A stretch of DNA of 64,000 nucleotides from a virus. Lineage: Duplodnaviria > Caudoviricetes. The DNA is taken from IMG/VR virus record IMGVR_UViG_3300032007_001727; one strand, written 5' to 3'. The notes under the pieces are model-generated. The model ran no database searches, was not told the DNA's origin, and was given only the letters and a program-made list of their open reading frames with translations. A program made the position numbers and the translations under genes. Shown here in pieces: positions 1 through 64,000 of this stretch. Every line of letters starts with the position of its first letter. Position 1 is the stretch's first letter.

Positions 1-244
1 CTTCACGGACGGAATAGATTTCCAAAAGAAATACATATTGGACTTTGACGTTAACACGGACTCCATGAACAACTCAAAGAAATTCTTGTCACTTGGAATA
101 TATCTAAGACAGAACGACAATGCGATGAAGCAACTCAAGGATGTGGGCAATTTTATATACAACAAGACAAGTTCTGTTATAAACAGTTTGGTCTATTCAT
201 TGCATGAAAACGGCTTCTTGGTTGACAAAACAAAGAAATCGTGA
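1..244 (+). CDS. hypothetical protein, 5'-truncated by the window edge
   Basis: Frame is open from base 2 (FTDGIDFQKKYILDFDVN...) to TGA at 244. Confidence 0.6.
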   Translation, partial: FTDGIDFQKKYILDFDVNTDSMNNSKKFLSLGIYLRQNDNAMKQLKDVGNFIYNKTSSVINSLVYSLHENGFLVDKTKKS

Positions 245-273
245 TATTTATTATTAAAATTTACAAATATAAT

Positions 274-585
274 ATGAAAAAGATAATTAGATTGACGGAA
301 TCAGAGTTGAATACTCTGATTGGAAACTCCGTAAAAAGGATATTAAGGGAAGAAGTGTTGGGTGACAATTGGAATGTGAATGATATAGAAGATGAAGGTA
401 AAAATAACCAAGTTTTAAACAACTATGAAGCGGGTGAGTACTTTAAAGACGAAGCCAATAACGATAACCATGACCAAAGCGTTGTGGGCAACGACCCGTA
501 TGACCCTACTGAATATGGCAATGATTCTGTGAATGACAATGTAGATTTGGGTGATGGAAATTTATATTATAACCAAGACTTTTAA
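274..585 (+). CDS. small acidic protein with N-terminal RLTES-type leader (putative internal head protein)
   Basis: ATG at 274 follows a GATATTTATT motif; begins MKKIIRLTESELNTLIGNSVKRILREE. Confidence 0.65.
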   Translation: MKKIIRLTESELNTLIGNSVKRILREEVLGDNWNVNDIEDEGKNNQVLNNYEAGEYFKDEANNDNHDQSVVGNDPYDPTEYGNDSVNDNVDLGDGNLYYNQDF

Positions 586-599
586 AGACTAGATTCTTT

Positions 600-812
600 T
601 TAGCAACATCTCATTATTGAAGAATCCCCCGTTGCGGCTACAACGAGGTAGAGCCACTTGGATTTAATCTGCGAGTGTGGGCGATAGGCATTAGCCTATC
701 TTTTTCATAAGGTCAATAACCCTACGTCTCCATTTATTTCCATTTGCTGACAAGTCAGCGTGGCAAAATTACAAAAAATCCACTGAGATACTTTACACCT
801 CGGTGGATTTTT
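600..812. other. GC-richer intergenic element with several hairpins (candidate ncRNA, IS-end remnant or bidirectional terminators)
   Basis: Stems CGTTG/CAACG, GATAGGC/GCCTATC+T5 (683-705), GCTGAC/GTCAGC and AAAAATCCACTGAG/CTCGGTGGATTTTT (774-812); minus-strand TAATTTTG box at 764-771. Confidence 0.35.
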
Positions 813-896
813 AACTTTAATGGAATTATTTAGAGTCAACAAGTATATAGTTACCTATTCTTATTAATAAACAAAAAAAAATCGTAACTTTTAAGG

Positions 897-1595
897 TTAC
901 GATTTTAAAATATTTTTGATTTTTTCAATTTTTTCATTTATCGGTTTTATATTTGACATTGTTTTACTTTCTACATATGGTGCCAATGCATCCTCGCCTT
1001 CGGCAGATATGTATGCATTGGGCGTGCTCGGGTCACTAACAATGTCAAAGCCTATCAGTTCAAAGTCATCACCGACAATCTGCTGTCCAAGTTTCTGTTC
1101 AACAGAACCGACACCTCTTGAGGACACGCCTATCTTCCAACCGTTAAGCAGCAGTTGTGCAGCATCGTCTCCTCTAGATGATATAATGCCGTATTTTCTG
1201 AATCCTTCCGTAACATTTAGTTCCATTTTCCCCACCAAGGTCTGTCCGACCCAATGGAGTTCTATGATGTTGTGCGATATTCTCCCAAGGTCTATTGTAC
1301 TGTCTGCGGGGTGGTTCAATTCAGCCATTGCCCTTCTGTCGTTTATCTTCTCTTGGTACATTTCAACTTGTTTCTTCAATACACTCTCCGGGTATATTCT
1401 TCCGTTTGCATTCTTAATACCAAATTTCTGAAATACGGCATCAACTATAAATGGTTTCGGTACAAACCATTCATCATCGCCGATTCCTTCCCTTAACCGT
1501 TTTGATTTATTTAATTGTACGTAGCCGTCATTCTCAATCAATATGCCGTATCCGGTTTTTCCCTCTTTTATAACTTGTAGTTCACTTTTATTCAT
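897..1595 (-). CDS. T4 gp21-like prohead core protease
   Basis: Motifs KNANGRIYP, AELNHP, SHNI, IGVSSRGVGS, FDIVSDPSTPNA. Confidence 0.92.
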   Translation of the reverse strand: MNKSELQVIKEGKTGYGILIENDGYVQLNKSKRLREGIGDDEWFVPKPFIVDAVFQKFGIKNANGRIYPESVLKKQVEMYQEKINDRRAMAELNHPADSTIDLGRISHNIIELHWVGQTLVGKMELNVTEGFRKYGIISSRGDDAAQLLLNGWKIGVSSRGVGSVEQKLGQQIVGDDFELIGFDIVSDPSTPNAYISAEGEDALAPYVESKTMSNIKPINEKIEKIKNILKS

Positions 1596-1745
1596 TTTTA
1601 AAAGAATTTTATTATAAATATTGACAAATAGTGAATATTTATTATAAAAAAATACAAAAATAAAAAATATTTTTAAAAAATATTAATGTTTTTTGTGATA
1701 TCGTATATTTATATTTAAAATAATGCATTAAATTTTTTTCTATAA

Positions 1746-3221
1746 ATGAATAAAAATATTAGAAGTAAAGTAGTCAAGAAATCTTTATTGGATTACACCT
1801 CGCTAGCCAACACTCTCAGAGAGAACACTGAAAGTGCAGTCAAGAATCTCTTGGATGAGGCCGTGCGTGATACATATGCCAAGTTATTGTCTGAAGATGA
1901 TGACAAGGACTACGAAGAAGAAGAAGTGGAAGATACCGCTTCCGATACAACGGATGATGCCGAATCAGTAGACGCTGCTACGGATGGCGTAGAGGATACT
2001 GACACAAGTATGGAAACTGACGCTGAACTAGACGATGCCGACGGTGACAAGGATGAAGAGTCATCTGAAGAGGATGTCGATGACACCTTGGAGGTTGATG
2101 ATGAGTCCGGCGATGACCTAGGCGAGGACGGTGAAGACCTCGGTGATGATAGTGATGAATGGGCAGAATTCGACAAGTATAAGGTGTCGGATGATGAGTA
2201 TGACTTCTCGAATGCGGAAGACGAGGAAATCGTAAAAGTTTACAAACTAATGAAGAATGATGACCAAATCCTCGTCCACAAGGACGATAACGGAAACGTC
2301 AACATTCAAGACAATGAAACCGGCGCAGAATACCTAATTTCTCTCGGAGGAGAGGATAACGAAATTAGTATGGATGATGATTTCGGTGCAGAAGATGATG
2401 AAGTTAATAATTTTGACGAAGACATGAACGAATCTACAGAAAAAATGTATGAGTTGGTACTAGAGTATGACTCCAACGTTGGCTACACTGATAATTATCA
2501 GAAGAAGGACGTGATGACGAATCCGGGTATGAGTGAGCCGGGAAAGAATGTAAATGATTGGGACGCAGGTGTTCCAAAGGGTGACTCCAAGCCTTGGAGC
2601 GGCTACCCAAGCAAGAAGAATAAGGCAGACAAGCCATTCAATTCCGGAAAGGGCAAGCAAGTCGAGGAAGAGCATGACATTGAAATTCAAGAAGGCACCG
2701 GTAAGAGACAAGGCAGGGATGCCCATGGTATGGGGAAGACCCATCTGCCAACTAATGATGAAGAATCCTTCTCTAAGGTGTCACACGTGGTTTCTAGAGG
2801 TGGTGAGTATGAAGGGTCATTAGAGCCGAAAAATGAAAGTTTCACAAGAAGGGCAGACAAGGCTCTTCATGAGAACAAGGAACTCAAGTCAACCCTCAAG
2901 AACGTCATCAAGTCTCTTAAGGAGGCCGCTGTTACCAACCACAACTTGGGTATGATTATCAAGTTAATCTCTGAGAATTCGACCACCCAAGACGAGAAGA
3001 AGGAGATTATCTCAAGATTCTCAAACGAGGCAAAGACGGTGGATGCTTCGAAGACGCTCTATGAGTCCATCAGCCGTGACTTGCAGAAGTCTAGGAAGAT
3101 GAACATCACTGAGAACAGCAACCTTACCGTTGAAGGCTCAAAGAAAATCAACGAGACGAAGATTTATCAGTCGCAAGACATGTTGGAGTCTCTTGACTTA
3201 ATGCACAGAATGATGAAGTAA
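1746..3221 (+). CDS. prohead core scaffold protein (gp22-like) with a long acidic region
   Basis: Directly upstream of the major capsid gene; very D/E-rich; coiled-coil C-terminus; many xxE sites. Confidence 0.7.
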   Translation: MNKNIRSKVVKKSLLDYTSLANTLRENTESAVKNLLDEAVRDTYAKLLSEDDDKDYEEEEVEDTASDTTDDAESVDAATDGVEDTDTSMETDAELDDADGDKDEESSEEDVDDTLEVDDESGDDLGEDGEDLGDDSDEWAEFDKYKVSDDEYDFSNAEDEEIVKVYKLMKNDDQILVHKDDNGNVNIQDNETGAEYLISLGGEDNEISMDDDFGAEDDEVNNFDEDMNESTEKMYELVLEYDSNVGYTDNYQKKDVMTNPGMSEPGKNVNDWDAGVPKGDSKPWSGYPSKKNKADKPFNSGKGKQVEEEHDIEIQEGTGKRQGRDAHGMGKTHLPTNDEESFSKVSHVVSRGGEYEGSLEPKNESFTRRADKALHENKELKSTLKNVIKSLKEAAVTNHNLGMIIKLISENSTTQDEKKEIISRFSNEAKTVDASKTLYESISRDLQKSRKMNITENSNLTVEGSKKINETKIYQSQDMLESLDLMHRMMK

Positions 3222-3311
3222 ATAAAAAATAAAAGAGAACAAAACTTATTTTTATTTATCTGTGTATTTATTTTAAAAAAATAATAAATAATAAAACATG
3301 ATATCTATAAT

Positions 3312-5336
3312 ATGAAAGAATTTTTATCAAGTGGTGTAGTTGGAAATATTGAGTACAACGCACAAAAACAGATACGTGAAAGCATTCAGAACCGTTGGGA
3401 ACAACTCGGTTTCACCGAGGGTTTACCGGATGGTATCAAGGAGAATGTCGCTACTCTGTACGAGAACGAGGCAAAGCACTTGATTTACGAGGCTACTGCT
3501 TCAGACAACAGCGGTTCGTTTGAGACCGTTGTATTCCCTATCATCCGTAGGGTATTCAGCAAGTTACTTGCTAATGACATTGTTTCGGTTCAAGCAATGA
3601 ACCTCCCCGTTGGTAAGTTGTTCTTCATCCTCCCGGTTACTTCGGAGAGAGAGTGGGAACTTCCGGAGGGTTCTACGGCTGAACCCGGTGACATTGTAGA
3701 TGGTACTACCGGCCGTCATAAGGGTCTCATGGGCTACGACCGCGTTAACCGCAACAAGGAGGGTCGTGTTGAGCCTCGCTACTATCTCCCGGACGAGACA
3801 ATCAATGACTTACAGAACGCTTGGTACATTCCGGTTCTGAGCGAGACCACAACCTATGACACGTTCGAGGCTGCTAAGGCTGCTGCTGAGGCCGCAGGTC
3901 TTACCCCAACTTCCATTCGCAGGGTTGGTCCGGAAGTGACTGAATACTTCCAAAAGAGCCTTTACGACTTGTTCTACAACGACTTCTTGTATGACAACTC
4001 AAAGGGTATGGTGACCATTAAGGTCGGCAACGCAATTCCCGTTATCATGACACCCGGCGGCATGCGTCCATTCGGTGACGGTGGTCAGTTAGGTGCTACC
4101 TATTTCAAGAGCGGCTTCGACGGCACAGTCCGTAACCTCGTTATTGAGATTGACGGTTTCTCTTCCTTCAACGCAAGCAAGTTAACCGGTCCGGACGGTA
4201 ACGAAATGGACACTGAAGGCTTCTTGGCTTCTCTTAAGGTTATCACTCAGAAGGAGTTCGCCGCTGCTGATGCTCCGGGTTCTGACGGTGTGAAGACCGC
4301 TGCCTTCCGTAAGTTTGAGTCCGTTCCTTTCCGTGTTGCAACACAGAAGTATGGCAAGGGCATTGTAGAGTATGGTTCTGCTTGTGACGCTGAGGGTAAG
4401 ATGTATCTTGAACTCGACCTCGCAAAACCTGTTATTCAGCAAGCCGGTACCATTGATGGTTACATTGGCGTAGCACCGGAGGCTTTGAATGCCGTTGTTG
4501 ACAAGGCTAACCCTGAGGCTACCAAGGAAGCAATGAAGAGCCTCTTCAAGATTGCTTGGGCACAGTATGACTCTCTCGAACTCGAAACCGAAATCGGTGA
4601 GGTTTCCTTCAAGTTGGACTCCGTTACCGTTTCCGTTGAGGAGAGAAAACTCCGTGCAACTTGGTCGCCGGAGTTGGCACAAGACGTTTCCGCTTTCCAT
4701 AACATTGACGCTGAGGCTGAGTTGACCGCAATCCTCTCTGAGCAGATTGCTGCTGAGATTGACCGTGAGATTCTCCGCGACCTCCGTAAGGGCGCACCTT
4801 GGCAAGCACGTTGGGACGTGAACGGTTGGAGACGTATGGCTGCTTTCTCCACGAACTACACTCAGAAGGACTGGAACCAAGAACTCGCAACGAAGATTAA
4901 TCAGATTTCTGCTCAGATTCAGAAGTCAACTCTCCGTGGCGGTGCCAACTTCATTGTTATCTCCTCTGAGATTAGTGCTCTCTTCAACAACCTTGAGTAC
5001 TTCCACGTGACGGACGCAAGCGCTGAGAGCGACCAATATAACATGGGTATTGAGAAGATTGGTTCTCTGAACGCACGTTATACGGTATATGTTGACCCAT
5101 ATAGCCCACATTGGTCCATCATCGTTGGTCACAAGGGTAAGAGTTTGCTCGACACCGGTTACATTTATGCACCTTATGTTCCAATGCAATTAACTCCTAC
5201 CATGTTCAATCCATTCAACTTTGCCCCGGTAAAGGGTATTATGACACGTTACGCTAAGAAAATGGTGAACAACAAATACTATGGTCACGTTCGAGTGGAT
5301 GGACTCGTTCATTGGAGTATCAATGAGTTTAGATAA
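3312..5336 (+). CDS. major capsid protein (T4 gp23-like)
   Basis: FPIIRRVF, LANDIVSVQAMNLPVG, RKLRATWSPELAQD, IDAEAELTAILSEQIAAEIDREI, YAPYVP, GIMTRY; strongly biased codon usage. Confidence 0.97.
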   Translation: MKEFLSSGVVGNIEYNAQKQIRESIQNRWEQLGFTEGLPDGIKENVATLYENEAKHLIYEATASDNSGSFETVVFPIIRRVFSKLLANDIVSVQAMNLPVGKLFFILPVTSEREWELPEGSTAEPGDIVDGTTGRHKGLMGYDRVNRNKEGRVEPRYYLPDETINDLQNAWYIPVLSETTTYDTFEAAKAAAEAAGLTPTSIRRVGPEVTEYFQKSLYDLFYNDFLYDNSKGMVTIKVGNAIPVIMTPGGMRPFGDGGQLGATYFKSGFDGTVRNLVIEIDGFSSFNASKLTGPDGNEMDTEGFLASLKVITQKEFAAADAPGSDGVKTAAFRKFESVPFRVATQKYGKGIVEYGSACDAEGKMYLELDLAKPVIQQAGTIDGYIGVAPEALNAVVDKANPEATKEAMKSLFKIAWAQYDSLELETEIGEVSFKLDSVTVSVEERKLRATWSPELAQDVSAFHNIDAEAELTAILSEQIAAEIDREILRDLRKGAPWQARWDVNGWRRMAAFSTNYTQKDWNQELATKINQISAQIQKSTLRGGANFIVISSEISALFNNLEYFHVTDASAESDQYNMGIEKIGSLNARYTVYVDPYSPHWSIIVGHKGKSLLDTGYIYAPYVPMQLTPTMFNPFNFAPVKGIMTRYAKKMVNNKYYGHVRVDGLVHWSINEFR

Positions 5337-5372
5337 ACAAAAATTATCTAACTGACTGATAATTATGTATTT

Positions 5373-5401
5373 AAGCACTCTTTTCGAAGAGTGCTTTTTT
5401 T
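5373..5401 (+). terminator. intrinsic terminator after the major capsid gene
   Basis: AAGCACTCTT-TTCG-AAGAGTGCTT followed by a T run. Confidence 0.8.
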
Positions 5402-5556
5402 ATTTAAAAGGATAAATGGCTCAAACTAAAAAGGATTATTTGTGGGTTTGGGTTAAATTTAAAAAAGTTTTTTTAAGAATAGTGTGAAAAATAAAGGTTT
5501 TATGATATTTATTAATATAATTGTAAAAATTAAAATTAATTAAAAATCATACGACC

Positions 5557-6379
5557 ATGAAAGATGTAAATATTAATGAAATAATTGAAGACTATAAGAA
5601 TGGATTGGGTATTTATGACCTCTGTGAAAAATACAAAATTGGTAAAATAAGAGTTAAAGATATTCTAAAGGCTAATGATATAGTCATTAAAAAACGAGGG
5701 AAACAACCCATAAATGCTGATGAATTTGTTGTAAAAGATTTTAGAATTAAAAAATTTGAGGAGCATGAAGGATATCATTATATTGCTAGAGATAGAAAAA
5801 GCGGTTTTGAAACGAAGGATTATATGAATCGTGGTGGTAATTTAACTTCATACATTGAAAAGGAATATAACATATTGACTCCAACACTATATGATAGAAG
5901 GTTATACTACATGAGGACCGGGAATTATTGGTGGGAGCAATGGTTTGATATTATTGAAATAAAGAATAAAGAAACTAAAAAATGTCCATATTGTAATTGG
6001 GAAACAACTGATATTGAGAACAAAAGCGGTGCATTTTGCATTCATATGTTCAAAGAACATGGTATGACAAAAATGGACTATTTGGAAAAGCATCCGGAAG
6101 ACAGACAATACTTTTCGATGGCTAATTTGACTGCTAATTTACAAATGGAAATTGATAAAAACAAATTTGTGGTTTGTAAAATTTGTGGTAAAAAATTAAG
6201 GAGAATTTCAAGTGAGCACCTTTCAAAACACGGAATTACAAAGAAAGACTATGTTGAAAAATATGGAAAAGATGAAATGATTTGCAATGAATTCAATATT
6301 GGAAATGGCGAGGAAACTTGGCTATGACAGAATTTGGGATTGCGGCCTATTTAAATATGTGTGGAAAAAAGAAAAGTAA
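5557..6379 (+). pseudogene. internally deleted/frameshifted Hef-like homing endonuclease
   Basis: HTH and zinc fingers (CPYC..H..H, CKIC..H..H) run to TGA 6327; the family C-terminus EMARKLGYDRIWDCGLFKYVWKKEK* lies out of frame at 6302-6379; no nuclease core. Confidence 0.65.
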
Positions 6380-6460
6380 TAATATAGGAGTTGAAATAAA
6401 ATATTTTCATTAAATTAAAAATCTTTAAATATTTATTAAAAACTATATATTTTAAGCGAT

Positions 6461-6847
6461 ATGACATTTTTTATTAAACAAAATAGCACACTGCCTACGC
6501 TCCGCATGGAGTTAATTGAGGACGGTAGGCATGATTTTCATAAGTTCCATGAGGCAATCCAAGGGGCTGACGTTAAGTTCACGATGACAAACGTTGACAC
6601 AAACGTTGTCAAGGTGGCGAATGCTAGTGCATATATCAAATTAAGGGAAAACGACACTTGCACCGAAGAATATGTCATCTGTTATGATTGGAAGAAGCAC
6701 GACACAAAGGAGGTCGGTACCTATAGGGGTACGTTTGAGATAACCTTTAATGATGGGTTTAAGGCAGATGACGGTGTTCAATATCCTACCGGTGTGTTGA
6801 ACATGCCAATAAGGGAAGAACTCTTCATTTCCGTTCTTCCCAACTAA
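6461..6847 (+). CDS. BppU N-terminal-like Ig-fold structural protein
   Basis: FFIKQNSTLPTLRMEL...YDW..DT..GTYRGTFEITF pattern; late motif upstream. Confidence 0.55.
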   Translation: MTFFIKQNSTLPTLRMELIEDGRHDFHKFHEAIQGADVKFTMTNVDTNVVKVANASAYIKLRENDTCTEEYVICYDWKKHDTKEVGTYRGTFEITFNDGFKADDGVQYPTGVLNMPIREELFISVLPN

Positions 6848-6862
6848 AAACATTAATGTGAC

Positions 6863-7126
6863 ATGGTTGAGCCTATATTTAAGAAGGGAGATTATATTAT
6901 TAACAGAACCGGTGGAAACATGGGTATTGTAAAGGGTGTGACCAAAAAGGGATATTATCAGTTCTCAGCCTATTGCAGCCCAATGTTCAACAAGGTAAAG
7001 GATGTTAAGGAATATAATTATGACATGCAGATAAATTATCAGAAATTCTTCGACCTTTGCACCGAAGACGAGAAAAGGGAATTTGACAAACTAATTGCAG
7101 AAAACAAAAAGAAAGGGGAGAAATGA
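6863..7126 (+). CDS. hypothetical protein
   Basis: Co-oriented ORF with typical codon usage. Confidence 0.6.
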   Translation: MVEPIFKKGDYIINRTGGNMGIVKGVTKKGYYQFSAYCSPMFNKVKDVKEYNYDMQINYQKFFDLCTEDEKREFDKLIAENKKKGEK

Positions 7127-7275
7127 TTAGGAAAATTATCATTATGGAGTCACAAGCCGGGTGTCTTGGTGAATTCTTGGTTGAATCGCAAGAGTCAAAG
7201 TCAATTTCCGCAGCAAAGAAACTTGTCATGCAAAGGCTTGGATATAATGAACAACAAAAGGATATAGTTATCTAA
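7123..7275 (+). CDS. 50-aa ORF with IIMESQ leader-like start, possibly a truncated remnant
   Basis: ATGA overlap with the upstream stop; MIRKIIIMESQAGCLGEFLVESQESKSISAAKKLVMQRLGYNEQQKDIVI; absent from the ORF track. Confidence 0.45.
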   Translation: MIRKIIIMESQAGCLGEFLVESQESKSISAAKKLVMQRLGYNEQQKDIVI

Positions 7276-7289
7276 GAGTTGGACAACTT

Positions 7290-7715
7290 TTAAATAAAAA
7301 CAATATTCTTCATTGCCAACTTTGTCTCGACCTCCTTTATCGTTTCTCCGAACTTGAAGAATATTCTGCCGTCCTTTGGATATTCGTCATATGAGTCAAG
7401 GTTTTCCCAAGCAAGCGAGATTATGCCGTCATAGCAGTCACTTATTGAAAAACAACAATTATCTTGTATGAGGTCAAGTTTTATCTTTGTTTTGATGATG
7501 TGAACCTCGTTTATGAATTCTTCTGAAACCATGAGGTTATTGACCAAGCAAGCGGGTTTTTGGTCAAAATTTTCACCAAACACCTCATCAATGTTATCGG
7601 TGAAGATAAATTCATATCGGTAATATCCGTCATTTTCTTCACCGATTAAGCGTATAAAGCATAGATATATTTCTTCTTCCATCATTTTTCTCTTGATTTT
7701 AAAAACATTAGCCAT
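7290..7715 (-). CDS. hypothetical protein
   Basis: ORF downstream of the helicase on the same strand. Confidence 0.6.
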   Translation of the reverse strand: MANVFKIKRKMMEEEIYLCFIRLIGEENDGYYRYEFIFTDNIDEVFGENFDQKPACLVNNLMVSEEFINEVHIIKTKIKLDLIQDNCCFSISDCYDGIISLAWENLDSYDEYPKDGRIFFKFGETIKEVETKLAMKNIVFI

Positions 7716-7747
7716 TCTTCTGTGGTTAACTTCTTTGGCATTGGTCT

Positions 7748-9703
7748 TTATTTTTCTTTCTCAGTTACGACTATTTTATCTATTATGTCTTGTTTGCCTC
7801 TGACTATTTCAAGCATCTTGTCAAAATACGTCCCGTTGAATGATTGGTAATATATTGTGCACGGCTTTGTCTGTCCAATTCGATATATTCTGTCTTCCGC
7901 TTGGGCATTATCACTCGGCACAAAGGAGAAGTTATTGAATATTATAACGTCAGCGGCAGTTAGGGTGAGGCCGACAGATGCCGATATGATATTGCCCACG
8001 AAGACCTTGACGCTATCATCATTCTGAAACTTTTCAACCGCCTCGTTCTTCTTCTTCTCCGTTATCTTTCCGTTGTGGAAGACACAGCATCCTTCAAACT
8101 CTTTTATGAACTTGTTTATCTCGTTGTCATAGGCACAGAAGATGATGACCTTATGATTGTCTTCAATGCATTTCTTCGCTAGTTTAATCGTCCTAGAAAT
8201 CATCTTGTCGGCAAGCCACTGTCTCATGAGCGAAACCTCTATGAGTTTCTTGTTCCTTTCCGTCTTCTCCTCATCCTCTTGCAAGGCAACGTATTTGTCC
8301 CATAATTGACTGTATGACTTCTTTTCAGCCTTTGTCATTTCATAATGTAGACACTCGACCGTCTTGCTAGGCATTTCCGTGAAGTCAGTCTTGAGCCTTC
8401 TTAGATAATGGGGCTTTATGACCTCTTGGAGTTCTTCCATGTTTGTGTCCTCCCCCGGTATGCACATTTTCTTGCAGTTCTTCTCCAAATATTCGTTAAG
8501 TGCCGCCTTTTCCTCGGTGTTTAGTGAATACCAATCACTTTTTCCTACGGATTTCAAGAACATTGCGGTGTAGGCATTTCTTTCATTCTTTTTGAAGAAA
8601 ATCTTTGCCCCGCAATATCTTGTCATATAGTTCTGCCAATCCTTTGTGACCGGTGCGTTTATCAGTTTGAGGAGATTGTATAGGTTTTTTGAAGAGTTCG
8701 TAATCATTGTGCCGGTGAGTTCGAATAAACCGCTTGGGTTGCTTCTCTTAACCAAGTCTGATATTATCTTGAATCTGTTTGAAGTTGAATTTGACAACCT
8801 ATGGGCCTCATCTATTATGATTAGGTCATATTTCGCTTGGAATAGTTGGCTGTTTGCCATTGCCTCGTCGATTATCTTCTTGCTCCTTGCAACTATCTTT
8901 TTCTCCTTGTATTCCTTTACAACGTTTCCGTCATCGTCAACGTTGAGTTCCTTCGTAACTATTGTCTGCTCCGGTATTTCGTAGAAATTATCCAATATGT
9001 CGTAGTTGATGATGGTGTATTTTGCGTCATTCCATTTCGAGCCTTGTACTATCACTATGTCATCCTCGCTGACAAGTGTCTTGAGTTCATTCTCCCACGT
9101 TTTCTTGACGGATGACGGGCATATTATAAGAATATGCTTAAAACCCCCTTCAATGGCCGCTAGAATCGCCGAAAAAGTCTTTCCGCTGCCTTGTTCGTCA
9201 GCAACTATGCAACGCCTCCTAGAGAGCATAAACTTAACCGCTTCTATTTGGTGCGGGAGTGGCATTCTGTTGTTTGTAATATATTTTGAGGCATCAAACT
9301 CATATTTTGTGTAGTCTTCTGCTAGAAAATCATTGACTATAGCAACCTTGGGTACAAAGGTTTCAATCGCCTTTTCTTGTGATTTCCTATAGATACAGAA
9401 CATGTGGTAAAACTTTTCCGTTTCACCCATGAGCCAAGTTGCCTTGAATCTGTTTGGTGTAAACTCCAACTCCAAATCCTTCTGTTTCTTCTGACCGAAC
9501 CATTCCGTTATTCTCACGATTTTGTTTATCAGCCTAGGTTCCTTGTCGTGATTCTTGAGGATATATTCAATCTCAAAGTCATTTAATGACTTTGTCTTAT
9601 ATACAAACACTGAATTCTTAAGGTTTCTAATATATGAGTTTATTCCGTTGTATTCTTTTAAAAACTTATGTGCGTCACCTATTTTTTCTAATGAATTAGC
9701 CAT
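7748..9703 (-). CDS. SNF2/SWI2-family (HARP-like) helicase
   Basis: PHQIEAV, ADEQGSGKT, IICPSS, IIDEAH, LTGT, GLTLTAAD, QAEDRIYRIGQ. Confidence 0.92.
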   Translation of the reverse strand: MANSLEKIGDAHKFLKEYNGINSYIRNLKNSVFVYKTKSLNDFEIEYILKNHDKEPRLINKIVRITEWFGQKKQKDLELEFTPNRFKATWLMGETEKFYHMFCIYRKSQEKAIETFVPKVAIVNDFLAEDYTKYEFDASKYITNNRMPLPHQIEAVKFMLSRRRCIVADEQGSGKTFSAILAAIEGGFKHILIICPSSVKKTWENELKTLVSEDDIVIVQGSKWNDAKYTIINYDILDNFYEIPEQTIVTKELNVDDDGNVVKEYKEKKIVARSKKIIDEAMANSQLFQAKYDLIIIDEAHRLSNSTSNRFKIISDLVKRSNPSGLFELTGTMITNSSKNLYNLLKLINAPVTKDWQNYMTRYCGAKIFFKKNERNAYTAMFLKSVGKSDWYSLNTEEKAALNEYLEKNCKKMCIPGEDTNMEELQEVIKPHYLRRLKTDFTEMPSKTVECLHYEMTKAEKKSYSQLWDKYVALQEDEEKTERNKKLIEVSLMRQWLADKMISRTIKLAKKCIEDNHKVIIFCAYDNEINKFIKEFEGCCVFHNGKITEKKKNEAVEKFQNDDSVKVFVGNIISASVGLTLTAADVIIFNNFSFVPSDNAQAEDRIYRIGQTKPCTIYYQSFNGTYFDKMLEIVRGKQDIIDKIVVTEKEK

Positions 9704-9788
9704 TAATATTATTTTTTATATATAAAAAATAATATAAAATTATTAAAAATCAATATTTATGGGTGTAAAATTTTACATAAAAAAAATT

Positions 9789-10325
9789 ATGGCAACCATA
9801 CAATTCAATAATAAATCGACTAGAAGAGTCCCGATACATAGAAACAACCTATTCTATGATGAGGCATCATTCGCCTTTGAAAGGGAGGTTGGTAAGAACT
9901 ATGTTGAACAAGACATGGGACAGACCGTTGTACTGTACCAAGTTGACGCTTCAAAGACACAGTCTGACTCGGTATACGGTGAAACAAATTCAAACGGGGT
10001 GAAATATAAAATTCCGGTTGAGATTCCTTGCGTCTATAGAATAGATGAGCCGGAACTGATGGCATATGACAAGGAGAAGAACTTGGGTACCTATATGAAA
10101 CCCGGAAAAATAACGGTTGGTGTGTATCCGGAGACATTGAAGGAACTTGGTGTCGAGGCAAAAAAAGGTGATTATATTATGATACAAGTCACAGAGGAAC
10201 ACTCTGAATACTTTGTTTTAAATGCAATCAACGAAGGATATGCAAATGCTCATAGCCTTTGGGGGCGAAGACTGTGGATTACTTGGGAAGGATATAACGT
10301 TGATGCTAGTGAATTTAATGGGTAA
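9789..10325 (+). CDS. putative neck/head-completion protein (gp14-like)
   Basis: E.GKNYVEQDMGQTVVLY..D...DSVYGE pattern; late motif upstream; ATG 9789 preferred. Confidence 0.55.
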   Translation: MATIQFNNKSTRRVPIHRNNLFYDEASFAFEREVGKNYVEQDMGQTVVLYQVDASKTQSDSVYGETNSNGVKYKIPVEIPCVYRIDEPELMAYDKEKNLGTYMKPGKITVGVYPETLKELGVEAKKGDYIMIQVTEEHSEYFVLNAINEGYANAHSLWGRRLWITWEGYNVDASEFNG

Positions 10326-10411
10326 AAAAAAAAATAATATTAACTATTGAAGATTATTTAAAAGTTCATAATATTTATTTAAAAATAACGAAATAAATAC
10401 ATAAAAACAAT

Positions 10412-10765
10412 ATGAAGAAAAGAATTAGATTAACAGAAGGAGACCTTCACAGAATCGTGAAAGAGTCTGTTAAGAGAGTGTTGAAAGAAAGTAATAATGA
10501 TAGAATAGAGAAAGCATATCATGGAAAAGATAGCGGAAAAGTGTATCACGTCTCAATAGAAAATCCTGGACCTCTCAAACATACCAATGGGACAAAAGAA
10601 CTTTATTGTGGATTTGAATCTTGGGTTGAAGGTGATGAAGAAAACACCTACGTAGAAGGTGGAATTTGGATTGAAGACGGATGGGTTGTTGATTTTGATG
10701 GCTGTGGCGTATTACCAAAAGCGGTTAAGAAGGCTTTGGGGGAAATGGGTATTCAAGCAGATTAA
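10412..10765 (+). CDS. RLTE-leader protein with unrelated cargo domain (putative internal head protein)
   Basis: MKKRIRLTEGDLHRIVKESVKRVLKES; own late motif and downstream hairpin at 10789-10811. Confidence 0.7.
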   Translation: MKKRIRLTEGDLHRIVKESVKRVLKESNNDRIEKAYHGKDSGKVYHVSIENPGPLKHTNGTKELYCGFESWVEGDEENTYVEGGIWIEDGWVVDFDGCGVLPKAVKKALGEMGIQAD

Positions 10766-10822
10766 ACCAATTAATTTATCAAACATACGGGCGAATCAGA
10801 TAGATTCGCCCATTTTTGTTTT

Positions 10823-11785
10823 TTATGATATTCTTACATATTTTGATAGGATTGAGTTGATGTCATACCCATCCAACTTGTTAATATAACCACCCCAATC
10901 GCCACACTGTTCAAGACCGTTCCAAGGATGAACGTGGTGCATAATGCAGCCCTTCATTATTTCCAATAACTCAACCAATTTGTCACCCATTGGGACTTGG
11001 TGTAGGCTGTTCATTATTTCATCCATTTTTTCATCCTTAATCATTGAGTCCTTGTCATGGATATTATCCGATATTGAATCGTCCTTGTTGCTCATTATGT
11101 TAATTCTGTCAGCAACCATATTTATGATGCTGTTGGCTTCATTGTTCGCCTTCTTGGCCAACTTGTTCTTGTATTTCAACTGAATGTATGCCGGGTCAAG
11201 ATTATTGAAGATAATATTGCCAATCATATTCGGCTTGTCCGTTCCATCCGCTTCCTTGCGTATTCCGGCGCGTAGTTGTATCTCACTCTCCTTTACCTCA
11301 ATTCCGTTTCTCTTTGTGTTATATCGCATCAATATATCCTCGGAACCCCTTCCTATGATTGCAACATCCGTTTGTTTCGGAAATGCGCCAATTGTAGCAT
11401 CTTCCTTTGAAATACTCTCCAACGGATTGTTGTGGTACGGCTCCTTTAACAAGGATGTTGCATCCTTCGGGTTACCGCATTTCGTGTTGAACTGAGGCTG
11501 TGAGATTATCGGCCCTATATAATATCTCTGACCGTTTGATTCAGCATCATATAAGACCAATACCGTTTCATCCACCTTTGGTATGCTCTGTATTATTTTC
11601 GGCAACAACGGAAAAGACCAAGGTATGTCCTTTGGATTATTTGAGTTGTCTTTCCCAAATATTTTTGCCCTTACCCTCATACCGTCGAATGGTCTATCCA
11701 ACTTGTGTTCGTCATCATCAATGAATTTTGAATTGACGTTTTCAATATCCACAACGACACCTATTTCAAACCTAAAATCACTCAT
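10823..11785 (-). CDS. baseplate central spike (gp5/gpV-like OB fold with HxH apex)
   Basis: IGVVVDI..D....RVRAKI..IPWSFPL....PKVDETVLVL...RYYIG; C-terminal HHVHP. Confidence 0.7.
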   Translation of the reverse strand: MSDFRFEIGVVVDIENVNSKFIDDDEHKLDRPFDGMRVRAKIFGKDNSNNPKDIPWSFPLLPKIIQSIPKVDETVLVLYDAESNGQRYYIGPIISQPQFNTKCGNPKDATSLLKEPYHNNPLESISKEDATIGAFPKQTDVAIIGRGSEDILMRYNTKRNGIEVKESEIQLRAGIRKEADGTDKPNMIGNIIFNNLDPAYIQLKYKNKLAKKANNEANSIINMVADRINIMSNKDDSISDNIHDKDSMIKDEKMDEIMNSLHQVPMGDKLVELLEIMKGCIMHHVHPWNGLEQCGDWGGYINKLDGYDINSILSKYVRIS

Positions 11786-12032
11786 TGCTTAAAATTCCTC
11801 TGTTATCTAATTCTTTTTTTGCCTTATTGTAGAGATAATCCAAGTCTTCTAACTCGCTTATCAAATCTAGTATCTTTGTCTTTCTGACATCATATTCATT
11901 ATTATAACCCATAATCTTGATGTTGATTTCCGAATTTGTCATTCTAGAGAAATCTGTATTTCTATCAAATGCCATAACTTTTTGATTTTCTTTTTTACAT
12001 TTTTTAAACGATACATCCTTGACCGGTTCCAC
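11778..12032 (-). CDS. hypothetical coiled-coil protein
   Basis: Overlaps neighbours in the operon; true start may be the later ATG. Confidence 0.5.
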   Translation of the reverse strand: MEPVKDVSFKKCKKENQKVMAFDRNTDFSRMTNSEINIKIMGYNNEYDVRKTKILDLISELEDLDYLYNKAKKELDNRGILSNE

Positions 12033-12408
12033 ACGAAGTGGTTGTACCGATAACTGTTATTGGTCCTCCGGCATTTGCACCGAACGCCGTAACGGTAAGG
12101 GAACCCGGCTGCATGCCTAGTTGTACCGCCGCATCCTTTCTTAATGCCCTAAACACCTCATCTACGATGGAATACACAAACGCAACTGTAAGATTATCAC
12201 TTCCGTCCGGCATTGAATTGGTGGGTATGCCGTATCCGTTTAAATCCTTTACAATGTTTGCGGTTGATTGTGTCACCGAAAGCCCCGGACGGCGAATCAT
12301 TGAACACACTAGCAAAGTTCTAGGCAACTGCTTAAACGGTGGCCTTATCTTTTTAAAGAAGTTAACTATGGTATTACAGATTGTCCTTACACTCATTTTA
12401 TTCAGCAC
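12004..12408 (-). CDS. hypothetical protein, possibly baseplate-associated
   Basis: Gly/Thr-rich beta-type C-terminus; in the spike operon. Confidence 0.55.
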   Translation of the reverse strand: MLNKMSVRTICNTIVNFFKKIRPPFKQLPRTLLVCSMIRRPGLSVTQSTANIVKDLNGYGIPTNSMPDGSDNLTVAFVYSIVDEVFRALRKDAAVQLGMQPGSLTVTAFGANAGGPITVIGTTTSCGTGQGCIV

Positions 12409-14600
12409 TTATTTGTTGACGGAGTTTCCCCATCGTTATTATTTTCATTTCCGACATCAATGTCGGCATAGTCCACGTTATCCAACTGAGTGTCAATTAA
12501 CGTACTCCTAAACATTGATAGACCGCGTGGATAGTTTCTTATCAAATCCAAGATAATGTCAGAATAGGTTTCAAGTTGTTCCCTTAGTATTATCGACTCG
12601 ATTGTTTCCACGATTGGTTCCAAACCCTTCAATACTAGTTTCTGTAGTTCTTGGAGAACCAAGTCCCTAACCTCTTTAACGATACCTTTGATTATGTCAG
12701 AGAATTGACGAATAAGTTCATGGAACGATTTCTTGCCCAACTCCTTCAGTGACTGTGAGTTCGTAAAGTTGCTGAGTGAATTTCCCATCATCTGCTTATT
12801 TACCTCTAGAAGCATAAGCACTTTAGGGGTCATGATTGCATTCACTATTGCGGTTGTAAGATTTTCAATTAAATCCAATAGGAAATTATATTGAATGTCA
12901 ACCTTGTTTCTTTCATCAACACCTTCCGTTATAATCACAGATGCTTGTCTGATGGCCCTCCTTAGAATTGTCTGTTGTTCATGCAATTTAGCATCGGGTT
13001 CATATTCGGACAATATCTCATCGACTGAATCAAATAAACCGCCTTCTTCACCGTCGGCACATATCTTGTTTTTCTTTGCCCTTTCCTCTTCTGCCTTTTT
13101 CAAGAGAGGGGCATATTTGGAACTGTCAAATGAATAATAACAGTCATTTAATTCAGAATCGTCACTTTCAATGATTGACTTGATTATCGTCTTGATTTCA
13201 TCTGTTTCTTCACGGTGCTTGAAGGTCACGCTTATGTTGGTATTAAATATTGTGCTGAACAGTTCATACAATAATGACCTTGCATCAAATAACTTCACAC
13301 TAGTAAGGTAATCATAATTGAATTCAAACAAGGTCAAACCCGGATAACACTCAATTAAATTTTTTATGACCTCATTTTTATCTCCAACCGTGACGTTTCC
13401 GTTTCTTGGGTTTATTATGACATTGCCATCTAAATAAGATAAATCAGCACTATCAGTATTATTGTTCAAGGTATATTTACCGTTAGGGTCATATTCACCC
13501 TTGTCATTGAAGAGCATTTTCTTGAATCTCCAAGGTGGTTCTCCACTCGATATATTTGGGATGTGAACCAACGGTCTTGGCAATATTGTAAAACGGAACC
13601 TATTGTTTACCAACCCGTTAAAGTCCGCGTCATTGGACATTTGGTCAATATACTGTAGATTGAATATAGGTTTTTCTTTTGAATAATCCCTAGGCACGGA
13701 ATATTCATTGGGATTTTTGTTTATTCTTCTTATTGGTTCACTCAATTGGTTTCTTATTCTTTCAAAATAATTTCTCTTATACCAATTCACTGAGTGCCAA
13801 TCATCTGATACCGGCACCAATCTGTCACTGATGATTTTCATTTCATTATTGACCTTATGGTCCAAACACATTGAAACCACATATCCGCCATTATATACAA
13901 AAGTGTTGCCGGGCAATATTTTGGACTCTTCGTCGTTGTTTGAGTTGTATATCACCTCTAGGCTAGATAATAACGTACTGTCATGAGGGTTCAATGATGA
14001 TGCACCCAACATTCCCTTCAAGTCATCCATATCGTTTATCTTGGATGAATTCGGAAACTTTCCCTTGTGTATTACAAACCACAAGAATGCATCCATGTCA
14101 TCAGCCCTAGCGAATGCATATGAGTTAAATACGTTTTCAGTGCCGAAATATAGTCTCTTACCATACACATCCAACGGGTTCACTGAAAGTTTGTCTATGA
14201 AGTCAATTGATTCAATGTCAATGTCAATACCATAAGTCTGCCTAGTGTCAGAATCATCGAACTTAACATGCCTTTTTCTGTATTGTTCCGGTATTCTAGG
14301 GTCGATTGAACAAGAAATCATGTTCTTGAGACTAGTGAGAATCAAAGCCTTGACACTCATTTCGGCGATTTGGACATATCCGGTAAGCATAGCAACAATG
14401 TAATTCTCAATATCCTCGGTACTGAATCTTAAATGACTCAGAAGGTCTATCAGAAACCTTACCGGGTTAATTGAAAAATTCATTGAAATGTTCGATGAGA
14501 CATTTGAAGCGTCCAACACACCGACAACTTTACTTATGAGTGCTTCAGCCGTATCAATATACGCCAACGCCTCTTCTTGTGACTTCCTAACACTAGCCAT
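12402..14600 (-). CDS. large hypothetical protein, probably structural
   Basis: 732-aa ORF translationally coupled to neighbours. Confidence 0.65.
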   Translation of the reverse strand: MASVRKSQEEALAYIDTAEALISKVVGVLDASNVSSNISMNFSINPVRFLIDLLSHLRFSTEDIENYIVAMLTGYVQIAEMSVKALILTSLKNMISCSIDPRIPEQYRKRHVKFDDSDTRQTYGIDIDIESIDFIDKLSVNPLDVYGKRLYFGTENVFNSYAFARADDMDAFLWFVIHKGKFPNSSKINDMDDLKGMLGASSLNPHDSTLLSSLEVIYNSNNDEESKILPGNTFVYNGGYVVSMCLDHKVNNEMKIISDRLVPVSDDWHSVNWYKRNYFERIRNQLSEPIRRINKNPNEYSVPRDYSKEKPIFNLQYIDQMSNDADFNGLVNNRFRFTILPRPLVHIPNISSGEPPWRFKKMLFNDKGEYDPNGKYTLNNNTDSADLSYLDGNVIINPRNGNVTVGDKNEVIKNLIECYPGLTLFEFNYDYLTSVKLFDARSLLYELFSTIFNTNISVTFKHREETDEIKTIIKSIIESDDSELNDCYYSFDSSKYAPLLKKAEEERAKKNKICADGEEGGLFDSVDEILSEYEPDAKLHEQQTILRRAIRQASVIITEGVDERNKVDIQYNFLLDLIENLTTAIVNAIMTPKVLMLLEVNKQMMGNSLSNFTNSQSLKELGKKSFHELIRQFSDIIKGIVKEVRDLVLQELQKLVLKGLEPIVETIESIILREQLETYSDIILDLIRNYPRGLSMFRSTLIDTQLDNVDYADIDVGNENNNDGETPSTNKC

Positions 14601-14998
14601 TATTTACGAATTTCAATCTTCTTAGTTTTTTCTTGTAATGAATCATCCACCATTTTCTTAATGTCATCGAAGTCAAAGGTCATTTCCTTTGATGATGCAT
14701 TACTTAGGGCACCTACGACATCACCGTTGCTCTTATATATTTCGGTAAGAATCTTTGCAATGTCTATTTTCTTTGCGATGGCCTTATCCTTGATTCCCAA
14801 ATAGTCATTGATTGCCTTTGCATATTTTCCACGTGCTTCCATCGGCTCATCTTGTAACTGCGTTGCCACTGAAAGTTTATTGATTTCATTCTGCGCTTGC
14901 TTGATTTGCTCATCAGCGAGAGTATAAACCCCTTGTAACAAGTCTCTTATGTTCTGCGGGTTATTTAATTCTATCTTAAAATTATTCACTGTAGCCAT
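14600..14998 (-). CDS. hypothetical helical protein
   Basis: First gene of a late operon; ATAAATAT on + strand about 25 nt upstream. Confidence 0.6.
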   Translation of the reverse strand: MATVNNFKIELNNPQNIRDLLQGVYTLADEQIKQAQNEINKLSVATQLQDEPMEARGKYAKAINDYLGIKDKAIAKKIDIAKILTEIYKSNGDVVGALSNASSKEMTFDFDDIKKMVDDSLQEKTKKIEIRK

Positions 14999-15062
14999 TT
15001 AATAAAAATTTTTTTCACCTATAAATATTTAAGGGTACGTTTTTAAAAACGTACCCAAAAAA

Positions 15063-15857
15063 TTACTCATTTACCAATTTATCCTTGACTTCGTAGTATT
15101 TCTTTTTGAAAACTTTCATTGCATCCCTTATCTCCTTCGTACTTAGCATTGTTGTTTCCTTAAGGAATAAGAGGATTGAACTCTTGTTAAACTTGTTACT
15201 ACCCATTTGGGCAAATAGTTCGTCCCAATTCTCCATCAGATTAATCAAGGCACTACCGACCTTAACTTCATTGTCTGTCAGTTTGAACTTGTCCCTTTCA
15301 GATATTATCTTTTCAATATTCTTGACTGTTGCGCCGGTCAGTTCACTCAAGAAATTATTCCTAGGGTCATTGTCATCATATGAGTAGTTTATATTGTCGG
15401 ATATATCATTTTGAACCGTATCAAACGGGTTATCATATGAAACATTCCTCTTTTGTGTCTTTGAATGTTGGTTAATCCGGTAGATTAAGTAATTCTTACA
15501 TATTGTTCCACAATATGAGAATGCCTTATAGTTCGTACTTGGGTCAAAACAAGAGAGTTTCGTCATTAGGAATGATATGGTGTCATTAAACGTTTCTTGG
15601 AACTCCTCATCCGGTACATATAGATTATATCTTCTGATTATGGAGTCAATCATCTTCGTGAAGGGTTGCTTCAATACCGTGTCAAAAATTCTATTCTTTT
15701 CTTCTTCATCGTCCGTAGAAATATAATCCACAACACCTTGCTCTTGCGATACTGAGAAATAATAGTTCTTTTTGTTAGGATTTGGTTTCCTACCCCTCTT
15801 TTTCTTTGGTTTTTCTTCTACTGTATTAGTATCAGTTGGTTGAGTATCTTGTGACAT
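15063..15857 (-). CDS. T4 gp55-like late transcription sigma factor
   Basis: N-terminal NYYF; FDPSTNYKAFSYCGTICKNYLI resembles gp55 FD...NPFAYFT.IC.N.F. Confidence 0.7.
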   Translation of the reverse strand: MSQDTQPTDTNTVEEKPKKKRGRKPNPNKKNYYFSVSQEQGVVDYISTDDEEEKNRIFDTVLKQPFTKMIDSIIRRYNLYVPDEEFQETFNDTISFLMTKLSCFDPSTNYKAFSYCGTICKNYLIYRINQHSKTQKRNVSYDNPFDTVQNDISDNINYSYDDNDPRNNFLSELTGATVKNIEKIISERDKFKLTDNEVKVGSALINLMENWDELFAQMGSNKFNKSSILLFLKETTMLSTKEIRDAMKVFKKKYYEVKDKLVNE

Positions 15858-15880
15858 CTATACATTTATTTTAATAAAAA

Positions 15881-16669
15881 TTATTCCTCATCTTTCTCGT
15901 CCTTCTTAAATATAAACTTTGACGGTTCCCTCTCTATGCTTGGGTGGAACAGACTTTCTCTCTTAGCCAATTCAAATAGCCATTGGGTTTCGTCGCTCCC
16001 GACCGTTTCCTTATAAATCTCAACAAGAGAACCCTTTCGCCCTAACCTATGATTGTACCCAACCTTTGGGATTACGTAAACCTTTTTGCCCTTATTAGTT
16101 AGTCTTAGCATCCATTCGTACCAAAATGTTATTTTAATTTGCGGCTTAAGTCCGCCAACCTCATTCCAATCATCCTTATTGAAAATACTTCCGGTGAGAT
16201 AAAAGTCAAAATAATTCTGAAGACAATCATTGTCAATATAGCCTATTTCATTCGAAAAGGCACTAGCCCATGCTTCAGAATTTCCGAAACCTATATATCT
16301 ATCGTTGTTAAAGTCGGTAATGTCTTCAAGCGGCATAAACACGCTCACTTCCGGTGTAAACTCAGAATATTTTTCAAAATTGTCAAACCACTTTGCGGCA
16401 TACGTATCATCAAACTCAAGAATTGAAAACCACTTATCTTCAATTGACTCCACGGCAGAGTTCACCAATTCACAAAAACTACTCCCATCACTCTTCGAAA
16501 TAACTTCCAACCTATCACTGATGCCATTTAGTTCCTTCTTGCTAGTACCACTAGGAATTGATAACACAACATTAATGTCATTCGGAACTGAATTGACGGC
16601 ATTATTCAATAATTTAATATTTTCTTCACCAAATTCATGCATTGGTATTATAACTGTCAAATTTTTCAT
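15881..16669 (-). CDS. glycosyltransferase family 2 (GT-A)
   Basis: LTVIIPMH, AVNSV, WFSILEFDDTY. Confidence 0.75.
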   Translation of the reverse strand: MKNLTVIIPMHEFGEENIKLLNNAVNSVPNDINVVLSIPSGTSKKELNGISDRLEVISKSDGSSFCELVNSAVESIEDKWFSILEFDDTYAAKWFDNFEKYSEFTPEVSVFMPLEDITDFNNDRYIGFGNSEAWASAFSNEIGYIDNDCLQNYFDFYLTGSIFNKDDWNEVGGLKPQIKITFWYEWMLRLTNKGKKVYVIPKVGYNHRLGRKGSLVEIYKETVGSDETQWLFELAKRESLFHPSIEREPSKFIFKKDEKDEE

Positions 16670-16684
16670 ATATATCCAACAAAT

Positions 16685-17788
16685 TTACTTATTTTCGTTT
16701 TCCGAATTATTTTTAGCCTTGACTTGGGTTATTAACTCCTTCATTTCGTTGGCCCTTCTTTCTAACGTGTCACTCACATACGTTATAAACTCTCCCTTTG
16801 TCTTCTCATAGTCAAACTTGGAACAAACCTTCTTGCCCTCATCCTCCAATACGGTAGGGATGTTGTCAGTAATCCAAGAACGAACGACACTTGCCAATTG
16901 CTTATGGAGTGTATCGAAGTCATTAAACCATATGCAAGCATTCGTGAGATTTCCGTTCTCATCCGTTGCCCAATCCAATTCAGTGTCAGTTACCTTGCAC
17001 ATTGTAATTGAACCGCTCTTGATGGCCTCTAACGCGCTATAAGACACGCTAGCGTCACTATCTACCACAATGGTAATTGCAGCCTCTCTGAGCGCGTTTG
17101 AGAACTGTTCCTTGGACAGATTCCTAAGTTCCTTGAACGAAACCCACTTGAACATCGGATATTTCCAATAGAACGGCTTGACGATTCTCTTAATGTCGGA
17201 TTGGTCCTTGGCAATGATGTTGACAATCATTTTCCTTGGCTCGTTAGTCTTACCGAATATCTTGGAAATAAACGGAGAAACCTTTGTAACTTTAACATAC
17301 GGAAACACGTTGTTAAGTTCCCTCTTTTGATATTCAGAATTGGTGATTGCCTCCATTATCCCGAAATCGCCCCACTGTGCAACATATGGCATTTGTTCAA
17401 CCAAATAGTCATAGTTCTGCAAAATCGCAATTCTCTTACAAGGAAGATTCTTGGTCTGATTCATGACTTGTGAGAAAATCTCCGGAATAAATAAAATATC
17501 AGAAGGTGAGGTTCCTATTTCATCCTTGTTAACGTTATAATGCGGAAGGTTGCTGTATCTTTCGTCCAACCACGAACCGACTCCGACAAAATCATCCTCA
17601 GTGTGCAGCATACCGACATTATATCCCTCCTCCTTTAAAATTAACGCCAAGTTGTAAATGTATTCGAGAGACCCGGACGGCGTTCCCTTGGTATCTAACA
17701 CGAAGAATAGTATTCTATTCTCTTTCTTGTTTATCTTTGAGATTTCATTTTCAATGTTCTCAATAATCTTCAAATCCTTTTCATTCAT
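16685..17788 (-). CDS. GT-B fold glycosyltransferase-like protein
   Basis: DILFIPE, LQNY, LREAAITI...YSALEAIKSG (EAxxxG motif). Confidence 0.65.
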   Translation of the reverse strand: MNEKDLKIIENIENEISKINKKENRILFFVLDTKGTPSGSLEYIYNLALILKEEGYNVGMLHTEDDFVGVGSWLDERYSNLPHYNVNKDEIGTSPSDILFIPEIFSQVMNQTKNLPCKRIAILQNYDYLVEQMPYVAQWGDFGIMEAITNSEYQKRELNNVFPYVKVTKVSPFISKIFGKTNEPRKMIVNIIAKDQSDIKRIVKPFYWKYPMFKWVSFKELRNLSKEQFSNALREAAITIVVDSDASVSYSALEAIKSGSITMCKVTDTELDWATDENGNLTNACIWFNDFDTLHKQLASVVRSWITDNIPTVLEDEGKKVCSKFDYEKTKGEFITYVSDTLERRANEMKELITQVKAKNNSENENK

Positions 17789-17806
17789 ATTCTAAAAAAA
17801 ATTAAA

Positions 17807-18133
17807 CTATTCATTCTTTACGCCCTTAATGAAGCCATATGCTTGCATTGTGTTGTAGGTAAGATTTTGTCCCATGGTCATTACGTTGGCATCCTCAACA
17901 TCATTGAGAATTTCAATGAACATTTTCACCATATCATATCTGATGGTACTTTGGTTGGAATAGTCATTTACCTTAACTTCCTTTACTTCCTTCATTTCCG
18001 GCACCATCTGACCACTCTCAGAGTCATATATGTAATTCTCGGTGATTTCAACATCACTAGTTCTTTCGTTTGGATTACCAAATATAAAATTGGTAATCTT
18101 GTTCATATCGAAAATAAACGGTGTATCATTCAT
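17807..18133 (-). CDS. hypothetical protein
   Basis: Operon ORF ending in TAG. Confidence 0.6.
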   Translation of the reverse strand: MNDTPFIFDMNKITNFIFGNPNERTSDVEITENYIYDSESGQMVPEMKEVKEVKVNDYSNQSTIRYDMVKMFIEILNDVEDANVMTMGQNLTYNTMQAYGFIKGVKNE

Positions 18134-18728
18134 GGCTAATCACTTCAAAGAAATTATCATCATTTATTATATCAGTTAACTTATCATAGTTCAAGAATGC
18201 CTTGTCCTTGACATCCGCGTTAAATGGTCTGTTAATTAGAATCACCTTCTTACCATTTGGGACCTCGTGTTCAAAAATCTCATTGTTTGCCGTAATAATA
18301 ACGTCACATTCATCCCAAAGTTCTTCCACGTTTTGCGGAAACACCACCTTTCTGACCCTCGTACCTATCTTGCTTAGGAAGAAGTATGTGGACTGAATTG
18401 TCAACGCCTCTTCATGTAGGCTGTAAAACATGATTCTGATATCCTTGTCTTCAATATTTGAAATATCTGTCAACCAATTGGTTATATCAATCGATAATCC
18501 CCTTTCCATTGTCTGCGCACACCCAAATATCTCATATGGATAAGATTCATAGATAAATGTGCTCATTTCATGTTTGCTATTAAACTTTGCGAAATGTTTT
18601 AACACGTCATCGTCAGTATCAACCTCATCCAAGTCAACATCTTGCGCATATTCCTTTATGTAATACTTCGCAATCTGTTTGTTAATATTCCTAACGACGT
18701 GATTTAATTCTATTCCGATTGTAATCAT
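18126..18728 (-). CDS. HAD/5'(3')-deoxyribonucleotidase-like protein with degenerate motif I
   Basis: ITIGIELNHVVRN in place of DxDGVL; ILINRPFN; ATG 18728 preferred. Confidence 0.55.
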   Translation of the reverse strand: MITIGIELNHVVRNINKQIAKYYIKEYAQDVDLDEVDTDDDVLKHFAKFNSKHEMSTFIYESYPYEIFGCAQTMERGLSIDITNWLTDISNIEDKDIRIMFYSLHEEALTIQSTYFFLSKIGTRVRKVVFPQNVEELWDECDVIITANNEIFEHEVPNGKKVILINRPFNADVKDKAFLNYDKLTDIINDDNFFEVISHE

Positions 18729-18771
18729 AAAAGTTTCTTGTTTTATTTTAGATAACGGCATGACACTTGGT

Positions 18772-18951
18772 TTATCTTATACTCTTAAGAAACGCAACCA
18801 CCTTGTCTGCCTTATCTTTATTAATCATCTTATTTTTAAATGTAAATGTTATGTCAAAGTCCTCAAAAATTGCTGTATATTCATCTTTTTTCTGTGGGAC
18901 TCTGAACAAATACCTATCGAGTATGTATCCGTATTTCACCAAATCCTCCAT
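18772..18951 (-). CDS. 59-aa hypothetical protein
   Basis: MEDLVKYGYILDRYLFRVPQKKDEY...FLKSIR* fills the operon gap; absent from the ORF track. Confidence 0.55.
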   Translation of the reverse strand: MEDLVKYGYILDRYLFRVPQKKDEYTAIFEDFDITFTFKNKMINKDKADKVVAFLKSIR

Positions 18952-18953
18952 AT

Positions 18954-19961
18954 CTAATCTCGTTTTTCTTCTTGATTTTCAGCCATTTTTGCTTTGTTCA
19001 TACAATTTTGGCAAATGACCGCTTGACCGCTAGCCTCTTGTATGTCACCGTCATACACTGACATTTCCTTTCCACAAACAGAACAGTATCTCTTTCGCTT
19101 TACATCATTGATTCCGATGGTGTTGTTCTTCTTTTCTTTTTTGGCATACTTCTCAGCCATTGTCCTTGAATAGTATTTGGCCTCCAAGTCAAGCGGCACT
19201 CTCATATATTCATCCCAAGATAGTGTCATGAGAACTTCGTGTTCGGTTTCCCTCATTTTCTTGAACTTACTACCGTTCATGAAACTGTATGTAACCAAGT
19301 CATCCTCATTGTTTGCCTTATATGTCACAAATGAAAAATCATTGATTGAAGATGAAATTTCATTACGCTTGACCTCATGCTCGTCATTTTGGTTCTTTAA
19401 CAGTTTCATCAGTTCGTTTATGAATGGCTTGGATGCCTTGTCATACGGGTTCGCCTCTTTGCTGAAGTGCAAGGTTGTTTCAACGATGCCGTCATCCTCG
19501 TCAATCTTGACATCAACCCTAGTGGCATACTTTTCAATGTTGAATCTTACGAATGAGTTGTAGTTCATTTCAAACCGGTATTTGTCAATACCATAACTCC
19601 CTACTTGCTTCAATGTACTTAGCACTGACTGACATATATTTTCATTGTCTTGTGAGAATTTGTATTTCTTTCTGACACCCTTTGGATTCTTCTCGTTCTT
19701 GACACTTAGCCCGTTTCCAAGGTATTGGTAATCCTCAGACTTGTTGGCAACGGCGTATGTCCTATATCTTAATTCTTCAACCTCTTGTGTGACTTCACCC
19801 TTCAGCAAGTGCTTTGCAACTCTTTCATCGGACACCTCTTGGTTGAGTTCAATGCCGTTGTCATCGTTTGTTATACCCCCGGTAAGTTCTGCGTTTGCAC
19901 CCTTTAGACCAAAAGGCAACCCATAGAATATATTGAGGAAAAATCTTTTTATTTTATTCAT
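18954..19961 (-). CDS. hypothetical protein with C-terminal zinc ribbon
   Basis: CSVC...CQNC. Confidence 0.65.
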   Translation of the reverse strand: MNKIKRFFLNIFYGLPFGLKGANAELTGGITNDDNGIELNQEVSDERVAKHLLKGEVTQEVEELRYRTYAVANKSEDYQYLGNGLSVKNEKNPKGVRKKYKFSQDNENICQSVLSTLKQVGSYGIDKYRFEMNYNSFVRFNIEKYATRVDVKIDEDDGIVETTLHFSKEANPYDKASKPFINELMKLLKNQNDEHEVKRNEISSSINDFSFVTYKANNEDDLVTYSFMNGSKFKKMRETEHEVLMTLSWDEYMRVPLDLEAKYYSRTMAEKYAKKEKKNNTIGINDVKRKRYCSVCGKEMSVYDGDIQEASGQAVICQNCMNKAKMAENQEEKRD

Positions 19962-20214
19962 ATTTGCTCATTTCATCCGTTATTTTATTAATTAAGACGC
20001 TTTGCAGTTTAATCTTATATGACACGAATTTCTGCCGGTTCTTAATCATGCCATCAATTTCCTCCGGTACCTTTTCAAAGTTCTTGTCACCGGTTGCCAA
20101 GGAATAGTTATCGGTCATCTTCACATATTCTGCACATATTTCTGAGACCATTCCATAAAGGCTGTGCAGTTCCTCCAAGGGTAAATCATTTAAGTTTTTT
20201 TTCATATTATCCAT
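19954..20214 (-). CDS. hypothetical protein
   Basis: Overlapping operon ORF. Confidence 0.55.
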   Translation of the reverse strand: MDNMKKNLNDLPLEELHSLYGMVSEICAEYVKMTDNYSLATGDKNFEKVPEEIDGMIKNRQKFVSYKIKLQSVLINKITDEMSKYE

Positions 20215-20237
20215 TCTTCAATTTGAACTTTTGTTTT

Positions 20238-20939
20238 TTAGTGGCTTCCATTCTTTAAAACATCTATTGGGAAATACTTTTTAAACTTTTCATTTATTAT
20301 GTCTCTGTTTTTATACCAAGAATCCTTTAACTTTCCGATTGAGTTGTGCGCCAACCTTATATTGGTGGTCACACCGATTTTACATTTCTTTGCTAGTAAA
20401 TTAGCGAGACTGAAATATATGTCGTAGAAATCGAATCCATCCAATTCTCTGCTAAAGTTTTCTGCGATTCTTTGCTTGTGCAGTGCAATGAATAAGCCAT
20501 CCACTACGGCAACATCTTGCAAGTCCTTGTCCAATAGTGGTGAAAATGTCGTAAGCCAAGACTTTCCTTCGTTTCTGTGCAACACTTGACCGAATTTCTT
20601 TTCATAGTTCCACCAAGCAGCATTCTCGTCAAACTGCGCAGAACCGGCAACACCTATGATGCCATACTCTTCATGTTCATTGAAAAGCCTTAGAATTTCT
20701 GTTCCCCACCCGTTCCTTAGGAACTCAATGTCATCGTGAATCAATACGATAATATTTGTATCAATGTCCTCATTGTCAACAAGGTCTGCATATATCTTTG
20801 ACAATGATATTCCGTTCGGATTATAGACTGATATGACGTGTATGTCACAACCGCAAGTTGATTTAATATGCTTTATGAAACTTTCATTTAATTCTGTTTC
20901 CTTTCTAGAAACAAACGCAACAGTAATCTTATTTTCCAT
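20238..20939 (-). CDS. glycosyltransferase (GT2-like)
   Basis: IVLIHDDIEF, YGIIGVAG, VAVVDGLFIA, FDFYDIYFSL. Confidence 0.75.
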   Translation of the reverse strand: MENKITVAFVSRKETELNESFIKHIKSTCGCDIHVISVYNPNGISLSKIYADLVDNEDIDTNIIVLIHDDIEFLRNGWGTEILRLFNEHEEYGIIGVAGSAQFDENAAWWNYEKKFGQVLHRNEGKSWLTTFSPLLDKDLQDVAVVDGLFIALHKQRIAENFSRELDGFDFYDIYFSLANLLAKKCKIGVTTNIRLAHNSIGKLKDSWYKNRDIINEKFKKYFPIDVLKNGSH

Positions 20940-21049
20940 TTCTATATCTTTTTATAAAAAATAAAAAAATGAAACATAAAATAAATAGATAGTTTAACTT
21001 TAAATTAAAAAAACCTCAAGAAATTTCTTGAGGTTTTAAGTTTTGTTTC

Positions 21050-22204
21050 TTACTTGTTTACCGCGTTTACGGCATTCTGTGAATTTATTATGACATTTGC
21101 TTGCTCCTTAAATTGATTTAAAGTTGCGCTGTTTGTATATGACATTGCAGAGCGCAGATAGTCAGTAAAGTTTTCAACCCATGTCTTCATTGAATACTCA
21201 ACATCCAATGTTTTTTTCAGACCTTCACTTGTCTTTGTCTTTGAACCGTTCAATGCAATCTGTCCTTCCCTTGATGCCATACCGTAGAATACCGCCTTTA
21301 CACTGCCTAGGAACACTCTGTTTCCGTTCAATTTGCCTTCCCAGGTCCCATTCTCAGTCTGTCTTATATCGGTGAAATCACTGAATTTCGTGGCCATTGG
21401 CATACTACTTGGAACCCTAATGTTGTGGTCGACCCCGTTCCATGTCTTAGGCGCTGCCGACTCTATCATTTTCGCAAAGACACTGCCGACCATTACGTAG
21501 TCTGCACCCAATGCCAACGCCTTTATAATGTCGGAATAGTTCCTAATTCCTCCGTCAGCAATAATCTTTGGCAGGGTATTCTCGTCACACTCCCATTTTT
21601 GTGCAATACTCTTTTTGAACTCATATATGCTGTCTATCAACGAAGCCATTGGCATATGTATTCCGGTATTTGAAGTGCTGAGGCATCCACAACCGCCACC
21701 TATACCGCAACGGACATATTGGAATCCGCTTTTTGCATATTCTGCGTATGTTTCCGGGTTGGCGATATTGCCGCCCATGAGTATTAGGTCATCGCCATAC
21801 ATCGCCTTTGCTTCCTTGGCTAAATCAAACAAGCACCCCATATGGCCGTTTGCAACATCAATCAGAACCTTCATCTTGTCTGTTGGACGGATTAGGTTCT
21901 TCTTGTCACAGAACACATTTTGGAACTCAGAAAGGGAATACGCCGACCAACCACCTAGTGTTGAATTGTGTATCCTGCTTCCGAGTTCAACTGTTCTTGG
22001 AAGTATTGAATTAATCTTTTCATCCTCAAAGAGCAAAAAGTTTCTTTCATCCACGACTGTGTTCATCGGAGCGGTAAACAACGGCAGCATATTATCCTCA
22101 TTGAACGGATTACACTCGTTCCTATGGCATATTGTGCTAGAAACTGCCGGAAGTATCGTCACATCGTTGTATGTATAGAATATCTTATCCTTGATTAAAC
22201 CCAT
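21050..22204 (-). CDS. GMP reductase / IMP dehydrogenase family protein
   Basis: YNDVTILP, PLFTAPMNTV, IDVANGH, GGNIA, GIGGGCGCLS, IIADGGIR..DIIKALALGADYVMVGS, FYGMAS, LRSAMSY; no CBS domain. Confidence 0.88.
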   Translation of the reverse strand: MGLIKDKIFYTYNDVTILPAVSSTICHRNECNPFNEDNMLPLFTAPMNTVVDERNFLLFEDEKINSILPRTVELGSRIHNSTLGGWSAYSLSEFQNVFCDKKNLIRPTDKMKVLIDVANGHMGCLFDLAKEAKAMYGDDLILMGGNIANPETYAEYAKSGFQYVRCGIGGGCGCLSTSNTGIHMPMASLIDSIYEFKKSIAQKWECDENTLPKIIADGGIRNYSDIIKALALGADYVMVGSVFAKMIESAAPKTWNGVDHNIRVPSSMPMATKFSDFTDIRQTENGTWEGKLNGNRVFLGSVKAVFYGMASREGQIALNGSKTKTSEGLKKTLDVEYSMKTWVENFTDYLRSAMSYTNSATLNQFKEQANVIINSQNAVNAVNK

Positions 22205-22206
22205 AA

Positions 22207-22773
22207 TTATTTATTTTTGTTGATTGTCAAATAAGTTAGTTCACTCGCTTGTCTCACGATTGAAGCCATTACGCTAGAATGCCATCTAGACTGCTCGTCC
22301 GTTAGGTCGCGGTCGTTGATTGTCATTGCCTCTGCTTCACTTTCAGTGAATTTTATTCCACAATTTTCACAAATTATGAGTGAATGGAGTCCGGTTCGTA
22401 TTGAGGGCAATGAATTGTCATACTTGTATGACAACATTCTCTTTTCAATCTCCCATTGGTTATCGTTTGGAATGAGTCTTACTGCTTTTGCTATCTGATG
22501 CAATAAGCAAACCTTAACTAGTGTGTTTTTGTCAACTTTAACTTCCTCCGGAAGTAATTCATTGACTTTAACGGCATAGGGTGTTAAGGTTTTTAGGATA
22601 ATTTCCAATAATGAACCTTCATAGGCGTTTCCAAACTCGTTTGAAACAGTAAAACTGCCATTTTTTAATTGTGTTGAAAACTTTTCCTTTAATTCATCAA
22701 CATCTACACCCAATTGTGATAATTTTTGAAAAAATAAATTTAAATTTTTTTCTTTAACTTCTTCTGTAATCAT
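22207..22773 (-). CDS. HD-domain-like protein, degenerate (HQ)
   Basis: GNAYEGSLLE, LVKVCLLHQIAK, FTESEAEAM; ATG 22773 preferred. Confidence 0.55.
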   Translation of the reverse strand: MITEEVKEKNLNLFFQKLSQLGVDVDELKEKFSTQLKNGSFTVSNEFGNAYEGSLLEIILKTLTPYAVKVNELLPEEVKVDKNTLVKVCLLHQIAKAVRLIPNDNQWEIEKRMLSYKYDNSLPSIRTGLHSLIICENCGIKFTESEAEAMTINDRDLTDEQSRWHSSVMASIVRQASELTYLTINKNK

Positions 22774-22791
22774 AATTTTTTCTCTTTTTTG

Positions 22792-22823
22792 CAAAGATAT
22801 ATAAAAAATGTTAAAAAAACAAA
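22792..22823 (-). promoter_or_regulatory. Bacteroidota sigmaA-type promoter (TTTG-N20-TATCTTTG)
   Basis: Matches the -33/-7 consensus; near copy of the element upstream of polB. Confidence 0.65.
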
Positions 22824-22829
22824 AAAAAT

Positions 22830-23040
22830 CTATAAAAAAACATAATTTTATAGATATATTATTTTGAAAAATATAATATATCTATAAATATATTATAAAT
22901 AAATAGATATTTTAAATAAAATATAGATATTTTATTTAAAATATTTATATTTTATTTAAAATATATTTTATATTTTAAATTTATAATTGCAGAAAAATGC
23001 AATCATAAATTTAAGTTTTTTTGTGATTTTTTGACAATAA
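22830..23040. repeat. extremely AT-rich intergenic tract with imperfect tandem repeats
   Basis: Repeated (TA)GATATTTTA(T/A)TTAAAATA-like units between divergent gene blocks. Confidence 0.5.
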
Positions 23041-23075
23041 GTAGATATTTATTGTAAATAAATATTAAGAAAATT

Positions 23076-26000
23076 ATGGGTAACAGAAATAGAATTTTAC
23101 AGCCTTACGGTTATATAGAAGAAAACAAGTTTTCTAGTGAACCGTCTATGATTTGTGAAGCCATTAGTGGAATAAGTGGCGGAGGTGGTGGAAGTGAAGA
23201 GAAAATAGAAGATATTCTCAATAAAGCATTCTACTACGTAAGCAAGGGTGATAATAAATATAAGTTCTTCAATTCACACATGGGAGAGGTTGCTTCTGTT
23301 GACTATCCTTATGCAATAGAATCGATAACCTATGACGATGAGACCAAGGAGGTTATAATCACCTTCGAGGGTGGGGAAGAACCTATCAGAGTATCGTTGG
23401 AGGACTTGGTTTCAGACTTGTCCGACATGGTAAATGAGGAAGCATCTGAGAGAGTTGAGGCAGATGGTGAGATTTGGGATGAAATAAGTGGAATCAACGA
23501 AAGCATATCCTCGTTGACTGAAGATGTGTCCGGGTTAACCCAAGACATTGAAACAGAGAAGAATGAAAGGGAGGAAGCAGACCAAGACATTATCGATTTA
23601 ATCGATGAAGAGGCTGTTCAACGTGAGCAGAGCGACGATGAATTGGACGCAAAGATTTCTCAAGAAAAGGACGAAAGAGTTGAAGAGGAAGGTAGGATAT
23701 GGGAAGCCATCAGTAGCATTACGCCTAGCGGTGAAACAATACTTGAACTCCTCAACCAAGAGATTGAAAACAGAGAACAAGGTGATAATGACCTCCGTGA
23801 TGCACTCAATGAGGAAATTCAAAACAGAACAAGCGCAGACACGGAAGAAAAGAACGCAAGGGAGGAAGCCGACAACGCACTCTCTGACGCACTTGCAGAG
23901 GAAAAGGCTCAACGCGAAAGCGGAGATACTGCATTGAACGGAAGACTTGATGAAGAGATTCAAGCCCGTGAAGATGGTGACAACGCATTGGGTCAGAGAA
24001 TTGACTCGGAAGCCTCAGAGAGACAAGACGCTGACTCTCAACTTGAAGACAAAATCAATGAGGAGAAGGGCGAAAGAGAGGAAAGTATAAGTGCCTTGGA
24101 GAATGAACTCAACGACGCAATACTTGCAGAGAAGAACGAAAGAATCAGTGCCGACAGTGAAATCAATTCCGCATTAGAGGAGGAAAAGATTGAAAGAAGC
24201 AGAGAGGACGGCAGGATTGAAGGTCTTATAAGCGGTGAAGAAAGAGAGAGGGAAAATGCAGACGAGGCATTGAGGCAAGAAATAGAGAGGGAGGCAATGT
24301 ATCGCTCTTCCGCAGATACTGTCATTTCTGCTTCAGTCAACACTGAAAGGGCAGAGAGAATGGCAAAGGATTCTGAAATTCTGTCGGCATTGACGAATGA
24401 ATCGCAAGCAAGGGCGGAAAAAGACCTTGAACTCGACACCAAGATTAACAATAACAAGGTTGCAATCCATAAGGTTACAACGTCATTGCCTACAAATGTC
24501 AAGGAGGCATTTGAACTTAAGAACACCCTTGGTGAAGTTCTTGGTGACAGAATAAACATTTATAAGGATTCTTCACTCAAGAACGTTGAATTGGTTTATT
24601 CACATGACGGTGTTACCGGTCAGTTCTTGAAGTTTACGTACACTTTGGAGGACGGTACGGAAAAGGTAGAATATGTGAATATGTCCGAATTCTTGGTTCA
24701 AGCAGAATTCAAGGATGGCCTCGTTGTCAATAACGCGGGTGAGGTTAGAGTGAAGGTTTCACCTTCTTCTGAATCATACTTGACGGTATCCACCAATGGA
24801 ATAAGCGTCAATGGCATTGATTTGATAAACGAAAACTTGGATGCTGAGGCTAGAAGCCGCGAGAACGGTGACACGAACCTAAATTCTCTTATCGTATCTG
24901 AAAGGGCCGCTAGAATCAGTGGTGATACTGAAAATACTAGGAATTTAAATGCTGAGATAGAGACTAGGGAATCCGCCGATTCTGATTTGGCCACAAGGAT
25001 AAACAATGAGAGGGACGCTAGGCAAATGAGTGACAGAAACCTCCAAGACCAAATAAGTGTTGAGGCAAATGACAGAAGCGCTGCTGATACGACCCTTAAT
25101 AATGAGATTAACACATTGTCATTAAGTCTTTCATCAGAGGAAAGCAGCAGGATTGCTAGCGACAACCAACTTCAAAATGAAATCAATCAACTCAAGACGG
25201 TTGATACCCAATTGAGTGGAAAGACAATTACTCTTGAAAATGCAATTTCAGCGGAATCCAACACTAGGTCTGAGGAAGATGCGGCAATAAGGCTTGTATT
25301 GAATACAAAGGCAAATTCGGCTGATGTATATTATAAGACCGACGTAGACAGTATTTTTGCAAAGAAGACAGAAATTCCAACCGATTTCTATTCAAGGTCA
25401 GAGGTTGATGCAAAGGATAGAACCATATCCAATTCCATAGAGGCAGAGACATCATCTAGGGAAATTGCCGATGCAGAGTTGGAGAGGAAAATTTCGGCAG
25501 AGAAGACACAACGTGAGTCAAGAGACGAGACACTTCAAGACAATATTGACATACTCTCCTCACAGATTGATTCCAAGGTAAGCGGTGTTTCTTCATCCAA
25601 TGCTTCCATAACAGTTGACAATACTCATCCTAGGTCACCTATGATAAAGGCCAATATCAGTTCAGAGAACGGACAGATAATCAAGTTGAACGGTGACGGC
25701 TTATATGCCAAGGCAGAGTTGACATACAACGAGGAGAACAATGTGTTGAACTTTACCAATACAAACGGAACCTCTACTATAGAACTCAAGACCAAGTCTC
25801 AGATTGACAATATATACTATGACAAGCCAAACGAGGAGATTGTAATCGAATATACCGTCAATGGAAGCCGGAAGGAAGACGTGAGAGTTCCGGTTGGTGA
25901 CTTGATAGAGGAATGGAGGACAGAGGACGGAAACGTCGGTGCAATACAACTCATCAAGGAAAGGAATGTGTCTAGTGAGGATGTCCTCAAGGCTAGGCTT

Positions 26001-26216
26001 GTGTTGAACACCGTACACGATGACAATATCGCCGTCATAGACGATAATGCGCTGTATGTGTCAAAGAATGCGTTACTTAGTGAATTACACGCAGAGATAG
26101 CAGCGTTAGAGGCTAGGATTGCAGCACTTGAGTCATCAAACGGCACAAACTCGCACGGTCTAAACACCGACAGCACAATTCAAGACTTGATTGATTATGT
26201 CGATAATCAGCCCTAA
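23076..26216 (+). CDS. large coiled-coil fibre-like virion protein
   Basis: Many E..R...D..L repeats; shares domains with 43857 and 61882 proteins; late motif. Confidence 0.7.
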   Translation: MGNRNRILQPYGYIEENKFSSEPSMICEAISGISGGGGGSEEKIEDILNKAFYYVSKGDNKYKFFNSHMGEVASVDYPYAIESITYDDETKEVIITFEGGEEPIRVSLEDLVSDLSDMVNEEASERVEADGEIWDEISGINESISSLTEDVSGLTQDIETEKNEREEADQDIIDLIDEEAVQREQSDDELDAKISQEKDERVEEEGRIWEAISSITPSGETILELLNQEIENREQGDNDLRDALNEEIQNRTSADTEEKNAREEADNALSDALAEEKAQRESGDTALNGRLDEEIQAREDGDNALGQRIDSEASERQDADSQLEDKINEEKGEREESISALENELNDAILAEKNERISADSEINSALEEEKIERSREDGRIEGLISGEERERENADEALRQEIEREAMYRSSADTVISASVNTERAERMAKDSEILSALTNESQARAEKDLELDTKINNNKVAIHKVTTSLPTNVKEAFELKNTLGEVLGDRINIYKDSSLKNVELVYSHDGVTGQFLKFTYTLEDGTEKVEYVNMSEFLVQAEFKDGLVVNNAGEVRVKVSPSSESYLTVSTNGISVNGIDLINENLDAEARSRENGDTNLNSLIVSERAARISGDTENTRNLNAEIETRESADSDLATRINNERDARQMSDRNLQDQISVEANDRSAADTTLNNEINTLSLSLSSEESSRIASDNQLQNEINQLKTVDTQLSGKTITLENAISAESNTRSEEDAAIRLVLNTKANSADVYYKTDVDSIFAKKTEIPTDFYSRSEVDAKDRTISNSIEAETSSREIADAELERKISAEKTQRESRDETLQDNIDILSSQIDSKVSGVSSSNASITVDNTHPRSPMIKANISSENGQIIKLNGDGLYAKAELTYNEENNVLNFTNTNGTSTIELKTKSQIDNIYYDKPNEEIVIEYTVNGSRKEDVRVPVGDLIEEWRTEDGNVGAIQLIKERNVSSEDVLKARLVLNTVHDDNIAVIDDNALYVSKNALLSELHAEIAALEARIAALESSNGTNSHGLNTDSTIQDLIDYVDNQP

Positions 26217-26287
26217 AAAATAAATAAGCCTCAGAAATGAGGCTTATTTTGGTTTTAAGCGATATTTATATGTAAAAAATAGGTAAC

Positions 26288-27781
26288 ATGATTTTTAAGA
26301 CATATATAAGCAAGTTTAATACGATTGTTTCAAATTCAAAGATAAACACCGGCCTAAATCCGGTCGCTGAGATAATTCGAGGTCGTGATTTCATCATATC
26401 TAGGTCTTTAATCTATTTCGACCATAACAAGGTAAAGGAAATGATAGACAACGGAATCATGCCGAACATGAACAAGATGACACACACCTTGAACATTACA
26501 AATGGCGGCTCAACAGACAATACAAGCCTGCATGACTGCGGCACGAGCCTATTCAACGACAACAAGAAAATTAGGGCCGCATCGTTTGACTTGATTTTCT
26601 TCCTCATACCCAAGCCATGGGATAGGGGAAAGGGTTTCGACTATACGAAAACCTACTTAAACGTGGGATATTATTCTCCGACTCCGATTGACCCGACTAG
26701 GCTAATATCTGAGCAAGGGAGCAATTGGTTTAACCGTGAGAACGGCCTTCCTTGGGACGAGGAGGGAGTATATTCCAATGATACATTGTCGAAGGAATAT
26801 GACAAATGGGCTTGCGGAGAGGAGTCGATAGTCATAGGTAGGCAACATTTTGACTATGGCAATGAAAATATTTCATTGGACATCACAAGCACGTTCAACA
26901 AGTTCATTACCGGCGAACTTGAAAACAACGGAATAGGCATAGCGTTCTCTCCGTTGTTGGAATCAACCGACGATGAATACGAACAATACGTATCACTGTT
27001 GACGGACAAGACAAATACGTTCTTTGAACCGTTCGTTGAAACAAGATACGATGATGTCATATCGGATGACCGCAGCAATTTCGTGTTGAACAAAAGGAAC
27101 AAACTCTATTTGTATTGTACAATAGGGGACCATTTGGATGACTTGGATAATCTACCAAAGGTAACCATAACGGACTCCAATGACGAAATAGTTAAGGGTT
27201 CGGACGGTGAAGAACTCAAGGACATCGAGGCAAAAAGGTTCTCAAGGGGCGTATATTACATAGACTTGCTTTTACAGAAAAAGGATTTTGAACCAAACAC
27301 AATGCTCTATGACACGTGGGACGGACTCTCGTACCAAGGCGTTGAACTTGAGCCGTCGGAATTGGATTTTGTATTAAAGGACACACCGAATTTCTTTAAT
27401 ATCGGCAACTCATTGGAGACATCCGACGTTACGTTCACCCCGTCAATAGGCGGAATAAAGGAAAACGAAGAAATTCTTAGGGGTGATGTCAGAAAACTTT
27501 CGATATTAACCGTTGAGACCTACTCAACGAACACGATAAGATTAATTGACGAGATTTATATCAGATTGTATGTAAAGGATGGAATAAGCGAGATTGACGT
27601 AATTTCTTGGGATAAGGTAAACAAGACGTTTTATGATAATTTTTATTTGTTGGACACAAGCATTCTAATACCTCAGAAGTATTATGTTGACATTAAGGTC
27701 AAGTATGGAATGAACTCTATGACATACAGCAACATTTTAAGTTTTAAGATAGCAAATGACGTTAAGGATAAGTATCATTGA
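26288..27781 (+). CDS. hypothetical virion structural protein
   Basis: SRSLIYFD, WDRGKGFDY, GSNW..R...PW..EG; late motif upstream. Confidence 0.6.
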   Translation: MIFKTYISKFNTIVSNSKINTGLNPVAEIIRGRDFIISRSLIYFDHNKVKEMIDNGIMPNMNKMTHTLNITNGGSTDNTSLHDCGTSLFNDNKKIRAASFDLIFFLIPKPWDRGKGFDYTKTYLNVGYYSPTPIDPTRLISEQGSNWFNRENGLPWDEEGVYSNDTLSKEYDKWACGEESIVIGRQHFDYGNENISLDITSTFNKFITGELENNGIGIAFSPLLESTDDEYEQYVSLLTDKTNTFFEPFVETRYDDVISDDRSNFVLNKRNKLYLYCTIGDHLDDLDNLPKVTITDSNDEIVKGSDGEELKDIEAKRFSRGVYYIDLLLQKKDFEPNTMLYDTWDGLSYQGVELEPSELDFVLKDTPNFFNIGNSLETSDVTFTPSIGGIKENEEILRGDVRKLSILTVETYSTNTIRLIDEIYIRLYVKDGISEIDVISWDKVNKTFYDNFYLLDTSILIPQKYYVDIKVKYGMNSMTYSNILSFKIANDVKDKYH

Positions 27782-27838
27782 ATTTAAATCACAGAAAATG
27801 AGAACGGCAACACAATTAAGTGCTGCCGTTTTTTATTG

Positions 27839-28655
27839 TTATTGTTCAACCTTGGTCCAACCATACTTACCTAAGTAATAATCACCACTTCCCATCCAAA
27901 CGTCATAGCCGCTGCTACCTTGTGGAACATAGAGAGTACCATCGGACCCGACATTGCCGAAAGTAGTATTTGCTATTGTTGGTGCTGTTGCTGCAAGTGA
28001 AGTTATTGCTGATAAACTAGAACAACCATTGAAGGCATTTTGACCAATGTTTGTAACACCACTTGGAATGTTTATACTTGATAAACTACGACAACCACTG
28101 AAAGTATAATTACCAATGATTGTAACGCTGTCCGGAATTGTTATACTTGATAAACTAGAACAATAAGCGAAAACATTATTATCAATGTTTGTAACACCAC
28201 TTGGTATTGTTATGCTTGATAAATTAGAACAACTAGCGAAAACATTATTACCAATGCTTGTAACACTGTCCGGAATTGTTATACTTGATAAACCAGTACA
28301 TTGAAGGAAAGCACTATTACCAATGTTTGTAATACCATTTGGTATTGTTATGCTTGATAAACTAGAACAATAACCGAAAGCCACCGCACCAATACTTGTG
28401 CAAAGTGTACCAACTTCAACACTGACACAAGTTGCGCTGTAACCGCTTATCATTGCTCTTGTAAGTTCTCCACTACCCTCGATATCAACAACCTCACCGT
28501 TTCGCAAAGTTAATTTACAGAAGAAGGGGGGGGGGGGTAGGATTGTAATGCACATCATCCTCAGCAACACAAAGTGATACATTTGGTTTTGGGTAGTCCG
28601 TGGCAACGTATGCTGTATAATCAGCATGTGTTGCAAATTCTTTAACGTACTTCAT
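27839..28655 (-). pseudogene. BspA-like LRR protein, frameshifted at a C12 tract (putative phase-OFF allele)
   Basis: True ATG at 28655 gives the same leader as the 59588 paralog; G12 at 28526-28537 shifts the frame (stop at 28515); 23-aa repeats SLSSITIPSGVTNIG..AF..C. Confidence 0.8.
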
Positions 28656-28741
28656 AATTTTTAAATAAAAGTTTTTTTTTAATTAAGTTATTATTTCTTT
28701 ATATAAATATTGAAAAATTTTTAAAAATCTTTATTTTTTAA

Positions 28742-30016
28742 ATGCAAAATTCCATAAATACTGTAATGCGAAACAAAGGTGTACGTTTAAATGAAGAAGA
28801 AGCCTTAAGAAACATTAAAGACAAATGTAATGAGAGGGGTGTTGAGTTCATTGGTTTTGACAATGAAACAAATTCCTATATAAATAATAAGACATATTTG
28901 ATTTTAAGATGTAATAAATGTAATAAGATTTGGAAAACAACGACATATGATAAATTTGTAAGGTATAATAGGTCTTGTCCTAATTGTTCTAGAACAAAAA
29001 AAGTGACACTTGATGAATTAATTTCAAACACACTTGAATTATGTGAAGAAAAAGAATTTACATTCTTGGGTATAAGTGGTCCCTTTAAAGGCGTGAGAAC
29101 TAAATTGAAATTAAAATGCAATAGATGTGGTTATGAATGGCATACGACAACATACGTAAATCTAATAAAAAAGGACAGAAAAAGTCATTCGTGCAATAAA
29201 AGAAACCCATTGTATTCAACTGTAGGATTAAGAAGTGATAAAGCAACCAAAAGAGTTTTGGACTCATTAAAAGAAACTTCCCTTGAATTTGTATCCTTTA
29301 AAGATGGTGAATATATTGGATTCAATAAAACTAAAGTAATTCTAAAATGTAAAAAATGTAATAAGTTGAATGAATATTCTTTTTCTTATATCTGTAGTCA
29401 TAATATTTCTTGTAAATATTGCGAATATAATGGGAAGATTTCAAATGAGGCCGCAATTAAGATAATTGAAGACAAGTGCAAGGATTTAAATTATACTTTT
29501 TTAGGGTTTAAGACAATTGACGGAAGATATGATGGAAAGGATACTTATTTAATTTTAAAATGTAATAAATGTGGTAGAATTACTGATAGTACGAAGTTTT
29601 ATGTATTTGTCAATAGGGGGATAAAGTGCTTAAACTGTTCTAGGACTTGGAAAATGGAAGATGAAATTAAAACATTCCTTGATAAGGAAAAAATTGATTA
29701 TATTTATGACTGTAGGTCTAGGGTACTTCCTTGGCTTAAAAATAGAATATCATTGTCATTGGATTTTTATCTCCCAAAATATAATACTGCCATAGAATGT
29801 CAAGGCATTCAGCACTTCGAACCTAGTTCTTTTTATGGTGGTGAAAAGGAATTTGTCAAAACTTGTGATAGGGACAAGAGAAAACTCCTCCTATGCAAGG
29901 AAAACAATGTAACATTGCTCTATTACGACAGTGAGACACAACATCAATCCTTCTTGGGGGAAGTGGTTTTCAAGGATGTAAATAATTTATTTAAAGAAAT
30001 ATTAAAAAATGGATAA
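28742..30016 (+). CDS. free-standing homing endonuclease (CxxC repeats + Vsr/DUF559-like nuclease)
   Basis: Repeated LxCNKC modules; SLDFYLPKYNTAIECQGIQHF...DKRKLLLC. Confidence 0.75.
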   Translation: MQNSINTVMRNKGVRLNEEEALRNIKDKCNERGVEFIGFDNETNSYINNKTYLILRCNKCNKIWKTTTYDKFVRYNRSCPNCSRTKKVTLDELISNTLELCEEKEFTFLGISGPFKGVRTKLKLKCNRCGYEWHTTTYVNLIKKDRKSHSCNKRNPLYSTVGLRSDKATKRVLDSLKETSLEFVSFKDGEYIGFNKTKVILKCKKCNKLNEYSFSYICSHNISCKYCEYNGKISNEAAIKIIEDKCKDLNYTFLGFKTIDGRYDGKDTYLILKCNKCGRITDSTKFYVFVNRGIKCLNCSRTWKMEDEIKTFLDKEKIDYIYDCRSRVLPWLKNRISLSLDFYLPKYNTAIECQGIQHFEPSSFYGGEKEFVKTCDRDKRKLLLCKENNVTLLYYDSETQHQSFLGEVVFKDVNNLFKEILKNG

Positions 30017-31223
30017 AAAAATTAAAATGTTGGTAATACCATCAGATAATAGCGGGGTTGGGTATTATCGTTCAATTTGGCCTCATGAATATATTCAGAA
30101 ACATTATGGGGATATGTTTGATATAGATATTGTCAAGAGCATGCCAAGTGGTGACTTGGAGGCTTTCTTAAAGCAATATGACTTGGTTCACTTCCACAAG
30201 CAGTTGGACAAGGACGGAAGGATTATCGACATGCTAAAGTTCTTGGGTATTCCGGTCATAATCGACATTGATGACCACTTCAAGTTGGGAGAAGACCATC
30301 CGATGTCCATTACGGCAAAAAAGGAAAAGTGGCACGAACCTATTATCATGCACTTGCGAAAGGCTGACTATGTCACGACAACAACACCTATTTTCGCAAA
30401 CGAACTCAAGAAGTACAACAAGAACGTGAAGGTATTCCCGAACGCAATCAACGATGAGGATAAGCAGTATGAGCCGATTAAGAATCCCGGGACAAACAGA
30501 CTTAGGGTTGGAATCATCTGCGGCTCGTCACACTTGAAGGACTTGGAACTCTTGGGCAATGTTGCCAATCAGATTGACAAAGACAAGGTACAGTTCGTTC
30601 TCTGCGGATTTGACACTAGGGGAACTAGGACGGTATATAAGCCAAACGGAGAGATAGAGACTAGACCCATTCTCCCGGAAGAGAGTGTTTGGTGTGACTA
30701 TGAGAGGATTTTCTCCAATAACTATAGAAATATCTCTGACGCACATAAGGATTTCCTTATGAAATATACACCGTATGTGGATGACCCATTCTTGGACGAG
30801 CCATACAGAAGAATGTGGACGAGGGATATTTCAAACTATGCCACGCACTATCAGAACGTTGACGTTCTCATTGCGCCGCTTAAGGAAAACGAGTTCAACA
30901 AGATGAAGTCTGAGTTGAAGGAAATTGAGTGCGGATTCACGAATACAGCCTTCATAGGTCAGAACTTCGGTGCCTACACCATCAACTTGGTTCCGATGAT
31001 TGAGAAGGGAGGAAAGATTAACGAGGACGGAACGGCATTGTTGGTTGACACCTCGAAGAACCATAAGCAGTGGGCAAAGTACATTAACAAGTTGGCTGAA
31101 GACCGCGACATGCTCAAGAGGCTGCAAGACAATCTCAGAAAGTTCGTATTGGAAAACTACTCAATGGCCCATGTTTGTGAACAGAGGGTTGAATTCTATA
31201 AAAGTTTGGTTAATAAGGATTAA
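30009..31223 (+). CDS. GT-B (GT4-like) glycosyltransferase
   Basis: SGVGYYRS..P, IDIDDH, ADYVTTTT, FPNAI, DVLIAPL..NEFNKMKSELK. Confidence 0.8.
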   Translation: MDKKIKMLVIPSDNSGVGYYRSIWPHEYIQKHYGDMFDIDIVKSMPSGDLEAFLKQYDLVHFHKQLDKDGRIIDMLKFLGIPVIIDIDDHFKLGEDHPMSITAKKEKWHEPIIMHLRKADYVTTTTPIFANELKKYNKNVKVFPNAINDEDKQYEPIKNPGTNRLRVGIICGSSHLKDLELLGNVANQIDKDKVQFVLCGFDTRGTRTVYKPNGEIETRPILPEESVWCDYERIFSNNYRNISDAHKDFLMKYTPYVDDPFLDEPYRRMWTRDISNYATHYQNVDVLIAPLKENEFNKMKSELKEIECGFTNTAFIGQNFGAYTINLVPMIEKGGKINEDGTALLVDTSKNHKQWAKYINKLAEDRDMLKRLQDNLRKFVLENYSMAHVCEQRVEFYKSLVNKD

Positions 31224-31285
31224 AAAGAAATGGAGGTAGAAAAAAGTTCTATCTCCATTTTGATTTAATTATTTCATGGGTAATT

Positions 31286-31939
31286 TTAAAGTTGTTCTTT
31301 CCTTTCGTTTATGTTACCTACCTTCTTCATCGTACACTCGTAGATGTTACCCTTTTGGTCAAGGAACTTGAATGATTTTCCGATAATCATGGTGTTTAGC
31401 GTGTTCTGAGACTCTTTACCCTCAGATATGATTTTCTTGTTCAATGAAGACGCATATTTTCTCACAATATCCTCAACTATTGTCCTTATCATCGGGTAGT
31501 CAACTTGTGAGCCGCTTGTTTGTACGGCATTGTTTGATACTTGCTCCATTATAGGTTCAGAACTCTTCATACTCTGTTTCTTACCACCCAAGTTGTTTGT
31601 CAAGAACGACAAGTCACCACCGCTGCCTAGAGTTGAGGCATAGAGCGAAGACTCGTCTATCTTATTCTTTGAAAACGACTCCAATATCGCAGAGGGGACC
31701 CTTGAGGCATTGTCTCCGAACTGAGTTGTGTTAAATCCGGCCGGATTACCGTTATTAGCCGGTTTAGCAATGTCTGTTATATTAACGCTTGCATTATCCA
31801 TCAGTGACTCGTTTATAGTGTCTCTTTTTCCCGCCGCAATCTTATCTATCGCGCCGCTAGATTCAAGTTGTATTAGTTTCTTTGCCCTAGACATAACGTT
31901 TTGAAGTTTCTTTTGTCTATCTTCTGTTACATTTGCCAT
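31286..31939 (-). CDS. hypothetical protein (possible head core component)
   Basis: Several xxE sites (TINES, AILES, IISEG). Confidence 0.6.
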   Translation of the reverse strand: MANVTEDRQKKLQNVMSRAKKLIQLESSGAIDKIAAGKRDTINESLMDNASVNITDIAKPANNGNPAGFNTTQFGDNASRVPSAILESFSKNKIDESSLYASTLGSGGDLSFLTNNLGGKKQSMKSSEPIMEQVSNNAVQTSGSQVDYPMIRTIVEDIVRKYASSLNKKIISEGKESQNTLNTMIIGKSFKFLDQKGNIYECTMKKVGNINERKEQL

Positions 31940-31940
31940 T

Positions 31941-32684
31941 TTACCTTACATTTTTATTCCTTATGAAATTATTTTCGTCGAAGTCGACATCATTTATGTC
32001 GAAATCATTATCCTCGTAACCATTGTCAGTAACTTGCCTCTCATCATTGTTTAATTGGTCCAAAGCCTTTTCATACTCATCCCAATAGTTATCCTCTTTT
32101 TCGGAATCCTTTTCAAGGTTCCTTGCAAACTCCTTGTATTTCTTACTATTAGGTTGAGAAGTGAACACGTTCTTCTTCCATTGTTGGTCCGCCCTAACCG
32201 GAACCGGCCCGTGAACGTTCTTTGTTGACATTTTAGGTGCCGGACCACCGACGTTCCTTACCCTTTCAAGCGGTGTTTCAAAGTCATCGAACTTGACGTT
32301 GTCGTAGAAATCTAGCATGGTCTTGTCACCGGTTCTGTTATATTCACCATAGGAAGACGGCGGAGTAGTATTGAACTTTTTATTCTTCATCGGTCTCCAA
32401 GACTTCACTCTGTCAAGGCGGAAGAATTTCCAGTTGGGAGCACCCCTCCTAGAGTTTCCGTTAAGTTGGAATGCTCTGAGAACCGGGTTGCCCTTCTTGG
32501 TCGTACCGACGGCAAAGGGCTGAATTATTCTGTTTCCCTTTGAATTTCCGCCGTTGTCTTCCTTACCGTCATCGTATTTTATATTGACGTGGTACTTGTC
32601 ATGGATACCGTCTAATACACTGTCCAAGTCAACCGCTTCGGTCAGAAGTCCGTTTATTATGTTATTAAGCGTTAGGCTAATCAT
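31941..32684 (-). CDS. WYL-like domain protein with N-terminal LLTE leader
   Basis: VNIKYD...RIIQPFAVG....NPVLRAFQ....WKFFRLDRVKSW. Confidence 0.65.
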   Translation of the reverse strand: MISLTLNNIINGLLTEAVDLDSVLDGIHDKYHVNIKYDDGKEDNGGNSKGNRIIQPFAVGTTKKGNPVLRAFQLNGNSRRGAPNWKFFRLDRVKSWRPMKNKKFNTTPPSSYGEYNRTGDKTMLDFYDNVKFDDFETPLERVRNVGGPAPKMSTKNVHGPVPVRADQQWKKNVFTSQPNSKKYKEFARNLEKDSEKEDNYWDEYEKALDQLNNDERQVTDNGYEDNDFDINDVDFDENNFIRNKNVR

Positions 32685-33799
32685 TTTTCAACAATGTAAT
32701 GAATTAAGTTTAGTTCGTTCTTGAAGGTTACTCCCTCCTCGTTTATTTCCTTGTAGTCCGTGAAATATATTAATCGGACATTGTTTTCAGCACACAATCT
32801 TGCTTTTCTCTCGTCCCTTTCTTTCTGTCTCTCAAAGTTTTCATTGAGCACTTCCTCTCTGTTGTCACCGTTGAAACTGCAAGGTTCATAGTGTTGTTCG
32901 CCTTGGCACTCAATTGCAACGTTATATTCCGGAAGATAGAAATCCAAGTGTTGGAGTCCGAGCCAAGGTGCTCTGAATGACTGTTTGAATTCAATCTCGT
33001 TTTTGTTGAGCAAGTTTGCAATTTGTTCCTCAAGGTGGCTTTGGTTACATTTTGGACATCCGTGACCATTTAAATGGTCATTTGGTCTTATCTTAAAAAT
33101 GCCATGCTTCATACACATAACATCCACTTTAGTTTTGGAATTAATATATTTTACATTATCGTATGAGTATTTGTCTTTGTGTATAGCAGAGGCTTTTTTA
33201 ATAAATTTTTCAACATTATCCCATCTATCATTTTTGGAACACTCTAAACAACCGTACCCTTTTAGATGACTATTTGGTGTTTGTTCAAATTCACCATGTA
33301 TCGGACAAGTAATTTTTATTTTTGTTTTACTATCTATATAATCAACATTGGAGTAGTCGTATTTGTCACCGTGGATTTCAACCGCCTTTTTAATAAAAGA
33401 CTCTGTTGTTAAGTGTTCCCTTTTACCGCATTTAGGACACCCACAGCCACTCAAATGCGATGTTGGTGTTTGTTCAAATTCACCATGTATCGGGCAAATT
33501 ATTTTACATAGAGTTCTGCTATTGATATAATTTGTATAAGTATATTTATCATTATGTATAATTGAGGCTTTGTTAACAAATTCGCCAAAATTACTCCTTA
33601 ATTTTTCATATGAACATTCTTTACAACCAATACCATTTAATAAATGTTTTGGTGTTTGAAAAAAGTCACCATGTTTTTTACAGTGTACTTTAACTTTAGT
33701 CGTTTTATTTATATACTCTATATCAGAGAAATCAAATTCCCCATTATATATAGTATCTAACTCTTTAATAACTTCCTCTTTTGATAAATGTTTACCCAT
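32681..33799 (-). CDS. free-standing homing endonuclease (C..HG.F.Q.P..HL.G.GC..C repeats + Vsr/DUF559-like nuclease)
   Basis: Four repeats; HLDFYLPEYNVAIECQGEQHY. Confidence 0.8.
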   Translation of the reverse strand: MGKHLSKEEVIKELDTIYNGEFDFSDIEYINKTTKVKVHCKKHGDFFQTPKHLLNGIGCKECSYEKLRSNFGEFVNKASIIHNDKYTYTNYINSRTLCKIICPIHGEFEQTPTSHLSGCGCPKCGKREHLTTESFIKKAVEIHGDKYDYSNVDYIDSKTKIKITCPIHGEFEQTPNSHLKGYGCLECSKNDRWDNVEKFIKKASAIHKDKYSYDNVKYINSKTKVDVMCMKHGIFKIRPNDHLNGHGCPKCNQSHLEEQIANLLNKNEIEFKQSFRAPWLGLQHLDFYLPEYNVAIECQGEQHYEPCSFNGDNREEVLNENFERQKERDERKARLCAENNVRLIYFTDYKEINEEGVTFKNELNLIHYIVEK

Positions 33800-33927
33800 C
33801 TTTTTTCGTTTCTTTTGCTTCGTTTCTTATTTGCTTTGCGGAATTTGTGCGGAAGACCGAAACGATAAAGTCTTGTCGATGGGTAGCAACTTCCATCTAT
33901 CCGCAGTTATCCGCACCAATTTTATTC

Positions 33928-34356
33928 TTATCCACAGTTTGCAACCGGACTGCCAATCTGCTGGCCGACGAAGTATTGTCCGTCATTGATGTTTGCGGTG
34001 GTGTCAACCAAGGTTGGACCATAAGGATTCTCCTTGTTATACATTGAGGTAGCCAAAGCCCTTTCTCTGCCGCTGATACCGTTTCGGCCCTTTATATCAT
34101 AGCAACCGCCACCATTTTCTGTATCGAAGTTGCTGTAGTTAATTAAGCCGGTTGGCTTTGTACAGTCCGGAAGATAGTGTGAGTGTCCTCCGTGGTTTGT
34201 GCCCTTTCCCTTTGAGTCGCCATCGCTTATAGCGTTCTTATGGGTTGCACCATATTGGTTTTCAATGTTATAGTCACTGCGAGTTATCTCTTCATGCCTC
34301 TCATCCATTCCTCTTTTTTCAAGACATGTCTGACCATTTGTAATTGTATTTGCCAT
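33928..34356 (-). CDS. hypothetical Gly/Asn-rich late protein
   Basis: Late motif upstream. Confidence 0.6.
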   Translation of the reverse strand: MANTITNGQTCLEKRGMDERHEEITRSDYNIENQYGATHKNAISDGDSKGKGTNHGGHSHYLPDCTKPTGLINYSNFDTENGGGCYDIKGRNGISGRERALATSMYNKENPYGPTLVDTTANINDGQYFVGQQIGSPVANCG

Positions 34357-34406
34357 ACTCTCTATAAATTTTAAACATTTTATTTTAATAATAAATAGTT
34401 ATTGGA

Positions 34407-34778
34407 CTATTTTTTCAATCTTTCTTTTGGTTTGCGTGTGGACGTTACCTTTTCAACCTTTTTTAGTGGCTTGTCATCCACGTTTGTGTTGATGGTCACA
34501 TCAAATCTGACCGGACTTGCATCCTTGTATGAAGCAATCGGAAATTCACTTTGAATGAGGTATTCTGAGTCAACCAACACCTTCGTGTACTGTCCGCACT
34601 TGTCCCATCTGTTGTTTAGGAGTTGCATGTCCCGTATCTGTTTACCGAATCGCTCCAAGGGGGTCTGAAGTCCCTCTATCTGCCTCATACCTTGCCTTGT
34701 GTCGTTCTTAAGGCCGTCAATGACGGCACTTGCAGCATCCTTTGCTTTTAGGACGGTATTATTTAATGTGTTTGCCAT
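34407..34778 (-). CDS. hypothetical protein
   Basis: Overlaps the upstream gene. Confidence 0.55.
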   Translation of the reverse strand: MANTLNNTVLKAKDAASAVIDGLKNDTRQGMRQIEGLQTPLERFGKQIRDMQLLNNRWDKCGQYTKVLVDSEYLIQSEFPIASYKDASPVRFDVTINTNVDDKPLKKVEKVTSTRKPKERLKK

Positions 34779-36210
34779 TTCTAATCAACTGTCTTTCATT
34801 AATGTAAATTTTTCTCTTCTTCTTGTTTTTGTCTTCCGAAATTCTTGTAAGTGAGGTTGAACCTCCTTGTATGAATATTGATGAAAGGTTACCCCTTTGG
34901 TGTGTGACATCCAACGCTTTATTGACAATAACCAACACCTTTTCAGCGGGCAAGTCTTCCTTATATTCTGAAATTATTTTCTCCAAAGGTTTTAGGCCAT
35001 AGTCTGAAAGGGCATCACTTCCGTCCGGCATTATTGTCCAATTATAAAATCCTATTAAATTTAGGAAAAACCATTGAGTGGTCAACCAAAATATCTTTTT
35101 CGAATCTTCGTCAAATTCTATCTTGCTGTACCTTGATTTTTGATTGAATTGTGCTATGTGCTTCCTAATATCACCATAGTTTTTGCTAAAGTTGGTGAAC
35201 TCTTTCCTTTTTTGGTCATTGTTCCAAATATCATCCGCCTCTTCTTGGCTTACCCAAGGGAAATATTCTTGTCCGCTATTGTCAACCGATTCGTTTAACG
35301 ACCCAAAGTCATTGTTGCAGAGTTTTATTACATCTTCTAAGAATATCTCTATGGTGACTTCATCGTTTTCGGGGTCAAAGGCAGTGTATCTTTTGCCCTT
35401 GTAATAGTTGGCTAGAAAATGCTCAAACTCTTTTGACGGAAAAAGGTCAGTATGGCCGTAGATTTCAGTGTTTGCTTTTAGAATGGCCGTGTTCTTCATT
35501 ATAATTCCCATCCATTGATATACATACTTTTTAGGAAAATTGGTAAGTTTTCCGAATCTAGTGAACTCAGAGAGGGCCTTCTTGTACATGTCCGGGTTTA
35601 TCAACACTCCCCAAGATTGTTTTCCGTTCTTATTTGATAAGAATGAATTGAACACGTAGTTTACATCATAGTCTTCCAAATAGTCGAAGTAAGGGTGTTC
35701 GTCACTAAACGCCTCATTGATTATCCTGCCTTCAGATGTCATGTTAAACGTTATTTTCCCGTTTGGCACGCTGATTTCCTTAGCATTTATTTCAACGTCC
35801 GGAGAAATATTTGCAGTCGGCTTAGGAGGCTGTACGGCATCCACCTTTTTAACTCCCCTTGCTTGTTGAATACCTTTTCTATACAAGTTTGCTGCAAGTT
35901 CTCCGCCGTTTAACTCATATTCTATACTGTTTTTGGGCAGTTTATTCATTCTGTGAAGCCTAACCTTGGCATCCTCTACGCTCACGTAGTCTTGCCTTGT
36001 CCCGTTACCGTTTAGGTGTGAGTTCTTGCCCTTTTTGTTATATTCTCTGTCACTCCCTAGAGACTTGAGTATTTTTGAACCCGGGTAGTTCTTGTCCAAG
36101 TACGATTTGTACACGGACTTCATTGCCTTGAATATCTTCTTGGTATTCTTCGGTATCGGGATTTTCTTTTTGGTTACCTTCTTTGAGTCTTCGCTTAGGA
36201 ATAATGCCAT
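34759..36210 (-). CDS. hypothetical protein with several xxE sites (putative head protein)
   Basis: LFLSED, RIINEA, SLNES; C-terminal KIYINERQL. Confidence 0.6.
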   Translation of the reverse strand: MALFLSEDSKKVTKKKIPIPKNTKKIFKAMKSVYKSYLDKNYPGSKILKSLGSDREYNKKGKNSHLNGNGTRQDYVSVEDAKVRLHRMNKLPKNSIEYELNGGELAANLYRKGIQQARGVKKVDAVQPPKPTANISPDVEINAKEISVPNGKITFNMTSEGRIINEAFSDEHPYFDYLEDYDVNYVFNSFLSNKNGKQSWGVLINPDMYKKALSEFTRFGKLTNFPKKYVYQWMGIIMKNTAILKANTEIYGHTDLFPSKEFEHFLANYYKGKRYTAFDPENDEVTIEIFLEDVIKLCNNDFGSLNESVDNSGQEYFPWVSQEEADDIWNNDQKRKEFTNFSKNYGDIRKHIAQFNQKSRYSKIEFDEDSKKIFWLTTQWFFLNLIGFYNWTIMPDGSDALSDYGLKPLEKIISEYKEDLPAEKVLVIVNKALDVTHQRGNLSSIFIQGGSTSLTRISEDKNKKKRKIYINERQLIRNGKHIK

Positions 36211-36238
36211 AACTTGTCTGTTTCTTAATTTTTTTTAA

Positions 36239-36481
36239 TTAGTACCTGCCATAGCCAAACGGCAACTGTTCACCCATTGGGCCTTGTAAATCCCTAGTAG
36301 TTGTGGGATTTGATGGTTCTATATCACCATTTTTACCATCTGTTGTCGGTTGGGTTGTGACTTCACTTCCTTTCAATTCCGGATAGTTGTTTTCACCATA
36401 AGTACCGCTTTCAATACTACTTTTAACACTACCTTCAAAAATCCTTCCGAATTGGGATTCATTCAATTTAATTATTTTCAT
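36239..36481 (-). CDS. small protein with KIIKLNESQ leader
   Basis: MKIIKLNESQFGRIFEG; late motif upstream. Confidence 0.6.
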   Translation of the reverse strand: MKIIKLNESQFGRIFEGSVKSSIESGTYGENNYPELKGSEVTTQPTTDGKNGDIEPSNPTTTRDLQGPMGEQLPFGYGRY

Positions 36482-36553
36482 ACTTATTTGTATTTTTTAT
36501 AATAAATATCACGGTTGCTTGATATTTATAAGGAAAAAGTTAGGTAATTTATA

Positions 36554-38533
36554 ATGGCTAATCTGAAAGTAAATAACCATCATATATTTAGGTTGAGGAT
36601 TAATGAGGATGAATATTGGGATTTCTTCATTAACCGTGATTTGTATTCCAATAACATTATATGGAACGGTGACAAAATGTATGATGAATGTCTCATATCT
36701 AGAGTTAACCTAGGCGAATGCCCCGGAGAGGATATACTGTATAGTGATGCCAAGTATTCTTGGGAGAATGCCTTGTCAATAGGCTATACACTGTATAATA
36801 TCACATATCTTGGTGTCGACAACGGGTTGTTTACCTTCAGAAAGGACAGAATCACAAACGGTGACTTCGTAAGAATATTCCAAGAGAACAAACTTAGGTT
36901 GGATGGAGGCGATAATAGGCTTATACTCCACAGAGTGAGCGGAAATACGCTGCAATATGACTACCCGCTGCATTGTTTGGGTGACAAGGTTGCATTTAAC
37001 GGAGGATTCTATCAAGGATTCTTCAAGACTGAGTGTGACAAATACCAAGTATTGCCGTCAAAGTTTAACGACGGAGAAACTTATAACCTTGAATTCCTCA
37101 TCAACAAGTGTGAATTGGAAAAGGAGTCTGATAGGACTCTTAACGACAAGTATCCGGAAAACAAGGGTATATTCTTCTATATAGGCACTAGGGCTGAGAA
37201 CAAATGGATATATCAGTATGACAAGGATGATATTGATGGTTTGGAGGAATGCTATGAATTGGGCGTGGATGATTTCGTCGAAAACGGTGAAATTGACAAG
37301 AAGGACTACATCATAGGCAATTTCTATGACGTTGACATTGATTTCGAGGAAGACCCTCCATTGGATATAGATAATTATACCAACTTTAACTATTACAGTG
37401 ACGAATTGTATGAAATAGACAAGTGTGATTGGCTAGACATGTCAGATTACCTTGAGATAAGCCCGACCATCATCCCAAAGACAATAGATGAGAATGAAAG
37501 CCATATAACACTGACTTGGTGCTGTAATCAAACCGATGACAAGGACTATATATTGACACCGTATTTCGTAGGGTGTTCTTGTCCAATCAGATATAAGAGA
37601 AAATATGTACCAAAGGAAGGATACGATGATGATTTTCTAAGTTGTTTGACAGTGTTCGGAGAAGATGACTACATAGGTGACTTCGGAGGATTGGGTGACT
37701 TGGAGGAATGTCTTTCATATGTTGAAAGGGAATTGGACATCACCGACTTCGAATATTATACGGACAACGGATTTAACTTGTCAGAGGCAAATTGGTACTA
37801 TTTCTATACGGACAACAAGTTTCTTATGTTCGATAGGACAAAAGACGGAAAAACCGTACAGAATTGGGAGGAAGGCACAACGTTCATGTATTGTGGAAGG
37901 AGAAAGCACTTCAACGGAAACTTGTTTATCTTGATGAACCGCACAAAGACCGGCTATACCGTTTCAAACATCGATTCCGTAATCAACGAGAACGCAAACT
38001 ACTACAACCCGTACAATGACTTATATAATAATGCATTTGCATTAAGAATCACCGATGACGGGGAAATAGGCTACAGACTCCTTACGGTTGACTGTAGTAT
38101 CAGCGGAAGAGACAAGACCGCACTCATAGAGGGATATTCGTCAAAGGGTATCATAAAGGAGTGTGAATGGTCAACCGTAAATGTTAGGATGGATTTCTTC
38201 GGCGGAAATAAGATGAGGCTTATGTTCTACGTAAACGGAAAATTGGTATATATATCTAGGGAACTCCCTAGATTGGAACTTAAAGCCCTAGATGACTTGT
38301 ATGAGAAACAAGAGGGTGTACCATATAATATATCGATAGGTGGAGGAACACAAGGATTGGCGGAGACAATACAGTATAACTACATGTTAAACCCCACAAG
38401 GGTCTATCCGTTGGAAAAGCACTTTGCTGGTTCGTTCATAGGATATATGAAGGATTTCAAGATTTATAACTGTTCAATGGAGAAGATGATAATTGAAAAC
38501 AATTATAAGTGGAATCAGAAAATAATTGCTTAA
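36554..38533 (+). CDS. virion structural protein with LamG/ConA-like C-terminus
   Basis: WSTVNV..LMFYVNGKL...ISIGGG...FIGYMKDFKIYN. Confidence 0.6.
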   Translation: MANLKVNNHHIFRLRINEDEYWDFFINRDLYSNNIIWNGDKMYDECLISRVNLGECPGEDILYSDAKYSWENALSIGYTLYNITYLGVDNGLFTFRKDRITNGDFVRIFQENKLRLDGGDNRLILHRVSGNTLQYDYPLHCLGDKVAFNGGFYQGFFKTECDKYQVLPSKFNDGETYNLEFLINKCELEKESDRTLNDKYPENKGIFFYIGTRAENKWIYQYDKDDIDGLEECYELGVDDFVENGEIDKKDYIIGNFYDVDIDFEEDPPLDIDNYTNFNYYSDELYEIDKCDWLDMSDYLEISPTIIPKTIDENESHITLTWCCNQTDDKDYILTPYFVGCSCPIRYKRKYVPKEGYDDDFLSCLTVFGEDDYIGDFGGLGDLEECLSYVERELDITDFEYYTDNGFNLSEANWYYFYTDNKFLMFDRTKDGKTVQNWEEGTTFMYCGRRKHFNGNLFILMNRTKTGYTVSNIDSVINENANYYNPYNDLYNNAFALRITDDGEIGYRLLTVDCSISGRDKTALIEGYSSKGIIKECEWSTVNVRMDFFGGNKMRLMFYVNGKLVYISRELPRLELKALDDLYEKQEGVPYNISIGGGTQGLAETIQYNYMLNPTRVYPLEKHFAGSFIGYMKDFKIYNCSMEKMIIENNYKWNQKIIA

Positions 38534-38549
38534 AACGAGAAGAAACAAG

Positions 38550-38807
38550 ATGCCAAGCAAAAGTAAAGCACAACGGAGATTCTTCGGTATGGTTGCTGCC
38601 TATAAGAAGGGCAAGATGAAGAATGCAAGCAAGAAGATTAAAAAAGCGGCAGAAAGTATGTCAATGTCCGCTGTAAAGCATTTTGCAAAAACAAAGCATA
38701 AGGGACTTCCGGAGAAAGTGGAAGAACAAGCCGTTGTCAGATTAACAGAGTCAGACTTACATAGGATAGTAAGGGAAGCCGTTGAACAAGTACTTAAAGT
38801 AAAATAA
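38550..38807 (+). CDS. DUF3008-like basic protein with C-terminal RLTESDLHRIV motif
   Basis: MPSKSKAQRRFFG...SMS..AVKHFAKTKHKGLPEKV. Confidence 0.7.
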   Translation: MPSKSKAQRRFFGMVAAYKKGKMKNASKKIKKAAESMSMSAVKHFAKTKHKGLPEKVEEQAVVRLTESDLHRIVREAVEQVLKVK

Positions 38808-38835
38808 AAATCATATTGGACCGTGCGAGATAGTT

Positions 38836-39573
38836 ATGAGTAAAAATTTAGATAAACTTCAGCATAAGAGAAGCAATGTTGTTGAGAGCGGGGCACCGAA
38901 GAAACCGACACCCGCACAATTGGAAGTTGGCGAAATTGCAATGAACTATGCCAAGGATGAGGAGACAATGTTCATTAAGAACGACAATAATGAAATTGTA
39001 TCATTTTCTTGCGACAAGTTAATTAACTCAGAATTGGGTGACATAGAAAGATATTGGAAAAACGTTGAGGACAGTGCGATTACCTATAATAATGTAATCG
39101 ACATGCTTAACTATAACATACAATATGTTAAGGAAAACTTTCAAAGGAAACCAGTGGTACTGTATCAAACAGACGGCACTAGTGGACTTCTCGGTGTCAA
39201 TGACTCTACATTAAACCTAAACACTTGGCAGTTGGAGAATTTTGATTTTTCACCATACAAGTATGCCATAGCATATTTCAAGCAAGCGGACCGGGACTTC
39301 TCCACCACTCAAGCCAACTATGTTACACCAGCCTTGATGGTATTCATACCGCTTGATGCCGCATCGAAGTCCAGATATTATGATGCCTACATAGGTGGTA
39401 CAAACACGACCAACCCCAATGACAGAAACGTGCATTTCTGCGTACTTGCGGCAATTGACGGAACCAAGACAAAGTTCAAGGTGGTATCAGAACACTCAAT
39501 ATACGGAACCGCCTTGGGAGGAAGAAATGACAATGGTAGGTATTGTTATAAGATTGAAGGTCATTTTGACTAA
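38836..39573 (+). CDS. tail fibre/adhesin-like protein
   Basis: N-terminal LQHKRS...P.PAQLEVGEIAMNY...MFIK motif typical of phage fibre modules. Confidence 0.5.
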   Translation: MSKNLDKLQHKRSNVVESGAPKKPTPAQLEVGEIAMNYAKDEETMFIKNDNNEIVSFSCDKLINSELGDIERYWKNVEDSAITYNNVIDMLNYNIQYVKENFQRKPVVLYQTDGTSGLLGVNDSTLNLNTWQLENFDFSPYKYAIAYFKQADRDFSTTQANYVTPALMVFIPLDAASKSRYYDAYIGGTNTTNPNDRNVHFCVLAAIDGTKTKFKVVSEHSIYGTALGGRNDNGRYCYKIEGHFD

Positions 39574-39603
39574 AAAACGATATTTTTCATGATAACTTTC
39601 TAT

Positions 39604-39633
39604 AAAATGCAGTCAGAAATGGCTGCATTTTTT
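39604..39633. terminator. bidirectional terminator, with an identical copy at 48578-48605
   Basis: AAAATGCAGTCAGAAATGGCTGCATTTT. Confidence 0.7.
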
Positions 39634-39639
39634 GTTTTT

Positions 39640-40125
39640 TTAATATTGAATATAGTTATTGATGAAGAAATCATCTATAACACCCAACTTAAGCGCAGCC
39701 TTATATGCCGTTTGGTTTTTCTTTGAAAACTCTGTTTTTGTATTATATTTCAATGCCTCCTTCTCGATTCTCTTATACGTCCACCAACCGTTCTTGTGTC
39801 TTTTCTTTTTCTTTTCAATCCAATCCATTTCATCCATATAGCCGTATTTATATGCGGATAGGAAAGCCGTTAGATTCTTTTCCTTGAATTCTTCATTGGA
39901 TGAATATTTTCTTGCCTCATTCATTATGTTCTCCTTTATCTTCCAATACCCCTTTGGGTGTTTTCCGTTGTTGTTGGACAGCCATTCCATTTCATCCAAC
40001 CATTTGTGTTTTCTTGCGGAATCATATGCGTTTCCACTTTTCTTCTTGAACTCAGTCTTTGTTGCATATTTTTTAGATTCCTCAAACACATTTTCCTTAT
40101 TCTTCCAATAATTTCTAGGTTTCAT
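39640..40125 (-). CDS. repeat-only protein (three ~50-aa W..E...KKY...EF....AY..A...WLDEM repeats)
   Basis: Same repeat as the upstream gene but no nuclease domain. Confidence 0.65.
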   Translation of the reverse strand: MKPRNYWKNKENVFEESKKYATKTEFKKKSGNAYDSARKHKWLDEMEWLSNNNGKHPKGYWKIKENIMNEARKYSSNEEFKEKNLTAFLSAYKYGYMDEMDWIEKKKKRHKNGWWTYKRIEKEALKYNTKTEFSKKNQTAYKAALKLGVIDDFFINNYIQY

Positions 40126-41374
40126 CAACAATTTTGTTTTTATTTAGCCAAGTCATTTCATCAATCCATTTGTGTTTGTGCGCGGCATAATACGCACCCT
40201 TGCCTTTAATTTTAAATTCACTTCTTGAAGAATACTTCTTGGATTCGTTTATTACATTTTCTTTCACATCCCAATATCGTTTTGGCTTTTGGGTGTCAAA
40301 CCAATCCATTTCATTTATGAAATTATATCTTAGTGCGGCTTCATAAACACTTTTGTTATCTCTCATCAATTCTGCTTTTGATGCATATTTTCTAGCCTCA
40401 CTCATTATATATTCTTTATTTTTTAACGAACCCCTAGTAGTAACTTTGTTTTTATTTAGCCAAGTCATTTCATCCAGCCAACCATATTTAATGGCTGCGC
40501 CATACGCACTTTGGTTTCCTTTTTGAAATTCAATCTTAGATTTGTATTTCTTTGCCTCTTCAATTACATTGTCCTTGTTTTTCCAATACCCATATGGTAA
40601 TTTTGGTTTATTATCGAACCAAGTACAATCTTCAAAATATCCATACCTATAACCGGCCATATAAGCCGATAGGTTGTTCCTCTCAAGTTCTTTTTTTGAT
40701 TTATACTTTTTTGCCTCTTCCATAAAGTTTTCCTTATTTCTCCAATAACCGTTTGGATGGGTTCTGTTCGTTGGGAACCAAGTCATTTCATCCAACCACC
40801 CTTTTTCCTTTGATTTATGGAATGCATGACTTGCATTTTTCTGAAACTCACTTCTTGTCTTATATTTCTTACCCTCTTCAAAGCATTTTTTCTTACTCCA
40901 TTTTCCTTTACACATTAATCCAAGACTACCACACGGTTGTTTATTAATCATGTTAAATCCTAGTTCTCTGTAGTGTTTTTCCCAATATTTTTCCTTATTT
41001 ACCCCCTCTAATATTGTTAGTCCATTTTCAACTATCTCCATTGGTGGTATTTCTACACTATTTTCTTTTGCAAATTTGAATACAGAATCACATTCTCTTG
41101 TCCGGTGCTGTCTGTCCCTAGTTTCCGGATAAATTGTCCTACCCACATAAACGGCATTTAAATCCTTGAAATTATAGAGATACACGGTATCTATTTTATC
41201 TTTATAAACATTTCTTTTGTTTAGCCAAGTCATTTCATCCAACCAACCATTATTCTTGGCAACCGCGTATGCCCCATGCGACTTTTTGTAGAATTCAGTC
41301 CTTGAAGAATATTTCTTAGATTCTTCTATTGTATTCTCCTTTTCTTCCCAAAATAAGGTTTTTTTATATTTCAT
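40115..41374 (-). CDS. GIY-YIG-like endonuclease with six ~50-aa tandem repeats
   Basis: VYLY.F....VYVGRT..PETRDRQH...E..W..HY...MIN; ATG 41374 preferred. Confidence 0.7.
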   Translation of the reverse strand: MKYKKTLFWEEKENTIEESKKYSSRTEFYKKSHGAYAVAKNNGWLDEMTWLNKRNVYKDKIDTVYLYNFKDLNAVYVGRTIYPETRDRQHRTRECDSVFKFAKENSVEIPPMEIVENGLTILEGVNKEKYWEKHYRELGFNMINKQPCGSLGLMCKGKWSKKKCFEEGKKYKTRSEFQKNASHAFHKSKEKGWLDEMTWFPTNRTHPNGYWRNKENFMEEAKKYKSKKELERNNLSAYMAGYRYGYFEDCTWFDNKPKLPYGYWKNKDNVIEEAKKYKSKIEFQKGNQSAYGAAIKYGWLDEMTWLNKNKVTTRGSLKNKEYIMSEARKYASKAELMRDNKSVYEAALRYNFINEMDWFDTQKPKRYWDVKENVINESKKYSSRSEFKIKGKGAYYAAHKHKWIDEMTWLNKNKIVDET

Positions 41375-41482
41375 CAACAATTTTATATTATTTATAATTA
41401 TTTCTATACTTAAATATAAGTATAATTGAATAAAATTCAATATTTATTATTAAAATAATAAATAAAATATTTGAATCAAATT

Positions 41483-43825
41483 ATGTCTAAAGGTTTATAT
41501 TACTACAAACTTGTGAGTGAATATCCTGATGATATCACCAAGAACTGTAAGTTAACTATTAATGAGATTGATTCTAACTTCAAATCTCTTAAAGATGAAG
41601 ATATTAAGAGTGCGGAGTTTGATAGGGACACTAAGTCGTTGATTCTTACCAAGAATGACGGTGAGAGACTTATTGTTGTCTTAAATGACATTGCCTATAA
41701 TCTTAATGTTGACACAGAGTGCGGTGAAAGCGGAATCACTCTTAGCATAGCCTACGATGGTGAGTACGGCGAAAAGGAATTTAAGATTACCAATATTGTT
41801 ACGGCTGACAAACTTATGGACCTCATCGGTGAAAACATCATGACAAGGGTTATCACCGACGGAACTTTAAAGGGTGACGGTACAATGGCGCATCCTCTTG
41901 GTATCAACGGTACCGAGAAGACCGGCATGTATGCTCCGGTCAAGGCAAAGATTGACTTGACTAGCGGCGGCAAGTTACCTTCTGTTGCAAAGTTGGGTAC
42001 TAGGTATGTAACCGTGGAATATGTTAATGACTACGGTTATCTGTATAACGGTAACGGCTTAAGGAAAATCCAACACAATCTCGCAGAGGAAGGAAAGGGT
42101 TGGCGTGTTCCTAGCAAGGCAGATTGGGACGCTTTATTGGATTCAATCGAACCTTGCAGAGAATTTAGGAACCACACTAGCGCAAAGTGTCACGTTGAGT
42201 TGGGTAAGTTGGCCGGAAAGTATCTCAAGTCTGAGTGCGGATGGTTAGGTCAAGAAGAGTGCACTTGTGCACCGACGGCACCTACGACGGGTTGCTCGTT
42301 CCCCGATACGACGGATTGTGGAACAACTGATGACTACATCAATGACCCTACATCCGAATATCCAACGGACAAGCCAATATCACCTAGTGGCGTTGACAAG
42401 TTCGGCATGACCGTCCTTCCAAGCGGTATGGTCGGTTTGGATGCCTATGGAAGACCACAAGCAGATGCCTTCAAGTCTCAGTCCTTCTTTTGGACCACAA
42501 CCCATGTTCACGGAGACGTTGACCAAGACAAGTATATTAAGGTCTTCTCCTTCAAGAAGAGCGGTGTGGTACAAGAGGCACAATGTCCGGAACCATTCTA
42601 TAGTGTAAGGTTGGTAAAGGATTATGACGGTTGCAACTATTTCGACACCGAGTATGTTGACGGAGTACCTTATAAGACGATATTGTTCCCGGAGACTAGG
42701 CAGATTTGGCTTGCTAGCAACTATGCCAAGAAGGAAGGCTTCATAATGGCAGACGGTTCTAGTGAGGATGCTGAGGTTGCAGAGGTTAATAACGGCGAGG
42801 TAATGGGCAACAGAAAGGCTCTGTTCTTGAATGAATGGAACGGTCACTATTGGGAAAAGAAGCAGATGAACGAAGGTGACACCGTAGTTGTCCAAGACCC
42901 TTGTGGCGAAACGGAGACTAGGGAGATTACCTATTGTTGGAAGACAAAATTCAATACCACCGAAAGCGGTGACACGGATTTCCCGGTTGATGACACGGAA
43001 CCACTTAACGATACGGAGTGTGAGACAATCACGATTGAGCGTGAGGCACAGCACAACGTGGAATATAGGGTTTATACCGAGGACGGGTGTAACCAAGACT
43101 TGTACAACACCGATGACTTGGTAATCGAGAGGATATTGAGGCTCATCCTTCCTATTATCATAAAGGAAAAGGAGGAGAGAATATCCGCAGATACCGAGAT
43201 ATGGGAGGCAATCGAGCAAGAGATACACGACAGAGAGAGTGCCGATGAAGAGTTGAGGGAAGCAATCGAGGCTGAAGCAGAGGCTAGGGAAAATGCCGAC
43301 AATGAGTTGAGGGACGAAATCAATGCCGAGGCAGAGACTAGGGCAGCAGAAGACAATAGGCTAGAGAGAATGATTGAAGATGTGTCCGGTGCTACCGAAG
43401 ACTTATGGGAGGCTTTGAACCATGAAATCGATAGGGCAATCAGTGCAGAAACGGCATTAGGTGTTCAGATTGACCGTGAGACTGAAAGGGCAATAATGGC
43501 CGAGACTGCTCTCGACGAGAAGATTGACGCAGAGACCGCTAGGGCAACAAACGCCGAGGAGGCACTTGATGACAAGATTGATGACGAGATTGAGCGAGCA
43601 AAAGAAAGAGAAGATGAAATCGACCTCAAGGTTGACGAAGAAATTGTTAGGGCAACCGAAAGAGAAGATGAAATCGAAGGCAAGTTAATCGACCCGTCAA
43701 AGAACCCATACACTTTAACCGCAGTTTCAGAAAGGGACGGCTTCAACCTAGTTCTTGAATCTAGGGATGGTAATGAGGAAAATTACATCAAGATTAAGTT
43801 TGATGGTAATTTTGGTGTAATTTAA
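41483..43825 (+). CDS. virion protein with Fib_succ_major (FISUMP)-like domain and coiled-coil repeats
   Basis: YGYLYNG, GWRVPSKADWDAL, AGKYLKS..GW, DKFGMTVLPSG, FFWTTT, YSVRLVKD. Confidence 0.75.
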   Translation: MSKGLYYYKLVSEYPDDITKNCKLTINEIDSNFKSLKDEDIKSAEFDRDTKSLILTKNDGERLIVVLNDIAYNLNVDTECGESGITLSIAYDGEYGEKEFKITNIVTADKLMDLIGENIMTRVITDGTLKGDGTMAHPLGINGTEKTGMYAPVKAKIDLTSGGKLPSVAKLGTRYVTVEYVNDYGYLYNGNGLRKIQHNLAEEGKGWRVPSKADWDALLDSIEPCREFRNHTSAKCHVELGKLAGKYLKSECGWLGQEECTCAPTAPTTGCSFPDTTDCGTTDDYINDPTSEYPTDKPISPSGVDKFGMTVLPSGMVGLDAYGRPQADAFKSQSFFWTTTHVHGDVDQDKYIKVFSFKKSGVVQEAQCPEPFYSVRLVKDYDGCNYFDTEYVDGVPYKTILFPETRQIWLASNYAKKEGFIMADGSSEDAEVAEVNNGEVMGNRKALFLNEWNGHYWEKKQMNEGDTVVVQDPCGETETREITYCWKTKFNTTESGDTDFPVDDTEPLNDTECETITIEREAQHNVEYRVYTEDGCNQDLYNTDDLVIERILRLILPIIIKEKEERISADTEIWEAIEQEIHDRESADEELREAIEAEAEARENADNELRDEINAEAETRAAEDNRLERMIEDVSGATEDLWEALNHEIDRAISAETALGVQIDRETERAIMAETALDEKIDAETARATNAEEALDDKIDDEIERAKEREDEIDLKVDEEIVRATEREDEIEGKLIDPSKNPYTLTAVSERDGFNLVLESRDGNEENYIKIKFDGNFGVI

Positions 43826-43856
43826 TAATTTTTTGAAATTAATATATTGATATACA

Positions 43857-46800
43857 ATGGATAATAGATTACAAATTAGACACCACGGTATCGGAAGTGG
43901 CTACACTTCCGTAGATGGTGTATTTGAGACTAGACAAGAGGCTATCGAGTACATTTACAGTCAGATTAGATTCGCTGACAGTGGTTTAGCCTTTGAGGAC
44001 AAGTCCTTCGGATTTTCATTGTATGGTGAACCAACCGTGCTTAGGTATAAGAATGAGGAAGACGAGACCGACCCACACGTAATACTTGCAATTGGTTCCT
44101 ATACGAATGAGGGTTCTCAGTACAATGATAACCGCTTCTGTATTATCGACATTGACAAGACAGAGTCGGAGATAGCAGAACTTTGGGATGAGATTGAGAG
44201 GATAACTAGCGGCTTGACTATTTTCACAAAGGACAGCAATACCTTGAAACTCTACACCGAGAGGACAGAGAGTGGTACGACATTGAGCGGTGATGTACAA
44301 CTTGCATCATCCGTATATTTCGATGACTACCGTAGAAACAACATAATCCTTAACACAGAGAACGGACTGTTTACATTCGTTGACATGAGTTATGACGATG
44401 AGAACGAGAAGATGACCTTCGTCGTTAACGGCACCGTCAAGGAGTGGAACATCAACAACAACTATTTGGTTAGGGGTTATTACAGCAAGAGAGACGAGTC
44501 GCTGCACCTTATTAATAAGGATGAGAGTGAAATCGTTGTATCTCTTGAGAATCTTATAGACGAATGGGGTGTTGAAGGTGAAGCATCCACCACACCTATT
44601 GTTCTCACTAGGGAAGAGGTTGGCTACGGCGATAATTCCTCGCACAACCATGTTGAGCCTTGGCAAGACGTTCTTAAGGCTGACATAAGGTTGGCAGACC
44701 GTAAATACAACATCCTAAAGAAGACAAGTGACGGAAGATACCTCTATGTTGACGGACTTGCAAAGAACATTACGTTCTTCAAGAACGGTGAGGAAATCAA
44801 CGTTCAAGACGCATTGAGCGAGGTTGACAAGGGTATATCTACCGATAGCACGAATATCATATACGAGAAGGCTGACGGTTATTATGCAACCGCGAAGTTG
44901 GATTATGTAAGTCGTGAAAACAAACTCGTATTCACATCTTCGAACTATACCGGCGGAACCTCCGTAAATGAGATTCAACTCAATTCTGTAGAGGTATTCA
45001 AGAAGGTTTACTACGACCCTGTGACCGAAAGTCTTATCATATTATATGTTGACGGTAACGGCGAACTTCAAGAGGTTGTAATTCCAATCGGCGAAATGAT
45101 GACTGATTGGGAATGGGACATTCAGAACGAGGGTCACAACGTGAAACTCCACAAGCAGAGGGTTGTTGCCGGTAATGACAAGGTTTCTGCCGACGTTGCA
45201 CTCTATAGCGCAGATGACAACATATTGGTGGATAGAAACCATGAGTTATATGTCAAGGGTGATGCAACCAACATTAAGTACGGCACTGAGTCTACCGTTG
45301 ATGACGAGTTGGACAAACTCAACGACTTTGCTGTTACCACTAGTGCAAAGGTGAATGAGTTAAGCGGCAAGGTCGATACTGTAACAACCGCGTTGGAGAA
45401 TGAGGTTTCACGCGCAACTTCTGCTGAGACTAGGATTGAGTCTAGGATTAGCGATGAAATCTCTAGGTCTACCTCAAAGGATGTTGAACATGACCGCGCA
45501 ATCGAGACCATTCAGCAGACCATAGGAAACGGATTCAGCACGGACGGTCACGAAACCGTTACATACAAGTTCAACGAACTTTCCGCCAATACGAATTCAC
45601 TGTCGGCAAAGACTGACATGTTGGCTTCAAACTTGGCATTGGTTTCGGCGAATACCGAGGCAGAGGTAGTTAGGGCAACGGCTGAAGAGCAGAGAATCGA
45701 GAAGAAATTCGACGATGAGTTGGGTGACGGCTTCAATATCCGCAATACCGTAAGGGACGAGTTTGACAGAGAAAGAGGCGATAGGATTGCCGAAGACATC
45801 AGACTTCAGACCGAGATTGAGGAAATTAGTGCTAGCACTAGCGGAAAACTAATCGACATTAATGCAACCGACAGTTCAATCGGTATTGACAAGACCGATG
45901 CCACTAAGCCTAGCATTAAAGTTAATCTCAGTACTGAGATAGAGGACAACAAGCCGAATATAATTAAAGTAAACAGTGACGGCTTGTATGCCGGTGTTGA
46001 CCTCGATTACTACTTTGAATCCGGTACTAGCAAGAATGTGCTCGTATTCAAGACAACCAACCAAACAAAGGTGTTTGACTTGAAGACCAATTCTGTTGTT
46101 GACAAGATTTACTATGATGCCACAAGGGAAGCCATCATCATAGAATATACCGTCAACGGACACAGAATGCCGGATGTTGTAATACCGGTTGGCGACTTAA
46201 TAGATGAATGGAGGCCTTCTGAAAGCACTGACGGTGCCATCAGACTCACAAAGACGAGGGAAAGCGGTGCAACCCAAGATGTCCTCTATGCCGAATCGAT
46301 TATATCGAACCATAGTGACAACATCTTGGTTAATGACCACGGTGCATTATATGTATCCGGTTCTCAGATAGAGCAGAACAAGACTGATATCAACGCACTC
46401 AAGGGTAGGATGACAACAGCCGAGAACAATATCTCGAATGAAGTCACCACAAGACAGTCTGAAATCTCTAGGATTGAAAACTTGGTTCACGCAGAGGAAG
46501 ACCGCGCAACAACCGCCGAGAACGCCATAGCAAACGACCTCAACGTTGAGGAGATTGCAAGGGCCAACGGCGATACCGCACTTTCTCAGTTGATAGAGCA
46601 AGAGGCAACTAACCGTGAAAACGCAGACACGCAGTTGCAGACCAACATCAATTCAGAGGCAACCACTAGGGCAAACGAGGACTCTAGGATTGAGGCAAAA
46701 CTCGACCAAGAGATTTCCCGTTCAACCGCAAAGGATACGGAGCATGACAGCAAGATTGCCGAAGAGGTTCAGAGGGCAAGGGATGCAGAGCATACCATCA

Positions 46801-48545
46801 GAGAGGCTTTGACGCAAGAGGGTGCTGACAGAAGAGAAGGTGATTCTAACTTGCAGAGTCAGTTGAACTCTAATGTTGAGAGAATCGACGGTGAATTGGA
46901 TTCCTTGGACATCAAGATTGCCAACGAGAAGGAGGCAAGAATGACAGAGGATGAGAAGATTTGGGCCAAGATTAGGCCGGTTGAATACTTCAACACGACA
47001 ACAATACACGTTGACAGAGTGAGAAACAGCGGAGAGACACCGGATGAAATCAGAAACAGTGTCATTGTTGCCAACGCATCCAATAATATCATCAAGGTTG
47101 ATAACGCTCGTGGAGGCATTTACTCGACAGTGTCGTTGGGCTATGACGGTCCGGCAAACATATTGAGTGTATATGACGGTATCGGAGAGGACAAGAGACT
47201 GCTGAATTCCGTTCAGTTAGGTCCGGGTTCCATCATCAAGGACATTTCGTATAACTATGCCGAGAAAACTCTTGTCGTGACCTATCAGAGAGCAGGCGAG
47301 ACCGGTGATACTACAATGAACTTCCCGGTGGCAGACTTGTTCAATGAATGGGATGTCGAAAACAAGAGCGAGGGTAGTGCACTTGAACTCCATAAGGTAA
47401 GTCAGACCACCGAGACCGGTACGGTTGACAAACTTTGGGGCCGAGTTCTCTTATCCGGCTCAATCCTTCCGGACGGAACCATTGACTATGGTGACAATAT
47501 CATCCGGATAGTCAACAACGGACTCTATGCAAGCGGTTCCGCCATTACAGAGGCCATGGAAGAGGCTGTTTGTACTAGGAATGAACTTAGGGTGATTGAG
47601 ACCGCAGTACTTGGCAATGACTTGAGCGAGGGTTATATCTGCGGAAGCGGATACACTTATCCAAAGTACGAAAGCGCTTGTTTCATCAATGCCGCAAATT
47701 CCATGTATGAGGCAGACCAAATACTCGATAGGTACTTGTGTTCCGCACATACTAGGATAGATGAGGTTGAGCAAGACTTGGATTGTTTGGACAAGGATTT
47801 GAAGATTACCCAACAGAATGTCCTTGGCATCACCATTCCGGAGTGTGGCTTGAACGGTGACGGCACACCATTCAGATACAAGGCACACGTTAATGCTTGT
47901 ATCATAAGCGCTGCAACTAGCATGGATGAGGCCGACCTTCTCCTTAACGATGCCCTCTGTGAGGTTTCCGGAGAATTCTCTTGCTTCCGTGAAGAGGCAA
48001 AGAAGGTCGAAGAGGTCTTGGGTGTAGTAGGTAACTGTGATACTCCTATACCATATCCAAGGACTGAGGGATGTCTTCTTTCGAGCGCAAGGACGTTTGC
48101 AGAAGCCGACAGAATCATGGAATCTGCAATCTGTGACATCAAGAGCATGTTGGTTGGAAGTGAATCTCCAACCATATCACTTAAGATTGTCGAAGAGGGT
48201 CTTAACAAGTACCTCGAAGCATCCGCAAGGCTTTCGCACGGTAACGAAGTCGGCAAGTGGCAGACAGACCAAGAACTCACAATCACCGACTATACCGGTG
48301 CTGAGATTGAACCTAATCAGCATGAGTTCACGGACACCAATGTCTTGAGGGTAGTTGACTTGACATCACAAGACATGAGACCGGATTCAAACTTCAACGG
48401 CTTATATCTGAGCAATGTGTGGGATTGCGGCCAATACACACTAAACGGCAGCGGAACACCATATGAGAAATATAAGACAGATGAAAGTGCTACGGCTCAG
48501 AATTTCTTTGACCGGAAATTCAGAAACGGTGTAAGATACCAATAG
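43857..48545 (+). CDS. giant fibre-like virion protein (1562 aa)
   Basis: Repeated YD...I.I.Y..NG....V.IPVGDLI.EW modules and coiled coils; stop codon completed by the IS end. Confidence 0.7.
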   Translation: MDNRLQIRHHGIGSGYTSVDGVFETRQEAIEYIYSQIRFADSGLAFEDKSFGFSLYGEPTVLRYKNEEDETDPHVILAIGSYTNEGSQYNDNRFCIIDIDKTESEIAELWDEIERITSGLTIFTKDSNTLKLYTERTESGTTLSGDVQLASSVYFDDYRRNNIILNTENGLFTFVDMSYDDENEKMTFVVNGTVKEWNINNNYLVRGYYSKRDESLHLINKDESEIVVSLENLIDEWGVEGEASTTPIVLTREEVGYGDNSSHNHVEPWQDVLKADIRLADRKYNILKKTSDGRYLYVDGLAKNITFFKNGEEINVQDALSEVDKGISTDSTNIIYEKADGYYATAKLDYVSRENKLVFTSSNYTGGTSVNEIQLNSVEVFKKVYYDPVTESLIILYVDGNGELQEVVIPIGEMMTDWEWDIQNEGHNVKLHKQRVVAGNDKVSADVALYSADDNILVDRNHELYVKGDATNIKYGTESTVDDELDKLNDFAVTTSAKVNELSGKVDTVTTALENEVSRATSAETRIESRISDEISRSTSKDVEHDRAIETIQQTIGNGFSTDGHETVTYKFNELSANTNSLSAKTDMLASNLALVSANTEAEVVRATAEEQRIEKKFDDELGDGFNIRNTVRDEFDRERGDRIAEDIRLQTEIEEISASTSGKLIDINATDSSIGIDKTDATKPSIKVNLSTEIEDNKPNIIKVNSDGLYAGVDLDYYFESGTSKNVLVFKTTNQTKVFDLKTNSVVDKIYYDATREAIIIEYTVNGHRMPDVVIPVGDLIDEWRPSESTDGAIRLTKTRESGATQDVLYAESIISNHSDNILVNDHGALYVSGSQIEQNKTDINALKGRMTTAENNISNEVTTRQSEISRIENLVHAEEDRATTAENAIANDLNVEEIARANGDTALSQLIEQEATNRENADTQLQTNINSEATTRANEDSRIEAKLDQEISRSTAKDTEHDSKIAEEVQRARDAEHTIREALTQEGADRREGDSNLQSQLNSNVERIDGELDSLDIKIANEKEARMTEDEKIWAKIRPVEYFNTTTIHVDRVRNSGETPDEIRNSVIVANASNNIIKVDNARGGIYSTVSLGYDGPANILSVYDGIGEDKRLLNSVQLGPGSIIKDISYNYAEKTLVVTYQRAGETGDTTMNFPVADLFNEWDVENKSEGSALELHKVSQTTETGTVDKLWGRVLLSGSILPDGTIDYGDNIIRIVNNGLYASGSAITEAMEEAVCTRNELRVIETAVLGNDLSEGYICGSGYTYPKYESACFINAANSMYEADQILDRYLCSAHTRIDEVEQDLDCLDKDLKITQQNVLGITIPECGLNGDGTPFRYKAHVNACIISAATSMDEADLLLNDALCEVSGEFSCFREEAKKVEEVLGVVGNCDTPIPYPRTEGCLLSSARTFAEADRIMESAICDIKSMLVGSESPTISLKIVEEGLNKYLEASARLSHGNEVGKWQTDQELTITDYTGAEIEPNQHEFTDTNVLRVVDLTSQDMRPDSNFNGLYLSNVWDCGQYTLNGSGTPYEKYKTDESATAQNFFDRKFRNGVRYQ

Positions 48546-48658
48546 GCAATAATATAGCAGTTGGCACAACAAATATTAAAATGCAGTCAGAAATGGCTGC
48601 ATTTTCTGTTTATTATGATATTTATTGTAAAAATAATGAAATAAACACATATTATAAT

Positions 48659-49009
48659 ATGAATAAGAAATTAATTAGATTAACAGAAAGTGACCTTCAC
48701 AGAATCGTGAAAGAGTCGGTTAGTAGGCTATTAAAGGAGTCAATAGACAAGACTTATATCACATATGATGGGATAAATTTGTCACTTTCTATGAATGGTG
48801 AGGATATGTATATTGAATATAATGAAAATAACAAATGGATTCTTGCTGGATATCATGCTAACGAAAAATTGTGGGTTGTTCAAGAAAATCTTGACCCCGA
48901 AATGGTTGGTGATGGTGAAGATGACATAATATATATTGCTGAGACTAAAAGTATGCCGGAAGCATTAAGCAAATTATCACAATATATTAAATATACAACA
49001 AACCGATAA
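48659..49009 (+). CDS. RLTESDLHRIVKESV-leader protein (putative internal head protein), IS cargo
   Basis: ATG 48659; promoter/UTR/leader DNA homologous to 10371-10490. Confidence 0.7.
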   Translation: MNKKLIRLTESDLHRIVKESVSRLLKESIDKTYITYDGINLSLSMNGEDMYIEYNENNKWILAGYHANEKLWVVQENLDPEMVGDGEDDIIYIAETKSMPEALSKLSQYIKYTTNR

Positions 49010-49024
49010 ATGGATATTAAGCAG

Positions 49025-49126
49025 TCATTTCTTAACAAGTCCGATGGACTTGTCGAACGTATCCTCAAAGCGTTCCAATTGGAACGCTTTTCTTGTATTC
49101 CAACGGTACACAGCCTCGTCAATGTA
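49025..49126 (-). pseudogene. C-terminal remnant of an IS1595-family DDE transposase
   Basis: YIDEAVYRWNTRKAFQLERFEDTFDKSIGLVKK* matches the IS1595 Y.DE..(F/Y)R.N.R motif. Confidence 0.7.
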
Positions 49127-49206
49127 CTAGTGAAAAAAAAGTTTCATTAAAAACAGTACTTTTTAATCCAATGTGATATTTATTAGTAAAGAAACTGATA
49201 AATACT

Positions 49207-50334
49207 ATGTTAAAAGCCTACAAATATAAGATAAAACCAAACCAACAGCAAGAGGAACTTTTGTCAAAGTTCTTCGGTTGTGTGCGCTATATCTATAATT
49301 GGGGCTTAAATGCAAAAACAAGTGCTTACAAGGAAAATGGTAAGGCAATCAACTATCTGCAACTTGCAAAGGAATTAACATCATTAAAGCAACAACAAGA
49401 CCATGAATGGCTCAATGAATGTACAACAGAGGCATTGCAACAGTCGCTCAGAAGTCTTGACAATGCTTTCACAGCATTTTTCCGAAAGAAAGCAAAGTAC
49501 CCAAGATTCAAGTCAAAGAAACGCACAAAGAACTCTGTGAAGTTCATAAAATCAGTACATTTTGACTTTGAGAATTGGAAGGTTAAACTGCCAAAGTTGG
49601 GATGGATTAAGTTGTGCAAGAACAAGACATTTAACCAAAGCATTTGCAAACAAGGCACTTGTACCGTATCAAGAGACCATTGCGGAACATATTGGTGCGT
49701 AATAACGGTTGATGATTTGCAGCCAAAACCAACGAAAGCCAAGTTGGTTAAGGATAATGCAATTGGAATCGACCTTGGCATCAAGGACTACGCAATACTA
49801 TCAGATGGAACAAAGTTCGCCAACCCAAAGCATCTTGAACAAGCGCAGAGGAATCTTGCTCACTTGCAGAGGGTATTTGCAAGAAAGGGCAAGGATTCCA
49901 AGAATCACGAAAGCATGAGAGTAAAGGTTGCAAAGTGCTACAGAAGCATCACCAATCGAAGGAATGACTTTTTGCATAAGTTATCAACTTATCTTGTAAG
50001 AAACTACGATGTAATTTGCCTTGAAGATTTGAATGTAAAGGGGATGGAACAGAACCATCACCTTGCAAGGGCAATCCAAGATGCGGCTTGGGGTGAGTTT
50101 GTTAGACAACTTGAGTACAAGTCTGAATGGTATGGTAAAAACATACTATTTATAGGTAGGTTTGAGCCAAGCAGCAAGTTATGTCACAAGTGCGGTTACA
50201 TCAACCAAGAGTTGAAACTATCAGATAGAGAGTGGATATGCCCACAATGTGGTGAACATCTTGACAGAGACGTTAACGCTGCGATGAACATCAAGGAGAT
50301 TGCTTTTGATAAGCAGAACCTTGTCGGAGTTTAA
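49207..50334 (+). CDS. tnpB: IS200/IS605-family RNA-guided endonuclease TnpB, catalytic residues intact
   Basis: KAYKYKIKP..Q...FGCVRYIYN; RuvC GIDLGIK, CLEDLNVKGM, DRDVNAAMNI; CHKC/CPQC zinc finger. Confidence 0.93.
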   Translation: MLKAYKYKIKPNQQQEELLSKFFGCVRYIYNWGLNAKTSAYKENGKAINYLQLAKELTSLKQQQDHEWLNECTTEALQQSLRSLDNAFTAFFRKKAKYPRFKSKKRTKNSVKFIKSVHFDFENWKVKLPKLGWIKLCKNKTFNQSICKQGTCTVSRDHCGTYWCVITVDDLQPKPTKAKLVKDNAIGIDLGIKDYAILSDGTKFANPKHLEQAQRNLAHLQRVFARKGKDSKNHESMRVKVAKCYRSITNRRNDFLHKLSTYLVRNYDVICLEDLNVKGMEQNHHLARAIQDAAWGEFVRQLEYKSEWYGKNILFIGRFEPSSKLCHKCGYINQELKLSDREWICPQCGEHLDRDVNAAMNIKEIAFDKQNLVGV

Positions 50335-50430
50335 AGAGAAATAAAAGCCCATTGGCAAGTGGGTATAGAGGCTGTAGAGGGAAGAGGTTACGAACCCAAT
50401 GAAGCAGCAAGATAGATGGAGTGTTAGGTG
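50300..50430 (+). ncRNA. putative TnpB omegaRNA (reRNA) 3' region
   Basis: Stems GCCCAT/GTGGGT and GCTGT..GGG/CCC..GCAGC directly after tnpB; boundaries uncertain. Confidence 0.5.
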
Positions 50431-50477
50431 TTTGTGCCAACTTCTATATCATTGCCTACCAATAACTCTTAAATATG

Positions 50478-50512
50478 AAAAAGGTGACCATTTAATTTGG
50501 TCACCTTTTTTT
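50478..50512. terminator. bidirectional terminator, similar to 57988-58024
   Basis: AAAAGGTGACCA-TTTAATT-TGGTCACCTTTT. Confidence 0.7.
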
Positions 50513-51864
50513 CAATATTTTGCAAACGTTCCTTCTTTTGAAGGTCTATTAACTTGTTGTCCCCTGCCTAGATTATATTTGGCTTTCATTTTCCCAAATG
50601 TTATTGGTATAATGTATTCAATTCCTAGGTTTTTTGCTTGCAAGCAAATATCAGAGAGTGTTGCTCCACCACTGATATTATCGTCAAAAATAACAAATAC
50701 CGTTCCTTTAATTTTTTCCATTTCTTGCTCAACAATTTCAGCATTGTCTGAAAACATATTCTTGAGACCCATTCTAGTATCATTACTAAGACTCTTGATT
50801 TGGAAATCCTCGACTTGAATTGCGTGAATAGGTATTTTAGTAACCCCGCTTCCACGGAAGTACGGCTTGACAATCCTCCAAATGTCTTCAGTTTTTCTAG
50901 CCTCAACTTGTGATTTGCTTCCCTTTAGCGTATTATATACTTTTGTCTTATGTATTCCTTTCAGACAATTATTCAAGTCCGTGAGTCTGTCATAGAGGTT
51001 TTTGTAAAACCTAGCCAATGCCTCACCAAATTTATCACCATAGTTCATCCTATTTACAGTATAGCATCTGTTTAACTGTGTGAAAGCCTTGTTATAGGCA
51101 TCAATATATGGTTTTGCGCTCTCTATCTTTGAGAAACGGTCAACAGTGTTGTCAACATATTTTTCGTGTGATATGTTATCGTCACTGTTGTAAAACATCT
51201 TGCCAGAATAATATTCTTTGTTTTTGTCAATAAAGTCTTTGTCTTTCTGAAGGTTTGTCATGTCTTTCTTGAACATGTCCTTATTGATGGCAATCACCTT
51301 CAACCCATTTACAGTTGTGTATTTTGCCATCTGCTTTGCAACCATGTCGTTAAAGTTACTGCTGCTAGGTACCGGCATTATTGACACACCGTTGAACTTT
51401 ACATCACCGAAATTACTCATTACATCAATGATGACTTTGTTTACCTTTGCATAGAATTGGTTGAAAAACTCTCTATATTCATCATCTTCCATGAAGAGTT
51501 CATAAGTTTCTTTCTTACCGTCACCGTCAAGGTCCAAGTCCATCTTTGCAAACTTGTTCTTGAAATAATGCATAATTTCAGTACCCCGGATACTTGTTAT
51601 ATTGTAGGATGTAATACCCCCTTTTAGTGGAACCTCGTAAGTATCAGAGTTATTTTGGTCCATTTTACTTGTATTGACTAATTCTTGCGCATTCAAAGAA
51701 CCTATGTTTCTAATGGTATCCGTTGATTTCCTTTTGTTATACGAAAGTTTAACCTTGTTCTTTCCTCTTTTTTCACTAGCAAACACATCTTCCTTGAGAC
51801 TCGTAATCTGTGATTCTTTCAAGTAAACCTTTTTGTTGTTGCCATTGTTAATATATAGTATCAT
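50512..51864 (-). CDS. type I phosphoribosyltransferase-domain protein with YLKESQ leader
   Basis: IMPVPSSS; PRPP-binding loop FVIFDDNISGGATL. Confidence 0.7.
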   Translation of the reverse strand: MILYINNGNNKKVYLKESQITSLKEDVFASEKRGKNKVKLSYNKRKSTDTIRNIGSLNAQELVNTSKMDQNNSDTYEVPLKGGITSYNITSIRGTEIMHYFKNKFAKMDLDLDGDGKKETYELFMEDDEYREFFNQFYAKVNKVIIDVMSNFGDVKFNGVSIMPVPSSSNFNDMVAKQMAKYTTVNGLKVIAINKDMFKKDMTNLQKDKDFIDKNKEYYSGKMFYNSDDNISHEKYVDNTVDRFSKIESAKPYIDAYNKAFTQLNRCYTVNRMNYGDKFGEALARFYKNLYDRLTDLNNCLKGIHKTKVYNTLKGSKSQVEARKTEDIWRIVKPYFRGSGVTKIPIHAIQVEDFQIKSLSNDTRMGLKNMFSDNAEIVEQEMEKIKGTVFVIFDDNISGGATLSDICLQAKNLGIEYIIPITFGKMKAKYNLGRGQQVNRPSKEGTFAKY

Positions 51865-51873
51865 TGCCTAAAT

Positions 51874-52251
51874 TTAAAATTTAAGTTCTTTTATGGAATC
51901 CATGATGGCCATCCTTATTTTATTCTCATCCAATTCAAAATCATAGTCCTTATTATCTTTTTCACCGTTGAACATATAATAGTTTTCTTGTGGTGTGTAT
52001 TTTGTCTTTTTAAGTTTCGGTAAACTTTTCCTCATCTTAATATCTTCTTCACATCGTTTCAGTTTTTCAATATTTTGTGTTAAGGCGGTATAAACCGTTT
52101 TCTTGTATCCTCTCACGCCACCGAACGTATGTTTCTTATATCCTAGCCGCTTGGCTACGGTGTTAATCGCTTCCGGGCTAAATTCCAATCCCATGTCGGT
52201 TCTGAATTTAACCACCATATCTTGTGCCGTTAAAATATCATATTTTGCCAT
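51874..52251 (-). CDS. hypothetical protein (possible HTH) with C-terminal LDENKIR motif
   Basis: Late motif upstream. Confidence 0.55.
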   Translation of the reverse strand: MAKYDILTAQDMVVKFRTDMGLEFSPEAINTVAKRLGYKKHTFGGVRGYKKTVYTALTQNIEKLKRCEEDIKMRKSLPKLKKTKYTPQENYYMFNGEKDNKDYDFELDENKIRMAIMDSIKELKF

Positions 52252-52289
52252 AGTATTTATATCTTTTTCAATAAATATTGATAATTTAA

Positions 52290-52321
52290 CTTGTTTTTAA
52301 CATTTTTTTTATATATTTTTG
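52290..52321 (+). promoter_or_regulatory. Bacteroidota sigmaA-type promoter of polB (TTG-N20-TATTTTTG)
   Basis: Near copy of the 22792-22823 element. Confidence 0.6.
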
Positions 52322-52364
52322 CAAAAATAATTAAAATACAACTCAAATTCTTCTATTATAATAT

Positions 52365-54815
52365 ATGAAAAAAATAACGTCAGAGGTAGTGAATACGTTC
52401 TTGAACGGCCATGACCCGATGGAACATATTATATCAATAGAGTGCGGCTACGACGAGGATAAGGTAAATATCATCTATGTTAACGACAACGGTGAGAAGC
52501 GCATCAGACAAGATGACTTCAAACCGTTTATTTGGCTTAAGCACAGTGCCGCAATCAGAATGTTTAACGGTGATAGGGCCAAACTCAGAATGGCCCTAAG
52601 GCACTATGGCATATCTATCAGAAGTCTGATAACCTCCAATGAAGGTGAAGAACCCAATGAAAGACTCTTGAACGGGTACAAATACTTGTTCTACGCCACT
52701 AGGCGAATGAGTTACATGGAATTTCAGAGGTTTTTCTCCGAGGCGGGGGTACCCCTCAGTGAAAGGAACAAGAAGGACGCACCAAAGCAGCAGAACAAGG
52801 AGTTTATGATGGTCACGCCGGTTGAACAGTACATGATTCAGACCGGTCATCGACTTTTCAAGGGATACGACTCATACGACTCGCTTGTCCGTTTCATATT
52901 CGACTTGGAGACCCAAGGACTTAATCCTAGAATCCATAGGATAGAGCAGATTGGTATTCATACGAACAAGGGTTTCGACAAGATAATATCCATAGAGGGA
53001 AACTCAAAGGAAGAGTTGGACAAAGCAGAGTTGGAGGGAATAAAGGAATTTTTAAGAATATTGTCAGAAATAAAACCGGACACGGTTGTCGGCCATAACT
53101 CAGAGAATTTCGACTTTGACTTCCTAATTGTCCGGTGTGAAGAACTTGGCGTGGATTTCTCAGAACTCTCACTGTATTATTTCAGACACCCCATTTATAA
53201 GAAAAAGAAGGAGGCGGTATTGAAATTGGGAGGTGAGGTCGAGTATTATTTCCCCACAATCATATGGGGACACAACGTCTTGGACTCCCTTCATTCTGCA
53301 AGAAGGGCACAAGCCATTGACTCAAACATGAAGTCATCGAACTTGAAATACATTACGAAATATCTGAACCTAAAGAAACCGAACCGTGTATATGTCCCGG
53401 GTGATAAAATCACCTCCACTTGGGCCGTCCGAGGAAAAGAATATGCATTTAACGATGAAGACGGTGATTGGTACAAGGTAACGGACACCAAGCCGTTGAA
53501 GGACGGGTATGAGTTGGTGAGCGGAAGATACATAGTTGAAAGGTACTTGTTGGATGACCTTTGGGAGACCGACAAGGTGGAAGAACGCCTTAACGAGTCA
53601 AACTTTCTTGTCGGCAAGATGCTTCCGACAACATTCTCAAGGGCTTGCACCATGGGAACCGCAGGAATTTGGAAACTCATAATGCTTGCTTGGTGCTATG
53701 AGAACAACTTGGCAATACCGGCATCCGCTCCGAACAGAAGGTTTGTCGGTGGGTTATCCCGTCTATTGAAGACCGGCTACGTTGACCGCATAGTCAAGTT
53801 GGACTACAACTCACTCTATCCTTCCGTAATCTTGACTTGGAATATCTCCACCCCCATTGACGTAATGAACGTCATGCTGTCTTTCTTGGAATATATCTTG
53901 ACACAACGCGAGAAATACAAGGAACTTAAGGCAGAGGCCGGAGAAAAGGCAGACGAACTCAATGACATTCTCTCAAATACCGTAAGCGAGGAAGAGATTA
54001 TAAGACTAAAGGAAGAGATTTCCCATTGGAAAGCAGAAAAAAGCGGCAATGATAAAAAACAATTACCCCTCAAGATACTAGCGAATTCATTTTTCGGAGG
54101 CTACGGTTCTCCTAGTGTTTTCCCGTTCGGGGACATAGTTGCGGCAGAGAAGACAACTTGTGTCAGCAGAATGGCCTTAAGGCTGATGATTTCACACTTC
54201 AAGTCCATAGGGTATGAGCCTATAGTGGGTGACTCATTCACAAGTGACACACCTCTCTTCGTAAAATATGACAGCACGGACGAAATAGACATAAAGCCGA
54301 TTTCGGAACTGTTCGAGAGGACGGAGACAGACGCTCTAGGAAGGGAGTACGACACCTCTAGAAAGGATTATTCCGTACTTTGCAGAAGCGGTTGGGTTCA
54401 CCCCAACTATCTATACCGCCATAAGACAGACAAGCCCTTGTACACGGTTTCAGAGGGTGACATGGAGATAACGGTCACGGAGGACCACAGCCTCTTCAAT
54501 GGCGAAGGTAAGGAGATAAAGCCAAGCGAGGTATGCAATGACACCATACTAGAGTATTACACCAAGGAAATCAAGTGTGCGGGCATAAAGTACGAGTGGA
54601 TGACCGAAGAAAGGGCAAGACTCTTCGGGAAAATGGTCAACGTGGGCGTGGCCGACCGTGTTGGAATGGCACTCCTCAACACCTCAGACATGGCGTGTGT
54701 TGAAGCCTTCTTGGACGAAGTAGAGAATCTAGACCGCCCAATCTCAAAGACTTGCCAAGCGGGCATACTGTATCTAAAAAACAAGGTAAAACATGGGAAA
54801 AAAGATAACGTTTAA
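52365..54815 (+). CDS. polB: DNA polymerase B N-terminal fragment (aa 1-623) fused to split intein N-half
   Basis: Exo FDLETQG, GHNSENFD, YLLDD; motif A LDYNSLYPS; motif B KILANSFFG; motif C breaks at IVGD|SFTSDTP. Confidence 0.92.
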   Translation: MKKITSEVVNTFLNGHDPMEHIISIECGYDEDKVNIIYVNDNGEKRIRQDDFKPFIWLKHSAAIRMFNGDRAKLRMALRHYGISIRSLITSNEGEEPNERLLNGYKYLFYATRRMSYMEFQRFFSEAGVPLSERNKKDAPKQQNKEFMMVTPVEQYMIQTGHRLFKGYDSYDSLVRFIFDLETQGLNPRIHRIEQIGIHTNKGFDKIISIEGNSKEELDKAELEGIKEFLRILSEIKPDTVVGHNSENFDFDFLIVRCEELGVDFSELSLYYFRHPIYKKKKEAVLKLGGEVEYYFPTIIWGHNVLDSLHSARRAQAIDSNMKSSNLKYITKYLNLKKPNRVYVPGDKITSTWAVRGKEYAFNDEDGDWYKVTDTKPLKDGYELVSGRYIVERYLLDDLWETDKVEERLNESNFLVGKMLPTTFSRACTMGTAGIWKLIMLAWCYENNLAIPASAPNRRFVGGLSRLLKTGYVDRIVKLDYNSLYPSVILTWNISTPIDVMNVMLSFLEYILTQREKYKELKAEAGEKADELNDILSNTVSEEEIIRLKEEISHWKAEKSGNDKKQLPLKILANSFFGGYGSPSVFPFGDIVAAEKTTCVSRMALRLMISHFKSIGYEPIVGDSFTSDTPLFVKYDSTDEIDIKPISELFERTETDALGREYDTSRKDYSVLCRSGWVHPNYLYRHKTDKPLYTVSEGDMEITVTEDHSLFNGEGKEIKPSEVCNDTILEYYTKEIKCAGIKYEWMTEERARLFGKMVNVGVADRVGMALLNTSDMACVEAFLDEVENLDRPISKTCQAGILYLKNKVKHGKKDNV
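54234..54815 (+). other. split intein N-half (~193 aa, Ser1)
   Basis: Block A SFTSDTPLFVK; block B TVTEDHSLF; tail resembles a decayed LAGLIDADG domain. Confidence 0.85.
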
Positions 54816-56424
54816 TGAATTTGTGGATAGGTCAAATGAAATACATAATTCAAAATACGCCTACCATGAAGACTCATATACCAATACACGTAATAAGACT
54901 AGGATAACTTGTCCAATTCACGGTGATTTCTATCAAACACCTAAGAATCATATGAATGGACAAGGTTGTCCTCAATGTGGAAAGGAAGTTGCTAGGATAT
55001 ATCATAAACATAATTATGAACCATTTATTAGGGCTGCAAAAGAAAGGTTTGGTGATGATTTTTCGTTCCCAAACATAGAAAGACAATATGTTAATAATAA
55101 AACTTATATTACGGTTAGATGCAATAAATGTGGATACGAATTCTCTAGACGGCCCAATGACTTGTTAAGTGATAAGTTTAATGAGTGTAAGAATTGCAAA
55201 CACATAGAAAAATTGGAAAATAGGAATAAATTAAAAATAAAGAAAACAAATAAAAGACATTCAGTAGGGAAAGAAGAATATATTAAGCGCTTCAGAGAAA
55301 AGTTCGGGGACAGCATTACTCCGTTTATGGACGAATACAAAAACACCCAAAGCGAAATACATTTCAAGTGCAACCAATGTGGGTACATCTTTAAGAGAAG
55401 ACCGCATAATTGCTTAGATAGTGACGGGTGTCCAAAATGTAAAAGAGTCAATAACCAAAAATATACCAATGACATTTTCATAGAGAAAGCAAGGGAAATT
55501 CATGGTGATAAATATGACTATTCAAAGGTAAATTATGTTAATAGTGATACTAAAGTGTGTGTAATTTGTCACGAAAAGGATAAATTTGGTGATGAACACG
55601 GTGAATTTTATGTTACACCGCATTCACATATTGGTAGTATGAGAAGTGGGTGTCCAAAATGCAGTGGAAAATTCAGAAAAGATACGGAATATTTCATAAA
55701 GGAGGCGAAATTGGTACATGGTGACAAGTATATATACGATGAGACCGAATATGTTTCTGCATTGAAAAATATTAAGGTTATATGTCCAACGCATGGTCCG
55801 TTTTCAATCAAACCGAATGACCATTTAAACGGTAAGGGCTGCAAGAAATGCGGGTATGAGACGGTCAGTGACAAATTAAGTATTAGTTTTGATGAGTTTA
55901 TCGAGCGGGCCACAGTAATACATAATAATAAATATGATTATTCGAAGGTAGACCTTAAAAATAGAGGCGAAAATGGCCGAATTTGCATTATTTGTCCCAT
56001 TCATGGTGAATTTTGGCAGTCATTGGGAGGTCATTTACGTGGTAATGGGTGTCCAAAATGCAAACAATCGCATTTGGAGAATGAAATTATGCGTTTCTTG
56101 GATGAAAAATCCATCAAATATGAGCCGCAGAAGCGATTTAGGTGGCTTGGAGGGCGTAAGAGTGTTGATTTTTTCCTACCGGACTATAATATTGCCATAG
56201 AATGCCAAGGAATTCAGCATTTTGAGGACACTTTCTTCGGTAAGGCTGAAGAAAAGATGAAAAATGACCTTTTAAAGAGAGAAATTTGTGAAAAAAATGG
56301 TATAAAAGTCTTGTACTACAGCAACTTAGGGATTGAGTACCCATACAGCGTCTTTGAAGACAAGGATTTGCTGCTGCAAGAGGTTTTTAAGTCTGATTTG
56401 ATTAAAATTTGTGAAGATGGATAA
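54793..56424 (+). CDS. free-standing homing endonuclease between the polB halves
   Basis: CPIHG.F...P..H..G.GC..C repeats; SVDFFLPDYNIAIECQGIQHF; overlaps both polB genes. Confidence 0.82.
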   Translation: MGKKITFNEFVDRSNEIHNSKYAYHEDSYTNTRNKTRITCPIHGDFYQTPKNHMNGQGCPQCGKEVARIYHKHNYEPFIRAAKERFGDDFSFPNIERQYVNNKTYITVRCNKCGYEFSRRPNDLLSDKFNECKNCKHIEKLENRNKLKIKKTNKRHSVGKEEYIKRFREKFGDSITPFMDEYKNTQSEIHFKCNQCGYIFKRRPHNCLDSDGCPKCKRVNNQKYTNDIFIEKAREIHGDKYDYSKVNYVNSDTKVCVICHEKDKFGDEHGEFYVTPHSHIGSMRSGCPKCSGKFRKDTEYFIKEAKLVHGDKYIYDETEYVSALKNIKVICPTHGPFSIKPNDHLNGKGCKKCGYETVSDKLSISFDEFIERATVIHNNKYDYSKVDLKNRGENGRICIICPIHGEFWQSLGGHLRGNGCPKCKQSHLENEIMRFLDEKSIKYEPQKRFRWLGGRKSVDFFLPDYNIAIECQGIQHFEDTFFGKAEEKMKNDLLKREICEKNGIKVLYYSNLGIEYPYSVFEDKDLLLQEVFKSDLIKICEDG

Positions 56425-57979
56425 GATTACTGCTAGAAATGTTGGGGCAACGGACGATTATGTGTATGACATTAGTCTTGATGGCTCCGTTGTTAATGCC
56501 CTTGGGTTGAACATCGCCTCAAACACTGACGGTTTTAACTTTCAGATGCCAAAGGATGAGGATTTCCGCTACACGGACGAGCATCCGTACGTTAGCACCG
56601 GAGAAGGGCGAAATTCTGTGAAAGGAAAGGCTTACACGAAGGTTGATGCCGACGTTGCCGAGTTCGAGGACTTGTTCCTCAACAAGTCTTATAACGGTGG
56701 CGTGAACAAAATGGGTTTGGGAATAGATGAGTATTGTGACGCTTGCATTCAATTCGCTCGAAAGAACTATGCGGATTTAATGGCGGGCACCGGAAAAACT
56801 AAAAAGGTGGGTAATACGATTAAATCTAGGAAGATGAGTGGTTATCTTGAAAAGTTTATTGATAGTGGCATTGACTTGTTGTTAAGGGGTAACGGGTATG
56901 AGTTCTTGTTGAACTATTATGACTACATTGAGAAGATATATAACTATCAGATTCCGATTAAGGATATTGCCTCAAAGGGAAACATCAAGAAAAGCATCAA
57001 GGATTACATGGATGACTGTAAGACACTTACCAAGGCAGGGTCCAAGAAGGCAAGGCAAGCGTGGTATGAGTTGGTTATAAAGGAAGGTATAAACGTGAAC
57101 GTAAGCGACACCATATATTATATAAATACCGGTACAAGGAAGGGTCACCCCGACGTTAAGCGCGTTACGCACTACTTCTATTTCTTGGACGGGGAGAAGA
57201 AGGAAATCACAAAGGAAGTGGAGAAGTTGTATAAGACTTATTATAAGGAGTGTGGAGAACACGGGGTCGTGGCAAGGAAGAACCGGTTGGACGTTGCTAG
57301 GGAGAATTTCGGCGAAGGTGCGTTTGACGAGGATGAAATCATCTTAATGTGCAAATTGGTGCCCAACGAGATTCTTGACAAGGAGGAAGACGTGCTTTGC
57401 AGCGAGTATGAGGGCCTAGAGTATAACGTTGAGAGATACATTGATATGTTCAACAAGCGCATAACCCCGCTTTTGGTGTGTTTTCATCCGGATATCCGTG
57501 GAAAGATACTCATAACCAACCCAAAGGACAAGTTATTCTTCACTGAGGAAGAGGCTAGGTTGGTATGTGGTTATCCAAATAAGGAGGGCGACCAAGATAC
57601 GTATGAGGCACTGATGACACCGGAAAGAAAAGAGGTTGAATATTGGGTCTCAATAAATGAAGAGCCTCCGTTTGTGAAGGAGTGCGGGATTGATTGGGAT
57701 TCCATCGTTTCAGAGTATCACAAGACGGTTGAGGATGAAAACAACGAATTGTTCAAGAACGAGAATGAGAAATATTTGGAGGCGTTGTCAAAGATAACCG
57801 ATGATGAAATTGAAGAATTCGAGAACGACGGAAAGATACCGCAAGAGATTTCATCGCTTGTGACGCTTGGGTCTGACATGAGGTTCCGGTTCAAGAAAAT
57901 TCCGGAGAAGACACCGTCAACCGGCGGGTTTATCTTCGATGACCTCACGAAGAATCTTGTTGAACAATTTGAAGAATAA
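56417..57979 (+). CDS. polB: split intein C-half (36 aa) fused to DNA polymerase B C-terminal fragment
   Basis: MDKITARNVGATDDYVYDISLDGSVVNALGLNIASN|TDGFNF; RKNYA, KKVG polB motifs. Confidence 0.9.
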   Translation: MDKITARNVGATDDYVYDISLDGSVVNALGLNIASNTDGFNFQMPKDEDFRYTDEHPYVSTGEGRNSVKGKAYTKVDADVAEFEDLFLNKSYNGGVNKMGLGIDEYCDACIQFARKNYADLMAGTGKTKKVGNTIKSRKMSGYLEKFIDSGIDLLLRGNGYEFLLNYYDYIEKIYNYQIPIKDIASKGNIKKSIKDYMDDCKTLTKAGSKKARQAWYELVIKEGINVNVSDTIYYINTGTRKGHPDVKRVTHYFYFLDGEKKEITKEVEKLYKTYYKECGEHGVVARKNRLDVARENFGEGAFDEDEIILMCKLVPNEILDKEEDVLCSEYEGLEYNVERYIDMFNKRITPLLVCFHPDIRGKILITNPKDKLFFTEEEARLVCGYPNKEGDQDTYEALMTPERKEVEYWVSINEEPPFVKECGIDWDSIVSEYHKTVEDENNELFKNENEKYLEALSKITDDEIEEFENDGKIPQEISSLVTLGSDMRFRFKKIPEKTPSTGGFIFDDLTKNLVEQFEE

Positions 57980-58034
57980 GGAAAAAAGAAAGGTGACTAT
58001 TTAAATTGATAGTCACCTTTTTTATTGTTAAGTA

Positions 58035-59588
58035 TTATTGTTCAACCTTTGTCCAATTATACTTACCCAAGTAATAATCACCCGTTCCCATCCAAACATC
58101 ATAGCCGCTGCTACCGGTTGGAACTGTCAGAGTACCACCGGCCTTAATATTATAAAAAGTAAAATTTTGTATTGTTGGTGCAGTTACCGCAAGTGAGGTT
58201 ATTGCCGATAAACTAGAACAACTATTGAAAGCATTCTGACCAATGCTTGTAACACCACTTGGAATGTTTATACTTGATAAACTAGAACACATATAGAAAG
58301 CATAGGTACCCATACTTGTAACACCACTTGGTATTGTTATACTTGATAAACTAGTACAACTTTGGAAAGCGCTATTACCAATGCTTGTAACACTGTCCGG
58401 AATTGTTACGCTTGTTAAACTATGACAACTAGAGAAAGCATTAGCACCAATGGTTGTAATATCATTTGGTATAACAGTTGTCTTACAACCACCAACTAAA
58501 GTGTTTGTGTTTGTTTCAATAATTGCATTGCAATTGTTTCTTGAGTCATAGGTCGTGTTTGCAGCATCAACTGTTATGCTTGTTAAATTATAACAACCAC
58601 TGAGAATACCATTACCAATACTTGTAACACCACTTGGTATTGTTATACTTGATAAACTAGAACAACTATTGAAAGCACTACCACCAATGCTTGTAACACT
58701 GTCCGGAATTGTTACGCTTGTTAAGCCGGAACAACCATTGAAAGCGTTGGTACCAATACTTGTAACACTATCCGGAATTGTTACACTTGTTAAACCGGAA
58801 CATTGATAAAATGCATAATTACCAATACTTGTGATGTTATCTCCAATTATATATTCTTTCACTTGGGTACCAAAATAAGTTTTAATACTTGCAGAATACG
58901 AATAATTCTTTGAAACAATAGAATTACTATTGATTGTAACACTTGTTAAATGATAGCAATCAAAGAAAACATTGTCACCAATGTATGTGACACCACTTCC
59001 AATGGTAAAATCTGTCATACCATCACATGCGCGAAAAGCATATTGGCTAATACCGGTAACGCTGTCCGGAATTGTCATACTTGTTAAAGCCCAACATTGA
59101 TAGAAAGCATAATTACTAACGTTTGTAACACCACTACCAAGCGTACAAGTTTTCATCTGACTACATTCACTAAAAACATAACTACCAATTCTTGTAACAC
59201 TGTCCGGGATTACTAACTCCCTTATAGCGCATCCGAGGAAAGCGTAATCACCAATCCTTGTAACGCCGTCCGGAATTGTTACACTTGTTAAACTAGTACA
59301 GGCGCTGAAAGCCCTATTGCCAATGCTTGTACAAAGTGTACCGATTTCAGCACCGACACAAGTTGATTTGTATGAACTTGTCATTGCACTTGTAAGTTCT
59401 CCACTGCCCTCAATATCAACAACTTCACCGTTCTTAAGTGTTAACTTACAGAAGAATGGGGGGGGGGGAGCAGGGTTATAATACACATCACCCTCAGCAA
59501 CGCAAAGTGATACATTTGGCTTTGGATAGTCCGTGGCAACATACGCTGTATAATCAGCATGTGTTGCAAATTCTTTAACGTACTTCAT
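58035..59588 (-). CDS. BspA-like (LRR_5) protein, in frame through a C11 tract
   Basis: Many 23-aa LTSVTIPDSVTSIG..AF..C repeats; G11 at 59458-59468. Confidence 0.9.
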   Translation of the reverse strand: MKYVKEFATHADYTAYVATDYPKPNVSLCVAEGDVYYNPAPPPPFFCKLTLKNGEVVDIEGSGELTSAMTSSYKSTCVGAEIGTLCTSIGNRAFSACTSLTSVTIPDGVTRIGDYAFLGCAIRELVIPDSVTRIGSYVFSECSQMKTCTLGSGVTNVSNYAFYQCWALTSMTIPDSVTGISQYAFRACDGMTDFTIGSGVTYIGDNVFFDCYHLTSVTINSNSIVSKNYSYSASIKTYFGTQVKEYIIGDNITSIGNYAFYQCSGLTSVTIPDSVTSIGTNAFNGCSGLTSVTIPDSVTSIGGSAFNSCSSLSSITIPSGVTSIGNGILSGCYNLTSITVDAANTTYDSRNNCNAIIETNTNTLVGGCKTTVIPNDITTIGANAFSSCHSLTSVTIPDSVTSIGNSAFQSCTSLSSITIPSGVTSMGTYAFYMCSSLSSINIPSGVTSIGQNAFNSCSSLSAITSLAVTAPTIQNFTFYNIKAGGTLTVPTGSSGYDVWMGTGDYYLGKYNWTKVEQ

Positions 59589-59800
59589 AATTAATTAATA
59601 AAGATTTAAATTAAGTTATTTATTTCTCTTTATAAATACAGTTTACTTGTTTAAAATCTCGCATAAAAAAAAATAAATTTTATTTTTGTGTAGTTTTGCT
59701 CCGTATAAAATATTTATTGGTAATTATGGTGGAAAAATATAAACATATTAGACCATTGCTTCCTAAGAAAATTAAGTAATTACTAATTTAAAATAAAATT

Positions 59801-61831
59801 ATGGGACAAAGAATAAGACACCTAGAATATTATGGTTATGCCGACCAAAATGAGTACATTGGTTTTCCAAATGTTGATTTGAGTGACATTCGTGAGGTCA
59901 ACAAGGAACAAGACAAGGAAATCAGTGAGATTTCCGGTGCCACTAAGGATAAGGCTGATGTTGAAATGGTTGAACAACTCAGTGGCAAGGTCGAGACATT
60001 TGCTGACAGACAAGACGAAATCAATAAGTGGCTTGCAAAGGGCATCAAGAAGAATAAGCATAGGATAGAACTCTTGGAGGCTAGGGATACCGAAATAGTC
60101 GACAAGATTAATGAGGTTGCTGATAAGTTTGACCCGATATATGACGAGTTGGGCACACTATCCAATAACATTGACACAACCAATTCTAGACTTGATGAAC
60201 ACATTTCCTCAGAATCCGATTTTGAAGAAACTACCAATGAGAGGCTTGAGGCCCTTGAGAATCAGCACGAGGATAACATAACTAGAGAAGAGGCATATGC
60301 CACTTTCGCAAAGAAAGAGGATGTCTATACCAAGGATGAGGTAGATGACCTCATAGAAGGTATCGATGACAAGTATGCAACCAAGGATTGGGTCCTTGGG
60401 AGAGGATATATAACCGAGGAGGATGCAAATGCAAAGTATGCTAGCAAGGCTAGGCTTAACGCACTTGAAGACCGTGTAGGTGACATTCAGACAACGTTAT
60501 ATAATCAATATAACGCACTAAATGCCGACTTGTCGGAATTCAAGACCGTTACCAACTCTAGGATTGGCTCCTTGAACGAAAAGGTTAATACCTTGGAGAC
60601 AAAGTATGACAGAGAAATTGCCAACCTCCAAGAGGAAGATGCTGAATTAAGGGAAGATATTCAAGAGAACACGAATGCGATATATAACATCAACAACGTG
60701 GCACTCCCCAACAAGGCTGACAAGTCAGACTTGACGGTACTTTCATCTAGGGTTGACACACTCTCTACAAACTTGGCAAACAAGGTTGACAAGTCCGACT
60801 ATGAGAGGGACAAGGCTAGGTTCGGTGCTCAGTTGGATGCCTTGGACAACAGAAAGGCCGACAAGACCGCATTGAACGCATTGAGCGGTGCCATCGGTGA
60901 TGTTGCAGATGACCTTGCACAAGAGATTATCGACCGTCAGAACGGCGATATTGCCTTGGGTGAGAGAATCGACGGCGTGAACGAGGAAATCCGTGAGATT
61001 GAGATTGGTGACAGAGAAAGGGACATCAAGATATCCGGACTTGAGCGTGACTTGGCAAAGGAGATAAACGACCGCATCGAGGCAGATAACGCCATAATCG
61101 GAAGTCCTAGCGACAGAGAAGAGGATGCCACCATATACGGTGCAAAGAAATATGCCGACAAGGTGGCAAATAACGCACTCACACAAGCAAAGGCTTATAC
61201 GGACGTAAAGGACAGTGCCGTTAGGGACTATGTGGATGAGACTAGGGCCGAACTTGAGAGAGACATTACGGCAAAGGCTGACAAGGCTTATGTGAATGCG
61301 ATAAGAAATGAAATCGATGCCTCAGTTGATAGCAAGATAGCGGCAGAGAAGAGTAGGGCTGAAACTGCCGAGGCCGCACTTGAAGGCTCAGTGCTGCAAG
61401 AGACCATGAGGGCAACCGAGAGGGAGAGGATTATCTCTACCGCACTGACACATACTTCAAATATCGTAAAGGCACTTACTGATTGGGACGGTGATGACAG
61501 AGAAGACTATACCGACGAGGGTAATGGTATTATCGATGTAATGCACCGTGAGATACACGATATCGAGGAGACAATCAGTGCAATAACGCAAATCGGTGAA
61601 GGTATCAAGACTAGCAACAAGCATGAGGTCGGATTCGGTACCTATAACCAAACACATACCGGTATTGCAGATGCCGACAAGACTATGTTCTCAATAGGTA
61701 TCGGTACCTCCGAATTGGATAGGAAAAACGGCATAGAGATACGCAAGAACGGTGATATATACATGTGGGTTGAGGGTGAATACATAAGGATAAATAACTT
61801 TATCGGAATGTTGGTACACGAGACGTATTAA
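59801..61831 (+). CDS. coiled-coil fibre-like virion protein
   Basis: KAD/YATK repeats; C-terminal FSIGIGTS..DRKNGIEI..NGDIY adhesin-like motif. Confidence 0.7.
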   Translation: MGQRIRHLEYYGYADQNEYIGFPNVDLSDIREVNKEQDKEISEISGATKDKADVEMVEQLSGKVETFADRQDEINKWLAKGIKKNKHRIELLEARDTEIVDKINEVADKFDPIYDELGTLSNNIDTTNSRLDEHISSESDFEETTNERLEALENQHEDNITREEAYATFAKKEDVYTKDEVDDLIEGIDDKYATKDWVLGRGYITEEDANAKYASKARLNALEDRVGDIQTTLYNQYNALNADLSEFKTVTNSRIGSLNEKVNTLETKYDREIANLQEEDAELREDIQENTNAIYNINNVALPNKADKSDLTVLSSRVDTLSTNLANKVDKSDYERDKARFGAQLDALDNRKADKTALNALSGAIGDVADDLAQEIIDRQNGDIALGERIDGVNEEIREIEIGDRERDIKISGLERDLAKEINDRIEADNAIIGSPSDREEDATIYGAKKYADKVANNALTQAKAYTDVKDSAVRDYVDETRAELERDITAKADKAYVNAIRNEIDASVDSKIAAEKSRAETAEAALEGSVLQETMRATERERIISTALTHTSNIVKALTDWDGDDREDYTDEGNGIIDVMHREIHDIEETISAITQIGEGIKTSNKHEVGFGTYNQTHTGIADADKTMFSIGIGTSELDRKNGIEIRKNGDIYMWVEGEYIRINNFIGMLVHETY

Positions 61832-61881
61832 TCAAGTTAAAATAAAAAAATTAAATAAAAACTCAAAAATATTGCAATATT

Positions 61882-64000
61882 ATGGGAAAGTACAGAATGA
61901 TTGAACCTTGGGGTTACCAAGAGGAAAATGACTATGTGAGCAAGAAATCTCAGATTGACCAAGAACTAGACAAGAACCGCAAGAATGACGAGAAGGAGTT
62001 TGCTAGTATCGATGAGTTGAGTGAAGGTTCACTTGCTGATGCAAAGTATGATAAGGAATCAGAGTCTCTTATTTTCTATAACAAGGACGGTGAGGCAAAG
62101 GCCACGGTTCCAATGACAGACATCATACCTTCAGACTTGGTTAAGAGTGTGGAGTATGACGAGGATGCAAAGAAGATTATCATCACTTTTGACAATGATG
62201 ACACGATTGAGATTCCGGTTGAGGATTTGGCAAACGTGGTTGAGGCCGGTGACGGTCTTAAGTCAGAGAGCGTTGGTGGTTCTGACGTATTCAGCGTATT
62301 TGCTGATGAGAACGGTGAGAAGAGTTATGTTGACAATGAGCCTTATATTGAGGTTTCTTCCAACGGTGTGAATGTCAAGGGTATTAACTTGGCGGTTTCA
62401 ACCGAGAAGGACCGGGCTGAGGCCGTTGAACAAGAGTTGGATGCCAAGATAGACACTGAAAAGAATGACAGAGAGGGTGCAGATGCCCAACTTTCAGAGG
62501 CAATCGAGGCCGTTGATGCAAAGGTTGATGCAATTGACCTTGCTCCTTATGCTACCATGCAATGGGTCGAGGACAAGCATTATCTCACGGAGCACCAAGA
62601 TATCTCCAACCTTGCAACCAAGGATGAAGTTGCTGCCGTTGATGCAAAGGTGGATGCCATTGATTTAACTCCTTATGCTACCAAGACAGAGGTCGAGGCA
62701 GTTGATGCAAAGGTAGATGCTGTTGACGCAAAGGTTGACGCAATTGACCTCACTCCTTATGCCACCAAGACAGAGGTTGAGGCAGTTGATGCAAAGGTGG
62801 ATGCAGAGGAGACTGCTAGAAAGGAAGACGCAATCGCTTCAGTTGAATATGTTAAGGCTGATGTTAAGATGTATTTCAAGAATGCAAACGGTGTCGTTGT
62901 TTCCGAGGTCGGAGTTGACGATTTCATCAAGGATGGTATGTTGGAAGATGCTGAAATAGTTGAAGAGGGTGGCGTTAAGTACCTCAGACTTACTTTGAAT
63001 ACTGACGGTGAGAGCAAGGTTATTGATATTGCTGTTGCTGATATTTTCAATCCGGACTTGTATTATACAAAGACCGAGAGCGATGCAATGTATGGCACAA
63101 AGGCCGAGGTTGCTGCCGTGGATGCAAAGGTTGACGCAATTGACCTCACTCCTTATGCCACCAAGACAGAGGTTGAGGCAGTTGACGCAAAGGTGGATGC
63201 TATCGATTTAACTCCTTATGCCAAGGAGGCTGATGTTGAGGCTAGTTTGGCATTAAAGGCTGACAAGACCGAGATTCCAACCGATTTCTATACTCAAGAG
63301 GAAGTTAATGTGATGATGTCCGAACTCTTGACTAGAATTGAGAACGTAGAATCAAACGTTGGTGTGGTTGTCGCTAGTTCTGCTGCCGATATTGCTGCCG
63401 CTGCCGTTGGTTCTAACTTGGTAGTTACTTCTGCCGAGGCCATTGAGGCTATGACCGCAAACAAGGAGTATTCTACGGTTACCATCGTTGGTGGTACAAT
63501 GAATGCCGACATGAAGGCAATAGCAAGCGAAAAGGTTACGGTTGACGGTTTGGGCGTTAACGGTGGAAAGGGTGCCTCGAACGGCAAGATGCAGATTTCT
63601 GCCGATACGGTGGCAATCAAGAACGTAACGATTGCAACCGGTACCACCGCATACAACGTATTCGAGTCTTCTCAGAACACGGCAAATACAAGTTATTTCA
63701 CCGAATCCTATGTTGCTGAGAACATTATGTGTGACAACACTCAGTTGAACCACAACATCTTCAATATCTATACCTTCAAGGACAACGCAACCGTTACCAT
63801 CAAGGATTCTTATTTCAACCTCGATGTTGATTCCTCGAATGCATTGAGGGTTGCAAACTATACAAATGCCGAGAACGTTACCATTGAGTTTGAGAATGTT
63901 GAATGGACCTACGAGAATAGCCCGGGTACTGATTGGGGTTGGGCAGGACTTGTTATCTATCAACCCGCCTCTTCCGATGTCGCATTGAACGGTGATATGA
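61882..64000 (+). CDS. fibre-like virion protein, 3'-truncated by the window edge
   Basis: Open from ATG 61882 (MGKYRMIEPWGYQEENDY); absent from the ORF track; beta-helix-like distal part. Confidence 0.75.
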   Translation, partial: MGKYRMIEPWGYQEENDYVSKKSQIDQELDKNRKNDEKEFASIDELSEGSLADAKYDKESESLIFYNKDGEAKATVPMTDIIPSDLVKSVEYDEDAKKIIITFDNDDTIEIPVEDLANVVEAGDGLKSESVGGSDVFSVFADENGEKSYVDNEPYIEVSSNGVNVKGINLAVSTEKDRAEAVEQELDAKIDTEKNDREGADAQLSEAIEAVDAKVDAIDLAPYATMQWVEDKHYLTEHQDISNLATKDEVAAVDAKVDAIDLTPYATKTEVEAVDAKVDAVDAKVDAIDLTPYATKTEVEAVDAKVDAEETARKEDAIASVEYVKADVKMYFKNANGVVVSEVGVDDFIKDGMLEDAEIVEEGGVKYLRLTLNTDGESKVIDIAVADIFNPDLYYTKTESDAMYGTKAEVAAVDAKVDAIDLTPYATKTEVEAVDAKVDAIDLTPYAKEADVEASLALKADKTEIPTDFYTQEEVNVMMSELLTRIENVESNVGVVVASSAADIAAAAVGSNLVVTSAEAIEAMTANKEYSTVTIVGGTMNADMKAIASEKVTVDGLGVNGGKGASNGKMQISADTVAIKNVTIATGTTAYNVFESSQNTANTSYFTESYVAENIMCDNTQLNHNIFNIYTFKDNATVTIKDSYFNLDVDSSNALRVANYTNAENVTIEFENVEWTYENSPGTDWGWAGLVIYQPASSDVALNGDM
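62512..63225 (+). repeat. intragenic ~63-bp repeats (VDAKVDAIDLTPYATKTEVEA), about five copies in two clusters
   Basis: Near-identical gatgcaaaggttgacgcaattgacctcactccttatgccaccaagacagagg units. Confidence 0.8.

Follow-up and report, generated by a model that had tools for sequence, protein, structure and literature searches.

A Poly-C Tract at the Domain Linker of LRR Genes as a Probable Slippage-Prone Switch in a Large Rumen Phage

Structure of the Two LRR Genes

The window, i.e., the whole stretch of viral DNA analyzed here (64 kb), carries two paralogous LRR genes, copies A and B, both on the minus strand. Copy A is composed of a short leader ORF and an LRR body, which are placed in different reading frames by a C12 homopolymer. 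The following features were distinguished for this gene:

28515..28655, minus strand: leader ORF of copy A (46 aa), composed of a 39-codon conserved N-terminal module, a proline run, an off-frame tail and a stop codon
28526..28537, minus strand (G12 on the plus strand): C12 homopolymer of copy A, with 1 base in excess for the LRR frame
27839..28525, minus strand: LRR body of copy A, 228 open codons and a stop codon, with a PF13306 match
28603..28634 (copy A) and 59536-59567 (copy B), minus strand: leader-internal hairpin, -13.5 kcal/mol, z -3.96
27803..27830, minus strand: terminator-like hairpin 3' of the copy A stop codon
28656..28740, minus strand: AT-rich region 5' of copy A, candidate promoter, with blocks TATTTATA, AGAAATAA and TAACTTAATT, in this order, common to copy B in the alignment

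Copy A starts at the ATG at position 28655 of the minus strand and its leader begins with MKYVKEFATHADYTAYVATDYPKPNVSLCVAE. The leader frame encodes MKYVKEFATHADYTAYVATDYPKPNVSLCVAEDDVHYNP up to the C12 tract and is read across it as ACC CCC CCC CCC CTT CTT CTG TAA, which yields the 46-aa peptide. The LRR frame directly 3' of the tract (TTC TTC TGT AAA, i.e., FFCK) is open over 228 codons, up to the stop codon at 27839; the chance that an off-frame stays open over this length is approximately 7e-10. The LRR body begins with FFCKLTLRNGEVVDIEGSGELT, consists of BspA-type LRR units followed by a C-terminal cap (...WTKVEQ), and matches the Pfam profile PF13306 (BspA-type LRR) with an E value of 7.5e-53 (178 bits; cut-off 27.7). 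Joining the leader and LRR frames requires C11 or C14.

Exactly such a C11 tract is present in the second gene, for which three features were distinguished:

58035..59588, minus strand: copy B, intact 517-aa paralogue, ATG at 59588, with the same leader as copy A
59458..59468, minus strand: C11 homopolymer of copy B, in frame (GCT CCC CCC CCC CCA, i.e., APPPP)
57989..58020, minus strand: terminator-like hairpin 3' of the copy B stop codon

In copy B the APPPP linker is followed in frame by FFCKLTL, and the encoded protein matches PF13306 with an E value of 2.2e-124 (409 bits; cut-off 27.7). The first 32 amino acids of copies A and B are identical, and an HMM of the N-terminal module, applied to the 64-kb window, recognized exactly these two genes. 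The architecture proposed in the preliminary description (a leader starting at 28655 and identical to that of the paralogue at 59588, a frame shift by C12 that leaves a 46-aa peptide, restoration of the LRR protein by C11 or C14, and an in-frame C11 in the paralogue) was thus borne out by the translations.

Both copies have a 5' AT-rich block, partly common to the two genes, and a 3' terminator-like hairpin, and both are antisense among plus-strand genes; they therefore look like self-contained cassettes. Without mismatch, the motif AATAACTTAATT occurs in the window only 5' of copies A and B. When one mismatch was allowed, a third match appeared (59770-59781), and three matches at this stringency are at chance level (19/100 shuffles). 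Sigma-70-type promoter matches at both genes did not exceed the shuffled background, with a tool that does not cover Bacteroidota-type promoters. The leader-internal hairpin shows compensatory changes at 2 of its 11 pairs among 6 related sequences and is disrupted in one of them (L061). In distant family members a smaller palindrome is found at the same position.

The LRR frame of copy A contains two ATG codons of its own, at 28558 and 28555 (28553-28558, minus strand; MMCITILPPPPFFCK), which lie 18-21 nt 5' of the C12 tract. The second of them was chosen by the gene caller on a related ENA contig, giving a 238-aa protein. The out-of-frame copy A might, judging from these codons, detach the LRR body from the N-terminal module instead of silencing it, and a leaderless LRR protein is conceivable. 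An equivalent ATG is present in the related gene L057 and absent from L059 to L062, so uncoupling via an internal start codon is not general. A switch at the tract would also bear on gene calling, since genes of this type are routinely split into 46-aa and 238-aa ORFs.

Genome Context of the Window

Among the proteins encoded in the window are a major head protein (3312-5336), a helicase, a family B DNA polymerase and proteins with weak tail matches. Exact look-ups of the neighboring proteins showed that the window is syntenic with a 366,366-bp ENA contig and with a 366,743-bp contig recorded from both JGI and ENA. Judging from this synteny, the window is part of a rumen phage genome of approximately 366 kb, and it seems to represent a third, slightly different assembly of the phage, since its 517-aa copy B is absent from the protein collection. 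The related contigs carry the names STEW18/STEW19 or belong to PRJEB21624, which we take to be cattle rumen surveys.

A comparison of the window DNA with 50,697 phage records gave no match. The LRR proteins had no match among cultured phage records; the similar LRR bodies found belong to uncultured gut and rumen phages. PDB sequence searches with three neighboring proteins (1046, 497, and 676 aa) also gave no match.

Several other features of the window were recorded. The family B DNA polymerase (52365-57979) is encoded as two ORFs of 816 and 522 aa, both overlapped by a 543-aa HNH/homing-endonuclease-like gene (PHROG 559, E 9e-95). A 375-aa ORF (49207-50334) corresponds to an OrfB_IS605/Cas12f1-like TNB gene (TnpB) in the syntenic ENA contig. 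Several paralogous Zn-ribbon-repeat proteins (28742-30016, 32681-33799, and 54793-56424) show a CapR homology domain and matches to DUF723 and HNH-endonuclease PHROGs. One of the Zn-ribbon-repeat genes is transcribed divergently from copy A.

ON and OFF States in Related Assemblies

The state of each gene (ON, with the LRR body in the frame of the module, or OFF) was read from consensus assemblies, in which the window and the 366,366-bp and 366,743-bp contigs are not counted as independent samples. The close clade, defined by the leader ..ATDYPKPNVS.., shows the following tract lengths:

Copy A: C12
Copy B: C11
L057: C10
L059 and L060: C9
L061: C10
L062: C11

Fifteen leader-bearing products, counted as distinct sequences, are available when copy B of the window is added to the database proteins. 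In 9 of them the sequence stops 3-9 residues past the proline run. These truncated peptides, recovered by a search for short proteins similar to the 46-aa peptide, are P0121 to P0125 and P0127 to P0130; the six intact products are copy B, P0009, P0042, P0126, P0131, and P0132, four of which (P0009, P0042, P0131, and P0132) came from a search for longer proteins. In six OFF copies the DNA is known (copy A, L057, L059, L060, L061, and L062) and the LRR frame is open in all of them, over 74 to 291 codons, mostly reaching the contig end. A shift of +1 would rejoin the frames in copy A, L057, L059/L060 and L062; L061 and P0121 require -1. The closely related genes L059 and L060 (C9) on the one hand, and L061 (C10) on the other, differ in tract length.

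The peptide of copy A is itself a database protein (P0125), recorded from JGI and ENA assemblies. The 366,366-bp ENA contig encodes the same 46-aa product and the 238-aa protein mentioned above, with the spacing found in the window. This contig also carries P0009, the syntenic counterpart of copy B, in the ON state. P0009 (369 aa) and copy B (517 aa) are identical in 315 of the first 316 residues and in the C-terminal cap; the difference in length consists of 148 aa of LRR units present in copy B only (approximately residues 314-461). The breakpoints lie within the repeated SAFNSCSSLS(S/A)IT units, and the difference may have arisen either by repeat-to-repeat recombination or by collapse of the repeats in the assembly.

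A third form of the copy B locus is suggested by P0121, a 48-aa peptide (MKYVKEFATHADYTAYVATDYPKPNVSLCVAEGDVYYNPAPPPHSSVS) ending with ...NPAPPPHSSVS. Its sequence is that of the copy B DNA read with C10 (CCC CCC CCC CAT TCT TCT GTA AGT TAA), P0121 being known as a protein only. P0121 is encoded on a 53,754-bp JGI contig, and P0134, which clusters at 90% identity with the 676-aa neighbor of copy B in the window, is encoded on a contig also of 53,754 bp; by this comparison, the P0121 contig appears to be syntenic with the copy B region. Since copy B and P0009 are intact and P0121 fits C10, the state of the copy B locus appears to differ between assemblies, two of them showing it ON and another OFF.

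Library PCR and sequencing are prone to errors in G/C homopolymers of at least 10 bases, such as runs of 10-12, and the C12 of copy A might be a homopolymer miscall made in sequencing or assembly, the true tract being in frame. We regard this as very unlikely. It would agree with the fact that only consensus assemblies are available, and with the break of the Logan assembly of SRR9008756 on either side of the gene (for copies A and B alike, its contigs stop on either side inside the common leader and leave the tract uncovered). However, another large contig, with a different copy B (369 vs. 517 aa), repeats the 46-aa peptide and the gene spacing, OFF peptides truncated at the tract come from at least seven different assemblies, and P0129, a C9 OFF peptide, is identical in three ENA assemblies. 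A random miscall is improbable on the grounds of these recurrences, and it would leave the existence of the tract itself unexplained. The recurrence of one state (copy A OFF in at least two assemblies, P0129 with C9 in three) is also expected from a stable frameshift, and in this respect it weighs against a switch.

The states observed also bear on a recoding explanation, according to which an OFF allele is still expressed by +1 ribosomal slippage on CCC CCC CCC CCC C, or by RNA polymerase slippage. Pro-tRNA would re-pair during a poly-proline stall, and one genotype would produce the 46-aa peptide and the full protein in a set ratio. The tract encodes PPP/PPPP, at which ribosomes are known to stall, and CCC-C is known to favor +1 shifts; moreover, 5 of the 7 OFF alleles require the same +1 shift, and the OFF state of copy A is identical in two assemblies. 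Against recoding stand the six in-frame alleles (copy B, P0009, P0042, P0126, P0131, and P0132) and the opposite shift required by two OFF alleles. The slippery context is also not fixed (the tract is 9 to 12 bases long and is followed by TTC, ATT, ATA, ACC, GCC or ATA), no stimulatory structure was seen 3' of the tract, and transcriptional slippage has been documented chiefly for A/T runs. We consider this explanation improbable, although recoding could coexist with switching at the DNA level, making the OFF state leaky. As the sole explanation, a fixed programmed frameshift is ruled out by the in-frame alleles and by the two shift directions. Random slippage at the DNA level fits the observations better, because the direction of the shift varies and in-frame copies exist.

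Rarity and Maintenance of the Poly-C Tract

G/C runs in the 64-kb window have lengths of 1 to 5, after which there are none until the two tracts of 11 and 12. The preliminary description had noticed no other long G/C runs in the window, and this count, with none other above 5, agrees with it. C 9-mers are found solely within the two tracts, with 0.11 expected by shuffling. CCC accounts for 10% of the proline codons among the 17,463 codons of the window, and in the LRR genes it is used nowhere except in the tract. The C12 and C11 tracts are thus uninterrupted simple-sequence repeats inside ORFs, far above chance, in which a change of one unit toggles the frame and behind which the frame of the OFF alleles is intact.

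In the close clade the tract is pure at the homologous codon in 6/6 distinct sequences, i.e., in all the clade DNA obtained. At third codon positions the leaders of the six show 6-19 differences out of 37 (16-51%), and the codon is invariant at only 9 of 24 invariant residues. Since three or four rare CCC codons in a row have remained pure in all six despite diverged synonymous sites, the tract is maintained and not simply of recent origin, which points to selection for it.

A different picture was obtained for more distant relatives. At approximately 50 related rumen metagenome loci (47-78% identical in the N-terminal part), the linker is written in mixed CCA/CCT/CCG codons and has no homopolymer. 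The metagenome scan, which covered 52 loci, revealed neither close relatives nor long tracts; an IMG/VR search found only two distant relatives, both devoid of the tract, and a scan of genome contigs for relatives found none. In one distant member (L041; approximately 846-1016, OCTX011556707.1), FFCK is preceded by a C-rich linker with interruptions, CCCCTAATCCCCCTCCCC, which may, on sequence grounds, be an intermediate or a decayed tract. The mixed codons of the distant relatives indicate that the poly-C tract is lineage-specific, and the approximately 50 members without it show that the family as such has no need of a switch. The preliminary description had held that paralogues encoding the proline linker with mixed codons, and showing no variation in length, would refute phase variation; such linkers are indeed present in the approximately 50 distant loci, whereas the close clade has pure C9-C12.

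These data also bear on the possibility that copy A and the other truncated copies are decayed members (pseudogenes) of a redundant family. The poly-C linker would then be a weak spot prone to mutation, of no adaptive value, and frameshifts in it would be the most frequent cause of gene loss. The family is indeed large and redundant, 9 of the 15 leader-bearing products are truncated, identical OFF states recur in several assemblies, and distant relatives manage without the tract. None of the OFF copies, however, carries a second lesion, the LRR frames being open in all cases (approximately 7e-10 for the 228 codons of copy A). The purity of the rare CCC codons next to synonymous sites that diverge by 16-51% also argues against a mere weak point, and selection against loss of the protein should have interrupted the tract, as in the distant relatives. 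We therefore give decay little credence, about as little as recoding.

Architecture and Putative Function of the LRR Proteins

A protein search with the LRR body of copy A produced 5,086 matches, with no near-identical orthologue among them (the best was 63% identical); many of the matches are encoded on contigs of 290-405 kb. The N-termini of the matches show that the approximately 39-aa module (M.KYLK.F.T...Y......PNVS.....VHYNP) is common among these large rumen phages. Behind the module comes a Pro-rich linker, after which the proteins continue with the FFCKLTL LRR domain or with a different segment inserted before that domain. In P0005, P0010, P0033, P0094 and others (rumen contigs of 100-400 kb) another segment, e.g., ETRVVAKFNVTDTSSPT, replaces the FFCKLTL N-cap before the LRR units. 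Since the module precedes different segments, it looks like a general adaptor.

In a structural model of the close ON paralogue P0126 (pLDDT 94.8), a small strand-helix-strand-strand module is connected by a linker to an LRR solenoid. The best PDB matches of this model (Foldseek E 1e-6 to 1e-4) were 4fs7, 6mlx (TpLRR), 4gt6, and 4cp6 (PcpA), and its solenoid also resembles LRR proteins of uncultured gut phages. Both a PF13306 profile score above the cut-off and an LRR solenoid fold were therefore found, which places the proteins in the BspA-type LRR family. The N-terminal module had no Pfam match, and its structural comparison gave only short, unrelated matches (Atlas feature scores 0.76), none of them reliable. 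No signal peptide was seen, as the N-terminus MKYVKEFATHADY, inspected by eye, is not hydrophobic.

Phage fibres and decoration proteins are usually built in this way, with varied binding domains behind a common N-terminal module; such a layout would equally suit a capsid-targeting or packaging tag. We infer that the module serves to anchor the LRR domain or to direct it to its site. A location of the LRR proteins in the virion and a role in host binding, both suggested in the preliminary description, gained no support and would be a guess. The gene context offers two hints only: the paralogue P0042 adjoins a gp25-like baseplate gene, and a PHROG comparison gave the 676-aa neighbor of copy B a weak adhesin/tail match (E 1.5e-4).

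Proposed Mechanism and Its Significance

Other run lengths occur in the related assemblies, and for this reason a slippage-prone switch is the most likely reading of the tract. We estimate at roughly 60% the probability that slipped-strand mispairing at the poly-C linker switches these genes heritably ON and OFF, independently in each paralogue. The phage would carry a family of monocistronic cassettes of one layout, composed of (i) the approximately 39-aa module, (ii) a pure poly-C proline linker, (iii) a BspA-type LRR binding domain, and (iv) a conserved C-terminal cap. The tract would act as a hypermutable simple-sequence repeat, at which mispairing during replication of the phage DNA gains or loses a C and so sets the LRR domain in or out of the frame of the module. 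Each paralogue would thereby be heritably ON or OFF, with copy A (C12) OFF and copy B (C11) ON, and the phage population would be a mixture of repertoires, a form of bet-hedging. We infer that the differences in tract length come from frequent reversible slippage within populations. The slipped-strand phase variation put forward in the preliminary description agrees with the differences in tract length and state between assemblies; frequent reversible switching in the population gained no support from the consensus data.

A further extension, which we put forward as speculative and rather doubtful, is a phasome of at least approximately ten LRR cassettes that switch independently, all docked at, or packaged via, one virion site by the common module, so that the particles of each burst would differ in their sets of binding domains. 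In a jumbo phage, such a phasome would act as a lottery in which host-range or anti-defence properties are drawn in combinations. A second source of variation would be the gain and loss of LRR units, for example the 148 aa by which copy B and P0009 differ.

The poly-C signature is remarkably clean, being confined to one family and one codon position, with pure C9-C12 tracts and with over half of the known leader-bearing products OFF. If the proposed switching takes place, large uncultured rumen phages hedge over their repertoire of binding proteins, which bears on the prediction of host range from metagenomes and on the coexistence of phages with hosts that are themselves phase-variable.

Comparison with Known Systems

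Phase variation is textbook knowledge for bacteria, and among viruses it has been shown solely for Campylobacter phages and, lately, for T-even phages. The preliminary description was right to call the mechanism much less familiar in phages; the examples in the literature are few, yet it has already been demonstrated there (PMC11868660; bioRxiv 10.1101/2025.10.21.683753). A literature search on rumen jumbo phages yielded no work that treats poly-C switches or LRR families.

The LRR genes have no sequence homology to Fletchervirus proteins or phages (DNA comparison with 50,697 phage records; protein search). Fletchervirus phages reportedly contain several polyG loci per genome. Hypermutable polyG tracts have been described in receptor-binding protein genes of these Campylobacter phages (Sorensen et al., 2021, Cell Rep 35:109214, as presented in PMC11868660; the study is also cited in PMC10877375 and PMC12823448). 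The rumen phage resembles them in having a G/C homopolymer of approximately 9-13 bases inside a phage reading frame, a change in the length of which corresponds to ON or OFF, as summarized in PMC11868660. According to the same summary, switching, plaque type and host recognition were shown experimentally for Fletchervirus, whereas the switching of the rumen phage is deduced from assemblies alone. In contrast to Fletchervirus, the carriers here are BspA-type LRR proteins of an uncultured phage of approximately 366 kb, and the tract lies exactly at the domain linker.

Contingency loci have also been described in phages T2 and T4, in which simple-sequence repeats within phage genes undergo reversible frameshifts by polymerase slippage, providing bet-hedging among the progeny (Gomez, Barrick and Waters, 2025, bioRxiv 10.1101/2025.10.21.683753). 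The coliphage repeats are short runs (6 or more; e.g., in agt and rIIA), occur in all gene classes and are under-represented in tail fibre genes (bioRxiv 10.1101/2025.10.21.683753). The tracts of the rumen phage, by comparison, are long (C9-C12) and restricted to one homologous position of one paralogous family, no other G/C run in the 64-kb window exceeding 5.

With the phasomes of Campylobacter jejuni, Neisseria and Haemophilus (PMC11868660; PMC4965091) the rumen phage genes share intragenic poly-G/C tracts near the 5' end, multiple loci that would switch independently, and products of the binding or surface type. Unlike in the bacterial genes, the carrier is a virus: slippage would fall to the phage family B polymerase (52365-57979), and no cell lineage carries the phase. 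The encoded proteins have the same repeat family and fold as BspA-type surface proteins (PF13306; 4fs7, 6mlx TpLRR, 4cp6 PcpA), but no signal peptide or cell-wall anchor was seen in them, and they possess the phage-specific N-terminal module of approximately 39 aa instead.

Phage binding proteins are further diversified by the Gin/G segment system of Mu, by Cin-mediated tail-fibre inversion in P1, and by diversity-generating retroelements. Tail-fibre DNA inversion and such retroelements are cited as host-range determinants in PMC12823448. Like these systems, the poly-C tract would be a phage-encoded device through which the progeny differ in a binding protein; unlike the inversions, which depend on a site-specific recombinase, and the retroelements, which depend on a reverse transcriptase, it requires no dedicated enzyme.

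Follow-up and report, generated by a model that had tools for sequence, protein, structure and literature searches.

The fractured genes described in 2009 by Dassa, London, Stoddard, Schueler-Furman and Pietrokovski (PMC2677866) were accounted for by an evolutionary model that leads from a contiguous intein, through invasion by an endonuclease, to the loss of this endonuclease. In the jumbo phage MIJ3, a split family B DNA polymerase (PolB) with an endonuclease gene between its halves was found (Imam et al. 2019, PMC6892783). Moreover, several naturally split, cysteine-free inteins residing in motif C of phage PolB have been characterized. These are: (i) Aes123 PolB1, with flanks DTD|SVY (PMC11923092), (ii) LCGC14 PolB2 (PMC12707363) and (iii) PolB16 OarG (PMC10189870). 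Trans-splicing was experimentally shown for Aes123 PolB1 and for LCGC14 PolB2/CP21 PolB1 (PMC11923092, PMC12707363).

In this study, a 64,000-nucleotide stretch of viral DNA (IMG/VR record IMGVR_UViG_3300032007_001727), referred to as the window, was analyzed. Its source is a giant (jumbo) phage of the gut or rumen. The window most probably carries a fractured gene, i.e. a family B DNA polymerase whose pol-c site is occupied by a class 1 split intein (Ser1/Thr+1) predicted to splice in trans. Arrangements of this kind are known, and related phages very commonly share the layout; since both the layout and cysteine-free split inteins in phage PolB motif C had already been published, the novelty suggested in a preliminary description of this DNA has to be narrowed.

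Organization of the locus

The locus consists of three overlapping genes in three different frames, encoding the N-part of PolB with an intein N-half, an endonuclease, and an intein C-half with the C-part of PolB, respectively (Table 1). The overlap of the first two genes is 23 nt, and that of the second and third amounts to 8 nt if gene 3 starts at the ATG, or 14 nt if it starts at the GTG. Open reading frames were present exactly where the preliminary description had placed them. A pattern scan revealed no terminator-like sites from the end of the polymerase part of gene 1 to the end of gene 3, and no match to the region was obtained at the nucleotide level among 50,697 phage records.

Table 1. 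Features of the fractured polymerase locus (positions within the window).
Feature	Position	Strand	Description
Gene 1	52365..54815	+	816 aa; PolB N-part and 193-aa intein N-half
PolB N-extein	52365..54233	+	623 aa; exonuclease domain, motif A DYNSLYPS, motif B KILANSFFGGYG, first half of motif C (IVGD)
Intein N-half, Hint core	54234..54593	+	~120 aa; profile matches to solved inteins, invariant catalytic residues
Ser1	54234-54236	+	first residue of intein N-half
NX motif Arg62-His63	54420-54422 (His)	+	YLY-R62-H63-KTDK, intein N-half
Block B Thr82-x-x-His85	54477-54488	+	Thr82-Glu-Asp-His85 (TEDH), intein N-half
Intein N-half, tail	54594..54815	+	~73 aa and stop; helical, hhalign match to LAGLIDADG part of contiguous inteins
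Gene 2, free-standing homing endonuclease gene	54793..56424	+	543 aa; six zinc-ribbon repeats, then Vsr-like nuclease domain (~56005-56421)
Gene 3	56411 (GTG) or 56417 (ATG)..57979	+	intein C-half (36 aa from ATG) and PolB C-part
Intein C-half	56417..56524	+	36 aa from ATG, 38 aa from GTG at 56411; block F VYDISLDG, block G NIASN
Terminal Asn of C-half	56522-56524	+	block G
PolB C-extein	56525..57979	+	484 aa and stop; Thr+1 at 56525-56527, then second half of motif C (TDG)
Terminator-like hairpin 3' of gene 3	57989..58020	no strand	pattern scan only

At the junction, gene 1 reads ...EPIVGD and passes into the intein sequence SFTSDTPLF, and gene 3 reads M-DKITARNVGATDDYVYDISLDG...NIASN, followed by TDGFNFQMP. 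The insertion point IVGD|TDG is the pol-c site, defined as lying between D and T of the motif C consensus Y-x-D|T-D-(G/S) (PMC549080). The N-extein matched the Pfam families DNA_pol_B, DNA_pol_B_exo1 and RNase_H_2 as well as phrog_262 (DNA polymerase, E 8e-63), and the joined exteins (623 + 484) give a protein of 1107 aa. Both exteins are colinear with uninterrupted relatives (64–79% identity overall, 64–78% for the C-extein against the C-terminal part). In eleven of these relatives (including L001, L007-L010, L013, L016, L025, L026 and L028) the insert is absent and ...VGD-TDGFNF... is continuous at the same codon boundary, which bears out the proposal that PolB motif C is divided between two genes.

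The split intein and its predicted splicing

The preliminary description had recognized a split intein from the sequence alone, and comparison with solved and contiguous inteins upheld this. Taken by themselves, the window's halves remained under the curated intein cut-offs (PF14890, E 0.018; TIGR01445, E 0.005, 17.7 bits vs 24.5), whereas a family profile of the N-half significantly matched solved inteins in the PDB, i.e. Aes123 PolB1 (9HTH, E 3.8e-6) and the Mja TFIIB intein (5O9J, E 1.5e-5), and, more weakly, the archaeal pol-c intein PI-PkoII (E 0.075). With hhalign, the N-half also aligned to the contiguous inteins that occupy this site in related contigs (probability 99.9, E 9e-34), which themselves match Pfam Intein_splicing (E about 1e-8) and LAGLIDADG_3 above the cut-off. 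All top PDB matches of its AF2 model (pLDDT 84), among them the NeqN/NeqC complex, were inteins, the best Foldseek E-value being only 7.8e-3. Across 18 related sequences, S1, H63, T82 and H85 show no variation, and the NX motif of the Ser1/Ser(Thr)+1 subgroup (a conserved His after Arg/Lys) is present; an Arg-His NX motif is typical of Ser1 inteins (Pasch et al. 2023, PMC10189870). The dN/dS of the Hint core is 0.04–0.24. The intein N-half was matched by 1,926 protein clusters, and 118 of the best 120 are 798–848 aa long and stop at the same place.

In the C-half, V16, D18-G23 and N36, together with T37 (+1), do not vary among 9 relatives; Ser takes the penultimate position in place of the usual His. 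Its dN/dS is 0–0.16 for closely related pairs. A phmmer search of the C-half with 32 extein residues against the PDB returned nothing. In the complex model of the two halves ipSAE was 0.91 (best of three controls 0.03), a mark reached by 58 of 80 solved complexes vs 2 of 110 mismatched pairs. The model runs share at least 83% of contacts, with partner pLDDT of at least 66, and all of residues 1–37 lie within the predicted interface. As solved split-intein complexes exist, this result may reflect likeness to them; the model supports binding of the halves. The junctions (Ser1/Thr+1) are cysteine-free, as had been proposed, but the intein as a whole is not cysteine-less, since it contains several non-catalytic cysteines.

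According to known intein chemistry, the three overlapping genes would be co-transcribed and the 816-aa and 520-aa products would associate via the intein halves. An oxyester would then form at Ser1, aided by block B Thr82/His85 and NX-motif His63, and the N-extein would be received by the Thr+1 hydroxyl. Finally, the terminal Asn would cyclize and an O-N shift would restore ...IVGD-TDGFNF... in a 1,107-aa polymerase.

It is unlikely that the halves splice no more and act as a non-covalent clamp joining the polymerase pieces, as in the intein-less split gp43 or NrdA of T4-like phages. Such a role would fit the missing penultimate His and the scores below the model cut-offs; moreover, intein-less two-piece phage polymerases have been described (cited in PMC2677866) and one member of the present family (L020) looks split without an intein. 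However, none of the split relatives deviates at Ser1, NX His63, Thr82, His85, the Asp of block F, the terminal Asn or Thr+1, the dN/dS of the intein halves is low, and an unspliced intein would separate the two catalytic Asp residues of motif C. The Ser-Asn ending also counts against the clamp, as it is shared by efficient split inteins, e.g. Npu DnaE.

Full-length exteins without stops, their identity to uninterrupted relatives, purifying selection on the intein halves and a layout kept in about 1,900 clusters make it very improbable that a selfish insertion has ruined the polymerase gene and left it to decay as a pseudogene, with another polymerase replicating the phage. In favour of decay are an in-frame TAG three codons past the junction in two relatives (L023 and L029) and the fact that the genome read here comprises 64 kb only. 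TAG/TGA recoding was considered as the cause of this stop and rejected, as it gave no clear gain in ORF length.

A LAGLIDADG vestige in the N-half

The preferred reading, a trans-splicing split intein, has an N-half that is longer than the Hint core. Its tail aligned (hhalign) to residues ~225–283 of contiguous 355-aa LAGLIDADG inteins, and the break thus maps to approximately residue 283 of the contiguous relative, inside the second LAGLIDADG half. The tail does not contain the pair of LAGLIDADG helices and the catalytic acidic residues of an intact domain: the first half has been deleted, and in the second the catalytic G-D-G, which the contiguous relatives keep, is missing. No LAGLIDADG Pfam match was obtained for the N-half of the window. 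The tail was modeled as four helices, with pLDDT 94–96 over most of its length, its dN/dS is 0.08–0.29, and chain-1 residues 182–190, located within it, contact the C-half in the complex model. These ~70 additional residues of the N-half are what remains of the second half of the former LAGLIDADG domain, kept under selection.

It is possible, though rather doubtful, that the vestige was exapted and is selected either as part of the folding/assembly surface of an unusually long split intein or because it helps the free-standing nuclease to target DNA. The whole cassette would then be a two-protein mobile element, competing with the contiguous LAGLIDADG intein for the same polymerase codon. If true, all stages of the intein/endonuclease homing cycle would be co-circulating in one natural system.

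The endonuclease gene

The product of gene 2 matched phrog_559 (E 9e-95), phrog_9084 (annotated as homing endonuclease, E 4e-18) and Pfam DUF4379. A phmmer search of the whole protein against the PDB gave only chance zinc-ribbon matches, and a fold search was therefore needed. The C-terminal nuclease domain was modeled with pLDDT 85, and its top PDB matches in Foldseek were E. coli Vsr (1cw0, E 2.7e-4, TM by query 0.59) and the catalytic domain of I-Bth0305I (3r3p, TM by target 0.67–0.68), in agreement with the Zn-repeat/Vsr-like nature proposed for this protein from its sequence. Endonucleases of the relatives match Pfam Vsr and DUF559 weakly. Within the nuclease, E25, D55, E66, G69 and K91 are invariant and are followed by a His in a Q/W-H context; these are candidates for the catalytic residues of the I-Bth0305I family. 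The endonuclease would be the mobility engine of the cassette.

Alleles in related phages and mobility

Among related jumbo-phage contigs, four states were found at the motif C codon: (i) empty, (ii) a contiguous 355-aa LAGLIDADG intein, (iii) a split intein with endonuclease gene(s) and (iv) a split intein with the endonuclease deleted. The empty contig L008 and the occupied contig L006 share 93% DNA identity. They are distinguished by an indel of 2,143 bp, the borders of which coincide exactly with the intein ends and the 24+24 nt flanks of which are identical. Similarly, L004 corresponds to L005 (96.5% identical) minus a clean internal deletion of 1,062 bp, by which the endonuclease was lost, while both intein halves are still separate ORFs. 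On a quick extein tree with long branches, the site states required 12 changes (minimum possible 3, shuffled mean 14.8). An identity dip beside the site, as expected from co-conversion, was observed for L023 vs L001 and L003; it is limited to this one lineage and is absent from the L008/L006 pair. The cassette composed of N-half, endonuclease and C-half behaves as a single mobile unit, with DNA termini that coincide exactly with those of the intein. As to its origin, the ancestor would be a LAGLIDADG-containing intein whose endonuclease domain had decayed; within this domain, the intein would have been broken by a free-standing gene encoding a Vsr-like homing endonuclease with zinc-ribbon repeats.

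Two other explanations of the three frames were considered, namely that they are an artefact of assembly frameshifts in an ordinary intein that carries its endonuclease internally, or that the endonuclease region is an intron spliced out of the RNA. Related jumbo gut phages are reported to carry many small group I introns, which may escape standard models (PMC12880540). Nevertheless, either explanation is scarcely credible, as the same stop position recurs in hundreds of clusters from independent contigs, in which the layout occurs in different frame combinations, and the overlapping start and stop codons of the genes leave no non-coding space. In addition, only 25 nt separate the halves in L031, and in L004 the halves stay apart without any endonuclease. 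Neither introns nor ribozymes were detected by Rfam searches covering the window at gathering thresholds and positions 52000-58300 at E up to 10, which gave chance matches alone. RNA folding at both gene junctions gave no significant structure and no difference from shuffles. The earlier view that there is no room for an intron is thus supported.

Comparison with known systems

As in the fractured genes of Dassa et al. (2009), two adjacent host ORFs on the same strand each carry an intein half, a free-standing endonuclease gene (Vsr-like or GIY-YIG in their cases) lies between them with overlapping reading frames, and the break falls in the region where inteins carry the endonuclease domain. 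In contrast to those cases, it is PolB that is interrupted here, at its pol-c site, the intein is broken within a LAGLIDADG vestige that has been retained and not in a mini-intein, and the DNA-binding part of the endonuclease consists of six zinc-ribbon repeats in place of NUMOD motifs. The upstream hairpin reported by these authors was not found in RNA folds of the two gene junctions.

The Pseudomonas jumbo phages MIJ3, PA5oct and Cassandra (PMC6892783; OR805292.1) share the order PolB-N, endonuclease, PolB-C and a Ser1 split intein in motif C, 38% identical to that of the window over 55 residues of the block B and NX region. The inter-PolB endonuclease of Cassandra is homologous to the one described here (30% identity over 330 aa, E 1e-30), and the two proteins have the zinc-ribbon repeats and the Vsr-like core in common. 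However, in these phages, which belong to an unrelated lineage, the insertion is two residues downstream (YGDTD|S), the +1 residue is Ser, the intein ends His-Asn, and the N-half is ~115 aa long, without the LAGLIDADG vestige. With Aes123 PolB1 of T4-like Aeromonas phages and LCGC14 PolB2/CP21 PolB1, the intein of the window shares natural splitting, cysteine-free nucleophiles and residence in phage PolB motif C. Aes123 PolB1 is the best PDB sequence match of the N-half, but this likeness is confined to the block B region, and Aes123 PolB1 differs in its flanks and in its 120-aa N-half. In general, characterized natural split inteins have N-halves of ~100–123 aa, far shorter than the 193 aa found here.

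The insertion point and the Ser1/Thr+1 residues are those of the pol-c allele, known from archaeal PolI inteins, the Mimivirus PolB intein and the split PolB of Nanoarchaeum equitans (PMC549080), although the halves of the latter are unlinked and there is no endonuclease gene. Archaeal pol-c inteins are only weakly similar in sequence to that of the window, so that common descent of the allele is no more than putative. The nuclease resembles I-Bth0305I (PMC3239194, PDB 3R3P) in the fold of its catalytic domain, and the conserved D...(I/L)E..G..H core resembles Vsr-like motifs, but I-Bth0305I is intron-encoded in recA and has another N-terminal DNA-binding region.

The locus thus adds a very abundant, naturally split Ser1/Thr+1 pol-c intein to the short list of those with cysteine-free junctions. 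Its only distant kinship to inteins in use (Aes/CLm, LCGC14, PolB16) makes it a reasonable candidate for an orthogonal ligation tool. As the database matches carried no name or only a generic polymerase name, "DNA polymerase fragments" of gut and rumen jumbo phages should be read as one enzyme, predicted to be trans-spliced. Finally, all stages of the model of Dassa et al. are seen here at one site in one phage lineage, and the presence of empty, contiguous, fractured and endonuclease-less alleles at one codon, in genomes some of which are 93–96% identical, makes this gene-breaking model of 2009 directly testable.

Organization of the polymerase locus

Three plus-strand ORFs in three different reading frames were identified by ORF calling at the locus where a preliminary description had placed a family B DNA polymerase (PolB) interrupted by a split intein, with an endonuclease gene between the halves; all of its coordinates were correct. 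Gene 1 matches Pfam DNA_pol_B and DNA_pol_B_exo1, as well as phrog_262 (E 8e-63). Its polymerase portion terminates with ...EPIVGD and is followed, from position 54234, by the intein segments SFTSDTPLF (block A), YLYRHKTDK and ITVTEDHSLF (block B). Gene 2 starts 23 nt ahead of the gene 1 stop, and gene 3 encodes 36 aa up to ...VYDISLDGSVVNALGLNIASN and then a 484-aa polymerase C-terminus beginning with TDGFNFQMP. Terminator-like sites were absent from the end of the polymerase part of gene 1 through the end of gene 3, and one is present 3' of gene 3. This organization very probably reflects protein trans-splicing and homing of the whole cassette: the split intein would join the two polymerase pieces into one polymerase, and the cassette would move as a unit.

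Features of the window and of related IMG/VR loci (L handles)
Sequence	Feature	Position	Strand	Remarks
Window	Gene 1	52365..54815	+	816 aa; N-terminal two thirds of family B DNA polymerase, then intein N-half
Window	Gene 2	54793..56424	+	543 aa; zinc-ribbon repeats and C-terminal homing endonuclease match
Window	Gene 3	start ATG 56417 or GTG 56411	+	overlaps gene 2 stop
Window	TnpB-like ORF	49207-50334	+	375 aa
Window	BspA-type leucine-rich repeat protein	58035-59588	-	Pfam LRR_5, E 2e-124
Window	Fib_succ_major-domain protein	41471-43825	+	
Window	Gene 2 paralogue	28742-30016	+	
Window	Gene 2 paralogue	32681-33799	-	
L005	Endonuclease gene	10501-11790		
L011	Tandem endonuclease genes	10412-14716		475, 580 and 400 codons (stop to stop)
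L020	Break in PolB	8539-8700		
L023	9-nt insert	11466-11486		
L029	9-nt insert	2251-2271		
L031	Split intein halves	5106-8232		

Just upstream of the locus lies an ORF resembling a TnpB-type transposon nuclease (with a zinc-finger C-terminus, as judged by eye). The BspA-type and Fib_succ_major-domain proteins point tentatively to a gut or rumen host of the Bacteroidota or Fibrobacter type.

Insertion site within motif C

Searching IMG/VR with the N-extein brought up 32 related loci, many of them from contigs 270-412 kb long. In 11 of these, a single frame runs through both exteins without a break (...VGD-TDGFNF...), so the two genes of the window jointly correspond to one continuous polymerase of 1,107 aa and the insert sits between the Asp and Thr of motif C (GD-TDG), as had been proposed. 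Each gene product carries one of the motif C aspartates. The insert occupies the 'pol-c' intein site, which reads YGD-TDS in Mimivirus and YID-TDG in archaea, and at which the split PolB of Nanoarchaeum equitans is broken (PMC549080).

An artefact, or splicing of RNA instead of protein, is excluded as far as sequence can do so. As the preliminary description had noted, the overlapping ORFs leave no room for an intron; in the related locus L031 the intein halves are only 25 nt apart, no intron was found in an Rfam search even at E 10, RNA folds at the gene junctions were no better than those of shuffles, and hundreds of independent assemblies share the stop position. In a collection of 5.8 billion proteins, 1,926 clusters match the N-half, with a length of 798-848 aa in 118 of the best 120; the window's own protein was found there on a 366,743-bp contig.

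Identity of the intein

Its sequence relationships identify the insert as an intein that descends from a LAGLIDADG intein. The window N-half alone falls under the curated cut-offs (PF14890, E 0.018; TIGR01445, E 0.005), and its assignment therefore rests on relatives. Seven of these carry, at the same codon, a contiguous in-frame insert of 350-355 aa that matches Intein_splicing (E about 1e-8, 35.7 bits versus a cut-off of 35.8) and, above the cut-off, LAGLIDADG_3. The split N-halves align with these contiguous inteins in hhalign (probability 99.9, E 9e-34, residues 1-283 of 355), and the family profile matches the solved intein 9HTH (E 3.8e-6), which is the Aes123 PolB1 split intein (PMC11923092), the TFIIB mini-inteins of Mja (E 1.5e-5) and Mvu (E 4.2e-5), and also a consensus intein and PI-PkoII. 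In the AlphaFold2 model of the N-half (pLDDT 84), Hint strands are followed by four confident helices, and its best-scoring PDB entries are inteins without exception, NeqN/NeqC and VMA inteins with an endonuclease among them, although at weak E-values.

Ser1, His63, Thr82, Asp84 and His85 of the N-half, and Asp18-Gly23, Asn36 and Thr+1 of the C-half, are invariant among the relatives. The NX motif, a signature of Ser1/Ser(Thr)+1 inteins (Pasch et al., PMC10189870), is Arg62-His63. The invariant catalytic residues and low dN/dS make it unlikely that the polymerase gene is a pseudogene, and are hard to reconcile with splicing-dead halves that merely act as a clamp; these residues and the profile matches bear out the split intein. 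The intein is Cys-free at its junctions only (Cys50, Cys100 and further cysteines are present). Its Ser-Asn ending is not unusual, and Npu DnaE likewise ends Ser-Asn.

The N-half (193 aa) extends about 70 aa beyond characterised natural split inteins. In alignments, this tail corresponds to the beginning of the second LAGLIDADG half (...RVP..LLN...FL...) together with the helix after it (SK..AG..FLK). Of the LAGLIDADG domain, the first half has been deleted and the second has lost its catalytic G-D-G, and hence the old LAGLIDADG endonuclease is dead. Selection on the tail is nevertheless purifying (dN/dS 0.08-0.29 versus 0.04-0.24 in the core), and most of it is modelled at pLDDT 94-96.

For a model of the complex, 10 extein residues were left on the N-half (11-row alignment) and 25 on the C-half (9 rows). 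Its ipSAE was 0.91, against 0.03 for the best of three controls; 58 of 80 solved complexes reached that mark, as did 2 of 110 mismatched pairs. Because split-intein complexes are in the PDB, this pass may mirror likeness to them. Contact agreement between runs was at least 83% and partner pLDDT at least 66. The modelled interface comprises all of C-half residues 1-37, the N-terminal splice junction and contacts with the last tail helix. The complex model supports binding of the halves.

Allelic states among related loci

Four states were found at the same codon: empty, contiguous LAGLIDADG intein, split intein with endonuclease, and split intein without a working endonuclease (L004, L027 and L031). 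Several observations indicate interconversion between them. At 96.5% identity, L004 and L005 are set apart by a clean 1,062-bp deletion within the endonuclease gene of L004, of which both ends are kept as debris. The empty L008 and the occupied L006 share 93% identity; a 2,143-bp indel separates them, bounded exactly by the intein ends and with 24+24 nt of identical flanks. On a quick tree of the exteins, loci of different states are interspersed (12 changes versus a minimum of 3 and a shuffled mean of 14.8). The identity of L023 to L001/L003 drops from about 85-95% to 65-77% within 300-450 nt either side of the site, the pattern expected from co-conversion, in this one lineage.

Several loci show further peculiarities. 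Where the split state includes an endonuclease, it is a single gene, but L011 has three of the same family in tandem between the intein halves (4.9-kb insert). The N-extein of L031, which lacks an endonuclease gene, bears an extra insertion of about 110 aa absent from the window. In L023 and L029, two independent relatives, a 9-nt insert (...ACC GAT GGC TAG CTA GGT TTT...) places an in-frame TAG three codons past the C-terminal splice junction, which would cut the C-half off from the extein; ORF lengths gave no clear sign of TAG recoding. In the more distant L020, PolB is divided between two ORFs in different frames. The break falls about 20 codons ahead of motif C, no intein is present, and only about 40 nt separate the stop from the following start; a split lacking an intein, a frameshift or a small intron may account for it.

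The zinc-ribbon/Vsr-like endonuclease

The gene 2 product has six zinc-ribbon repeats of the Cys4 type (Pfam DUF4379; phrog_559, phrog_681). Its C-terminal domain matches phrog_9084, annotated 'homing endonuclease', and the conserved core reads ...LDF(Y/F)LP..NIAIECQG.QH.... The Vsr-like character ascribed to it was upheld by the model of its last 139 aa (pLDDT 85), the best PDB matches of which are E. coli Vsr 1cw0 (E 2.7e-4, TM 0.59) and the I-Bth0305I catalytic domain 3r3p (TM by target 0.67-0.68, 22-23% identity). Both paralogues in the window (25-36% identity) match phrog_559 and phrog_9084, and their neighbours gave no family matches. The L005 endonuclease combines two zinc-ribbon repeats and a DUF559/Vsr-like core with an added C-terminal domain of about 190 aa (weak GNAT acetyltransferase matches, E 3e-4).

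Comparison with known systems

The system belongs to the 'fractured gene' kind set out by Dassa et al. (2009); the observation in the preliminary description is confirmed and its interpretation supported. Trans-splicing split inteins with Cys-free junctions in phage PolB motif C are known, namely Aes123 PolB1 (flanks DTD-SVY) and LCGC14 PolB2, and the N-extein of PolB16 OarG (sheep gut metagenome) ends with SGDTD (PMC11923092, PMC12707363, PMC10189870). For jumbo phage MIJ3, a PolB divided in two around an endonuclease gene was reported (PMC6892783). Its relative, phage Cassandra, has three genes in the same order as the window, with the insertion site YGDTD-S and an endonuclease 30% identical to gene 2 over 330 aa (E 1e-30). 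Three features are particular to this system: a pol-c insertion point in a phage, an N-half that retains a LAGLIDADG vestige under selection, and an allelic series that is complete.
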